Positions 1-64,000 of a stretch of DNA of 64,000 nucleotides are shown one piece after another. The position numbers were made by a program, and so were the translations under genes. Source of the DNA: Hormiphora californensis. Lineage: Eukaryota > Animalia > Ctenophora. How positions within the stretch are numbered: the stretch's first letter is position 1; each line of letters starts with the position of its first letter. The stretch covers positions 6,510,001 through 6,574,000 of the forward strand of contig CM035351.1 of the NCBI GenBank assembly GCA_020137815.1, read 5' to 3'. The notes under the pieces were generated by a model. The model searched no databases and was not told the DNA's origin. It saw nothing but the letters and a program-made list of their open reading frames with translations.

Positions 1-40
1 TGCCATTACGGTGTTTTTGAATAACGGATCACTAACAAGT

Positions 41-561
41 AACAGAGCAATTTCTATTCATTACTCGTTCGTTACGTGCAGTTCGTTTCACTTTGCTTGT
101 CTCAACACCATATGGCTCTTCCTTCCTAAATGCAACTTAATCCGTCTCCAAATACCCATTTCTAGCACCATGACTCCCAGTTTACAACGGAACTGTCTCT
201 CCGGCCTGGCCTAGTCTCATCACTACATTACAGCTAAAAAACCAAATTTCTTGGCCATATCGACCAACTTTGGAATTTTCGCATTTAATTCATTTGGGAA
301 CTTTGTACTTTGCCTACAGTGTTTGATAAAGAGCACGAACAATCACAGAGCAGAATTTATTCAATTACTCGTTCGTTACGTGCGTTCGTTTCACTTTGCT
401 TTCTCAGACACCAATAAGGGCTCTTCCTCTCACTAAAATGCAACTTAAATCCGTCTCAAATACCCATTTCTAGCACACATGAACTCCCAGTTACCACTGA
501 ACTGTCTCTCGGGCCTGGCCTAGTCTCATCACTAAATTACAGCTACATTCTTGGCCAATAT
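41..561. repeat. Diverged tandem duplication (~220-bp copies at ~41-260 and ~344-561)
   Basis: ATTACTCGTTCGTTACGTGC...CTGGCCTAGTCTCATCACTA...TTCTTGGCCA occurs twice with scattered indels. Confidence 0.75.
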
Positions 562-970
562 TACCCACCGCCCCACCCCCCCCCGCCCTCCCCCACCCAC
601 CTCTCCCAATATAGCGGACATTGCTATACCACCACACTACAGAGACAATCCTTGTGTTTTGGTGCACTAAGTCGCTTATCGCGTGTAACAACTAACAAAT
701 GTTCTTATCTGTCCCATCCGCATAGTATTCTAGAACATTTACAGAATTGGTGCTACATTCAGTCCTACCCTTATCTGTTGTTCAATCGTTTTGTTTATCT
801 TCATCTCCGATCCACTGGAAATGCATTACCTCATCTCATCATCAACAACATCACGGTACCAATCATCCATCAAAATTCTGTAAGTTCACCTGTCCGTATT
901 GTCTGTTCACAGATTGTGTAAAGTTTATATTGTGAATGTAATTTACTATTCAAACGCGGTAAACATCGGG

Positions 971-1124
971 TTCCAGACCCAAACTCAAGAAATTCTCAAA
1001 GGCAAAACGTTACCTGGTTCCAGACAACTAAACTCAAGACACTCTCAAAGGCAAAACGTTACCTTGATCCAGACTAAACCAAACTCAACTCTCTCAAAGG
1101 CAAAACGTTACCTTGTTCCAGACT
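971..1124. repeat. Short tandem repeat, ~3.2 copies of a 47-49 bp unit
   Basis: Unit core TCCAGAC...AAACTCAA...TCTCAAAGGCAAAACGTTACCT repeated three times. Confidence 0.8.
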
Positions 1125-1882
1125 CAGAAGCTGACAGGACATAAACTTGCGTGAGAGTGCCCGAATACAGACCACAAACAGTTAGAATATCAGAGAAATT
1201 TTGTTTGATTTGGTGTAATTTGAGCGTGATATTTAGCTACTATCTTTCATACAGACCACAGACTTTATGACAGGTTGCAACACCGTTCTGTCGTGCGGCA
1301 GAGTTTGGTACGCTATAACCTAGAGCCACACACACACACACACACTGAAATTCACTTAATTCCATTTGCACGTGCTAAATTCTGTTCCTGACAATCTTAA
1401 GACGGTAAGTCGGAAGAACGTGTCCGTTTGTCTCATGAGGCCTCATGAGGCCTCATGAGGCACTCATGAGGCGCCTCATGAGGCCTCATGAGACATTTTC
1501 AGCTGTTTCAGTGCCTCATGAGGCCTCATGAGGCACTGCTCATGAGGCCTCATGAGACATGTGCCTCATCCCAACTTTGTTTGATGTCTCATGAGCCTCA
1601 TGAGCAGTTTTGACATGAGGCATGTCTCATGAGCCTCATGAGGCATGTCCATGATACTTAGAGTTAGTATAGCTATAGGATTAGGGTTAGGGTTAGAGTT
1701 AGACCAGGTTTCGGTTCCAGTTAGAGTACGAACCTAACCACTAAGCCCTAACCACTAAGCCTAGGGGTTAACCCACCAATAGCTAGGCCTGAAGTCTATC
1801 CTAAACCCTAACACTAACCCTAACCTAATCCTATAACAACCGAAAGTTAGGGTTAGGATTAGTGTTTGGGTTAAGGATTAGC

Positions 1883-3016
1883 GGTAAGTCGGAAGAACGT
1901 GTCCGTTTGTCTCATGAGGCCTCATGAGGCGCCTCATGAGACCTCATGAGGCACTCATGAGGCGCCTCATGAGGCCTCATGAACATTTTCAGCTGTTTTA
2001 GTGCCTCATGAGCCTCATGAGACCTCATGAGGCGCCTCATGAGGCACTCATGAGGCCTCATGAGACACTGCTCATGAGGCCTCAGGAGACAATGTGCCTC
2101 ATCACGACTTTGTTTTGATGTCTCATGAGCCGCTCATGAGCAGTTTTGACATGAGGCATGTCTCATGAGGCCTCATGAGACACTGCTCATGAGGCCTCAT
2201 GGACATGTGCCTCATCACGACTTTGTTTTGATGTCTCATGAGGCCTCATGACAGTTTTGACATGAGGCATGTCTCATGAGGCCTCATGAGGCATATCTCA
2301 TGATACCTTAAGTTAGTATAGCTATAGGATTAGGGTTAGGGTTAGGGTTAGGGTTAGAGTTAGGACCGGGTTTCGGTTCCAGTTAGGAGTACGAACCTAA
2401 CCACTAAGCCCTAACCACTAAGCCTAGGGGTTAACCCCAACCAATAGGCGTAGGCCTAGAAGTCTATCCTTAACCCTAACCACTAACCCTAACCTTAATC
2501 CTAATACAACCTAAAGTTAGGGTTAGGATAGTGTTTGGGTTAGGATTGAACCCTAGGCCTTGGACCTAGGTTTATCATATTGTCATAAATTTGGGTTAAC
2601 CCCTAGGCCTAGTGTTGGCTCGTACCCCTAACTGGAACCGAAACCCGGTGCTAACTCTAACCCTAGCCTTAACCCTATGGCTATACTAACTCTAAGGTGT
2701 CATGAGATATGCCTCATGAGGCCTCATGAGACATGCCTCATGCCAAAACTGCTCATGAGCCTCATGAGACATCAAAACAAAGTCGGGATGAGGCACATGT
2801 CTCATGAGGCCTCATGAGCAGTGTCTCATGAGGCCTCATGAGCCTCATGAGTGCCTCATGAGGCGCCTCATGAGTCTCATGAGGCCTCATGAGACACTAA
2901 AACAGCTGAAAATGTCTCATGAGGCCTCATGAGGCGCCTCATGAGTGCCTCATGAGGTCTCATGAGGCGCCTCATGAGGCCTCATGAGACAAACGGACAC
3001 GTTCTTCCGACTTACC
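1883..3016. mobile_element. Nested second copy of the same Merlin-like family
   Basis: Same TIRs (GGTAAGTCGG...CCGACTTACC); 8-bp TSD GGATTAGC at 1875-1882 and 3017-3024. Confidence 0.85.
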
Positions 3017-3254
3017 GGATTAGCCTTGGACCTAGGTTTATCATATTATTATAACAGTTTGTCAGTTTGGGGTTAACCGCTAGGCCTAGTGGTTAGGCTC
3101 GTACCCCTAACTGGAACCGAAACCCGGTGCTAACTTTAACCCAAACCCTAATCCTATAGCTATACTAACTCTAAGGTGTCATGACTCATGGTATATGCCT
3201 CATGAGGCCTCATGAGACATGCCTCATGTCAAAACTGCTCATGAGGCCTCATGA

Positions 3255-3453
3255 TGTGCACCTGTGCACTCTGTTTACATTAGGGCTTGCTTCTTATTAT
3301 ATCTGTATTGTCATATTATCAGTCTCGTCATAAAGTCACATATTCATACGTGCATTCACAGAACAAGCCAGAGTGAGATGGAGTTGAGATATAGAGATAG
3401 AGAGAGATAGAGATGAGATAGAGAGAGAGAGAGTGAGAGAGAGAGAAGTGAGG

Positions 3454-3502
<49 letters not shown>

Positions 3503-6500
3503 AGAGAGGAGGTTGGCAGTTAAGTCGTGGTGAGACGCTACGTCCGGTTTGGAGTGGTCCCTAATAGGCGCAGCTTCGACCAGTTAGCGTGGCAACATGA
3601 ATTAACTGTCAGTCCGTGAGTCTCGCGAGGAGTAGCGCAGAGTTAGAGTGGATGATGAGAGAAGAGAGAGTTGGAAGATTTAGAGTCTGAGAGTTGGAGA
3701 GATTTAGAGAGAGAATGGGTTTGAGATAGAGGGAGACAGAGTGAGAGTGAGACCCTGATATAGAGTGAGAAAATAACAGAGAGAATATTTATCTGTCAGG
3801 ATGAATTTTCCCGATTCAGATGAGATCAGATTGTCACAGTCCTGAATTGCATTGCCGTTAGTGGCCCGTTTAAAATCTGGTAGTCGTACTCGTCAAGAAA
3901 AAAAAACATCATCGTCATGGGCATCGATGCAGATTTACCGGACCCCGTCAACAGGGACAATGGTGACCTTGATGGGACCTGTTAGTGGACCTGTTCTCTG
4001 TGACCTGTTAAGTGTTAGTGGACCTGTTCGCTGTGACCTGTTAGTGGATATGTCGTCTGTGGCCTGGTGGACCTGTTTTCTCTGGTGATGGAACTCTGTT
4101 TGGCTATGGAACCCCTCCTCGATGATGATCCCGTACCACAGACTGTTAACTGAGCGCCTGCTGGACATGTGACGTGAGGTACCTGTTTGTGTAAAATAAA
4201 CTGAGCAAGTTGAACAATTAGAGTGTTGAGCGAGTTGTGTCTCGTGTGAGTAATTTCGAATTATTTGAGTCATGAGAGACTAGGTACTGAGCTTAATTCA
4301 CAGTCATGCCACATCATTACCCGCACATATATTCCTTTTGCCTGAGCACGGGTTTGTCCGGTTTAATATGACCCTGATCCTACCTCATTAGATGTGTGTG
4401 GGGTGAGGCGATATAATATCCGGATACAACCCTGCAACTAGTTTTTGTTCTGTTACTTTTGTTTTTGGTCATATGGACTCAGGTCTATCCGGTTGATATG
4501 ACCCTGCTCCTGTCACATTAGTGTGAGCGTAGTCAGGTGATATCCGGATGTACCTGCCCCTATGTCCCTGTAGAGAATTACCCTTTTAACTTTTTGTCAC
4601 AACCTTAGTTTTGTCTGCCCAGATCAGCTCACCACTGTTTGTTATTTTCTTACGATTAGCTTGCCTTGATGTTCGATGTGTGAGTGTTGTGTGATCTGTA
4701 TGTGCGTGTTTGTGAGTGAGAGTTCACGATGAAATTCGTCCAGCTGAAATGCGAGTAATGTGTGACTGTTATTCGTGAGCGAGTGATAGCTTTTTGAATG
4801 TGAGTTTTATGTGTGCAAGAAAGCCCCGTGTAAGATCGTGTGAGACTTGAGATGTATTGGCTGTGTGTGAATTTTGGTATGTCATAAGGTTGTGACAAGC
4901 ATTTGTTCTTGTCCATTTCTTGTGAGTTGCCAGCCTGTGTTGTGAGTTGTGAGTGTGATTTTGTATAAGTTGGGAGTCTGAGGAATAGTTTATACAGTTT
5001 TGGCTCAGTACTATTTGGCCGCTACACTTTCCTTATACTTTTAGCAGTGCTTATGCTTGTAGTAGTCCCGTCCAGTAGTCTAGTATTTTTGTAAATGTAA
5101 GTCATTGTTAGTTAGTAGGCACGAGAGTAGTGTGATAATTGGCGTGGTGAACTTTAACTCGTCTTGCCGCTGACTGTCAAGGTGCCATACCCGCCCGGAA
5201 CTACGACCTACGGCGAGGCCCGTACTGGTGTGCTTGTGCTCGGTATCCTGACCTTCAGTGGGCGTGTTTTGTGCACCGTCTGTTTATCACTCTGTAGCAT
5301 CCCTGTCTTTGTCATCCCTAGTATGTTTATTGTTTCACCATTTCACTGTATCCCAGTCCCGTGCCGTTTAATTTTAACCTTTTGCAGCAGTGAGGCTTGA
5401 GAGTGTGTGAGATTAGGTGCGGGAAGAACTTAGCAACCGTTAGTCAACACGTTCGACCTACGTTTCGAGTTCATACTTCATATCTGAACCAGACGTGTTT
5501 GTGCGTGGCGTCTTGACTGGCGGAGAGTTGTTCTGTGGTTCTGCCTTGATCACACTCCTCTCCTTTGTCAGTGAGTTTACTGTTTGTCATGTTTCCCCTG
5601 TCCTTTGTCACCTCTAGTAAGTTTCACGTTTTGTTACTATTCTTATTCACTCAGTTATATATTCTCTCGAGAGCTGTGTGTGTTTGTGTGTGAATGGAAG
5701 GCGTAGTTTCAGCTAACGAACTTTGATACGCTTCATGTAGATCAATACAGCAGCAGATCAGATTTCGTTGAGTTAAAACCTGTCCGTGTAACTGGTACAC
5801 GTCATAGTATATATTTGTTGGTGTTAGTTGGCAAGTTTCTGTGTATGTTTTTGCTGTCAAAGAGGTGCTATACGAGGGCTAGCTGCCACGTTCCGTGCAT
5901 CTTTGGTTGTCTTGTTCTGTTTGTGAGTAAGTTTCTGTTTGTGAGTAAGTTTCTTTTTGAAGATTTTGCGAGTTTTGAAGATTTTGCGAGTTTTTGAGGA
6001 TTTTGCGAGTTTTAAGATTTGCGGTTTTGAGATTTGCGATTTTGAAGATTTTGCGAGTTTTGAAGATTTTGCGAGTTTTTGAGGATTTTGCGAGTTTCTG
6101 AAGATTTTGCGAGTTTTTGAGGATTTTGCGAGTTTTGAAGATTTTGCGAGTTTTGAAGATTTTACGAGTTTTTGAAGATTTTGCGAGTTTTAGAGCCGGC
6201 TATTAGGTTATATCTGCAGATTGTTTACATGGTATACCACTGTCTTCCAGTACTGGATTGTCCTGTCGACCCGGGTCCTGCCCTCCTGTTTCATGTTTTA
6301 GGCGCCTGTCTAGTTTTCTATTTTCTGTACTCTTTCTATTTTCTGTACTCTCTTTTGTGTGTTCGTGTGTGTATGTGTATGCTCGAGTGGTTCAGATTTT
6401 CTGGCGTTTGGAAGGTTTGGATATCTTTGGGTATAGGTAATTGCGTCACCTGTGCTGATTGGTATCTGAGTCTTGACGCAAACCATTCGCCACGCAAGAT

Positions 6501-7491
6501 TGTTTTGGCACCACTTAGCATCTCTCTTTTTCTTGTTTCTATATTTATGCTACTTGTACCGTTAGTTTTGCGACTTGTCTAGCGATTTCAAAGCCATGGT
6601 CCCTATGTCAACTCGGATTACTGGTCAGTGCTGGTAGTCATGTGTTAAACAGCTCTACAGGAGGGCGTGTTACTGTTTTGTTTATGTCCTGTTCTTTGAG
6701 TTTGTTTTGTTTATTGTCATGTGCTGTCTTTAGTCTATTCGAGTCGTGTCTATGTTTATGATATTAGTGATATTGCCAACACGACGTGTACCAGTGAGAT
6801 ACTAAACGGAATGAGTGCGTTTGATTAGGATGCTAATTGAATGTGTATTAGTCAAGCAAGTCTTCAATGTGATATTAATAAGTGTGTTCAGTGAGTTCAG
6901 TGAGAAGTGTGTTTAGTGAGTTCAGTGTGATCATGGCAGTGTGTTCAGTGTAATCAGTCTGATAAGTGAGTGTGTCAAGTGAGGTCATAGAAAGAGGGTC
7001 CGACCGAGTTTCTATCTATTATTTACATTTTACAAGTCACCGTTATAGCCTTTTAGCATTATTAGTTTATTATTTATTTATCCATTATCCGCCACTAATG
7101 GTCATTTATCCGTTTTCTAAGTGAGAAAAGAGTACATCTGATTATGAAGATTTGGCCTAGTGATTGGTTTTACGGCACACATATTGAATCTTCATGATTA
7201 TTCGTTCAGAGAAGTGTATGTTTTTGTCTAAGTCACGGTACCACGTACGAACCTTCAGAGGGGAGCAGAGGTGACTCTCACCCCAATGAGGGGGCGTATG
7301 TGCACTGTGCACTCTGTTTACATTAGGGCTTGCTTCTATATATCTGTATTGTCATATTATCAGTCTCGTCATAAGTCACATATTCATACGTGCATTCACA
7401 GAACAAGCCAGAGTGAGATGGAGTGAGATATAGTATAGAGAAGATAGAGATAGATAGAGAGAGAGAGAGTGGAGAGAGAGAGAGTGAAGTG

Positions 7492-7553
<62 letters not shown>

Positions 7554-7997
7554 GGCAGTTAAGTCGTGGTGAGACGCTACGTCCGGTTTGAGTGGTCCCT
7601 AATAGGCGCTCGACCAGTTTAGCGTGGCACACTGAATTAACTGTCAGTCCGTGAGTCTCGCGAGGAGTAGCGCAGAGTTAGTGAGTGATGGAGAAGAGAG
7701 AGTTGGAGAGATTTAGAGTCTGAGAGTTGGAGAGATTTAGAGAGAGAATGGGTTTGAGATAGAGGGAGACAGAGTGAGAGTGAGACCCTGATATAGAGTG
7801 AGAGAATAACAGAGAGAGATAATATTATCTGTCAGGATGAATTTTCCCGAGATTCAGATGAGATCAGATTGTCACAGTCCTGAATTGCATTGCCGTTAGT
7901 GGCCCGTTTAAAATCTGGTAGTCGTACTCGTCAAGAACAAAAAACATCATCGTCATGGGCATCGATGCAGATTTACCGGACCCCGTCAACAGGGACA
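3255..7997 (+). mobile_element. Non-autonomous LTR retrotransposon (gypsy-like, LARD type) with no gag/pol
   Basis: ~700-bp LTRs at 3255-3959 and 7299-7997 (TG...CA, internal (GA)n); 4-bp TSD ATGA at 3251-3254 and 7998-8001; PBS-like TGGTGACCTTGATGGGAC at 3961; purine tract GAGGGGGCG before the 3' LTR; no long ORF inside. Confidence 0.85.
5955..6192. repeat. Minisatellite with an 18-19 bp unit (TTTTGAAGATTTTGCGAG) inside the LTR element
   Basis: About 12-13 tandem copies visible. Confidence 0.9.
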
Positions 7998-8435
7998 ATG
8001 AGACATCAAAACAAAGTCGGGATGAGGCACATGTCTCATGAGGCCTCATGAGCAGTGCCTCATGAGGCCTCATGAGGCCTCATGAGTGCCTCATGAGCGC
8101 CTCATGAGTCTCATGAGCCTCATGAGGCACTGAAACGCTGAAATGTCTCATGAGGCCTCATGAGCCTCATAGCGCCTCATGAGTGCTCATGAGGCCTCAT
8201 GAGGCGCCTGAGGCCTCATGAGACAAACGGACACGTTCTTCCGATTTACCCTTAAGACTTGATCCTAAAAGTATCGGAAAGATAATTTTAAGACCTTTTC
8301 AATGCAATCAAGATCAAGTTTTTATCTTATCAGGAGCCAGAGATATGATCGAAACAAGCGAGAAAAAATTTTCCCACGGTGCGTGGGAAAGTTTTTCGCG
8401 CGCCCCCCGTTCACTTTATTAAAAATCGGACTTTA

Positions 8436-8578
8436 AAGTCGGATTTTTTGAAACTGTCACCCCAAAATGACCGGGCATGTGAAATTTATCAATTTTGACG
8501 CGCACACCATGTGATGTGACGCGCAAAAACATTCCGCGCATGAAAAGGGGGGTGACAGTTTCAAAAAATCCGACTTTA
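8436..8578. mobile_element. Small palindromic MITE
   Basis: TAAAGTCGGATTTTTTGAAACTGTCACCCC ... GGGGTGACAGTTTCAAAAAATCCGACTTTA inverted repeats. Confidence 0.6.
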
Positions 8579-8940
8579 CCCTCCCTCAGGCGCCGTTACG
8601 ATTTGGCATGCGCTGCAGACCCCAAGTGCGCGCGTTTTCCACGGCTTTGAGGGCCTGTAGCATAGGCCAACGTTACGATCTGGGTGTTTGGTGGCCTGTT
8701 TACAGGTGCGCACTGCCAAAAAAGTTGATTCACTAAAATTACTCTAACCGCCAAACCACTCAACCATTTTGGCTAATTCAAAGTTTATCTGGTAGGAAGT
8801 GTCAAGGCCTAACCCCAACCCAAACCCCAGCCCTAACCCTAACCCCACTTTAGCCCTAACCTAAAAAAACCGTTTGTCAGCACTCACGAAACACCCAGAT
8901 TTTAACGCTGGCCCTCAGGGACTGGTTGGGCGCGATTATA

Positions 8941-9177
8941 TAGTCTGATTTTAAATAACTGTCGTTTTTACCGCACTTGATTTTGCTCTATTATGACAAT
9001 ATCTCCAGTTCCTGATAAGATAGAGATTGAAATTTGGAGGTTAGGAAGAACTTAGCATGTTCTTACTTCTTCGCAACCCCCAAGTTTCAAGTCTTTATCT
9101 GATCAGGAACCGGAGTTATTGTAATAATAGAGCAAAATCGAGTGCGGTAAAAACGACAGTTATTTAAAATCAGACTT
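8941..9177. mobile_element. Palindromic MITE inserted at TA
   Basis: ~85-bp imperfect inverted arms (AGTCTGATTTTAAATAACTGTCGTTTTTACCGCAC...); the empty-site version of the flanks, GCGCGATTATAATCTGGGTGCCTTGCAGC, is at ~62829-62857. Confidence 0.7.
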
Positions 9178-9260
9178 TAATCTGGGTGCCTTGCAGCCTG
9201 TTTACAGGTGCGTGCTACCAAAAGAGTATACTTAGACCGACTTTTTTCAAACGGCTATAG

Positions 9261-9449
9261 CCATGGAGGCGAGACACTGTGTTGAGACGCGCACCATTGC
9301 GACGCGCATTTTGGCTTTGCGACGCGCATTTAAGCATTGCGACGCGCAGTGCGCGTCGCAATACAAAAATGCGCGTCGCAAAGCCAAAATGCGCGTCGCA
9401 ATGCGCGTCGCAATGGTGCGCGTCTCAACACAGTGTCTCGCCTCCATGG
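9261..9449. repeat. Near-perfect palindrome or MITE with internal GCGACGCGCA repeats
   Basis: CCATGGAGGCGAGACACTGTGTTGAGACGCGC... is mirrored at the right end; the ORFs on both strands translate almost identically. Confidence 0.8.
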
Positions 9450-10094
9450 AACCACATGGCCGATAACCAAATGCGCTGATGAGTAACACGGAGTTGAGTA
9501 AACTAAACGGTATCAGTTAGAGAATCGATAGCCCTAACCGATAAACCCAAACCAAACCCTAACCAGACCCTAACGGATAGCCCTAACCCGTCGCGCGCGC
9601 CAAAACTACGAATTGTTAGCAATGAAAGGCACCCAGATTTTAACGTTTTCCGTACGGGTTATGGGGGAGTGAACGTGACGTAACAAGATACTCTTCGGGA
9701 TAACAAAATCGAACGTAACGAGATACGAGATACCAGTTGTATTGACGAGTAATTATCATTATTATTAAATCTGTTTACAATAATATGACATTGTCAATAT
9801 TGCCTTGACAATGTCATATTATTGTAAGTAAGAAAAACTCAGACATGTTGAGATTAACCGAACCAAATGCTCTGGACTAATTTATTAACAATTTTTGTAT
9901 TTCGTTTTTAATGTTTTTTGGTGAAATGTTACGAAGTTGCTCCAGTCGTTGCGAGCAATATGTTTAATGACTGTTGATACAAGGACTGTAACCACTTGAG
10001 GAAGTGCTTAAGCATAGCTAGTGCGTTGGCACATTTCCTATGTCAAATTTTGTCACTGTTGAGTGGGATATAAATGTATAATCTTACTTACTTA

Positions 10095-10400
10095 CTTATG
10101 GTTATGTCAACTACGGGGGGCCTCGGAAGGGAGTTTAATAAGACTTTAAAGCAATTGGCAGAGAATAAAGCTACAAAAACAGGATATTCATATGATCCGT
10201 TTATCCGGTACCTTAGGCTAAGGTTGTCGTTTGCTATGGTCCGGTCCGTCACCATTTCCATCAGGGGACACCGTGGACGACTGAGGGCAGAAGACAGCAG
10301 CGGTCGGGATGACAGTATCTACCAAATAGACTAAATAAATCTGTTTTCTGTATAATTTATTGACCCCGTTTGTTTAATTTATTATTGTCATTGTTATTAA
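10095..10400 (+). mobile_element. 3'-terminal fragment of an RLE-type (CRE-like) non-LTR retrotransposon
   Basis: Peptide VMSTTGGLGREFNKTLKQLAE...IRYLRLRLSFAMVRSVTISIRGHR resembles the conserved C-terminus after the restriction-like endonuclease in CRE-clade elements; AATAAA follows the stop. Confidence 0.6.
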
Positions 10401-11149
10401 ATTAATTTGAGATATGTCCTCAGGATGTTGAGACCGCCCGTAGGGGCAGGAAGAAGTTATGACGGAGAAACTCAAGACCTCTGATACAGATGCCGATCCA
10501 CTGGAATGTGTTGATCCCTCGGTGAGGGAACTACTTAGTTATGCAATAAGAGACGTTTTGTTAATCAGGAATGGAACCAAACCGAGTCACCATCAGGTAT
10601 ATGGAGAGCTGCGAATGTTATTCTTGGATTCCCGTCGGGCACTGCCAGTAGACTACGCTACAAGAAATTATAATTGAGATCAATTCATGGCCTTCACCAA
10701 GAACCTCTGCCGTCATATTCTTCTGATAGCGAGGGAAGCTGGACAATGTATGAAAAATAACGATGAAACTGTCCGTATGAAAGAACGTCGGGAACTAGAG
10801 GAGTGTAATCGGAAACTCAAGGAGGTACAAAAAGAGCTTGGCTCATTCAAGGAAGAGGTTGACAAACATCGGGTATCAAGGATCGAGTTACAAGAGAAGC
10901 TGATTGAAGCACAAAAAAGTTTGATTGAAGTACAAGGTCAGAAACTCAATTCGGTGTCGGAGTCTGTTCAGAAGCAATTGCAGGGCTACTCCAAAGTACT
11001 TGTCCAGAACTGCTCAGCGGCTATTGCACCATCCCGCTTCCAAGCAGCATGGAAGAAAGCGTCAGTGCCCCTTCCCACAAGTACAACAGAAGAAGCAACT
11101 CCTGATCGAAAGCTGAATTTGGTTTTGTTTGGGCTACCAGAAACTACTG

Positions 11150-14100
11150 AGCATGCACCACTCTGCCTTCTATAGGCTTAGTGGAACAAACCAGTGGTAA
11201 ATTATGCACTCAGAGTCCTTCAGTTCAACAATTATATGTTGTCCTGGCTAACTCTAGAGAGATCCAGCCGTCCCGGAGTGGTGATCCGGACGGGGTAACC
11301 GCAACCAAAGAAAAACAATATGAACAAAGTTATACACAGAACACGCATAGGCACTTTCAACTGCAGAACACTCCGAACAGCTGACAAAGTCAGCGAGCTG
11401 GCTTATAAATTCTCTAAACATGGTATTGGTCTTTTGGGTATTCAGGAGCACCGAATTGTCCATCCAGAGACTGTTAAGAGAACCCAGGCTGGGCCAGACT
11501 CAATCCTATTAACATCGACAGCCTGGCGGAATAGTATGGGAGCGTCTGTAGGAGGGGTCGGAATCTTAATGGGGACCAATGCATCGAAGCTCATTGTTGA
11601 GACAAGAGTGGTTTCTAATCGGATCCTGGCCGTCACCTTCGCCGGCAATCCCAAGCTGACGCTTGTTTCCGTTTACTCCCCGACAGAGGGTGCAGATTTT
11701 GATGAAGTTGAGCAGTTCCATAACGAGCTAAGAGAATACCTACACGAAGTACCTGCTCACAATCTCCTGATTGTTTGTGGTGACTTCAACGCTCGCCTTG
11801 GTTGGGAAGGAACTGCCTCTGGATGGTACTATCACCGTACCACCAGCCGTAACGGTGTCCTTCTGAAGGAAACTATGGAGGAAACCAACTTGGAGGCCTC
11901 TAACATTAGATTCCGGAAGAAGAAGAGTCGTTTATGGACATTCCTGTCGGACGGGACACAGCGGAAAGCTACTCTTGACTATATACTTATCAGGAGAAAG
12001 TGGAGGAACAGTATTAAGGACACCACGACGTCCGAGGCGCTAAGCTCCCTTGGATCAGATCACCGGTTGCTGATTGCCAAGGTCAAACTCACTCTACGAA
12101 AGAGGAAGACCTTGCCAGGAAGAACGAATCTTGATTTTGGCCCCCTCAGAACCGACCCGGATCTGAGGGATCGTTTTACTGTTGAGGTTCAAAACCGATT
12201 TTCCTGCCTAACATCTGATGCTGAAGATGAACCAACTACTAACTATGGTCACTTCATTAAAGCAGTACAGGAAACGAGTAAAGCTCTCCTTGGGAAGAAG
12301 CGGAAACGTCTGAAAGACGTTGTGGCAGAGGACTATAGAGTTAAGCGAGTGAGAACAGAGTTGGAGTGTGCCAGTAAGGAGTACCACGATGCACCAGACG
12401 AGGAGACGAGGACAAGAGTAAATAGGGCGAAGGAAGAGTTATCGGGGGCCTATGGACAAGTTGAGTCGGAGATTATTGAGGGTAAGATTAGGAGGGTAGA
12501 GGATGCTGCTAGGAATGCTAAGTCACGAGAAGTTTGGAGGATAGTTAACGAGGTCTCTGGTAGAAATCTGAGGACAGCTAGTCAGTTGGAGGGGGGCTCG
12601 CCGGAAGAGAGGAATGATATATGGTTGAATCACTTCCGAACCCTACTAGGGTCTGCACCATCAGGGTCATCAGACACGGAAGTCGAACAGCTCTTCCCCC
12701 CGGCGGATATCTTCACTGGCAGCTTCACTCTTGAGGAATATCAGAGGGCCAAGAAGAGGATTAAGGAGGGGAAGGCTTATGGGGATGACAGCATTTCTCC
12801 TGAGGTTCTAAAGAGGTGTGATCTGGATGAGATAGTGCTGGGTTTTTGTAACGGTGCATTAGAAGGTAAGGGTATCCCAGAACAATGGACAGTCAGTAAC
12901 ATCATCCCTGTCCCGAAGAAAGGTGATCTTTCCAAGCCTGGGAACTACCGTGGTATTGCACTGACTTCAATCGTCGCAAAGACATTGAACAGGATGCTAC
13001 TACATCGCATCCGGCCCTATGTCGAGACAAAACTTCTCGACTCCCAGAACGGATTCCGGGAGGGGCGCTCAACCACCAGTCACATCCTGACGCTGAGGAG
13101 GATACTAGAAGGTGCGAGGAGGAAACAGCTTCCGGTAGCCATGGCTTTCATCGACTTCGTTAAAGCATTTGATAGTATCAACCGATCAAGCCTGATGAAG
13201 ATCCTGAGAGCATATGGTATACCGGATGCTATCGTAGACCTTATCCAATGGCTTTACACTAACACTAAAGCACAGGTCTTAACAGCTGACGGCCTCACTG
13301 CTATCTTTGAGATCGTGGCTGGTGTCTTACAAGGCGACACTTTAGCCCCATATCTCTTTATTATAGTACTGGATTACTGTCTACGGATAGCACTCAGCAG
13401 ACACCCGGAGATCGGTTTTACTCTGAGACCTGCTAGGAGTAGAAGAGTTGGGGCATCTAGAATCACAGACACTGGCTTTGCGGACGATGTGGCCCTGCTG
13501 GCAAACTCGGTTGAGGAGTTAGGAGTTGTATTACGTGAGGTTGAGGCGGTGTGTAAGGAGGTTGGTCTGGCTATTAACCAGAACAAAACGGAGCTCATAG
13601 TGGAGAACATCCCTGATCCAGAGCCGCTCCTTACCTGTGACGGACACACGATCAAAAGAGCAGATGACTTCAAATATCTTGGATCGTGGATCAGAGATTC
13701 CAATAAGGACATCAAGAACCGGAAGAGCAAAGCATGGGTTGCCTGCCACGGATTGAAGAAAGTCTGGAACTCAGATCTGAACGACGAACTAAAGTGCAGG
13801 TTATTTGTTGCTACTGTCGAAACCGTCCTCCTCTATGGCTGTGAAACATGGTCCCTCACCAAGCAAATGGAGAAGAGCCTTAATGGAACCTACACTAGGA
13901 TGCTGAGAATGGCGCTCAACAAGAACCAGTGGCAACTCCGTATGACCAATGGAACGTTGTATGGTATTGGAGGGTTACCAATTCTCAGCACTAAAATAGC
14001 AGAACGCAGACTACGTCTAGCCGGTCATGCCCAACGCCATCCTGAGCTGACCCTCCACAAAGTCCTTCTTTGGGAACCGCTCCATGGTCAAGCCAAACGT

Positions 14101-14254
14101 GGCAGGCCTACGAAAACCTTTGTGGACGTTTTACGGCAAGATACGGGTCTGGGTGACGTGAAGGAGATAGCCTCTGTGATGGAAGAACGTGATGCGTGGA
14201 GAAAACTTGTTCAAGGCGTTCGGGAATTCCACCCGCCTTAAGTCAAGTAAGTCA
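11150..14254 (+). mobile_element. Full-length RTE-clade non-LTR retrotransposon
   Basis: 11-bp TSD AGAAACTACTG at 11139-11149 and 14255-14265; single ORF; short tandem 3' tail TAAGTCAAGTAAGTCA. Confidence 0.88.
11320..14241 (+). CDS. APE endonuclease + reverse transcriptase (LINE ORF2, 973 aa)
   Basis: APE motifs GTFNCRT, LGIQE, GDFNA, LDYIL, SDH; RT motifs NYRGIAL, QNGFR, FIDFVKAFDS, GVLQGD, FADD, FKYLGS. Confidence 0.95.
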   Translation: MNKVIHRTRIGTFNCRTLRTADKVSELAYKFSKHGIGLLGIQEHRIVHPETVKRTQAGPDSILLTSTAWRNSMGASVGGVGILMGTNASKLIVETRVVSNRILAVTFAGNPKLTLVSVYSPTEGADFDEVEQFHNELREYLHEVPAHNLLIVCGDFNARLGWEGTASGWYYHRTTSRNGVLLKETMEETNLEASNIRFRKKKSRLWTFLSDGTQRKATLDYILIRRKWRNSIKDTTTSEALSSLGSDHRLLIAKVKLTLRKRKTLPGRTNLDFGPLRTDPDLRDRFTVEVQNRFSCLTSDAEDEPTTNYGHFIKAVQETSKALLGKKRKRLKDVVAEDYRVKRVRTELECASKEYHDAPDEETRTRVNRAKEELSGAYGQVESEIIEGKIRRVEDAARNAKSREVWRIVNEVSGRNLRTASQLEGGSPEERNDIWLNHFRTLLGSAPSGSSDTEVEQLFPPADIFTGSFTLEEYQRAKKRIKEGKAYGDDSISPEVLKRCDLDEIVLGFCNGALEGKGIPEQWTVSNIIPVPKKGDLSKPGNYRGIALTSIVAKTLNRMLLHRIRPYVETKLLDSQNGFREGRSTTSHILTLRRILEGARRKQLPVAMAFIDFVKAFDSINRSSLMKILRAYGIPDAIVDLIQWLYTNTKAQVLTADGLTAIFEIVAGVLQGDTLAPYLFIIVLDYCLRIALSRHPEIGFTLRPARSRRVGASRITDTGFADDVALLANSVEELGVVLREVEAVCKEVGLAINQNKTELIVENIPDPEPLLTCDGHTIKRADDFKYLGSWIRDSNKDIKNRKSKAWVACHGLKKVWNSDLNDELKCRLFVATVETVLLYGCETWSLTKQMEKSLNGTYTRMLRMALNKNQWQLRMTNGTLYGIGGLPILSTKIAERRLRLAGHAQRHPELTLHKVLLWEPLHGQAKRGRPTKTFVDVLRQDTGLGDVKEIASVMEERDAWRKLVQGVREFHPP

Positions 14255-14974
14255 AGAAACTACTGCAAGAACCACTGAGCATGAAGTTCGAGATATTTTT
14301 ACAGAGCTGAATGAAAAACCAGTCATGACTTCCACAAAGCGAGTCGGCGAAAAGACTGATAACCGACCAAGACCAGTAATCGTTACACTTGAAAGGAGGG
14401 AAACCTTGTTGCAGCTTCTCAGGAAAGCAAAGCAGCTCCGGGATTCAGAGACATTTCCCTCGGTGTTTCTTTCCCCCGACCTAACACCGGAGGAACAGCG
14501 AGAACGGAAAACTCTCGTTGATACAGTGAAAGGACTGAGGCGAGACAATCCGAATGGACGATATTGGGTTAGCAGGGGGGGTAATTAAATGTGGCTGACT
14601 TCTAATCAGTGACATGTGCACTGAAGATACTTCTAATGGGACTTAATAATGACTATCCGTTTTGCCCACAAAAAGGGGCAGTACATATATGTAATGTATA
14701 CATGTTAGAGTTAATAATAATAATAAAAATAATAATAATGTCATTGTTAGTGTGTGTACCACTATTTTTGAGTGGTCGAAATTTTTTGGAGATTTTTCGC
14801 TTTTGCGGTGTTTAATTTAATTCCTGCTCTTGATTTTGATTTTCAACGTTCAAATGAATACCGAAACAATATCATGTACTCAAAAGAACGAGGCAGGCTC
14901 ACCGAATGAGCGCTTACACCGCTAAAACACTTTAAATCAACTAATATTATATAGAAATTAATATTGTCCATGTT

Positions 14975-15943
14975 TCAGTCCTTCTTATCTATCTTAATCA
15001 CCCTACCTCTCACAATACCCCACTTAACGTGTGGCTCAGTGTCTTTCTGTCGCTTTAACTCAGCAACAAGTCTCTTTCTCTCACTTCTCTCCTCAACAGT
15101 CCTGTCCGGACAAATGTACACATCGTTCATCCCGTCCACTTCCCTCAGCATCCCAGACCTTGCCAGAATGGAGCGTGCCATATCTCGGTTGTGTAGTACC
15201 ACCTTGACAGGCCGCTTCCTCCCTTCCTTCTTCTCGCCTAGCCTCCTACAGCTTACCAATTTAGGCTTCTCATTGGTGTGTTCCAACACATTCAGAACAA
15301 CATCCTCAGTCTTTTCCTCTCCATCAGACTCCATCAACCCGTAGAAAATCAGGTTGCTGGACCTGTCCTCCACACTGGACGCCTTCACCATGGCTGCTTG
15401 TAGCTTTCTAGGGGCAAGCGAGGCAGTGCAGCTCTTCTTTACAACTGCTGCATAGCACTTCAGTTCTTCTTTAACAGAGGAAACTGTGTCCTCAATCTTC
15501 TTGCTCTTCTCAGAGAGGAGAGAGCTCTGGAGAGATATCACCGTCTCTTGACAAGATAGCAACGCTTCCTGAGACTTAATAACAGTCTCTTGCATGGAAT
15601 TGATCTTCCCTGTTACCTCTTCCAGCTTTTTCTCTGTCTCCTCTAGCTTTTTTGTCGTATCTTTGAACAACTCAGCGTCCACTTCCACAACATATGGCAG
15701 GATCACCATATGACAGAACCAGGCATAATTCTGGATCATGTTTATCAGTTCGGGCTTGTTCTTCGTGTTCAGCCTAGCTGCAGTAACTCTTGATGAATCA
15801 AAACTGTTACCGCGGCTCTGGCACGCAGCATCATTAAGTAGACACTCTACTGCCTTCATCACACTCGCTGAGGGACATGCTTCATCTGTCAGTCCATTAC
15901 TTTCACACCACTGTGTGAATTCGTTGCTGTGCATCTCCACCAA
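14975..15943 (-). CDS. Stand-alone LINE ORF1-like coiled-coil/RRM protein (~320 aa)
   Basis: Heptad coiled coil followed by DRSSNLIFYGL, RLGEKKEGRKRPVKV and VYICPDRTVEERSERK motifs typical of CR1/L2/L1 ORF1; no ORF2 downstream. Confidence 0.7.
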   Translation of the reverse strand: MVEMHSNEFTQWCESNGLTDEACPSASVMKAVECLLNDAACQSRGNSFDSSRVTAARLNTKNKPELINMIQNYAWFCHMVILPYVVEVDAELFKDTTKKLEETEKKLEEVTGKINSMQETVIKSQEALLSCQETVISLQSSLLSEKSKKIEDTVSSVKEELKCYAAVVKKSCTASLAPRKLQAAMVKASSVEDRSSNLIFYGLMESDGEEKTEDVVLNVLEHTNEKPKLVSCRRLGEKKEGRKRPVKVVLHNRDMARSILARSGMLREVDGMNDVYICPDRTVEERSERKRLVAELKRQKDTEPHVKWGIVRGRVIKIDKKD

Positions 15944-16467
15944 TGTAGAGTGTGTACAACAATCGCTCGTACAAACGGTGCAGGTCAGGAGCTCAGAAAA
16001 TCAAACAAAATAGATAAGAAGTAGGAAGTTATCTTCCTATGCTACAGGCCCGTGGAAAACGCGTGCACGTGGGGTCTGCAGCGTATGCCAAGTCCTGCTC
16101 CTACAAGGACCTTAAAAATAGTTCTTAACACACAACTAGAATTTTACTATCCTTACGAGATGTAGTTTTCATGACACGGTTCGTAAAAACTGCTGCTGTT
16201 GCCTATTTCTAATTTCCACAAGGGTGGCCCGATAGTACTTAGTCCAAAATTCTTGGTTCAAGTGACCATTTTGCCTCTCTTTCTGGCCCATTTTCCTTCA
16301 AAAGCTGTCTTAGATTCACAAAATTTACTTTAAACAAGAAGTCGCGGGCCGCGGCTTGCAAGTTGCAGCCCATTTTTTTGAGATTTGAAATATCTTGCTA
16401 AGCACTTTCTCACCTCAACATTTAACCATTAATATTTTATTACAGGACGTTATGACAAATCGATAGA

Positions 16468-17028
16468 ATGTTGTCAATGATAAACAAACTACGGCTGGTG
16501 ATACTTCTTCTTCTTATCTCGGTCCCTCTTTCTATCATTTCAGTCCAGAAACAAACCTGGGTATACTTTGTGAACAGCTTGGGCACCACTCAAATCGGCC
16601 TCGAGGATGCCTGCCTGGGGACTTACTGTGAAAAGTTTCGCACTACAGATCTCAACCACGTCAACAGTTACATTTTTATAAACATTTACATATCCAGTTT
16701 ACTACAGGTCATTAGTATAATTGCTATAATCGTAGGACTAAAAGTAGAGCATTTACCGAATATTTGTGCCCAATGGACGGTAATAGTACGAGTGGGTCTC
16801 TGTTGTTCGTTATCCTGTCTCGGATTTGCATCATTCATTTTTCTTGTGGGACTGAAAATTACCAAGAATCACTACGGTGGTATACTGGATTGTTCTGGGT
16901 TAATATTTACATTGGATAAGACACGGTTATTCAGGCTGTATCCTGGGGAGTGTTTCTACCTTCTAACATCAGCAACTGTTCTCAATACGATATGTCTTGT
17001 CACTGTGATATCTATTGACATGTTTTAA
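16468..17028 (+). CDS. Claudin/PMP22-like four-TM protein (single coding exon)
   Basis: Four hydrophobic segments; W...GL..AC....C in the first extracellular loop resembles the claudin W-GLW-C-C signature. Confidence 0.55.
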   Translation: MLSMINKLRLVILLLLISVPLSIISVQKQTWVYFVNSLGTTQIGLEDACLGTYCEKFRTTDLNHVNSYIFINIYISSLLQVISIIAIIVGLKVEHLPNICAQWTVIVRVGLCCSLSCLGFASFIFLVGLKITKNHYGGILDCSGLIFTLDKTRLFRLYPGECFYLLTSATVLNTICLVTVISIDMF

Positions 17029-17116
17029 ATTTCCGTTTTTTTAGAAAATCGACTCTTTTAGGTTAACCATTTATTTTTACGAAGCATGTAATTTATAATA
17101 TAAACAATTTTAGCAG

Positions 17117-20100
17117 ATGGATATATGGCTTTACTTCGTTTTTCTTCTAGTCGCTGTCCTAGCTGTATTCTGCCTATCGAGGTAAGGGGATGATTCTGGT
17201 TCGATGAAATAGTGTACACACTGTATCTTATCTTATCTACATTGCATAAAGTATGTCGATTCTCCTTACTGAATAAATTCCAATCTCTCCACAGGCTGTT
17301 AGGGGTTATAGTTGGCCAGGTCCTATCCAAGGCTAACAAAACAACAGATCACAGTCCACCATGTAACAATTATTGGGTTGCACAAAATAATAGTACAGAC
17401 TGAACATGGGAGTGTGAGGGTAGAGAGTATCAAAGTGACCCTCAACCTTTTCTCTGATTCCCTGTAAGTTACTAAGGTGGCTTTTAAAATTACTTAAAAT
17501 TTTTGTTTTTGAACAAGACAAAATATATACTTTGAGACTTTATATTTAACACATATCCCCTGTAGGAGATTGTTTGGTGTTACAATTGGTGAAGTGACTG
17601 TGGAAGGGAGTGTGTTAGAGAGACAGTTAGCCAGGAGTAGTCACCATCCTGTAGTAGAGGGAGGGAGGAAGACTACTAAAGCTAAAATACCCGGCCCTGT
17701 CAAGTGGCTACTACAGAGACTGCATATTAACCTCCACCGGTTATCTCTACATATCACACTACCTGGTGGTACTGTTATTACACTGGGACTCTCTTCAGGG
17801 GTTGATGTAGTGTCCTTCCTTAGTAGAGATACCGGGTTAGTGTCCCCCATTAGTTTACATTTGCCGTTATTACGTGGAGTAAGAGGACTAAAGTCGGAGT
17901 TTTTAAAGTCACTCCCTTCTCGTGATCGGATTTGTTTTGTGGGTGTGAAAAAAGTATAAATAAATAGACACACGCACGAATTTGGGGTGAGAACTTCAAA
18001 AAATCGTATTGCTGGGGAGGTCGAAGTAACGATTAAACTATCTGGTGACAGCCGTGACTAGCATATAACATGGGATAGTTTCTCGTTATTTGTGAGACCA
18101 TATATAAATATGCTGTAAGATTTATAATATTATTCTCATCTGTATAAAATGACGTTCCTCCAGGTTCCTATCCTCCCACGTGTGTGTGACTCACGTTGAG
18201 GTTAAAGTGAGGAAACAAGATCAATCCTACCTGTGTCTAACATTTGGAGTTAAACTAAACCTCCTTCTAAATGAATTACTCACCGAGGTATGTACTATAA
18301 AAGAAAGAGGTCACTCTTGATTGACTCACTGTCCTCATCGATAATTGTCACATCACTTCAACTAAAATGTATCTACCACCCCCGTGCTTGATTCCTGGAC
18401 TCGGAGAACTTGTAAAATATAATTGTACATCCCTCTTGATTGACTCACTGTCCAACAAACACATGAATTGACTCACTATTCCCAACATGTTACACTTGAT
18501 CCCCTGCCAGGTGGCGAGCATGAAAGTGTCAGTTGATACAATAACAGTAGCAGTATTTGAGGAGTTAGGACCGCTGTTGAAGTCCCTCCGACCAGCATCC
18601 CAACCCTCCACTATTACAACCACCTTCCCTAAACGGTTGTCTAACATTCTGAAGAAACTGCCGGGAGATAGGGAGGTGTCGATTGAGAAACTGTCTTTCA
18701 GCCTCTCAGATATACCACAATCAAGGTACTTAGTAGCAGGTGTCATGGTTGTAGTTGTGACTTTCTAAACCCACTTACACACGCCGGTATTTTCATCCTA
18801 CTACTACTCAATTGAATAGTTTAGTCTGAAGTTAAACTTACAAAATCATCTTCCCAGGAACATAAGTCTGAATGTGAAGACTATAACAGAGAAAGGGGGA
18901 CACAATACAGACTGGCTAACTGAGAAAATAATGGTAACTGAGTGCAATGTGTATGTTAACAACACCAACTTCCTCTCTGTAGCTTCCCTCGCACTGCCTT
19001 CAATCAAGGTTTGTGACCGCCGAAACTACAATACTACTACAGTAGTCAGTGTAGATAACTGAGACGACCAAGTTACCAACACGATAACTTGAAGGATACC
19101 ATTTTGAGTTTGGGAACTAACAAGGGAGATAACATCTTGCCACTACTAGGTGTCAGGGTTACAAGGGGACAAGGTGTCAGTATCAGTTACCAGTCAGGTC
19201 GAGACTGTACAGATAAAGTGGTGGAACACTGAACTGATACCTTGGATAAGTCGAATGCAGGAAATATCCGGACCACCTCTATCTCAAAAGAAGAGCACTC
19301 TCCCAACCACTAGTACCAGACCATTCTCTCTTGTTATATCTACTACAACTACTGTTAGTGATGCCAGGATTAAAATATATGAGGATAGTGTTGGGAAACG
19401 GAAACTGATCTCCTACTTTCTACCGACTCTCCGTCTTCTGTTTAGGTGTGATGACACTCTCTATTTTCTCTAGATATTAGTGTTAAAAACATGTTTCTAA
19501 CACCCCCCCCCCCTGATAACTACTACCTACTACTACTGATAACCGATAACTGGTAATCTCTCCTCACAGTGACAGTGATACAGGGACCCGCATTGGTTTT
19601 GAATCCAAACGAATGTTGCTGCGCCTCCCAATACCAGTTAGAATAAAGAGAAGCTTGAGGGAGAACCTGCCAAGGGTTAACGACTATCACCAGTGGGGAC
19701 AGATAGTTGACATCAAATCATTAACTTTCAAAGTAGGTAGTACTTGTTTTTTTTTTTCTTTACAAAACGCGATGAGAGGGGGTCGAACAAGGCAAGGTAT
19801 TACCCACCATCGCCTACTGCTGCATCCCACCTCCTCGTCTATTCATATTGTACTGATAGTACTAAATACATGATCTGACTCTCTATTTCAGCTACAGAGG
19901 GCTTACAAGAGTACCAAGATAGAGGTTGACTTCCAGAACTGTAACTTAGAATGGAACCACGACTTCTCCAACCTTATAATGGAGATGTTACCCCAATTCT
20001 ACAATCTGGCACTACATCGCAGTGCTGTAGCAGTTAATGAAGCTCCCAAAGCGCCATCCCTTCCCCTAGGTACACATTATAATGGTCCGTTATCTCTGTC

Positions 20101-23100
20101 GTTATATCAGTTGTTAACCCTCCCCTCCCTTTCCCACAGATAACCCTCTTTTATTTCCCACAGATATCGAAGTGAGTGTGGATAAGCTGAACCTGTTCTT
20201 AGTGAGCTCCGATCCAGGTACGCGCACCTCCCTAAATCCTCTAGAAATGGGTATTGTTAGCAGCATGCGCGCACACCATTACATTTTGTATTCACTGTTC
20301 TGTGCTTCAGAAATCAATCAATTGAACAATGAACACTTGTACATTTGTACATTTGTAGGCGGTTTTGTTCATGATCAAAATACATATTACACGATACTAA
20401 TTTCTAGTAATAGTAATTTCTAACTTATCCGTTTCACTACCCCACCAGGGAAGATAGCTACTCTGCTTCACATCAAATCAGCAGCACTGAGCCGAGTTGG
20501 GACAACTAAATCTGCTACCCTAGAAGGGTGTTATGTGCACGCCCTACTAAACAAAGATGACCCTCTGTATATGTGCAATATAGATCTGGCAGAGAATGAT
20601 AAACTGCTCGCTCTACCCTCAATTGGGGTTACAGCAGCCCGTGATGGTGTGACTGGGAAGGTTGGAGAGATTGGGGTCACTTGGGATCCATCCTCGCACA
20701 GGGTTGTGGAGAGATGTGTGTCAAGGATGTGTGCCTCAATAACCTGTATACTGGGTAAGTGAAGTGGGGTGTTCTGTGTTCCGTTGTGAGAGAACAAGGG
20801 AACTGAAATCTCAAATCGGTAACAAAGAAAGGCGGTACATACATATTATGTTCTCCATTGCAATACATTCTATCAGGCGAGGTCTACTAATAATCCAACT
20901 TCAGACTTGATGGTTAGCACAAGAGGAAGAGAGAAGAGTGGGTCACAACCATCTACACCTTCTGCATCTACCAATGTTAACATCTCTATCACTAGATCCG
21001 TGTTAACACTGCACACCAGCCCCGTCAACATGTTAGTACTAACACTGTCAAGAATAATGTTCGGCTAATAAATTTAGTATTAATTTCTCCTACCGGCTGA
21101 ATAATATGAGTCTTTCATTCGGTCTTTTATTGTAGCAGAATGAAAATTTTGTTACACTGAAACTGTAATATTTTTTACTGGACTTCCACCATGTTCCCTG
21201 TAGTTTGCGGATAGAAGCGGATACGTGTGTATTATCAATGGAGAACAGACAGCTGCGGGTTACTGTTAATGAATCACTGAATTTAGTGTTTGATGGACAT
21301 CGCATCTTCAAATTTGTGGTAAGTTTATAAAATAGATCGGGGGCAATAGATCCGAGATATATTGTCTTCCTATATGTTATTACAGGTTTTAAGATCTCCT
21401 AACACTAAAACATTCCCACATAGGGTCTCCGTGTTGAACAGATTGGGAACGACAACATTTCCCAACTTAGGAGAAAAGTGCCTGATTTCTCCGAAACCAA
21501 TAGGGCCTGGTAAGGGTTGTTAGCTGTGTACAGTATTTAGTATCCATGTTACTAACTAAAACCCTTTACCTTGGTAGCTCAGCTAGGCCCTCTCCTCTGA
21601 CTTGCTCGCGAAGGGTTATTGCATAACCAGCACCTTTGTTCCTCCCCTCAGGTTTGTTGCAATTAACACACTACACATCGCATTCCCCTATAATTACGGG
21701 CGGGACCCAACCAACCCTAACTCAGTCACCTTTGCTAATGCGTATGATGAGGCCCAGAACTGCTTTCAAGATGTTGAAGGCGCTACATCGAACACCGCGG
21801 CTAGCTAGTGAGATTGAGCCCCTGTACGCAGACTGCGTGCTGAACATCAATACAATTAAGGTAAGAAGAGAAGATGGGGTTAATAAAGGTATGGGTGTTG
21901 TCAAGGTAGAATGAAACAAGTTAACTATCTACTCTGACTCAAGTAGTTTTTCATCTCCCCTTGCGTGGCTCTGTGAAGGTTCGGCAGATCAACTGACAAC
22001 TCCACCTTTATAGGTAGAGTTTGAGGACAACAGTTTTGATAAGAGGATACTGGAGAACTATAGGTTGATGTACCTGGTACATGAGCACACTGCACCAGAA
22101 GAAGAGGAAGTGGACGTGGATGGGGGTCTTACACCATGTTAGTAAGGGGGGGTCTTACATAATGTTAGTAAGGGGGAGGGGGGAGGGGGTCTGACGCCAT
22201 GTTAGTAGGGACAAGGGGGTCTTACATCATGTTAGTAGGGACTAGGGGGTCTTACATAATGTTAGTAGGGAGTGTAATAATTAACATCAAGGGCCAACAT
22301 CAATAATCACGTTATGTTAGTACTAGTAGGGGGTAACACTTTTTCGTCGAAGTTATTAGACTAGTACCTAACTGTTTAACACTGTTCTAGTACCGGAAGA
22401 TCAGCCAGAAGAGGAGGACACGTTCTATGATCAGTTTAAAGAGGCCAGGAAATGCTACAGTGTTACGGTAAATTATACACCCCGGACCGCTAGAAAAGTG
22501 ATAGCGAAACAACAACGAACTGGCTGCGTGTCGCGTATTCGTTGCGCATAACAATCTCACCGGAGATATTCACATAAGCAACGTTGCGCAACGTGCAGCC
22601 AGTTCGTTGTTGTTTCGCTTACACTTTACCACCCTTTACCTCTGCTAGTAACACCCTGTTACCTCTGCTGTGTAAGGTTAACTAATGCCCCACCCCCCGC
22701 ATCAGGAAGAGCTGGGTTGTTTTGTTATAGAGGATCTCAAGTTGAACGTGTTGGCAGATGAATCCCTTAACGGGCACGAGAGGGTGGTTGAGATGATCAA
22801 TAGACTGGACTATGACTCAGATGTTCCCAGTGATTTGAGGTAGTTTATAAAACTAGAAGATACATAGTAGCACAGAACAATATAACTACTTCCCAGTTCA
22901 CTGTATCAAACACGGTCTAATCCTGTCAGAGCACTGGCCTCTCCCTATTCTCGTTTCTTCAAATAAGGAGAGCATTGGCCTGACATGTCTAATGGGGTGG
23001 CAGGGGTAATACATTAATCTAGATAACTATAAGAATCTAAAGTAGAATCCAGCAAATGTTGGGGGGGGGGGGGATTATTAAAAAAAAAGGATAACAATCA

Positions 23101-26100
23101 AATTTTTGTCTTCTTCCTCTACTTGAGATAAAGCAGCAAAAGTTGAAACTATCCAATATTTCAGGTTCACAACACTATGGGGACGTCATGTGTCAGGTAG
23201 CTGTAGTTTGATGCAGTTTAAACTGAGAGACTACCCAACTGAGCTGTGGAAATTCTCCAACATGAGCCTAACCGGTAAACCGCAGCAAAATGCCTTTTTG
23301 GAACTAAATTTCAAACTTCAAACATTGTTTTCTTATTCACAGAACAAGTTCATCTCTAAGAAATCCAATACAATAATTAATCAACTTGTGACAGTTGTAC
23401 AACGAACCTAAGCTCACCTAATCGTGTTCTTCCTGTCTAGGCTTCATGTGTGGGGCAGAGGCTGTCTCTCCAAATCACGCCATCAGAAAGACTAAAGTTG
23501 TCCTAAAGAAACCTTGGAAAACATTTGAGCTGGCTCGGGGGATGAACCCCCTCAAGTTCTTCTACAACTTGGATGTTGGTAAGTTTCAAGGATTCACTGT
23601 CAGGGTGAGACCACTGTCCTCACTCCGCTCAAAGTGAAGCGCACGAGAAAGGGCTAGTGCGTTGCCTGACAGCCCCCTGGCCCTGGTAGTTCATATCAGA
23701 CCTATTCTTAACCCCAGGGGGAACCAACCACTATTACTAACCCATATTTCCCCTGCACAACAGGTGTTGAAGTGTTTGATGTGGGTTGGGGAGCATGTTT
23801 GGAGCCTGCTTACCAGTTCTTTGGGCAGGCACTCGATCGGATCACTAAAAAGTCCCTGGACCCCTCCCCGCTCCTCCCCTTCTGGGACAAATTCAGAAAC
23901 ATCCTGCGGGGAGACCTCCGTATCTCTTCCCCTCGATTCACTATGAAGCTACTAAGTGAACGGGATCCCCTAAACAGTTCGGAGTACCTCTCTCTTTGTT
24001 CAGAGGATTTTGTATTCACATGGACAAACGGTGAGAAATTATACAACATGCGGAGTTGTGTCTCTTAAATATACCGTTACCCACCAATATGAGCTCTCTT
24101 ATATTACGAAACCCTCCTTCTATCTAAAATTGTACTAAAATCATCATCCTTCTATTTAAAAAAATTGTACTAACAATACCCCTCTTATTTTCAGGAAGGT
24201 TAGTGTTTGAGGGTGACACAGTGATCAAGAACAACAGCGAAAACAAGTATGGGGAGTGCCAGTTCATGACACTACCCAAACTCACCCTCTCATTCGATAT
24301 GATCTGGACGGTACGACACACCGGACACCCTGATGACCACTGGAGCTCCACTCCCCACGATCCCCGGTTTATCAAACCCTCCACCGAGAAATGGGACAGT
24401 TACCGGGACTTTAGGTCGTTATACCTCGACCTGAGGATCGGAATGAGGTTCGCTAGTGGGGAGGGATCTTTCCCCCGGATCAACTTGTACAGTAACACTC
24501 TGAAGTGGTTGGACTCTTGGTGGGTTGCCATGTCAACGGTATCCAGGCCTGTCTACAAAGGTCCTCTGTGGTGCAACCTCAAACCCCCGAAACAGAAGAT
24601 GGCACGGCATCTGAGGCGTGTGGAGTTTGAGACAATGTTCGACCAAGCCGAGGCGGAGGTGTGGACCTCCTTCAGAAAGAGGGCCGGTGCGAGGTTAACT
24701 GTAGGAGCAGGGAGTCTGCTGATCAACTATAAGTTATCACTATCAGAGTGGCCCCCTTATGAGCACTTTGACCCCATATCTGACGAGGTCCAGTACATAG
24801 TACTGTCCAGGAGACTTCGTATGAACTGGGAGACAGACAAGTGTTTGGCACATCTCAACAGTATCCAGTGTGTCCTGCTAGGGTCTGCGGGGGAGGAAGA
24901 TATCTTTGATACCAGGACTGCCCCCTCCTTCTTCCTTCTCTCTGTTGGCCTGGTGAAGTATAGTCAGAAGGATGAGAGGAGTCTCAGCACTGACTCGTTA
25001 AATAGCACCCACAGCAGAGAGAGCAGGGCATATTCCCACCAGGTTGAGATAAAGAATGTGAGAGGTAGCATTAACAAGGATACCAGAGAGCTCTTCCTAG
25101 CATTCCTCACCCAGTTTGAGAACAACAGGGCCCTGAAAAGGGATCTCTCCTCTGAGGCGATGAGAACTATTAGTTTTGATCAGAGGAAACACTCTAACAA
25201 GGTTGATAACTCCAAGGTGGAGCGATCGAAGAGTAACAGTGAGTGTGAGGGGACAGGGAGTGCGGTTCTATCCCAGATAGAGGGTGCTGTCAGTAGGGAT
25301 AAGTTAGATGAAACTAGCACGTCACGGGAGAAGTTGGCGGCTGAGGAAGCCTGTTCAGATGATGATATAAAGAACTGGCAGTGGTGTATCACGATAACTA
25401 ACGGGCAGGCGTCCATCCAGGGTCCCGAACAAAACGGTCTGCTACTTCTAACCACGGGGAAGTGTAGGGTGTTAGGGAAGGAGCATCAACCTGTACAGAG
25501 GGGTGGAGAATTCTTCTCCAAATTCTCCTGGACTTGTATTGTGGAGTATGTACAATACTTTGCTACTGTCAAAGAGGCACCTGATATGGTGATACCCTGG
25601 TTAGAACCGGAGGTGATATCCTCTAATAATAGAGTTAGGACAGACTCCACTGAGCCTGAATCGGTTGAGTCCCTCATCTCAGAAGACCAGGAGGAGAGTC
25701 TGAAGGGGCTGGTCAAGGAGGTACTAAACAAGGATGGGGTGCCTGTAACCATGTTACAGAGGATTGTCTCCAGATGTAGTTGCATCCTTTCCTTCGCTAA
25801 CTTTGGATCCCAGCCCCTCCAAGAGGACCCACAACTCAGTACTGACTCCATTCTTCAGACCCAGGAGCAACGATTCGGGGCATCAGAGCTCCTTACTGCG
25901 TTCTCCCTGAGGCATCGGAGATTAGAGATCGCAACCAACTCCCATCAGTTCAACATAATTATTGATTGTGTCAACAACCTACTGCTGAGGACAGAGGAAT
26001 CTAAAAGGTCCTCGACCCAGCGACTAGTGCACGCTATCAGCCTTATGAACAGCGGGGTAGAGAAAGCTAAAACGACAATAGCTGCCCTCCAGAAGGAAAC

Positions 26101-27509
26101 AAGGCTCTCAATTGGTCGAATCAAGGAGTTACAGAGGGCACTATACGAACAGGAAACCAGGCCCCTACACAGGCAGTTGCTGGAAGAGAAACGGAAGTTA
26201 AACAGCAACCGAGACAAACTGAGGATGACAATATCAGCATTTAAAGAGTTCATGAGTCGCCATGGTAACCTAGCAGAGGAACAGTTGGCATACCAGAGTT
26301 ATGAGACTGAGGTGCGGAAGAACGAGATCTGTATAGACAAGGCAACGTGGAGTCTCACGGAGGAATGTGGTCAGATCCCCCTATTGGAGGTTAACATTGG
26401 GCATGAGCGGAACGGTTTCTCCTACTCCAGGACCATCTTCAGTACCTCAACAGCCGGGGAACAAGATATGAACGATAGGAGGTTCTCCAGTGATCACAAG
26501 ATTGTCTTTGGAGGTTTCTGCGTCAAGGACCTACAAGATGTGAACTCACCCCGGAACATCTTATTCCCCAAAACGCAGCAGAGTGGGGACACCAACTCAC
26601 TAAATGAGATCCTGCGTGTGAACCTGAGACAGAACCACAACACAGTGGGTGGGATCATCATTAACAGACATTTTGAAGTGAAGATGGAGCCCCTTGTGAT
26701 TAGGATTGAGGAGACGGTCAGGAAGGAGATCCAGAGATTCTTCGTGGGGGAAGATCGGGGTAGAGAGGATGATATTATGGATATGCAGGATGATAACATG
26801 TCAATAGATCCAATTGACTACGCTGTGAAGATGAAGGCCGAGACCTCTAAACGGGATAAAAGGGGTCGAGGGGGCATCAAGAAGTTGACTAAAGGGTCCA
26901 GTCAGAGTGATCTCGATGTGATGGAGAAGAGGAACCAGCAGCCATTCTTCCAGACCATCAGAATCCCTGAGTTCACCGTGATACTCTCCTACAGGTCCCG
27001 TCTTATCTCAGTAACCGATAAGAAGTTACATTTCCGTCCCATTAATCTCAGTGACAGAAGATTCACATGGAGAGAGCTTGCACTGGTGGTCAAGAAGGAG
27101 ATTATCAAGCAGTCTACGAACCTGATCAGACGTAACAAACAGAACCCCCTCTCTCGTCTCCTTCACAACACCACCAACATAGGTAGTGATACGAATGAGG
27201 ATGAGATATCCAGCCTTCTGGTTGGGAGGGACACTGAGGACACCCTTACGAAGGGATCAGGGACTGCCGGGAGCAAACTAAAGAACACCATTGTCTCTTT
27301 TGAAACCTAGGAAGCTGAGGACAGTACCCTCCCACCCTGTAGAGCAGGACGTGTGTGTGAAGGAGGGGACGGAGAATCCTGGGGAGTGGGAGAGCGAGGA
27401 ACCTAGTATAGAGGACACTATTGGTGAGCTCATGATGGTTAGTAGACCCAGTGTAACAGATGAGGGTAGTGATAAGGAGGAGGAAGAGTATTCAATTTCA
27501 TCAGACTGA
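17117..27509 (+). CDS. BLTP2: Bridge-like lipid transfer protein 2 (KIAA0100/Hobbit/Fmp27), multi-exon
   Basis: Exon 1 encodes the TM anchor MDIWLYFVFLLVAVLAVFCLSR then GTAAG; internal motifs FKLRDYP...LW, MNPLKFFY, DPSPLLPFWDKFR, DSYRDFRS, LQRIVSRC, VGGIII.RHFEV; 3.1-kb terminal exon 24196-27310, with a possible frameshift into 27291-27509; exon boundaries approximate. Confidence 0.85.
22130..22270. repeat. Intronic minisatellite (~30-bp unit GGGGGTCTTACATAATGTTAGTA)
   Basis: About 5 degenerate tandem copies. Confidence 0.7.
22496..22626. mobile_element. Small palindromic MITE in a BLTP2 intron
   Basis: AGCGAAACAACAACGAACTGGCTGC ... GCAGCCAGTTCGTTGTTGTTTCGCT inverted arms. Confidence 0.6.
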
Positions 27510-29023
27510 GTGTTACTTCCAGGCCTGCAGTGCTCATTGCTCTGGTGGCGGTTCTCGTTCAGACTGAGTGTTACTTCCAGGCCAGTGCTCATTGCTCAGG
27601 CTCTGACGGCGGTTCTCGTTCAGACTGAGAATAGGGACAGGCCCTGACAGGAGTGTTATTGATCAGAGAGTGTTGTTACACATTATGTTTCTTTGTGTAA
27701 TTTGTCAGTTTAGATGTTAGCGTGAGTTTATAATTATGCGATTCAGAGATCTTGAGCAGCAATCGTCCGTATCTCGTATACTCCAAGGAGAGGAGACTTC
27801 CCTTGCGATACGGGCCCGTAACAGACTGTTTACTAATCACTTTGACTCTGTGTGTTTTGCATGGTAATAATATTATGTGGGTGTTTGTATCCCTTTTTGG
27901 TTTTCTGATTTTTATGCAACCTTTAATAGTTGCCCTTTGGAAAACACCGCTCTTTTTCATTGAATTCGGGGGATGGGACAACTTAACCACGTGTAACTGT
28001 AACAATATCTGGCACCATGCCAGATCTTGTTGAATGTTGAGTAGGAGGTGGAGAAGACCCCTTGGCCTTTACTCAAAAACAGACCCATTATATGAGCATA
28101 CACGTGGTCCGATTAGAGGATTCAAAACGGGATCAGCCGCCAAACAGATTCAGGGTACATGTGTCACGTATTTTTATTGTCCCATCCCCCTGTGTTGTTG
28201 TACAAATTGAAATGGGGCTGGTGTTGCGGAGTTAAACACAAAGATATTATCACAGTCCACAACTCAAATATATAAACATAAAAAGCAAAGAATCATCGAG
28301 CCACTGATCACGATGATGGTCAACTACTCTCTAGAACTGTCTATATAATTCGAGGTTTACACAAGGAATTTCTTAGAAAACCGGCTCAAAATATTTGGTG
28401 GTTAAGTAGAAGTGGTTAAGAAGAAGTGGTTAAGTAGAAGTTGGTGTGAAGTGAAACTGGAAAACTCTCATCGCGATATAGGCTTGGGTATGATATCCCC
28501 CCTTCTTCTATCCTCCTGCGCTGTCTCTCTCTCATGTTATCGCGCCCAAGAAGAGAGGGGACACTGTACCCAAGATATAGGCAGGGGTGAATTTGATAGA
28601 GCGGACAAGGGACTGCATATTTGGGTTTCAACTAATCGAACAATTATCACGCTTGATAATGTCACAGTATTTACGTTCTGTCACACAGTGACGAACAATT
28701 TCACCAACTCATAATGTCAAAAATTTCTTTTTTCGTATTAGGAGGAGAGGAAATAACATCACGTGATATATAAATAAGAACAAAACTTTAACTCATCGTC
28801 ATGATATCACACTTGGCCACATTGATACCTGAGTGAGATCGACGTCACGTGAATAGGCTGCAATGGAGCCAAATATCATACTACTTGTGGGGAGGAGCAA
28901 GTAAGAAGGCCTAATAAGGTCACACAACATCTTCTCCTTACTCAACAAACATCTTCATGGCGCATTATTATTCATAATATTATACACATCATATCAGCAC
29001 TATATTAACAGGGGGTTCATTGT

Positions 29024-32000
29024 TCAAATTGTAGTCCCGACCATTTGATTGAGTGCTAACACCCCCTTAGTGATGGCTGATGTGGCGGTAGTGAGGGTAG
29101 CGTTCATCATGGGGGGATTACTCATCATTGAGGAGGTGGGACTCAGCCTGCTGCGGACCATGCTCGCTTTTAACGGAGAGTAGTGACTCTGAGGAGGGGA
29201 GAGTGTATTAGTTTTGGGAAGTGCAGCAGGTTATATAATCACTCCGATTTAGTTACATAATGTTAGTTGTCAGTAATTGGTAAGAAAAGGCAATAGAGTA
29301 ACCCAGTTTTCTACCATGCAGTATAGAACACCTACCCCAGCAAAGTCAATAGAGTTTGGAGAGTGAGGGGGAGTTTGTTTGAAGGAGGGAGATGTCGTCT
29401 TCTTACAGTCCTCACTTCCACCACCCATACTGTCCATCGTCTGACCCCGGCGGCGGCTAATAGCCCGTTTATTTTGGAACCAGTACACCACAGTGTGTAG
29501 GGAGAGGGAGAGTTTCTTGCACAGTTCTAACCGAGACTCCCTGTCCAGATACTGGGACTTGCTGTATGCCTCCTCTAACCCTTGTAACTGTCTCTGGGGG
29601 AGAGTGGTTATGTTTACAATACAATTCTATATAGAGCGGGGAGGGGTTCTTGAACGTTCTAGAATCAGAAGATGAATAATTTTTAGAATCGGGGTGACGC
29701 ACGTCTCACCAGTAACCGGTTCAATCTGTCTTGTAATATTAGGTCATTCGGTAAATATCTGGACAGGTATGATTGTGAGAGAACGGAGCCAGATAGAGCC
29801 AAGCGACCTGTTCCAGCGTCTTCCTTGGACATTTTGAGGTTGGACTAGGATGGTGGGAACCTTCGCCTGCTGGCAGTATTGCCTCACGAGCAATATGTTT
29901 CAATGCTACTCTAGCTGCCGCTTTATGCGAGAAAAAACTGTGGCACTACGGATGATTGAATATGTCATGGCATTTTCTGTATTGGGGACAGATTATCGGT
30001 TTGACCAGTGTTCCTAGATCACTTTTTAAGCCTGAATTATATGATGCAACCATTATTGAAGCGTTTAGATTCCATCTTCATCCTTAAAAATTGGATTTTT
30101 GCCAAAATTTCGCCTTGCGCACTTCATGGCCGTTTTTGTACGTTCTAAACGTCTAAATGACTTGAATCCAACGTTAAATGTTAGCTTATTCAATTTTCGA
30201 GGTCCTATGTTAGTTTTATTACGATCGGTCAATGGATACCTGGCTCATGGCGGCTTTTTTCAACATTTGTAAAAAAATTTAAAATCCAGCTTTACCAAAT
30301 CTAGCGAAAATCGCTTCCCCATGCTAGAAATTTTATCCAAAAATTTCAGGAAGGTTTATGGAGTATCTCAAGGCATTTAATAAGCAATATATAGGGTTAA
30401 AAACTTTCCCAATTATCCGGAAGTAGGTCATATTGGTCCAAAATTGAGTTAAAAGTTAGCATCAAGCGGCAGCTAGAGTAGCATTGAAACATATTGCTCG
30501 TGAGGCAATACCGCCAGCAGGCGAAGGTTCCCACCATCCTAGTCCAACCTCAAAATGTCCAAGGAAGACGCTGGAACAGGTCGCTTGGCTCTATCTGGCT
30601 CCGTTCTCTCACAAACATACCTGTCCAGATATTTACCGAATGACCTAATAGTTGTCTAGTTTGGCTATATATTTACCTCAGTAAAAACAGTACGACGCCG
30701 TCTCTTAAAGGGTGGTGTCATTTGATCGTAATCTGAGGGAGAAAACCAGTCAATATTCTCCCTCCCTTCTTGTATCCCATATATAATTAACTCTCCTTTC
30801 TCTCCCGGCTCCCCCACTCTCTCTCCCCCACTCTCTCCCCAGCTTTCCCTCCCATTACATTGCATTCTCGTCAGTTTAGCAACTTGTCAGTTCACCACGT
30901 ACCTCCTATGGGATCACCGTTAGCGCTGCTCTGACGACTGAAGTGACACCCTCCCTGATCACCTCGGTGATGTAGCATGTCCTGTTTTTTACCACCCATG
31001 TGCTCCTCAATAACACTGTTCATCAAACTATCAATATCCATCGCGTCCTTCTTATCTCCAAAAGATCTCTTCTAAGGACGGTTCGGTGTCATTGAATGAT
31101 ATTATAGCGGTGCATTGTTGCCAAGTTAGACTGTTATTGAACAAAACAAGTGCATTGCACAGGATTACCTGAATAAACTGAATATATAAATTATTATTAC
31201 TTACAGTGACGCTAGGTTTCACCATGGTCGGTATAGAGCTAGGAGTGGTGGTTGAGGATACTCCTCTATAAAAGGGTCCCGTCCGAGAGGTGTTCTTGCC
31301 GGAGAACAGGGGAGAGGTACAGAGGGAGGTTAGACGGTTGGAATTGGACAACAAGTTGTTTCCCGAGCACATACCTAGTAAGGGATGGAGAATTGTTGGG
31401 TGGAGAAGGTTTAGGCTGACAGCTTCTGCTAAAAGGTATTTAGGAGCGGCCGGAATATTGGAATATGGCTACTTTTTCTCAGCTCTATAAACACGGTGTA
31501 CCAGTACCAGCGAACCGTTTATAATATAAGGAGCACTAGCACAACTTTGTGATTTGAACGGCTCCTGTCAGGCCAATGCTCTGACCACAGTTCTCGCGAG
31601 AGAAACGAGAATGGGTCAGGCCAATGCTCTGACAGAACGGCTCCGTATCCATGGTAACAGTTCGGTACCCATGGTAACAGTTCGGTACCCATGGTAACAG
31701 TTCAGTAACCATGGTAACAGTTCAGTAACCATGGTAACAGCTCCGTAACCATGGTATTGCCAATACTATTGGTACTCACCTCCGCTGCTTAGAAGCGATG
31801 GTTTTGTGATGGTGGGGGTTGCTCCTGAGAACTGATCACTAGATTTCACCAGACTGTTTAGTTGGGGGTGTTGCCCGAGGTTAGCTGTAGAGGTGTTTAG
31901 CGCATCGAGAAGTAGTGCGTAGGAGGTGAGGGGGAGAGACCCCATTAGGCCTGGTTGGAGTAGTGATAGTCCTGCCGTGTCTCGTGTAGCATCTGTGGGG

Positions 32001-35000
32001 AGTTTTCAGTTAAGGAAACAGAAACAGGGTTTTAATTTGGGCACGTTGTATCCCTCTTTGCTTGCGCTAAGGTTTTAATTGATTTTTGCAAAACATCCCA
32101 CTCAGATTACCTAATCGATTGTCTGAATCATCCCTGAATTTCACAGGACCGGTAACTTGGCTCTGTATGGATTTCATCTGGTTCTGCAGCACTGACTCAT
32201 CCGCAGCAAGCACAGCACTATTCTGAAATATGAGCAACATGTTAGATAACTGTGTTAGGTTGTGTTAGTTGTAACACAAACAATCTCAAATAATGTCAAA
32301 TATATTGGTCCTACATAGAGTGCTGAGTCACTGTACTGTCGCGGGGGTATAGGTGGCATGTAGTTGGTGTATATCGAGGGTTCACTGTGCTGTCTTGGGG
32401 GCAGTCCCCCGCCCTGGTACCCCCGACCCTGGTACCGGGGTTTCAGCGTCGTGTAAACTGTCGTGTCGTGGCGTCTGTTAGGTTTTGAGAATGCCCCACT
32501 TGATTCTGTAGCCTCTACCCCGCTCGTGCTGAGTGTCTTTGGTCCCGTCAGTTTGTTGATAACAACTGGTGTCTGTAATGTTAGGAGTAGGGGAATAGGT
32601 GTCTGTAATGTTAGGAGTAGGGGAAGGTGTCTGTATGTAACATGTGTTCTTTCTGTCTTATAGTTCTCTCTGTGTAATAACATGATCTCTCTGTATTATA
32701 ACATGTTTTCTCTGTATGTTATAGTTCACTTTGTAGTAGCTCTCTCACTAAAGCGAAATAGTATCTTTAGGATGATTCACGGTATAGCTGCCTAGTAATA
32801 GCTGGTCCCCCATCAATTCATTTAAATTATAGCCCTTTCCCCCTTTTACTAATTAGCCCTCTAATTTACCGAAATCTCGACTATCAGAGAGGGACAGAGA
32901 GAGAGAGAGAGAGGAGACTGGGATAGAGGGACTGGGATAGAGAAAGAGGGAAAGCACTTCAGTTATGTCAAGTACTACAGGTCTCTCTCTCACCAGTAGA
33001 CTGACACGATGGTAATTATTATAGCCCCCCCTATTGCTTGTCACCCTTTCTTAATTATAATTTCCTGTCAGATCTAGAACCCCATTTAGCATCCCCCTTT
33101 ACCTGTTGAAGCTGCTGTAGTGCTTTTGCAGCAACAAACATGGCAGCATCACGCTCAGACCGAGTAGGGGATGTTGTCGCACTGGTGGTGGTGGTGTGTT
33201 TAATGGGAGACGGTTTAATGATGGTAGGGGTGAATGCGGGTCTGGTTGCCATGGTGTTGGTTGGGCATTCTTCGTACTGACAACCTGCATCCCTGGTAAC
33301 TGGGGCTATCTGGGAACCACGACACACCTGAGGAGGAGGGGGAGGGAGGGTTAGAAGGGTGGGGGTTAGAAGAGGGGGAGGGATCAGGGTTAAGAGGGAG
33401 GTTAAGAGGGGCTTCAGAGCAGGAAACGACCGAACCGGGTTTTTTTCCACCGAACCGAACCGAACCGAATTTGAAAAACTTTTTTACCGAACCGAACCGA
33501 ACCGAACCGAACCGAATTTCGGTAACCGAACCGAACCGAACCATACAAAACTTTTTCTGTAGGTATAAATGTTTCTCTAAAAAGTCATGGAGAGCACCGA
33601 TCAAGGTATTGAGAATCATTCTCTGAAATTTTGTTAAAAAATGTTTGAAAAAATTTCAAAGTCAATTTTGTGAAAAAATTTTCAAAGTCAATTTTATCGT
33701 AAATTTTCTATGTCAATATTTGCGTACGAATCGTGTTTCGAATCGGCAATGCTATACGGGAATGGTATTGCTAATTAGCAGGATTAAACGAACCATGAAT
33801 CGTGTCTCTCTAAATTTCCTAATTAGATTTGATGGGGGATCACGTATCAGCACAATCCATCTCGGACCCACTAATTACCAACATCACTCCCGTTTAGCAT
33901 TGTCGATTAGAAACACGATTCGTATACCATAATTTACTTAAAATATTTTTCACAAAAAAAATTTCACAAAATTTCAGGTAATGATTCTCAATACCTTGAT
34001 CGATGCTCTCCATGAATTTTTAGAGAAACATTTAATTTTGTGAAAAAACTTTGTAAAATATTTCAAAGTCAATTTCGGAAAAAAAATTCTATGTCAATTT
34101 TGCCGTACGAATCGTGTTGCGAATCGGTGATGCTATGCGGCAGTGCTCTCGCTAATTAGCAGGATTTATTGAAACATGAATCGTTTCCCCTAAACTTCCT
34201 AATTAGATTTGATGGGGGATCACGTATCAGCATAATCCATTTCGGACCCACTAATTAGCAACATCACTCCCGCTTAGCAATACCGATTCGAAACACGATT
34301 CGTACGCAAAAATTGACATAGAAAAATTTCCATAAAATTGACTTTGAAATATTTTTTACAAAATTTCAGAGAATGATTCTTAACACCTTGATCGGTGCTC
34401 TCCATAAATCTTTTGAAAAAAAAGTTTCTGAATTTGTTGACCCTCTCATGAGGACACGATTCGACGGGAAGTCAGGTATCAAATCAATCCATATCGAACC
34501 CGCTAACTAGCGAAATCATTTCCACATAGCACCACCGATTCGAAATAGGGTTAATATGGCGAAATTGACATTGAAATCCATACAATTTTCGTGAAATAAT
34601 TGAAAAATTTTGCATGAAAAAGCCCGATTTCTGGGCATTTTTTGACCAAAAAATTCGGTGGTTCGGCCAAAATTTCCTACCGAACCGAACCGAACCGAAC
34701 CGCCCAAAAAACACCGAATTTCCGAACCGAACCGAACCGAACCGAATATTCGGTCGCTTCCTGCTTCAGAGGGAGGGATCAGGATTAGAAGGTTTCAGAA
34801 TCATTACTACTTAGCAGGGGACGATTACTGCAGAGGTGATGTGGATTGGTGGAATATTGTCGAGTGATTGTCTGGGTGTGGAGTGGTGTGGAGTATTGTG
34901 GAGTATTGTGGAGTATTGTGGTGTGGAGTGTTGTCGAGTGATGGTCTGGGTGTTATATTTACCGTGTCACTGGATGCCTGGATGCCGCATTCCGATGTCA

Positions 35001-35083
35001 CCGCACTGGTTGTATCCTTGTTGTCCTTGTTCTCGGTGTGTTGTTGCAGTACTTGCAGGGCAGAGGCTTGGGAGTGCATCACT
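29024..35083 (-). CDS. Multi-exon homeobox transcription factor (divergent Q50 homeodomain, PRD-like/unclassified)
   Basis: Splicing exon 30677-30732 to exon 29336-29593 gives KRRRRTVFTE|RQLQGLEEAYSKSQYLDRESRLELCKKLSLSLHTVVYWFQNKRAISRRR; upstream P/S/T-rich exons with GT-AG boundaries run to ~35083; first exon not located. Confidence 0.75.
29739..30648. mobile_element. Non-autonomous Tc1/mariner-like element in the intron that splits the homeodomain
   Basis: ~185-bp TIRs (TTAGGTCATTCGGTAAATATCTGG...), TA on both sides. Confidence 0.8.
31648..31756. repeat. 20-bp minisatellite (CCATGGTAACAGTTCGGTAC)
   Basis: About 5.5 tandem copies. Confidence 0.85.
33420..34763. mobile_element. Non-autonomous hAT-like element with subterminal (ACCGA)n arrays, intronic
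   Basis: TIR CAGGAA(A/G)CGACCGAA; 8-bp TSD CTTCAGAG at 33412-33419 and 34764-34771. Confidence 0.85.
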
Positions 35084-35148
35084 AAAATGGAGATGAGATC
35101 ATTAGAAACTAGAGTCTTCAGAGAAGGGGAGGTACTGAGAAAAGGGAG

Positions 35149-35578
35149 AGTAGTATAGTGTGCACAGTAGGGACCCCTTTTTGACGCGAACAGGGGGAAA
35201 CTGCCTCATGACGTCACAAGTAACGTGATATGAAACACCTGTGCACCGTGAATATTTCTTAACATGTTGCGCTGGCTAGATGAAATATTGCGCTGACAAG
35301 GGCCACCGAGTGTGAGCACTTAAAATGAGCACTTTTTTGTGCTCCGATAACAATTTTTGATCTTGGAGATAAAATAAGCTTGTTCGCAACCTAGCAATAG
35401 ACTCGATAATAGTAAAACGCTGACAAGGGCCACAGGGTTGGCCGTGTGAATACAGAGGGAATATGACGTCACTCGGCATATTATGAAGTAATCATGAATG
35501 ATCATTCAGTGACAGTGAATGATCATTAATGATCATGAATGATCATTTTAAGGTCATTTTAGAGGTAGAGACAAACAA
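35149..35578 (+). repeat. Left terminal inverted repeat of the mini-Polinton
   Basis: Reverse complement of 38286-38715; weaker similarity continues ~35 bp inward. Confidence 0.95.
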
Positions 35579-35629
35579 ACAACTCTTTTTTTTAAAGGAT
35601 ATCAAATATATATTTCACATAATCTAAGG

Positions 35630-36928
35630 TTATACAATAAAGAACTGACGGTTTTTGTTAACTTCAATAATTTGTTCATACCAAGCCAAAACAATAACCA
35701 CCAAATCTTCAGTTGGCTCCCGAAGCATTTCCAAAGATAAACTAACATTCCCACTTCGTCCCAAGTTTAACCCATGTTGATTCTGCGTTTTGTCTTGCGT
35801 TAGATCAAAAGCCAATGCAGGATAAACTCGGTAATGGTGACAAACCAAAGAATCTGCTTTGCTACCAGTTTCCAGAACAAATTCAGCCAGCATATTTGTC
35901 TCTAAATGATCGGTCATTTCCAAAGCTCGGGGAAAATGCTCTTTTCCATTGACATAAAGTTGAGCTGATTTTACTAAACGGAGAGAATAGGGATTTTTAC
36001 TACGCTTATTTCCAATGAGAGCATTTCTATCTTGTACACAGACGAGAAAGAAATAAGGTAGTGGTCCATTAAGGAGATTATCAATTTGAATGTTGGTGGT
36101 TCCATTTGAAACTGGGAAGGTAGTCATGATTTTCTTATCTGCATGATAAATCGCCCTTTCTTTTACAAGTCGTCTTTCTATAGCAGAAATAATAGCATCT
36201 CTAGGGCGCTGGAAAGTACATCTTAGAATTACTTTGTTGAAATGAACTTCATCAGTGTTAGTATCAGCCGCCAGGAGAATATAACCAGAGTTGTTTTTCG
36301 TTAACTTCACATGGTACGTTACCTCCGATGGAAGAAGTTTTCCTTGCTTGAACAAAGGTATATTGAACTCCGATCTCAGGTAAACTTTCTTACCCTCTTC
36401 AATAACTTTAGCTCTTTCTTGGCCACTTGCATTTTTGGGGCTTCCTGTTGTTGGATAGAAGACCAAGTTTTCACTTCCGTCTTTATCGCCCACAGTATCA
36501 AGGAGCAATCCTTCTCTCCTCTTAATCAAAGGTTTCGAATCGTGACTGTTGTGAATAACATCATCCCAGAACTTGAACATCCCGTAGGCATTCTCATAAG
36601 ATTGAACTAACGGTACACCGCCAACCTCAACCTCAACATTCCTCCACAAACTTGCAGCAAGATGTGGTGCAGTTGACACATTTTGATCAGCTGCTGGATT
36701 TGTCCCAGTTGCTGTAAGAACCCGAAGTTCTGTGAAAATGTCAACACTTTCCAACATGAAACTTTCCATAGATGGGATTGTAAAATTTATTTCATCAGAG
36801 TACTCAAGTGAGTTGGAGGGATAAACATCTACCCATTTTGTCTCTACAATGGCTGCCTGGGTGGGCTGAGGATCCCATAGATGTAGTTGAGAGGGAAATC
36901 CCTCTGCAGACTTAATATACTTAGTCAT
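35630..36928 (-). CDS. Polinton/Maverick/adintovirus-type double-jelly-roll major capsid protein (~432 aa from the ATG at 36928)
   Basis: N-terminus SQLHLWDPQPTQAAIVETKWVDVYP...INFTIP, then SLWRNVEVEVGG, PLFKQGKLLP, NPYSL, LAFDLT and GNVSLSLE...VIVLAWYEQIIEV, all matching the Maverick MCP (PY/hexon-like, F54H12.2-like) pattern. Confidence 0.85.
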   Translation of the reverse strand: MTKYIKSAEGFPSQLHLWDPQPTQAAIVETKWVDVYPSNSLEYSDEINFTIPSMESFMLESVDIFTELRVLTATGTNPAADQNVSTAPHLAASLWRNVEVEVGGVPLVQSYENAYGMFKFWDDVIHNSHDSKPLIKRREGLLLDTVGDKDGSENLVFYPTTGSPKNASGQERAKVIEEGKKVYLRSEFNIPLFKQGKLLPSEVTYHVKLTKNNSGYILLAADTNTDEVHFNKVILRCTFQRPRDAIISAIERRLVKERAIYHADKKIMTTFPVSNGTTNIQIDNLLNGPLPYFFLVCVQDRNALIGNKRSKNPYSLRLVKSAQLYVNGKEHFPRALEMTDHLETNMLAEFVLETGSKADSLVCHHYRVYPALAFDLTQDKTQNQHGLNLGRSGNVSLSLEMLREPTEDLVVIVLAWYEQIIEVNKNRQFFIV

Positions 36929-36953
36929 AGTTACTCCTCTGTCCCATTGCAAG

Positions 36954-36962
36954 CCTTTTATA
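36954..36962 (-). promoter_or_regulatory. Candidate TATA box for the MCP gene
   Basis: TATAAAAGG on the minus strand, beginning ~34 nt upstream of the MCP ATG, in a 36-nt intergenic gap. Confidence 0.55.
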
Positions 36963-36964
36963 GT

Positions 36965-37276
36965 TTATGATAACTGACCATATCTTCTTTTTCCAAGCTT
37001 GTTAGTAAGTTTATTAGTTCCAGTCTCAATTTGCTTTGCTGCATAATTACTAGCTGCTCCGACAAGCTGATGTCCAGCTTCTTGTAAACCGGGTTTTGCT
37101 ATTTCAAATCCTTGTTTTAGAATAGTCTTCCCGATTGGAATTACAGTTTTGAATATTTTTTTCAAAAAACCTCCTATTCCAGCACCTGATTGATTCGAAT
37201 AGACACCGAGTTCCCGTGAAAGTGCTTGGTCGTAGACTGCGGGATTGGGAGTAACATCGACATAAGGCACACGCAT
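36965..37276 (-). CDS. Small Polinton core/membrane-active protein (QxGxG site + amphipathic helix; adenovirus pX/pVI-like)
   Basis: NQSGAGIGGFLKKIFKTVIPIGKTILKQG resembles the QxGxGLGxxFxxLFR..P motif of small Maverick/adintovirus proteins; lies immediately upstream of the MCP. Confidence 0.7.
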   Translation of the reverse strand: MRVPYVDVTPNPAVYDQALSRELGVYSNQSGAGIGGFLKKIFKTVIPIGKTILKQGFEIAKPGLQEAGHQLVGAASNYAAKQIETGTNKLTNKLGKRRYGQLS

Positions 37277-37302
37277 GATTGATTATTTTTTAGCTGTAAG
37301 TC

Positions 37303-37314
37303 CTATATATATAT
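37303..37314. promoter_or_regulatory. Candidate bidirectional TATA element between the divergent gene pairs
   Basis: (TA)6 run in the 78-nt gap between ATGs at 37276 (-) and 37355 (+). Confidence 0.4.
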
Positions 37315-37354
37315 AGCCTGGATGTTCATCAAATGATCATCGTCGTCATTTGTC

Positions 37355-37789
37355 ATGGAGTGTATGTATTGCAATCGAATGTTTTCAACTAAACACAGCC
37401 TGGCTACACATAAGAGCCGATACCACAATACTGATTTCCGATCGGAATGCGAGAGCAATGAATCGTTAATCATGTTAATGATGAAAGCAGTTCTAGATGG
37501 GGATATTGTACTAACAACGGCGGAAAAGGAACGGTTAAAGCCAGCTAGGGAAAGTATACGGAAAATTGTTGATTGCGAAAAAAGCCTCAGCGAAGTATTT
37601 GACAAAAATCTTGAGCTAGCAATCAAACTGATCATTAAATTGGTCAAACAAAAGTTTCCCACCCTAATATTCGACAGTCCGAGTAAGTCGTACAATTCAC
37701 CTGGTGATCCCGATTCAACTTCAAGTGAAGAATACGATTCTGAAGGCAGAAGCGACAGTTCAAGGGAGAGTTCTGGGCACAGTAATTAG
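37355..37789 (+). CDS. C2H2 zinc finger fused to a Maverick core-protein-like (PW/pVII-like) helical domain and an acidic Ser-rich tail
   Basis: CMYC..F.....L..H....H finger; MMKAVLDGDIVLTTAEKERLKPARESIRKIV resembles the NxLxGxVxLTxxxKxxLKxxxxxLRxL motif of small Maverick core proteins. Confidence 0.6.
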   Translation: MECMYCNRMFSTKHSLATHKSRYHNTDFRSECESNESLIMLMMKAVLDGDIVLTTAEKERLKPARESIRKIVDCEKSLSEVFDKNLELAIKLIIKLVKQKFPTLIFDSPSKSYNSPGDPDSTSSEEYDSEGRSDSSRESSGHSN

Positions 37790-37826
37790 TATTTAAGTAC
37801 ATATAATAAGTCAATACAAAAGAAAG

Positions 37827-38243
37827 ATGGATGTAATCGTATGCAGTAATGAACAAAATCCCGCCAACTTCACGGTTGAGCTAGAAGAAGCTCTTGATCT
37901 ATCTAAAATGTATCAAGTTGCAATAAAAAGTATATCGATTGCAACTCCATCAAATGATGACTTACCTGCGGGAAGGAAATTAGGACTTATCTACTCTAAT
38001 ATGGTTCATCCCACAAACGTAAATCATGAAAAGCGGAGATTTATGGGTATCTTCCCGTTTGGACTGAATGAGGGCTACAATCATCACGAGTTTACTAACC
38101 CAACATACAGAACTGTCTCTCGCTCAGCTATAATTGAAATGGAATTCGATATACGCAATGTCAAAAATCAAGATTTAAAATTTTCAAATGAGATTATACA
38201 GGACTTCCCGACTGTGATAGCGTTGCATTTTCGAGAAATTTAA
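37827..38243 (+). CDS. Polinton-type minor capsid (penton, single jelly roll), unusually compact at 138 aa
   Basis: NFTVELEEALDL...YQVAIKSISI, IYSNMV.P..V, FTNPTYRTV...IEMEFDIRN and terminal IALHFREI match the Maverick PX/penton pattern. Confidence 0.75.
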   Translation: MDVIVCSNEQNPANFTVELEEALDLSKMYQVAIKSISIATPSNDDLPAGRKLGLIYSNMVHPTNVNHEKRRFMGIFPFGLNEGYNHHEFTNPTYRTVSRSAIIEMEFDIRNVKNQDLKFSNEIIQDFPTVIALHFREI

Positions 38244-38285
38244 TTTTAAAATATAAATTTGAATAACCCTTAAAAAACGAGTTGC

Positions 38286-38715
38286 TTGTTTGTCTCTACC
38301 TCTAAAATGACCTTAAAATGATCATTCATGATCATTAATGATCATTCACTGTCACTGAATGATCATTCATGATTACTTCATAATATGCCGAGTGACGTCA
38401 TATTCCCTCTGTATTCACACGGCCAACCCTGTGGCCCTTGTCAGCGTTTTACTATTATCGAGTCTATTGCTAGGTTGCGAACAAGCTTATTTTATCTCCA
38501 AGATCAAAAATTGTTATCGGAGCACAAAAAAGTGCTCATTTTAAGTGCTCACACTCGGTGGCCCTTGTCAGCGCAATATTTCATCTAGCCAGCGCAACAT
38601 GTTAAGAAATATTCACGGTGCACAGGTGTTTCATATCACGTTACTTGTGACGTCATGAGGCAGTTTCCCCCTGTTCGCGTCAAAAAGGGGTCCCTACTGT
38701 GCACACTATACTACT
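38286..38715 (-). repeat. Right terminal inverted repeat of the mini-Polinton
   Basis: Reverse complement of 35149-35578. Confidence 0.95.
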
Positions 38716-39006
38716 AGGGAGATACTAGGAAAGGTCGATTTTAATATCCCCCACCCTCGATGACACTATCTTCCTCCGAACTAAATTGGGATTACGAGCC
38801 ATGATCATCATCATGGGCAAACCTTAAATCTTGTCAATTTCGAGTTTTAATTGGTAGCAAAGATGAAATTGACAAGTTCGTGGGTGTCATTTAATTGGAA
38901 GGGAGCTGGGAATGAAGGAGAGAACAGGGCTGAGAATGATGGAACCCGGCTGTCCAACCCTTAATGAGAGATAGAGAGGGGAGAGAGAGAGATAGAGATA
39001 GATCGA

Positions 39007-39077
<71 letters not shown>

Positions 39078-39574
39078 CAATACTACACGTGGGAAGGGAG
39101 CAACTCAAATCAATTCGTTTTTAATGCATGTGTCAAACCAGCGAAGTATAGGAGCTAGATAATTGCAACAAGTTTATAACCTAAGCTGTCAAAACCAGGC
39201 TTTCCACCCTTTCTTGTTGACAATATTGTGTCCCGTCCCTATTTTCTATAATTTATCAAAATACACTTGAGACAAGATCAATTTAAATAATAATATTATG
39301 ATAACAGGAACGCCCATATTCCACAGTACCAGATCAGCAATATAATTGACACTGAACTGCAGAATAATCAGAGCGGTATTTATCCTAAAATATATAAAAG
39401 ATACTGAAACTTTATAAACTCAACTTTGCGGCATAACTAATGATGCGTGGAACTGAAAGTACAGAATTAACGGCACAAGACCCCCATAACAAGGAGGAAG
39501 GATTATTCGAAATAAGGGCAAATCTCAATGATATTATGGGTAGTAAGGTTAATGTCAAGGATCATCACGAAGTC

Positions 39575-39609
<35 letters not shown>

Positions 39610-39634
39610 CTCTCTGATCTCTCTCTCTCTCTCT

Positions 39635-39702
<68 letters not shown>

Positions 39703-40575
39703 CCTCTCTCGCCAGGTTTGGTGATTGGTGTTTGGGCAAGAAGAGCTAACACAAACACACGACTACTTGTACATAGGGGGATTAACATGCAATTTAGCCG
39801 GAGAAATCAACCAACACAGAATACTAAGGAAGGTAACGTAAGCAGGCCAAGGAGGAGGGAGGAGAATTCTTAGCAGGATTAGAGCTCTGATCACCAGCTA
39901 GGGGGGGGGGACACAATGAACAGGGCCACGTGTAAACTGGGTAACAGTGTTTTCCAAGTGGGTGAAGAGGCGTGGGAACCTCTTCATCTTCTAGTCCAAG
40001 TTATTATATCTTGTGTGGTGAAGCCTGATTAATGAGCCACTAGTAGTAGCTCCCCCCCCCCTCAACTAGGAGCCATTTACTATGTAAACAAATATATCCT
40101 CAACAACCAACGGGGTGAGCAGCGGGTAAACAGTCATGCAATTACGTTGATGACGGGACGCAACCCCTCCACCAATCACAGGTCAGTACAAGAATCACGT
40201 GATTGGAGGGGACCAATCACAGCCCTGTATTAGGGTCACGTGCCAGTGAAAGAAAGATAACGATAGTGTTCTGTAGACCAGGCGCTACTCTAATAATTGG
40301 TAGGAATAGCAGAAAGGGGCACATTATACTGCAGGATAATATTGGACTACCTTGCTCCTCACCAGCGGAATATTGCTGATTGCGGATATAATGAGAATGC
40401 CAGCCCCTACCAAACAATGCTTGTATCTTAATAACTAACAAAATCCCCCCCCCCCCATGCAACGGGTATATCCAGTAGGCACCATACCAATTCCATTGAC
40501 ATTCTCATTACTTCTTATTCAAAGCACCCTCCAACCCCATCATCCTCCTGATTTCAGAAGATAATAGAAACTCCA

Positions 40576-42215
40576 CACGGTGCACCAGAAGGATCGTCAA
40601 CCCAAAGTTGAGCCCACAAAACAAACTTTTGTTGGGGGTGACCCAGGAGGCCTTCCTGAACATCCCCACGGTGAGAAAAGTATATGTTATCGGGGGAAAT
40701 TTTTGTCAAAATCGAAAAAACTGGTTTTTGGTCCAAATTTGTGCATAACTTACTTGACTGCCGTTTGATGAAATATCTGATTGACATAAAATAAGTATAC
40801 AAGACCTATTTTTGCACGAGGAATCGATTGCCGGTGGAGAGAAATCTCTAAAATGACCGGAAAATTGTCAAATATGGGAATTTTGTCATTTTTTTGAGGT
40901 TTTTGGCCCTTTAACCATTGAAAACGTTGAGATAGGAAGTTGGCAATAGCGCCAATCGTTAAAATGGTCATTTTTCTACGGGATCCCAAAATTTCATGTA
41001 TATCCGATTCATGGTTAGATTTTGGCAAACTATTGAGATGTGCTTACTGAAAAAAGGATAACTTGATTTTCTCGTTTTTTGCGATTTTTTAACTTTTGAA
41101 AGAATTCTGATTGAAATGGCCAATCAGGGCCATGCTAAAGTTGTTTATGGGACAATTTTCGACCAAAATCCAAGATTTCATGCAAATCCAATGACAGATC
41201 ATTGATCTATAGAAAGTTGAAATAGGCAAAAAAGGCCAATTTTTACCATGAAAACAAAAATACACATTTTTTTCTTGTCAATTTCCATCAACAACTGGTA
41301 CCCTACCTATTTTTGCACGTAGAATCGATTGCCGGTGGAGTGGATCCTCTTAAATGATTGGAAAAGCGGTCAAAATGCCATTTTTTGGAGGTCCAAAAAC
41401 TTCCAAAAAATGACATTTCGACCGCTTTCCAATCATTTAAGAGGATCCACTCCACCGGCAATCGATTCTACGTGCAAAAAATAGGTAGGGTGCCAGTTGT
41501 TGATGGAAATTGACAAGAAAAAAATGTGTATTTTTGTTTTCATGGTAAAAATTGGCCTTTTTTGCCTATTTCAACTTTCTATAAATCAATGATCTGTCAT
41601 TGGATTTGCATGAAATCTTGGATTTTGGTCGAAAATTGTCCCATAAACAACTTTAGCATGGCCCTGATTGGCCATTTCAATCAGAATTCTTTCAAAAGTT
41701 AAAAAATCGCAAAAAACGAGAAAATCAAGTTATCCTTTTTTCAGTAAGCACATCTCAATAGTTTGCCAAAATCTAACCATGAATCGGATATACATGAAAT
41801 TTTGGGATCCCGTAGAAAAATGACCATTTTAACGATTGGCGCTATTGCCAACTTCCTATCTCAACGTTTTCAATGGTTAAAGGGCCAAAAACCTCAAAAA
41901 AATGACAAAATTCCCATATTTGACAATTTTCCGGTCATTTTAGAGATTTCTCTCCACCGGCAATCGATTCCTCGTGCAAAAATAGGTCTTGTAGACTTAT
42001 TTTATGTCAATCAGATATTTCATCAAACGGCAGTCAAGTAAGTTATGCACAAATTTGGACCAAAAACCAGTTTTTTCGATTTTGACAAAAATTTCCCCCG
42101 ATAACATATACTTTTCTCACCGTGGGGATGTTCAGGAAGGCCTCCTGGGTCACCCCCAACAAAAGTTTGTTTTGTGGGCTCAACTTTGGGTTGACGATCC
42201 TTCTGGTGCACCGTG
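40576..42215. mobile_element. 1.64-kb foldback (near-perfect palindrome), non-autonomous Chapaev/CMC-like DNA transposon
   Basis: CACGGTG...CACCGTG termini, ~815-bp arms meeting near 41395, 4-bp TSD TCCA at 40572-40575 and 42216-42219. Confidence 0.8.
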
Positions 42216-43201
42216 TCCACCATTGTTCTGCCCGATTCTCCAGTCGCCAAATAAGACACAGTCGACACGCGGGCTAGTTTAATATTGGTAGCAACGGGTA
42301 TATATTTATACCGTGTTGACTCCAAAAATCCCACCTAGTATAGTCGTCCCCCCCCCCCCCCAATAGAATGATGAATTGAACGGTTTTCCAACTAAGTGAG
42401 AACGGTATTTGATGAAATGTAGCTAGTCCGTATAATAGTGCTCTCACTCTCCCTCACTCTCTCTCTATCTCAACCTAACTCTCACTCACTCTCTAAGCGA
42501 GAAAGGGTGCAACTCTAACTACCCACAATACGCGAACCGCGGCAATTGGGGGTTAGGGGGTGGCAAACCGCAGAGGGAGATCCATGAGCCATTAAACATG
42601 TCACGTGACTATAACACAGACCACAACTATCCTACTTGAGCTGCTGCTGATTTGTGAGTATGCTCCATCTCCCTCCCTCCAATACCTCTGATTGTTTTAT
42701 TCCATCCCAGTACCAAAATTGGATTGTATCACACGTTTGAGTAAACAGAGCAGGTCGGGGCAATATGTTCAAGAGGTGAAAGAGTGAACCAGGCTGATTG
42801 GAAATTCACACAAACCAGTAGATAGTATATAATGGTACCAACAAGTCGGGAAATGGAGGGGGTATTACAGCCACTAGGCACTAACAATATAATGGACCCC
42901 TCATTCACAAAGTGCAGCCCCCCTCTCCACACGCCAAGTAGTGCCCCGTGTATTAACTTAGTAAAAGGCTTTTAACGCGTGATCCCCTGAAGCGTTGAGC
43001 CCTCTCCCTGCTCACATTGAGTGACAAGACAATTAACAAAGCTTTAATAGCCTCCCTCTCCATTGACCACACGAAGTGTTCAATCACCCATTCTGTCTGG
43101 AGGACACCTTCAAATCTTAGTACCCCATTACCATGAAGTGCATCAAGGGTGAAGCTATTTTGATACTGGGAACATCAAACTTCCATCTCATGCCTCTACT
43201 T

Positions 43202-43379
43202 GAAGGAGTTTACCCTCCCGAACCCGAAGCCACCTATAATGGAACCTGTCCTGTGGGCAGTTCCTGATGGTGGGGGAGGGGAGGGGGGCTATTCTCCTAG
43301 TGCCGGCGATATCGCTTTGCGATAGTCCCCTGTGGGCTTGCCGTTGGCAAGCCCAGGCACTCCGTAGATAGATAGATAG
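43202..43379 (+). mobile_element. 5'-truncated non-LTR retroposon with 3' hairpins and a (TAGA)n tail
   Basis: 12-bp TSD ATGCCTCTACTT at 43190-43201 and 43380-43391; hairpin GGGCTTGCC-GTT-GGCAAGCCC; TAGATAGATAG tail. Confidence 0.7.
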
Positions 43380-43418
43380 ATGCCTCTACTTCGGATCCCT
43401 GTAAATTCTCAGTCTTAA

Positions 43419-43940
43419 GGGGGGGGGGGGGGGGGCGTCACCTTTTATTTTGCCCATATTTGCCCATATTTGCCCATATGGGCAAAAGTGAATTTTCAAA
43501 AATTGTGGGACTTTGGGCAAAATGGGCAAAAATGGGCAAAAAAATAACTCCTGCACCTTACATCATAGATAGGTTTATAGCCACTATAAACGAAGCAGAA
43601 TTTCACGCTGAGGAAGATGCTTGAATTTATTTTGTTCTAGGACGTTTCTAAAACCCATTAAAGCCAAAAAACCTAAAAAACCTAAAAAAATCCTAAATTT
43701 AGGATTTGACCACTAAAAACAATTTGACTACTAATTAGACACCAAAGACCATTCTGAACGAGTTTTTAAGAGATGACATCAAGGTATAGAGTTGAAAAAA
43801 CGACATATAACACTGAAAATTTCATTTTGCCCATTTTTGCCAATTTTTGCCCATTTTTGCCCATTTTGCCCATATGGGCAAAACCAAAATTCGCTGGGAT
43901 TATGGGCAATGGGCAAAAAAAAAGGTGACGCCCCCCCCCC
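43419..43940. mobile_element. MITE with poly-G/poly-C termini (Mutator- or Merlin-like)
   Basis: G(n)CGTCACCTTTT...AAAAGGTGACGC(n); 8-9 bp TSD (C)AGTCTTAA at 43410-43418 and 43941-43949; subterminal TTTGCCCAT repeats. Confidence 0.8.
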
Positions 43941-46249
43941 CAGTCTTAACCTTAAAACGCCTTGCTACACCACCCTGGTACCAACAAGTCGAAACATGGA
44001 GGTATGGAGGGGGTATTGCAGCACTAACAATATGGACCACTCATTCACAAAGTGCAGCCCCAGCTCTCATTTAGCAAAAAGAGACCTCCGTTAGTAACGG
44101 TTAGTAACCTTCAAAGCAGTCCCCCCAGAGAACTACTACTGCACTTGGAGAACCTGACAAACCATGCCGACATATATTAGTGATGGGGGTCCATTAAGAG
44201 GTGTGGTGAGAGGTGCTCAAGTATGTAACAACAATGGATCTGTAGAGGGGGATTGTTACAGAGCTGTCACGAGAGAGAGACCACTTACAAAGTGTTTCAC
44301 GTGCTGCCCCCAACTATAGGGAGAGAGAGAGGAAGAGAGAGGAGAGAGAGAGAGAGAGAGAGAGATAGAGAGCTATGATCAAGATCAGATATAGCAGAAG
44401 AGATAGATAGAAGAGAGATAGAGGGTGGGGGTTTTTTCTGCGACGCTGCCTGGTCAACTAATGTTAATAAGAGCTAATGGTGGGGATTGGAGTAATACTC
44501 CTAGTATAACTCAGGGGGTACCCGGGGCCGGCCGAAAAATCCACTTAATTTGTAATCCTCCATCTCTCTTTCTCTTTCTCCTCTCTCTCCCTCTCTCTAT
44601 GTCGATATCATATAAAGATTTATCATCAGGAACCGGGGGCATTAGGCCCTCCTTAATACGCACTGATACCGCTCAGATTGAGTTAAATACTGATCATGTG
44701 AACCATCGGACAAGCTTTTAGCGTCTTAAATAACGGAGAAATTGCTGAAAGGGACGGAACTCCTGTACCCCCCCCCCCCCCCCCGGGTTATTATGATTCT
44801 CCAGTCTATATATAACCCAGAAAAACAATTCACCAAAGTTGCAGCACACAGCTATATATTAGATAAGGTGTGCATTAAAGACTGGTCAGTTAAATAAAAT
44901 GCTACAACAAGAAAGGCTACAACAAGAAAGCAGCACACTAAAAGCTTAGTAATGGGTTATTGTAGTCAAGGTAAAAAAGAGGGAAGATCTCTCTATCTCT
45001 TTCTCTCTATCTGTTCTCCCTTCCCTATTTGTCACTCCCTCGAGGGTAAACCTGAGTAAGAACTAGATGAACAACCTCCTTGTTAAACCCTGCTTCTAGC
45101 TCTTGAGAAACTTTCTACCTCAAAAATCGAACTGACCCCACGAAGATCCTCTCTCCCCCTCTCCTCTCCCTCCTCTCTCCTCTCTCTTCCCCTCCTCCCC
45201 TCTCTTTCTTCTCTTCTCTCTCCCTTTTCCCCTCTCCCATCCCTCCTCCTCTTCTCCCACTCTCCTCCCCTCCTCTCCACCCTTTCCCCTCCTCCCCTCC
45301 CTCCTCCCTTTCCTCCTCTTCTCCCCCTTTTTCTTCTCTTCTCTTCCCTCCCATCGTCAGAAAATCCGGGAAACCAACAACAGGACCCCCATTTCTTGGG
45401 GAAACTCTTCCTTTTTTTTTCCACCCCGGATTCAGCAACCAGGGGTTTAGTTGGGGTTTGAAAAAGTTCCCCGATTTTTTTTAAACACCAAAAGCTCGTT
45501 GATTAGTTGAAGCTAGCCGGCATGTGCTAAACAATGGACTGGGTGCGGTGTAACACATTGGAAGATAAAAGATCAATTGAACACTGCACGGGGCTTACTG
45601 ATTATTGTAAATTAAGAGAAAGGATTGAAATCAACCGAACAGCTTGTAGAGAGTTATATATATTGTGATCTGATCATAAATACCACAAATCTGTTATAGT
45701 AGATAGTAGTAGTACTCAACATATTATAGGGGGTCACACATTGACGAGTTATTATAGCCACGTCTAAGACGCTGGTTATAGTGGTAGATAATACAATATA
45801 CTAAAGTATGTATTCGAGCTATTTGATAAATTAAACTATTGAAATTCAGCTTGCAACACAGCTCGCACACATATTATTTCATTGAGAGCGCAGTGCGACA
45901 TGAAACAGGGGGTAGTTAGATCTAACACACATACAATAAACATATTATATATTCTCTCAGACACCTTCTGACCTCACGTAGTGTGTGATCAGAGAGACAT
46001 TTGGTGTGTGTGTCAAATCCCACTAGCTTGTTTGGGGGCAAAGAAAATAGATCACCCCGTATATATCAGTATTATAGCCACACCTTTAGAAGCAATTTAG
46101 ATTAGAGCAGATTAGATCTCTCATCTCCCTAATGTGTTTCACAAGACAAACAAGGTGACCGCCTTAACTCGAGACAGAGAGGGATAAACTCGTTTGTTAC
46201 ACGACCCTGTATCATCACCAAACTAGGAGGAATCTGAACCAAAGAGAGG

Positions 46250-46375
<126 letters not shown>

Positions 46376-49205
46376 CCGGTGCTGATCGTGTATGGCCACT
46401 CGTCATTGCCATCGATACTTTGTAAGGATGGGACCCTGTTGTAGTTATTTTAGCTGCACGATTCAAACCACTAAGCTGGTAAATAGTTGTAGTAAATTGA
46501 ATCGGTCCCACTCTACAAGATGGAATATAAATAGGTCAAATTCTTTAAAAACAACTATGTTAGAAGTTCCAGTCTGTGATATCAATTGTTGAGTAAGGGG
46601 TGGAGAACCCCTAACTCAAGATATCAAGGACTATGATCATGGCCGCTAAATCGTGATATTTGTATCACACTGTACAAGTTGTGATTGAAGGACAGCTGGA
46701 AAGGTGCACATATCAAACTGATGGGATGAAGGCACTGCTCTTGTAGTAGTGTATCGGATCTCTAAACCAGGATCAAGAGAGGGAGGAGGAGAGCTATTGT
46801 GCATCCTTGTTATGCAGGATAAATTGGCACGTGCAGGTCATGTGACCACGAGATAGGGACGTGATCCGTGAGAGATAGAGAAGGGGGAGTGTTGGCCCAA
46901 TTAGCCCTGCATGATCAGAGGGTCATTAATTAATTGACCGGCTAAAACAGACGCCCCTCACATGTGATGAGGGAGCGGGTGGCTGATCGATCCTCTCTAA
47001 AAACAGCTCACAACATGTTGTTGAGTAAGGGAGTGTAGTGACCAATAAACTGATTGCCCCAGAATTAGGGGGGCTAATTACCCCGCGCCGATCCTTCACA
47101 AGGACAACAGCAGCACTATATATCTGGAACATGGCATGTGACCAATTACCACCTTGGCTGCAAGACTCGACAACTAGTAGTAGGAACGCAGCGGGATCCC
47201 AGCCTGACAAGCAGCAGTGATTAGGCAGTGACACGACGGAATAGGAAGCTGCTGTCTGAATTCTCAAATCTGAATTCTCAAACTGGGAGTAGATCTCTCA
47301 CGTTTAGTTAGATGTGCAGCTAAATCAGGTGGGCAAGCAACTAGGTAACTACACGAGGGGGAATTTTAGAAAGTTCAGAGTAGTTCAGAGCTATCAACCT
47401 AGTTAACTTCTCAGTGAGAACTTCTCACATACCAACTAACATTCAATCCAAGCAAAATACAGTTTACGAATACCTCTAGTTATCAAATACAGTTGAACTC
47501 GATGTTTCTACTGTCTAGTTAGCAAATACAGTTTCCCTCCCAGTTTCCCGATACTTCTATTTAACAAATACAGTTTCCCACTACATACTTCTAGTTAGCA
47601 AATACAGTTTCCCTCCAGCTAACAGTAACAAAGATACACATTGTATAGGTGTATGATCACATGTGTGTATACAAAGCTGCAGGGTGTTCCACGCTAGTTG
47701 TCTGCGGGTTGTTTGCATGTGCACCATCATCTGCAGCACTAGACAAACATAGTGTTTGTTTTACCAACTCTCCTTCTCTCATTCTCTCTCCTCCATACTC
47801 TCTCCTTCTCTCATTCCCTCTCTCCCTCTCTCCTCCAAACTCTCTCCTCCCTTCTCTCTCCTCCAAACTCTCTCCTCCATTCTCTCTCCTCCCTTCTCTC
47901 TCCTACCTTCACGTGCGGTCATTGGAGACCAGGGATTGGTGGGAGAGAGTAGGGAAAACTATGCCATTTGACAGTACGGTCTGTCTCCCCCATCATGTAA
48001 AACTGTTTAAACAATAATTAAGAGCTAAACATATGAGGTAAGGCATCACAAAACGGCAGCAGTAGCAGCAGCAGCAATCCATCGCTCCATTAGCATACCG
48101 AACAAAACTGTAGGGTACATGGGATAAATACCTAGCTGATAAATGATAATACCAAATAAACATATTATATTGATAGGTTAACGAAATGGAAATCACTGCA
48201 GGTTCCCCTCATTTAGGTGCACTAGCTGCATGCACCTCCGACCTGGAGAGATCGTTACGTGCATGGTCGACTGCTCCATGTGCGGCAAGTTAGGTGTGAC
48301 ACTATAGGGAGCAGGGAAACTGTTTACTGCAATTGTGGTACATGCAGGGACACCATTTAGTGGACTAGACTGGTAGAGCTGTTGTCAATTCAATTAACTG
48401 TCATATGCCCAATGGCAGGTGTAGACAAGAGATCCCACACACTGTCCACTCTCCCTCCCATGTCTTTGCAGCCGGGTCACGTGGTATTTAGTTGCAAGGG
48501 CTCACTGTCTCTCTCCCCCTCTCTCTCTCTGGACGATAACCGGAAAACAAATGTGTTTATTCTAATTGAATTTTTGAACCCTTTTTCTATACTACTAGCG
48601 TTTTTGCTCTCCCTCTCCCCCTCTCATTGCCCATGTCCCTCTCTTTCTCTAACTCGCACATGTCAGCTTGTGTCAAAGTTATGTTTGCCATGGTTAATTG
48701 TATGAGTGGGGCTAGTAGTACTGGGGGGAGCTGCCGGTGCTGCAAACTATAATCTCATAACCATGCTGAACACCACTATAACCTCTCAGCTCCCATCCCA
48801 CCGGGGTTGTTTGTGGCTGTTCAGTGTTCAGTGAACAGCCACAACACTGTTCACCCCATTCATCAAATCGATAATCTACTCAGTACTCACGGAGACCGAT
48901 AATAATTTCTGTTACTTATCATGAACACTGAACAGGCAGTTAATGGATTAATTTTGGGGTATTGAGGTTAACTACATATTAACAACACCGTTTTTGTGAA
49001 GAGTGGGACTTGTCACCAAGGAACATATCATAGTGGGTGATAATATATATGACACAAGTGCAACCCAAAAACCAAAAACACTGTATATTAGAGAGAGGGG
49101 GAAACTAATCTTGATCTGTTGAGCGATTGGGGTTACTCAACTATAATCTTGACAGGTTAACCAATAATAATATCCAGTAATTTATCAGTAATATTATCAG
49201 TCACG

Positions 49206-50376
49206 TTATTCCGCGGTATAGCTGACAGTGTAGATTCCGGGGAAGAGACCCCATTGAGCCCCACACCTCCCCTCCCACCACCCATCTTGATTCTTGTAGT
49301 ACACATACACCAGGTCTAGGTACCCCAGGGTCAGTTCATCAGATTGTCGGGCTAGGTAGGGCCAGGCAGCTCTCACAACATCAATATGTTGGGGATCACT
49401 ATTACTACTACTAGATTCCTCATCACTACTCCCCTCCTCTTCATCTTCCCTCCCCTCTTCCTCTTCCCTCCACTCCTGAGGAATAGCTGCACGACCACCC
49501 CGGTACCCAGAGGAGGGTGGCTGTTGTTGTTGGGGTGGTTGGGAGAGGGAGTAGGTGTTGCCTCTAATAGCTATTGTGTCAATACTAAAGCTCTGTTGTA
49601 AGGCACTACTACCCCCTGCAGCTGACATCCTTCTGTGTCGCAGCGTGTCCCTTCCCTTGAACATATCTGCAATGTTAGCTACACTCTTACTACGCTCTCT
49701 GAGCTGTCTCTCTGTTCTGAACATGACATCTCCCTTACTGTACCTACAAAACAATGCCGTGAGGGGTCTTCCAACTAGCTTATTCTACAAATTTGAGAGG
49801 AATATGCAATCAAATTCTAAGTGTGCTTGAATTCTTTTTCAGTTGTTTCATAATAACTTACGTTTCTTCTTTTTTCCGTAGTCTAAGTGTGTTAAAATAA
49901 TCTGACAACTCCTTTCTACTAGATATGGGTCTGTAATCCTGAACCTGTTCTGACTCCTTTATACCATGTCCCACACTATCCAACGTGTTAAAATCAATCC
50001 TACTCCGAATATGAGCCCTAATACTCGGGACCTCGGACGGGGCTTTCATTCTGCTACCTTTCGGTGGGACACTTCTTGGAAGACACACCGTACCAACCCT
50101 GGACCGTGCATTCATTTCTCTGATAATACCAAATATCCGATTTAGATAACTGATATTTTCAGCGGTCTCCTCCAGCTCTCTCTCCTCCCGTGAGATGACA
50201 TTATCAAATGCAACCCCCATCTGAAGGAGGTTCTCTGAGAGACCGGCTAGTTTCCCAACCACATCTCCCAGAGTCAGGGTGGTTGGTAGGGGGTCAGTAG
50301 CAGTGTCTGCTATCTGTCTAAACTGAAGAAGTGCTGACAATGCCTCCCCCAACACCGACCCCTCACCGGGGTTCAT
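49206..50376 (-). CDS. ABI: Divergent Abl-interactor (ABI)-like protein with C-terminal SH3; two exons (50376-49862, 49743-49206)
   Basis: N-terminal WAVE-binding-like coil ...ENISYLNRIFGIIREMNARSRVG; HHR-like HIRSRIDFNTLDSVGHGIK (cf. YxRKPIDYxxLDDVGHGVK); SH3 AAWPY...DELT...DGWWEG...GLFPGIY; GT-AG intron keeps the frame. Confidence 0.75.
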
Positions 50377-50888
50377 CTAATAATAGTGCACTGTTAGTGG
50401 TCAATTGTATCTGGTATACGCCTAGGCCATTTTTCCAGGGTCAATGTGCTACTGCGTGTGTACGAAAACAAGTCTAGTGCACGCTCTGTCTGGCGGCGCC
50501 TACCTGATCTGAGCTCACTCAAAACGTGGCCGGGTGCCGCTAGACAAGCTAGACAGGTGGTGAACGATGGGTAAGTACACAAAACGAGTAGGCATGAATT
50601 TCATAAAGCTGTCTGTAGTAGTGCTACTTGAACAAATTGAAAATTGAGATTTGAGGCCCAACCATACTAAAACATGAGCAAAATTGTAACAAGCAAATAC
50701 GTGGGTTTGTTTATCTGATATACAGGTTTTAGGATCTATCTTTTTCTCAATATTATGGTTGGCATGGACTTCTCCGGAAAAAGCAGGCCAAAAAATGAGA
50801 ATCATACAATTTAATGTTAGTAAATACTATTATAACTTGAGAAGTGAATACTGATCAGAATGTGATCCGTGATCAGACTTATCCTGCA

Positions 50889-51079
50889 TTTTCGGAACGT
50901 GTTCGTCTCAACACTGCGCGTCGCAGACTGTACCAAACCCGGGCGAACAAGCTAACAATAGTGCAATTACATGTGCGCGATGTACTATATCGCATGGAAG
51001 TTCACTATTGTTAGCTCGCTCACCCGGGCTAGCTCGTTCACCCGCGACGTGCAATGCCGAGACGAACACGCTCCGAAAA
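50889..51079. mobile_element. Palindromic MITE
   Basis: TTTTCGGAACGTGTTCGTCTC ... GAGACGAACACGCTCCGAAAA inverted arms with an inner inverted GCTAACAATAGTG pair. Confidence 0.6.
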
Positions 51080-52834
51080 GAGAGCATTATTTATTCCAAA
51101 CTTTGCGGGCACGCAATGCACTTATATGTTTTATCTCAACTTAAATAAAGATAATTCAAGGCTGTTAAATTTAACACCCTCAATTTACATCTAACCCCCG
51201 GCAGCTGAAAGGGGGTAGGGTATCACGTGATTAGACTTTAAAAAGCACAAAAACAAAGGATTTAATACAAGGGGTGTCGCATATAACGTGCGAATTGCAC
51301 GACAACAACAATACCACGTGCAATATAGTACAAGGGGGCAGTTGACGTAAAACCATTGAGCAACAAATTGTTACACCTTTTATTTAACTTGAGGCTCAAT
51401 TTAACCAATCTTATCTAATCAGCAAGACAGGACTAAACTATGATTCTAGAACTAACTGCACTACTATATTAACTGCTATCTAATCCATATGGTTGTGTGA
51501 TTACTGGACCGGGACTGCACATTACAGAGCTAGCTGAGAGGGCTAGGATAAGGAGGAAGACACAACGTACTGACATGCTATGCTAGACTAACAGTCTCTA
51601 TCTGGTTACAGACAGTTATAGAGGGGACATCACGTGACACCCCCCCGCTCTACAGTTGTTTGTATCACGTGACCACATAAAATACACACTGCATATATAT
51701 TGCAATGTAGGACTATATGGGATCAGGCAAGCGGTGCTTTATATTAGAGATATAATCAGATGTATATAGATCAAAGTGGATTGGGAAAGTATCGGATTAG
51801 GATCATTATAATATAAAATCTAAGTTGCTAGAGTAAACGTTTTGGCCCCGCGACTCTAGCGATATTTTAAAAGGATTGTAAGTTAATTGAGTTGAGGGAC
51901 CAAATGGTATCAGTGTTTTAGATTGCCGAGTAATACAGCGATCCCTCTCTTATACCCTTATCAAATAAGAGGATGGAGATATAAAGTTTTAATCAGAGCG
52001 TGCTATTGACACTATAGAAATACTGAGTGCCCTCTTATCACGAGGGAGAAAGCTGTAATTAACGTTTTAAATGCACCACGTGTTCTCCCTCTCTCCCTGA
52101 GCTGCTATATGGCAGTGATTGGTTAAATAACACCGGAAATGCCCCCTCCTCCCTAGCTGATGATGGTGGTGATTTGGTGACCACAAGAACTGTACTCACC
52201 ACAACAACTCCTTGTAGTAGAGGTGTTAGAGTTAGAATATAAAGCTCCAGCTCCTGATTGGTCCGCTCATCCCCTTCCTCTCATCTCATTGGTCACATCC
52301 TCTAAATGATCTTTTGCGGTGGAGTAGCTGCTACAGCCGCCTCTCTCTCTCTCTAGGGGGAGGGATACGGTGTTATAATTTAATGGGTAAACTGGCACAC
52401 AACCGCGAGGACAAATAGTGCTAGTTGTAGGTCAAGTAGTGTTAGACAATGTCGGTCAATATTATTGTGGTCGATTTTTAAACGTTCTAGTTGGTCTATT
52501 AGATGGTTGCCATGCGTCACAACGAAGAATCAAGTGGAGAAACCGGAAACTTGAACAAGAATTTATATTGAAACGTATCACGATCAAGATCATAAAGTCT
52601 CACTACTAGCAACTGTAATTTGTAAAGGACAGGTACTTATCCTAGCAATATCTGATCCCTTTTACTAGCCTACCTAAAAGTAAACTGTTTGATCCATGAT
52701 CATATTTTACCCTATCAGAGCATTGGCCTGACCCTATTCTCAGGAACTGTGGTCAGAGCATTGGCCTGACCCTATTCTCAGAGAACTGTGGTCAGAGCAT
52801 TGGCATGACATATTTTACCCAGTAAAAGTTGTCA

Positions 52835-52991
52835 CAGTGGTGCTCCGTCAAATTGGCCGGCCGCACAGCGCCACCCAAAGCGTTGTCCGGACACGACGTC
52901 CAAATAAAATCAGTGGAATGCGTCTTTGACGTCGTGGACAACGCTTTGGACAATGTTTAATGAGGGCGGCTAATATGACGGGGCACCACTG
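52835..52991. mobile_element. Small MITE, possibly Harbinger-like
   Basis: TIR CAGTGGTGC(T/C)CCGTCA; TCA on both sides (3-bp TSD). Confidence 0.55.
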
Positions 52992-53809
52992 TCAGATCAC
53001 TGACCCTATTCTCATGTCTTTAAAATATCACTCCACTGCGTGTGACTGATACTGATAGAGCGCAGTTTTGATTGATTAGCAATTATAAGTCAGTAGATTC
53101 ATCAGGGATATATACAGAACAGGGAAATGATGGCATGTTACACTACTTCCCCCACAGCCGCCGCCGTGAGGGGGACAGTGTTACATATTAAAAGGAGTCA
53201 TAAGTTAGTTTAGAGATTGTATATATGCAGTTTTGATGACAAAGAGACTTCTAGTCAGCTATTAGATAGCAATACCCCTATCCTTGCTATTATATGGGCT
53301 TGCTATAAAAGAGAATCAGATAGACAGATGGAGAGAATAGCGAGAAAAAGAGGGGAGAAAATAGCGAGAAAAAGAGAAATAAAGGGGGAGAGAAAAAGAA
53401 GGAGAGTCAAGAGATCAAAGACGGCGAGAATGGAGACTTAGCTCCGCTTAGTTAATAAAATTCAGCGAACTTTATATTGTCAGTCGTGTAGACCTGAGTG
53501 TAGTAAATAGAGACAGCTTGTAACACTCGTCAGAGAGACAGGTCACATACCTTTATTCCAACACGGTATCCAGTTGCGATGATTTGTGATAATTATTTTC
53601 GGACAGGATATGAGGCATATCTGCTGCAGTGCCATGGACCTAGTGCTGAAACAGTAGACTTTGTAAGGAGAGAGGGTAGCGCGCGTTACGCATTGTCATA
53701 TTTACACACGCAGGGAGACAGGACGTAATTTGACTGAGAGAAGAAACGTAAAGAACAGTTTTGCATTTTTATAAACACTTTAAAAAATAAAATCAACCAA
53801 CCAGACCTT

Positions 53810-56800
53810 TCAATAATTCCGACCAATGTTATTAATTCTCCCATACTCATAATCCCCATTTCTCGCTACAAGGGGCCGAATCTCATGCTTTACCCACATT
53901 TGCTCTATTTTCTTATACAAAGTCTCAGAAAGTGTCAGTGCTTTGTTCCGGCTCGTTTTGAAGCTCTCCCCATATTTGTCCACGTACGGACCACTAAGAT
54001 GCATGCCCTGAGTACCCAGGGGCAGGAGTAGGACTTGGCATTTATCCAGGGTTAGGAACACACCCAGGGATCCACTACATTTATACGCGTGGACATTACA
54101 AGGACCACTAGTATGACCATTTATATCCTCACTGCAGCAGTAACTCTGATAGCACACCATCTCACCACATACCAAACATACCGCCAGGAACTTGTTCTTC
54201 CCTTTTGGGCAGCAGTAGGTTGAACCCCGGACCAACAGATCGATAAAACTCTCAGGCAGCTCCGCCAGTTTCCCCTCCCGAACTGATCTGCTGGCCACCA
54301 ATGCCTGCCAGAACTTATCCTTGTTGAGGGCCCCCAACCAGCCGTGTACCAGACTGCTCTTTAGAGTACCACTAATCTGGAGGAGAGAGGAGAGGGATCC
54401 TATACCCAGGTACGCTATCACCAGATCGAACTCTCCCTCGGGACTCTGTAGTTCACACAGTGTGGCAGGTCCTGTGATACAGGTGGAGTATCGGAGGAAG
54501 AGGGACATCTTCCGAAGGAAGGGGAGGAGCCTCTTCTTCAGTTGAGATAGGAGGTATGTGGGTGAGGGGTAGGGGTCATCTACCTCACTCATCCCAGACA
54601 CCTTCCTGATATATCCCCACACCCCTGCTACCTCAATGGCTAATGTACCCCCTGCACCCGTCTCTGGAGCGAGACTGCTGGGCTTCACTGACATCAGGAT
54701 CTTCAAGGTCTCAGCGAGTACTGATAGCTCCACCAGTGCCCCATTGTTACCTTTACCAGGTGTTGTTAGAAGGAACTTGGCTGCTACAAAGACAGTGAAT
54801 ACATCCATATTGAGCAGAGAGAGGGTGGGTGAGGGTCGGAAGAGAGATAACATTTCACTCTTCAGCTTGTTGCTGTGAACACCATACTGTATGCTGAGAG
54901 GAAAGGTCCAGAGGAACGTCTCCCAGAAAGATTCTTGATAACTCGCCAGCCCCGCTAACAAGGGCTTACCACGAATATTGTACTCCATAGCAGAGAACGT
55001 GTAGGCGATCATCTTCAAGGCGTATACAAGGGTTGGTGTTTCCTTTTTAGGTGTATTTAGTGTCATTCTGACCTTCTCAAAGAACCTGGTCATATCCATG
55101 TTGAATCGTACAGGATACGTCATCGCGTCGGGCCAGTCTTGCACTCCAATGATTCCCCCATCAAACTCAGGGAACAATGCTGCTCGGTGGTGCTCTATGG
55201 TCTCCAACACATCAGGGATGCCACTATCTTCTATCACCCGCTCCGATTCATCAGGTTCTGTAGTTGTCATCATGACGGCATTCTGATCAGTGTCATTGAC
55301 CACCTGTAGGAACTCTTCAGTGCTCATATCAGCGGGTTCTTTCTTTAGCGCCACAACAGGGACCACAGTGTTGCTGATCATCTTGCAGTAGGGGCAGACA
55401 AAACACTTGTTGCGGATGGGGTGTATCATACTGTCTCCTGCTAGAGTTAGTATCTGTCTGACAAGTGGATTAGGGGTGGTTCTGATGATGCTCTGAAGGC
55501 ACCTCATGTGGATGGGGTGGCCACAAGACTGGATATGAAGGTTCTCTCCCCCTAACAACTCCCCCATATCTCCTGGCAGATCGCCCGATTTCTGAGGCTT
55601 GAACACCACACTTTTCTCCACCAAACACCCGTACATTAGGGTTGTTTCATCAGTAACCTTCTCGCTATCGTGACACAAGATACACTGTAGTGTGGTGTTC
55701 TCCTGTGTGGGCAGTGGCCCCTTTTTAGCCCCACACGCCACCCTCTCCTCGCACTCCACCACCATCCCCTCCCCTTGCTCCTCTCCCTCCTCCACCTCCA
55801 TAGTTTCAAATACACCCTGGTTATCGGTAAAGAAAGCCGCCTGATCCATCTTAAACTTTCCCATGATGTTCCTCCTTCTGGCTGCTGCCTTTGCTGCCTT
55901 GTCACAGATCTTGTCACTACCCGTGTCCTGTCCTTTGCCTTCCTCAGCAGGTATCTCATTTGTCAGAACACCAGATGTGTGGACTATCCACCTCAGGATG
56001 GGTTTTATCTCCACAATGGCCTTAGCGGATGAGATCAGGAGAGTTTGTATCAGGGAGAGGATGGACTGCTGGTTGTTCACTGCAGTCTCAACACCATCAA
56101 ATATGAGGTAGTAGGGGTTCCCTGTGGCTGAGATGACTTCAGAGAACTTGGGATAGAGGGGTGTGGGACCGACCTGTTCGTCATGTAACCCGTTCATTAT
56201 AATGTGAACAACCTGGTGAACCAGGAGGTCAGATACCATGGGACTCTCCGAGGTGAATCTTAGTAACACAACGTACATGAACCTCTGTAGGACTGGACTG
56301 GTAAAGTACTGACGTAACCCTGACATTGCTGTTACAAATGGAGGCATTGGTGGAGGAATGAAATTCTTCCTCTTACCCAGCCAGGCATAATAGACACCCT
56401 CAACTCTCTGTCTTTGACCGTGGGCAAAGTGATAATAGAATGGGTTCAGCTCCTCGTATAACGCTGGTTTCAAACTCATGCTAATCTTAACCCCATCTTC
56501 CTTTACTTTCACAGCTATCTCTTCAAACATTTCCTCCATCTTAGGGGTCCTGGTGATCCTCTCCTCCATCAAACTGGTGAAATTCATTTCCAGAGATCGC
56601 ATAACTTTACTACGGGGCAGCCGGGCGGTGGCCAGGATATGAAGGGCATCCTTCCGTATTATATCGTAATCAGTCGCCTCACTGACATTAGCTCTATGTC
56701 GCTCACAGACCGTATACAGGACCAGAGAGGCGAAGGCCTCTGCCATCCTGAGTAGAGGTATAAATGGAACGTCAGTGTTAGGCTGAACGAAGAAGGGCTC

Positions 56801-59800
56801 TAGTGTGTACTTGTGTATTATCCGAATCAGCGCCTCGTTAGGTTGGCAGGCTGCCATTAGATTCTGTAGGAACACCAGGTCTTTATCCCACATAATACTC
56901 TTATAGTGCTCCCTGTAGCAACTAGCCTGGTTATCCATCGTAGTTCCGTTCCTTTTCCACAGGTTCGCCTCAATCTGCTGACTCAGGATGATTGGTCGGA
57001 GAGGCAGGTCTAGTAGTTCCTGGCAGGAGAACTCGCCGTAAACCTCGTTAAGATCGACAATGTGGGGCTGCAGTTTGGAGACGTACGACACGACCATGCC
57101 CATAAACCTACAGATGGGCAGATGGAAACTGACGGGGCTGTACAGGACGTGATGATCTACGTATCTTATAGCGAGGGGGAACATTTGAAGGGTTGACTTG
57201 CTCTTGTGTGCCACCTTCCACTGGGAAGTGTCCTCACTACTTGAGAGATGTGCCACCATCTCAGCAACAGCGGGTGCAGTGTTCACCGGACAGGGATCAT
57301 TCGTCTTCATCACATCTCCCTTCATCATACATTCCAGGAGGGTGTCCAGACAGGCTCTCTGGAGGGTTGGGGTAGAAACACACCACTTAGCCACTGTCAT
57401 TGTGATCAGATTCAGGTCAGATATCTCCAACATAAAGTACACATCCCACTCCCTATCCCTTGCGATGTGGTTACTACTCTCCCGTTTGTGGGGGTTCATC
57501 TCCTGAAGCCAATCCCAGGAAGCGGACAAACAGCTTAAAGAAACGGAGGAAAGCCGCCTCGATAGGCGGGGGTCACTGTTTCAGGGACATTGGACAGGAT
57601 AAACTTAATGTCCGTCATGATTGCCATTAATCCTCTCTCTTGTTTTATTGATGTTTGTGATACTGGTCGAGTCCTCTCCCTGCCATCCTTTCCAACACTC
57701 ACAAACCTCCCATAGAACTCCAGAAACTGAGAATATATGACCTCTGCAGCGGAGTGTTCAAGTAGCAACATGTGGGAGATAGGAGGGGACAGTGAAGAGT
57801 TGTACTGTCAGGGATACCACTGAGTAGGTGGCCTCCCTACCCCTCTCATCGTGCACATAAGCACCGATAATTGACTCGTAATTCTTGATGAGGATCACTG
57901 CAAAGTCTTTCTTGTGTACTGGATCCACTAGGTATGTGCCCATGAAGAGGGAGTGCCAGGCACACTTGATCTTCTTCCAGAGGTAGGATTCACTTAGTAG
58001 GATGCCCTCTATCTGGGTTGTTCCCTGTGTCACCGACCCCAGACCCACCTGATGAGAGGATAGGGTGGTGTTAATATTATACAAGGTGGCCCATAAATTA
58101 TGAGGCCCGGGGACGAGCTGTACCTCCGAAACGGTGATAGTTGTGCAAAAACAAACTACGGGAACATGCTGGAACAATTCCTTGGTAACTTTTTGCAAAT
58201 TTTGAGTTTTTTATTCAAAAGTTCATTTTTCATTCATGAACTATTTACACGTTCATTAATGAATTAAGGACTCTAATTTACCGAGAGTGAGCCATTTTGT
58301 TTGGGTTGAATTTATCTTTCCAATGAGCACCATGAAAATCAAATTGAAGCACCAGGTCACATGTCAGTTGAGAAAATGCACATGCATGATTTTGGCTCTT
58401 CCTGCGACTTTCAATCAGCTGTATCACGGCTACCTTTTGTTCAATCTTTTTTAAAATTTGGGTGAACATTGGATAAGCAAAGATCTTTGCTCACAAGAAA
58501 AATCAAGGTCAAAACAGAAAGTTCATTTTTGAGTTTCGGTAGTTCATTCCACTCATTCAGGAACCAACATCCCTAAAGGGGGGGGGGGGGGGGGCGGCTG
58601 AAGTTTTTGAAGTTTTTGAAGTCAACTTCAAAAACTTCAAAGAGAAACTTAGGGTGGAAAACTTCAAAAACTTCAAAAACTTCAAAAACTCATATCTCCT
58701 AAACCGTTGGAGATAGGCCCTATGTTGCTTCATAACTCGTATATAAACTTGCATATTCCGAACAAGATGCACCCCTTTAAAAAGCTTATAGTCACTCATA
58801 AACCATAAAAACTGGTCTAGCCCAAAAAAAGTCATGCGCACACACACAATTATGAAAATATCCCATTATCCCTCGAATTAGATGAGGTGGAGACTTCATT
58901 TTGGCACGTACCCCCACTAACTCGAGGCCGCTGATGATTTTGGTGTCCATATTTTTTTCACTACTCCCTTCATAAAAAATTTGCATTTTGTGAAACTGGC
59001 AAAAAGGGTGTGGCCCCAAAAAAATTTTTGAAAATTTACTTCATAATTTTTAAACACTTTCTTAGCATTTTCTAGGCAATTTTTTGAGTTATAGAATGAA
59101 AATAAAATCTGTTTTTACAAAAAATTTAAATTTTTTACACTAAATTGTGCCATGGATTTCATGGCTAGTAATCATTGTAAATATCCTAATTTGTGGTAGA
59201 AAAAGGGCAGACAAGGACGGATAACTTTGCCATAATATGTATTAAGCATGAAACTAACCTAAACAAGTGTAATAATAGTCACTGATAGCATATAAAATTA
59301 GTTTAGAGTTTTTGAAGTTTTTGAAGTTTTTGAAGTCAACTTCAAAAACTTCAAAAACTCAAAAAGTAGGGTGGAAAACTTCAAACTTCAAAAACTTCAG
59401 CCGGCCCCCCCCCCCCCTAAAGTGATGAAAAGTGATTGGTTTTGTTTGGCCCATACCCTGCGATGATAGAGAGGTGTAAAAACACGTTTCCGTGCTAGTT
59501 AGTGGGTGTCCATGTGATCATGATGATATCTGACACCTCTTCTGAGCCATAATCAAGGGATTTTCTCGAATTCAAGCATGTGATTTGGGTTATCTGTGAT
59601 TGGTATCGTGCAGCAATGTTGAGAGATCTCATAGCACCTCAAAAATTATGATTATCTCAATGAAATGAGTTGATTTATGATAGAAGAGATTAAAACAGAC
59701 GTCAAAATGAGGTGCTATGAGATCTCTCAACATTGCTGCACGATACCAATCACAGATAACCCAAATCACATGCTTGAATTCGAGAAAATCCCTTGATTAT

Positions 59801-61108
59801 GGCTCAGAAGAGGTGTCAGATATCATCATGATCACATGGACACCCACTAACTAGCCCGGAAACGTGTTTTTACACCTCTCTATCATCGCAGGGTATGGGC
59901 CAAACAAAACCAATCACTTCTCATCACTTTAGGGATGTTGGTTCCTGAATGAGTGGAATGAACTACCAAAACTCAAAAATGAACTTTCAGTTTTGACCTT
60001 GATTTTTCTTGTGAGCAAAGATCTTTGCTTATCCAATGTTCACCCAAATTTTTAAAAAGATTGAACAAAAGGTAGCCGTGATACAGCTGATTGAAAGTCG
60101 CAGGAAGAGCCAAAATCATGCATGTGCATTTTCTCAACTGACATGTGACCTGGTGCTTCAATTTGATTTTCATGGTGCTCATTGGAAAGATAAATTCAAC
60201 CCAAACGAAATGGCTCACTCTCGGTAAATTAGAGTCCTTAATTCATTAATGAACGTGTAAATAGTTCATGAATGAAAAATGAACTTTTGAATAAAAAACT
60301 CAAAATTTGCAAAAAGTTACCAAGGAATTGTTCCAGCATGTTCCCGTAGTTTGTTTTTGCACAACTATCACCGTTTCGGAGGTACAGCTCGTCCCCCGGC
60401 CTCATAATTTATGGTAGTAGTATTCAAGGTCAAACAGATAGGCGATAGCTGTAAATCTGTCAAACCGTGACACATACAATATAGCAAGTGTACAAGTAGG
60501 TTAGAGTGACTTGATTGTTAGGACAGGGGACTAGCGAGCTGACGTCACACCCTGTTGAATAAACACACTTACATTGCAGATTATCCGTCTAAATCCTGGG
60601 TTCACAGCCAAGTCTGACAACAGCTTGATAACATCAACAAGCACCTCTTGCAGATAATACGAGTAGGTCTGCATTGTTCGGGCCTGTCATGGGACATGTG
60701 TGTTAGTGATACTTAGCGGGTTCGAGGGGGGGGGGGGGGTCCGGGTCAGTGAGAGTTGTATATTCGTGGGTTTTTGACACCGGGAACGAAGTTTTGGTAC
60801 ACTCACCATCAGGGGTTTCTTTTCTGTGTTTCTGCTTGGTTTGTAATTAAGGAACCTGTTCGTCAACTCCATACAGATATCCCTGCTTGCTTCTTTGATC
60901 TTCATCCTGCCCTCCCTGTCAATACCAGTTGCCATGGCTGATGCCTCTGTGTGACTGCAGTCCAACAACGTCTTGAACTGTTTGATTACCTCATCGAAGT
61001 TGTGGTATTCATCATTCAGTATCACAGTTGAGAACCTGGGAGAGAGGGATTTGTGTTCTAACCCTCCTTATTTACGAAAACCGGGGTGCGGTGAGAGAGG
61101 GGGTTCAG

Positions 61109-61154
<46 letters not shown>

Positions 61155-62289
61155 GGTTACTAGTAACATATCACTCTGAGGTCACCAACTGGTAATGGTG
61201 TCACACCTCTTGACAAGGCGGAGTACCAGGTAAATCAGGTTCCCGAGACGTCGTATACAAACAAACAACAAATCACAGCTCTTCATTTGCACAAGAAATC
61301 ACCAACAAGAGAGATGAGGTAATACCTGTCAGAAACTCCATGTTCGGTGGTAGGCATCAGAGATTTGGGTATATCGAACACACTCTCATGATTATCTACA
61401 TCCTGGTCAATATATACCATCCACGCCAAGTGTAATATCTCCTGTTGAGATGGTGGTGTTATGAGTAACAAAAGTAGAAAAACATTTCCAGACCTCGATG
61501 ATGTTGTCTCAATTTTGACAAGTTCAAGCATGGTGATTTCTTACCGTGAACAGACACTTTGCAATGTTCCTTATCTTCACAGGTAATTTTAATTCAATGT
61601 CTTCCTTTTCTTCCTCTGTACTCTCGTGGATAGAGCAAGTGGAACCCTGCAATGAGACATTAGACATGATTAACAATTAATGAGAGAGATTATACAATTA
61701 TATCCACACGTTCCGGCGATAAGCTGGTGGCTCACAGACTTATCAGTACATATATCACTCAAGTAAGCGATAGTTTGTCAGTATAATTCTAGTAAGCGAT
61801 AGTTTGTCAGTATATCACTCAAGTATTAGCGATGTTTTATAACTCACATATTTCCAGGCTTCCTCGTCGCCCACAATCGCACATTCCAGTGCCGGGTGAG
61901 GTGTGAACCAGCAAGGTGTGACCCTCCCGCTTGTGAATGCTGTTGTTATAACACGCCATACACATGACACACGTACTGTCAATAGCACACTCCACACACC
62001 GGAAGGTGGGGTCCCCAAAGTTCATGACCCTTCCACAGGGTCCCCCAGCTGACGCAAATTCTTGCAACTCTGGTAACACCACCGAAGGATCCTTCCCCGC
62101 ACATAGCACAAATCGTAGAGTATCTGATACTTCCGCGGCTAGAGTTTCGTAGGGGTCTGAACCATCCATCCATTGGAGGATGGCTGACCGGAGGTAAAAG
62201 TGCAGAAATTCATCGTTAGGGTTATCAGATTCCGTGAACTCCTTCACAAACTTCTCACGGTCGTTAGTGAGATTCTCTTTTGCAGTCAT
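53810..62289 (-). CDS. UBR1: E3 ubiquitin ligase UBR1/UBR2 (N-recognin), multi-exon, with several apparent single-base indels
   Basis: UBR box (CGRV...TFRCVEC...CVMCMACY...H...H...CDCGDEEAW) at ~61855-62040; ClpS-like ILNDEYHNFDEV at ~61000; RING (CILC...SCGH.IH..C...CPYC); C-terminal CLVCG...CC...C..H...PYVDKYGE. Confidence 0.9.
58091..60414. mobile_element. Large foldback element (~710-bp arms) in a UBR intron, with a nested insertion in its left arm
   Basis: CCATAAATTATGAGGCC...GGCCTCATAATTTATGG; 58091-58577 plus 59418-59640 mirror ~59705-60414; no clear TSD. Confidence 0.75.
58578..59417. mobile_element. Poly-G/poly-C-ended MITE nested in the foldback arm
   Basis: G(n)CGGCTGAAGTTTTTGAAG...CTTCAAAAACTTCAGCCGGC(n); duplicated target CCCTAAA(G); absent from the mirror arm (CATCCCTAAAGTGATG). 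Confidence 0.8.
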
Positions 62290-62960
62290 ACCTCCCACAC
62301 ATTTTTACAATGATTTCATGCTTCAAAGGGTAATACATAGTTAGGGACAGCTGATTTATGACATTTATGAAACGTGGAAGGGCGTACCATTGAACCAGAA
62401 ATGTTTAATTTCAAAATGCTAAGTGGGTGAAACCGGCCACAAGCCCAAGGGGGTTCCAGGGACTGAAACTCCTGGAGAGGTCACCACGCATGATACCCCC
62501 TAAGCTACCCCCTTAATCCTTATCCTAGGAGGCTCCTAGGATAAGTTGGCGGGTCCCTAGGGCCCGACTCGCTATCCAAACGACTCTCAAAATCGGTCGA
62601 ACCACCTTCAAACCCACAAAGAAGTTGTTCATAGGGTCAGGTCACTCATTGCTGACAGTCAAAACTTGGCAGCGCTTTTCAAGTTAGAAATTAAAAAATA
62701 ATAATAATAATAATAATAATAAAGGGTTTTTAGTATACCGCTCAGTCCAGACAGGGCTGGATCATTGACATGAGTCCAACACTGCCCAGATTCAGAGCGG
62801 TACACCAAGATTGTTAATATCCTGACGGGCGCGATTATAATCTGGGTGCCTTGCAGCGATTTTATTTATTTATTCAATCTAATTTGTATACATTGAATCA
62901 CAATCAACATACACGCCCCTTCTTGCGGGCAAAATCGGGCAGGTGAGTAGAACTTCGCTC

Positions 62961-63080
62961 CTAATAAAAGGCTGCAATAAAAGGCTGCAATAAAAGGCTG
63001 CAGAAAAAGGCTGCAATAAAAGGCTGCAATAAAAGGCTGCAGAAAAAGGCTGCAATAAAAGGCTGCAATAAAAGGCTGCA
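62961..63080. repeat. 14-bp minisatellite (ATAAAAGGCTGCAA type)
   Basis: About 8 tandem copies. Confidence 0.85.
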
Positions 63081-63626
63081 AGGGATCACGTATCCAACCA
63101 GACTAAAGCGGGGGATAGACCGAATCGTCCTCCCCTAATAGTGTTTCGTATCACGTATCGGCTGTAGTGAGACCGAATCACCCTCCCCTAATTATAGTGA
63201 TTCGTGTCACGTATCCAACTAGACCATAGGCAATAGAGAGAGACCGAGATAGAGAGCGAGTACGAGTGAGAACTGAGAGTGTGAAAAATCAGAATCACGG
63301 TATGGTATCACGTACCATGGTATCCTCTAATGAAAAGCGGTTACCAATTGACAATGAGACCTCATCGGTCCCGATACGTGATTCTCTACCGCTATGTATT
63401 CTCCATTAGTCTTTCCGTATCAATCCACGATTCAGTAGAGGTAGTCAGTAACTACTGGGAGTATTGGTCTAATGAGGTAGGGTAGATCTATTGATTGAAC
63501 GTGTAGCACAATGACAGGTGGACCACCCAACCACTTAGTTCACCTATCGTAGTATTATGTGTGATTTGTGTACATAAAGACTATTGGCGAATAACGGTAG
63601 AAAATCAGTAATCACGTATTGGCACC

Positions 63627-63934
63627 CAGGGGTGTAGGAATAGGGGGGGCGAGGGGGGCGGCCGCCCCCCCCCCCCACTTTTGGCCAGGTTCGCCCCCTC
63701 ACTTTCGTCGCCAACAGTCAACACTCACTCCCAAATGACGAAATCATGACTTTTTTGGCTTTAAACCCTAAAATTTTTCTCGGCTCCGCTGTCGCTCCGC
63801 CCAATGTACAGTAAATGCAATGGAATAGGTGACTAAATCTTGCTCATAAATTTTTTTTCTTGGGCGCTGACCAGCGCTGTAATTGGTCACGTGACTTCGC
63901 CCCCCTCACTTGAAAATTCATTCCTACACCCCTG
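63627..63934. mobile_element. hAT-like MITE
   Basis: TIR CAGGGGTGTAGGAAT...ATTCCTACACCCCTG; 8-bp TSD TTGGCACC at 63619-63626 and 63935-63942. Confidence 0.85.
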
Positions 63935-64000
63935 TTGGCACCGATTAGGTCATGTGTCAGGTCACCTTGACAGTCAAAACTTGTCAGGTCGCCTTTTCAA

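Follow-up and report, generated by a model that had tools for sequence, protein, structure and literature searches.

Organization of the element

The window, a stretch of 64,000 nucleotides analysed as a whole, contains an element of 3,567 bp (35149-38715) that starts with AGTAGT and ends with ACTACT (Table 1). Its terminal inverted repeats (TIRs) are perfect over 430 bp, with the first mismatch at position 431, and extend to about 467 bp at 98.5% identity. Four uninterrupted open reading frames (ORFs), two on the minus strand (432 and 103 aa) and two on the plus strand (144 and 138 aa), occupy 2,463 of the 2,707 interior bases (91%). Neither a second copy nor a TIR match was found in the 64-kb window outside the element. 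Contigs joining position 35142 to 38716 are present in sequencing runs X3, possibly the source sample of the window, and X5, and skip 3,573 bp, corresponding to the element plus one copy of the target. Since these contigs fix both ends independently, the boundaries are not due to chance, and the presence of the empty site in two samples indicates that the insertion is polymorphic. The unit described in the initial annotation, including its termini, TIRs, target-site duplication (TSD) and four ORFs, was thus re-found in every part. The comparison of the element and its TIR with run contigs covered X3, X5, X8, X12 and X13. Judging from its sequence, the (TA)6 run is likely a candidate bidirectional TATA element.

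Table 1. Positions of the genes and other features in the window
Feature	Position	Strand	Description
Left TSD	35143..35148		6 bp, AGGGAG; empty-site contigs in X3, X5
Left TIR	35149..35578	+	430 bp identical to right arm; (AGT)2 terminus
Terminal ~34 bp	35149..35182	+	near-identical form at many other element ends
Outer TIR segment	35168..35458	+	X3: runs on into element and into other sequence; X5: other sequence only
Inner TIR segment	35473..35578	+	10/20-bp tandem repeats at 35491-35547; tied to capsid cassette
Major capsid protein (MCP, PY)	35630..36928	-	432 aa, predicted double jelly roll
TATA-like box (putative)	36956..36962	-	34 bp upstream of MCP start codon
PW-type small protein	36965..37276	-	103 aa, conserved Gly-rich motif; label by position and homology
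(TA)6 run	37304..37315	.	between two divergent start codons
144-aa protein	37355..37789	+	N-terminal C2H2 finger, helical middle, acidic tail
TATA-like box (putative)	37802..37808	+	25 bp upstream of penton start codon
Minimal penton (PX)	37827..38243	+	138 aa, predicted single jelly roll, without central insertion
Right TIR	38286..38715	-	
Right TSD	38716..38721		6 bp, AGGGAG

Predicted virion proteins

The MCP gave no match in a sequence search of the PDB, and the MCP, PW-type protein and penton gave none in Pfam. The predicted model of the MCP (pLDDT 88) matched best, among PDB structures, the capsid proteins of PBCV-1, Sputnik, iridovirus and mavirus (E about 1e-16), in agreement with the double jelly roll expected for this ORF. 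In the viral-metagenome run X13, two 151-bp contigs of depth 4-5 were identical to the MCP gene; these are not taken as evidence for virions, because carry-over of host DNA is possible. The viral contig collection contained no match to the MCP (searched in three ways), to the terminal motif or to the integrase of a relative, and a scan of prokaryote genomes gave no match.

For the penton model, the six best structure matches were all capsid entries of the same virus lineage (Z 8.1-10.5), while the next unrelated match had a Z of 6.7; comparison with the mavirus penton gave a Z of 9.9 and an rmsd of 3.5 over 129 aligned residues. Foldseek detected weak beta-sandwich matches only, the best of which (E 4.5e-4) was to an unrelated protein. 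The proposed single-jelly-roll penton is therefore supported as a prediction by the six capsid entries, Foldseek being weak by itself. The penton sequence also matched the penton-position ORFs of relatives with E values of 1e-11 to 1e-18. It is half the size of ordinary relatives, being about 120-150 residues shorter, and lacks their large central insertion. Short pentons of 136-141 aa, present in four clusters at 67-87% identity, lack the insertion as well, which was lost early and the loss kept. The shortened penton may be devoid of a receptor-binding part.

The PW-type protein shares 37-49% identity with nine positional orthologues and is likely a core protein; its name rests on the place of the gene in relatives, between penton and MCP, the gene order being that given in the available part of PMC8097293. 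The zinc finger of the 144-aa protein matched Pfam zf-C2H2 below the cut-off (E 0.005), and its middle part showed weak similarity to the Polinton PZ-position protein, encoded behind the ATPase in relatives (HHalign 69%, E 4e-5, 38 columns). From these sequence comparisons, the 144-aa protein is probably a remodelled PZ.

Absence of enzyme genes

Nine sequences taken from relatives, comprising integrase, ATPase and protease-like queries, pieces of polymerase and an ORF without a label, were compared with the element by tblastn; no match was better than E 0.05, and the best match of a labelled enzyme was E 0.29. The polymerase-like pieces of L009 and P0075, serving as queries for DNA polymerase B of the protein-primed type (pPolB), gave E 0.31 or worse; the L012 integrase, itself a Pfam rve domain (E 1.7e-11), gave E 0.96; and the packaging ATPase and adenain-type protease ORFs of L007, L012, L002 and L009 gave E 0.29 or worse. 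For a helicase or polymerase replication gene of the Transpoviron or Tlr1 type, there is neither space nor trace in the element. The earlier statement that none of the four Polinton enzymes, nor remnants of them, is visible thus held against all nine queries. The element moved as an enzyme-free unit, and the proposal that its integrase was supplied in trans follows from the TSD together with the lack of an integrase gene. Predicted capsid proteins are encoded and a replicase is absent, as in a satellite virus.

Conservation and gene order

The MCP gene is under strong purifying selection, as indicated by a dN/dS of 0.13 against L001 (Fisher p 5e-13; one pair, MCP gene only). The MCP is about 50% identical to those of ordinary marine Polintons and belongs to a clade of its own, supported at 99-100 in two quick trees made without bootstrap. 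None of 40 listed clade members lies on a contig longer than 5,953 bp, members being listed for 16 of the 81 MCP clusters, three of these ordinary-type. Contigs above 6 kb were found for 0 of 11 clade clusters versus 23 of 64 other MCP clusters (Fisher p 0.015; six of 81 rows set aside, two lacking a contig and four with partial proteins), a contrast treated as weak because assemblies break at repeats and the ceiling bounds only the interior between them.

The tandem order penton, PW and MCP was observed in 18 of 27 related loci and the divergent order of the window in none of the 27; of the 16 loci extending as far as the MCP stop codon, 14 carry a protease-like ORF directly behind it. Compared with ordinary Polintons, the element has an inverted gene order. 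In a second organism, a single contig covers the layout of the element at about 94%. Further linkage was deduced from equal lengths of longest contigs, the contigs themselves being unseen: identical lengths connect clade MCPs with the zinc-finger protein six times (0.27 expected) and the zinc-finger protein with the short penton five times (0.06 expected), and one length of 4,308 bp is shared by all three. The cassettes fall into at least five divergent subfamilies, at least three of them within one genus, and there are indications of several copies per genome.

If the element had arisen recently by ordinary deletion from a full-length Polinton and had simply not yet decayed, an inversion, several deletions and an in-frame deletion in the penton gene would be required. 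The reduced proteins recur at 63-88% identity, and this together with the dN/dS of the MCP argues against such an origin. The existence of divergent relatives already refutes it for the most part, and we give it hardly any credence. The element had been described as unlike a product of random deletion decay, and the purifying selection, the conserved rearranged layout and the separate capsid clade all agree with that description.

The early and lasting loss of the penton insertion and the suggested multiplicity of copies could also fit an element that protects the host, the shortened penton and the divergent capsid protein poisoning the particles of ordinary Polintons. Selfish mobility is what the perfect TIRs, the polymorphic insertions and the marine-metagenome matches point to; there is no fixed locus, and the element keeps all four genes and not just one, so that we regard this function as very unlikely.

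Composite structure of the terminal repeats

The TIR is composite, with an outer part common to other sequence and an inner part specific to the cassette. In X5, contigs of the terminal 34 bp have depths of 8625, 2333 and 2100 against 307.6 for the flank, or about 28 times the flank for one contig and 42 times for the three summed, versus 1.7-2.1 times for the cassette, contig depth being not the same as copy number. This terminal stretch is likely a recognition site of integrase or polymerase. The outer part of about 310 bp continues into other, unseen sequence. The inner segment is mostly joined to another outer arm in X3, X5 and X8; this arm runs for at least 255 letters in X3, starts as low-complexity, purine-rich sequence at its join to the inner arm, and is seen only in its first letters for most cassette copies. 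The window-type junction between outer and inner arm was not covered by contigs in X5 and X8. On the TIR, no match was found among X12 contigs, and no real match among the 27 related loci (best 13 bp, E 0.41).

These junctions raise the possibility that a larger, more complete element is the common form, its long arms of the majority outer type carrying some or all of the enzymes, and that the window copy is an arm-replaced derivative. As assemblies break at repeats, the contig ceilings bound only the interior and are compatible with long arms. Against this stand the low-complexity letters at the alternative join, the movement of the window copy as an enzyme-free unit, and the need to duplicate the enzymes in both arms, an arrangement not found in the Polinton literature as far as the available part of PMC8097293 extends (TIRs of 46-1,447 bp). 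We therefore consider this form unlikely.

The initial annotation had envisaged a replication segment with the same TIRs elsewhere. Its idea of shared ends is borne out only in part: the terminal 34 bp, like the outer part of about 310 bp, is shared with other, unseen sequence. The whole TIR is another matter, since the two cassette arms (350 plus 334) account for the inner-arm depth of 636, so that nothing is left over for a partner carrying the TIR in full, and in most cassette copies the outer arm seems to be of another kind. The main alternative to be weighed is that the element serves as the structural segment in a multipartite polintovirus: polymerase and integrase would be encoded by a partner that has the same ends and lacks capsid genes, the ATPase and protease would lie there or on a third piece, the pieces would integrate separately, and the window piece would be the sole source of the shell. 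An essential segment would be expected to show the strong purifying selection observed for this capsid-only unit, and the far greater depth of the terminal 34 bp and the continuation of the outer arm into other sequence are as expected from partners with common ends. Furthermore, the six MCP gene models found under the name Pleurobrachia all fall into the window clade (five placed by tree, P0083 by cluster membership); in a deeper subclade, four contigs top out at 5,548-5,953 bp, too short for a whole Polinton; and segmentation with terminal repeats in common occurs among pPolB viruses, as in Vesanto virus, according to the accessible part of PMC8363768. On the other hand, a satellite needs shared ends equally, end depth and cassette depth are far from equal, and the number of divergent subfamilies, even within one genus, speaks against a segment. 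Searches with the terminal motif, the TIR and the integrase of a relative retrieved no partner DNA. That comb jellies host such an integrating multipartite virus, with separately integrating pieces sharing common termini, the window lineage as the capsid piece, and cassettes exchanging outer arms and pentons like reassorting segments, is a tentative proposal, which we rate as possible and rather improbable.

A proposed helper-dependent satellite

The explanation that we favor, at about an even chance of being correct, is that the element is a long-lived, helper-dependent satellite of Polintons that encodes its own capsid. With four predicted virion genes and no enzyme gene, it likely builds its own shell and borrows the enzymes for copying, insertion and packaging. 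As part of the satellite reading, and with the same even chance, the window element would have been inserted recently and would represent an old lineage, derived from Polintons, in which the predicted virion genes alone are retained; its helper would be a Polinton with a capsid of its own. A helper active in the same cell would use its protein-primed polymerase to copy the element, starting at the common termini and yielding a linear molecule, and the two arms would stay identical as a result. Transcription of the four genes would depend on TATA-like boxes of the element itself, with a single divergent TATA element serving the inner pair; the satellite proteins would assemble the shell, to be filled by the helper ATPase and matured by the helper protease; and integration of further copies, each with a 6-bp duplication, would be the work of the helper's retroviral-type integrase. 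By exchange of outer arms with other elements, the cassette could follow whichever helper is active.

Candidates for a capsid-bearing helper are present, by sequence, among ctenophore elements: Mnemiopsis MCPs group with L009 and L012, loci that carry integrase, ATPase, protease-like and polymerase-like genes. No helper element was seen in the host of the window, complete-type relatives being found only among metagenome loci and Mnemiopsis proteins. Three observations weigh against a satellite: the placement of all six Pleurobrachia MCP models in the window clade, among the 16 of 81 MCP clusters with listed members (three of them ordinary-type), fits a capsid-less partner better, particle entry with the shortened penton is left unexplained, and the unseen outer arms of most copies could carry genes.

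Virions of Polintons have not yet been observed (PMC8097293 and PMC7805220, in the parts available). That an element with only virion genes is under purifying selection speaks strongly, though indirectly, for the formation of particles by animal Polintons, because virion genes do nothing for intracellular transposition. Such elements are excluded by design from published screens, one of which discarded elements below 10 kb as incomplete (PMC4028283, available in part) while another demanded an ATPase and a size of 10-50 kb (PMC11131425), so that the class could be overlooked in other animals. The element also defines a minimal shell kit of four genes, the structure of which is directly testable.

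Comparison with known systems

Satellites that encode their own capsid and use the replication enzymes of a helper include satellite viruses that encode nothing but a coat protein, for example satellite tobacco necrosis virus, and the capsid-forming satellites of phages; the former are RNA plant viruses and the latter are of the tailed-phage type. To our knowledge, none of these is an integrating double-jelly-roll element. In the literature surveyed (subscription journals, Repbase and supplements lying outside its scope), we found no description of a capsid-encoding Polinton satellite, of a segment of a multipartite polintovirus or of a segmented double-jelly-roll DNA virus, and Tlr1 was the only case found of a mini, non-autonomous or defective Polinton.

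The element resembles the Polintons/Mavericks (Polintoviricetes, 'adintoviruses') in its (AGT)2//(ACT)2 ends, in a TIR length within their range, in the 6-bp TSD, and in the predicted MCP, penton, PW and probably PZ (termini and TIR range from PMC8097293, together with PMC4028283 and PMC8502044, each as far as available). It differs from them in size, 3.6 kb against 12.7-24.6 kb, in the lack of pPolB, integrase, ATPase and protease, in the divergent two-by-two layout, in the half-sized penton and in the C2H2 finger and acidic tail of the PZ-like protein. Drosophila Vesanto virus and the bidnaviruses are likewise linked to pPolB and have genomes divided into small segments, each bounded by TIRs and related to the others at its ends (accessible parts of PMC8363768 and bioRxiv 10.1101/2024.03.25.586562), whereas their capsid is of the parvovirus type and their DNA single-stranded, and the present element is known without a partner segment. 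Should the element be a segment, it would represent a new genome architecture for the Polinton virus lineage. Transpovirons and Tlr1 are, like the element, reduced TIR-bounded relatives of Polintons; in the available parts of PMC5499653 and PMC11071308, Tlr1 retains integrase, ATPase and helicase, whereas transpovirons have lost the structural module. The TR-GAG non-autonomous LTR retrotransposons (PMC4350172, in part) are short (<4 kb) and mobile, and encode a particle protein only, with the enzymes missing; they are RNA-based with a single Gag gene, in contrast to the dsDNA jelly-roll system with four virion genes described here. If it is a satellite, the element would thus be the mirror image of the transpovirons and the DNA counterpart of TR-GAG.

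Anatomy and insertion site

The initial annotation described a 3,567-bp unit with identical 430-bp TIRs and four uninterrupted ORFs in two divergent pairs (MCP and a core protein, here PW, on minus; a ZnF core protein and penton on plus). This anatomy was confirmed, and arm similarity extended to about 467 bp. Of the 2,707 interior bases the ORFs occupy 2,463, which leaves gaps of 36-78 bp. A TATA-like motif is located 25-51 bp upstream of every start codon, one (TA)6 run being common to the inner two genes; because 12% of 60-bp interior windows contain such a motif, the motifs are only suggestive.

Contigs of two sequencing runs, X3 (possibly the window's own source sample) and X5 (a different sample and study), connect 35142 to 38716, indicating the empty site. 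X3 has both forms, as for a heterozygous insertion, with depths of 46.9 for the filled junction and 53.6 for the empty site; among the contigs listed, X5 has the empty form alone. The element is a real, intact and mobile capsid-only derivative of Polintons. One X3 contig links its ends almost directly; it is either artefactual or represents a tiny derivative made of ends only. At 400 bp from the element lies a non-coding repeat of very high abundance.

Features of the window and of related metagenomic loci (L numbers)
Position	Strand	Feature
10678-11175; 14193-14588		ORF1-resembling pieces flanking the LINE upstream and downstream
11299-14241	+	LINE endonuclease/reverse transcriptase, uninterrupted 980-aa ORF (Pfam RVT_1, E 3e-33)
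14975-16000	-	Similar ORF1-like frame
24128-27310	+	Hobbit/BLTP2-family gene, 1,060-codon open frame (E 4e-72)
33437-34746		Repeat; ACCGA tandem arrays at borders, nested ~100-bp inverted repeats inside; summed contig depth at right end 39,000-52,000 in three runs
35149-38715		Element; AGTAGT start, ACTACT end, AGGGAG on each flank
35149-35182		Terminal 34 bp
35168-35458		Outer arm of TIR
35473-35578		Inner part of TIR
35173 to 38667		Join of element ends, one X3 contig, depth 3.8
35836-36551; 36301-36390		MCP-gene stretches of 714 and 88 bases, skipped by X3 contigs (depths 126, 279)
35762; 36210; 36475		Points within the MCP gene where X3 contigs diverge into unlike sequence
37845 onward		Just inside penton gene; match to organism B (run X8) ends
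53810-57580; 61837-62304	-	UBR1-like N-recognin, very long open frames (PRT6_C, winged helix, UBR box)
L004:454-2078		Two penton genes in tandem, ordinary Polinton relative
L006:3246-4314; L009:2705-5740		Polymerase-like genes in several pieces, exon-like in L009

Predicted proteins

Pfam and PDB sequence searches gave no match for the 432-aa MCP. Its predicted structure, modelled from a 75-sequence alignment (pLDDT 88), matches the major capsid proteins of PBCV-1, Sputnik, iridovirus and mavirus (E about 1e-16, TM about 0.6), in support of the original assignment. In relatives, the proteins at the penton position have 249-294 aa; both ends of the 138-aa penton align with them, and their central 120-150 residues are missing from it. 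Foldseek matches of its model (pLDDT 83) were weak; in an exhaustive comparison with 48,161 chains the top six were capsid entries (Z 8.1-10.5; next row 6.7), the predicted fold resembling proteins of PBCV-1, mavirus (penton), Sputnik, EhV-201 and an adenovirus.

The 103-aa PW-type protein keeps a Gly-rich motif that presumably resembles protease maturation sites. It is 37-49% identical to nine aligned proteins encoded between penton and MCP, a slot that is occupied by PW in the vertebrate gene order as given in section 7 of PMC8097293. The 144-aa protein has an acidic tail and a weak C2H2 finger below the Pfam cut-off (E 0.005). Its profile weakly matches that of the protein encoded after the ATPase in relatives (69%, E 4e-5, 38 columns); tentatively, the 144-aa protein may be PZ, the protein of that slot. 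With nine queries from relatives, no enzyme-gene remnants were found in the element (best E 0.05, an unlabelled ORF; labelled enzyme 0.29), which bears out the absence claimed initially.

Relatives and age of the lineage

The metagenome scan yielded 27 related loci. One (L001) is 96% identical and stops 40 bp past the MCP stop; the other 26 show 42-64% identity and are ordinary Polintons over the extent covered. The penton>PW>MCP tandem is present in 18 of the 27 loci, the window's gene order in none. Directly behind MCP, a protease-like ORF of ~150 aa was detected in 14 of the 16 loci that include the MCP stop, the exceptions (L001 and L007) ending within 221 bp. An rve integrase (E 1.7e-11) and an ATPase are encoded in L012, and pieces resembling a polymerase occur on the opposite strand in L006 and L009. 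The names protease and polymerase are putative, based on known sequence motifs and on position; Pfam gave no match for these proteins. Mavericks of vertebrates are described as intronless.

Between the window and L001, the MCP shows 36 synonymous and 18 non-synonymous differences (dN/dS = 0.13, p 5e-13). The window MCP clade received support of 99 with a stem of 0.54 in a quick tree (96 rows) and of 100 by FastTree (40 rows), and extends down to 56% identity. Among named sequences, those nearest to the window MCP are gene models of Pleurobrachia bachei, one of which falls in a 93% cluster, making a comb jelly the likely host; all six Pleurobrachia MCP models found fall in the clade, five by tree and one by cluster, cluster members being known for 16 of 81 clusters. 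Mnemiopsis leidyi proteins are more distant, and the Mnemiopsis MCPs cluster with the complete-type L009 and L012. For the ZnF protein, 8 relatives at 65-88% and a few more distant ones were found, and for the short penton four clusters at 67-87%, with representatives all of 136-141 aa.

Linkage was assessed by exact coincidence of each member's longest-contig size, with the expectation taken from jittered sizes. Six coincidences between 40 MCP and 34 ZnF-protein entries (expected 0.27), five between the ZnF-protein entries and 10 penton entries (expected 0.06), and a size of 4,308 bp common to all three lead us to infer that these genes are linked on shared contigs. The contigs of all 40 clade MCP entries are 5,953 bp or shorter. 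In organism B, a second organism, a single 959-bp contig with 53 differences runs from the MCP start through PW and the TATA run into the ZnF gene, most of which it includes; since it spans the divergent genes, the divergent layout is shared. Three within-gene indels there sum to one codon (among the indels listed, 12 of 32 rows).

The lineage of the element is old and has been under purifying selection. The claim that it is not the product of random deletion decay is borne out by this selection and by divergent relatives with the same reduced genes. Fresh decay of an ordinary Polinton is highly improbable; to derive the layout from such an element, the PZ-penton block would have to be inverted, four enzyme genes lost and part of the penton deleted in frame.

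As to the penton, the Pleurobrachia gene model P0115 has a terminal penton-like tail strongly unlike that of the window, and in the model P0092 the MCP is followed by a long-form penton. Judged from these sequences and that of organism B, the penton seems to be the exchangeable part.

Composite terminal repeats and copies

The TIR is composite. In X3 its inner part has a depth of 636, which the two cassette arms (350+334) match; no abundant partner therefore shares this part. Of the 636, only about 154 leads on into the outer arm of the window copy. In X3, X5 and X8 the inner part is also joined to different outer sequence, and the window-type inner/outer junction is without coverage in X5 and X8. 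The outer arm (depth 301 in X3) also runs into other sequence in X3, and into other sequence only in X5, where the terminal 34 bp, in near-identical form, reaches a depth of 8,625, about 28x the flank. A replication segment had been expected to carry the same TIRs: the outer arm and terminal 34 bp are indeed shared with other sequence, the inner part is not. The copy in the window resembles a capsid cassette (capsid-gene interior plus inner TIR part) that has taken its outer arms from another, more numerous family. Both arms may then have been homogenised, for instance by protein-primed replication through a panhandle, as in adenoviruses.

Contig depths are rough and not copy numbers; the interior depths of 334-350 in X3 (about 100 for both site alleles) and 512-640 in X5 (flank, 308) suggest several copies. 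The skips and run-offs within the MCP gene in X3 point to sister copies in that sample that have diverged or are broken.

Mode of propagation

Since the element has no copying, insertion, packaging or maturation function of its own, yet conserves virion genes and is still inserting, it would most likely use the enzymes of a partner, recognised through shared ends. With a partner that has its own capsid, the element would be a satellite, to which we give an even chance: ctenophores do contain complete Polintons, at least five subfamilies of the cassette have arisen, and element ends are far more abundant than cassettes. With a capsid-less partner it would be a segment of a multipartite polintovirus, a possible reading of lower probability that agrees with the window-clade membership of every Pleurobrachia MCP found in the 16 of 81 clusters covered. 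Larger majority-type elements carrying genes in their arms are unlikely, and an interfering element that protects the host slightly more so.

Comparison with known systems

Polintons without polB but with cargo are described in bioRxiv 2025.02.07.637071. An element such as this was not found there, nor in the accessible portions of PMC11296320, PMC8502044, PMC11131425, PMC4028283 and bioRxiv 2026.10.13.758929; the literature searched, outside Repbase, subscription journals and supplements, gave no capsid-only or segmented Polinton. Two published screens dropped elements under 10 kb (PMC4028283) or without ATPase (PMC11131425). The element works like the structural module of Polintons, but the four missing enzyme genes and its size place it outside the autonomous Polintons. 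TR-GAG retrotransposons (PMC4350172) and segmented bidna-like viruses (PMC8363768; bioRxiv 2024.03.25.586562) are its conceptual analogues, and transpovirons (PMC5499653, PMC11071308) its mirror image.
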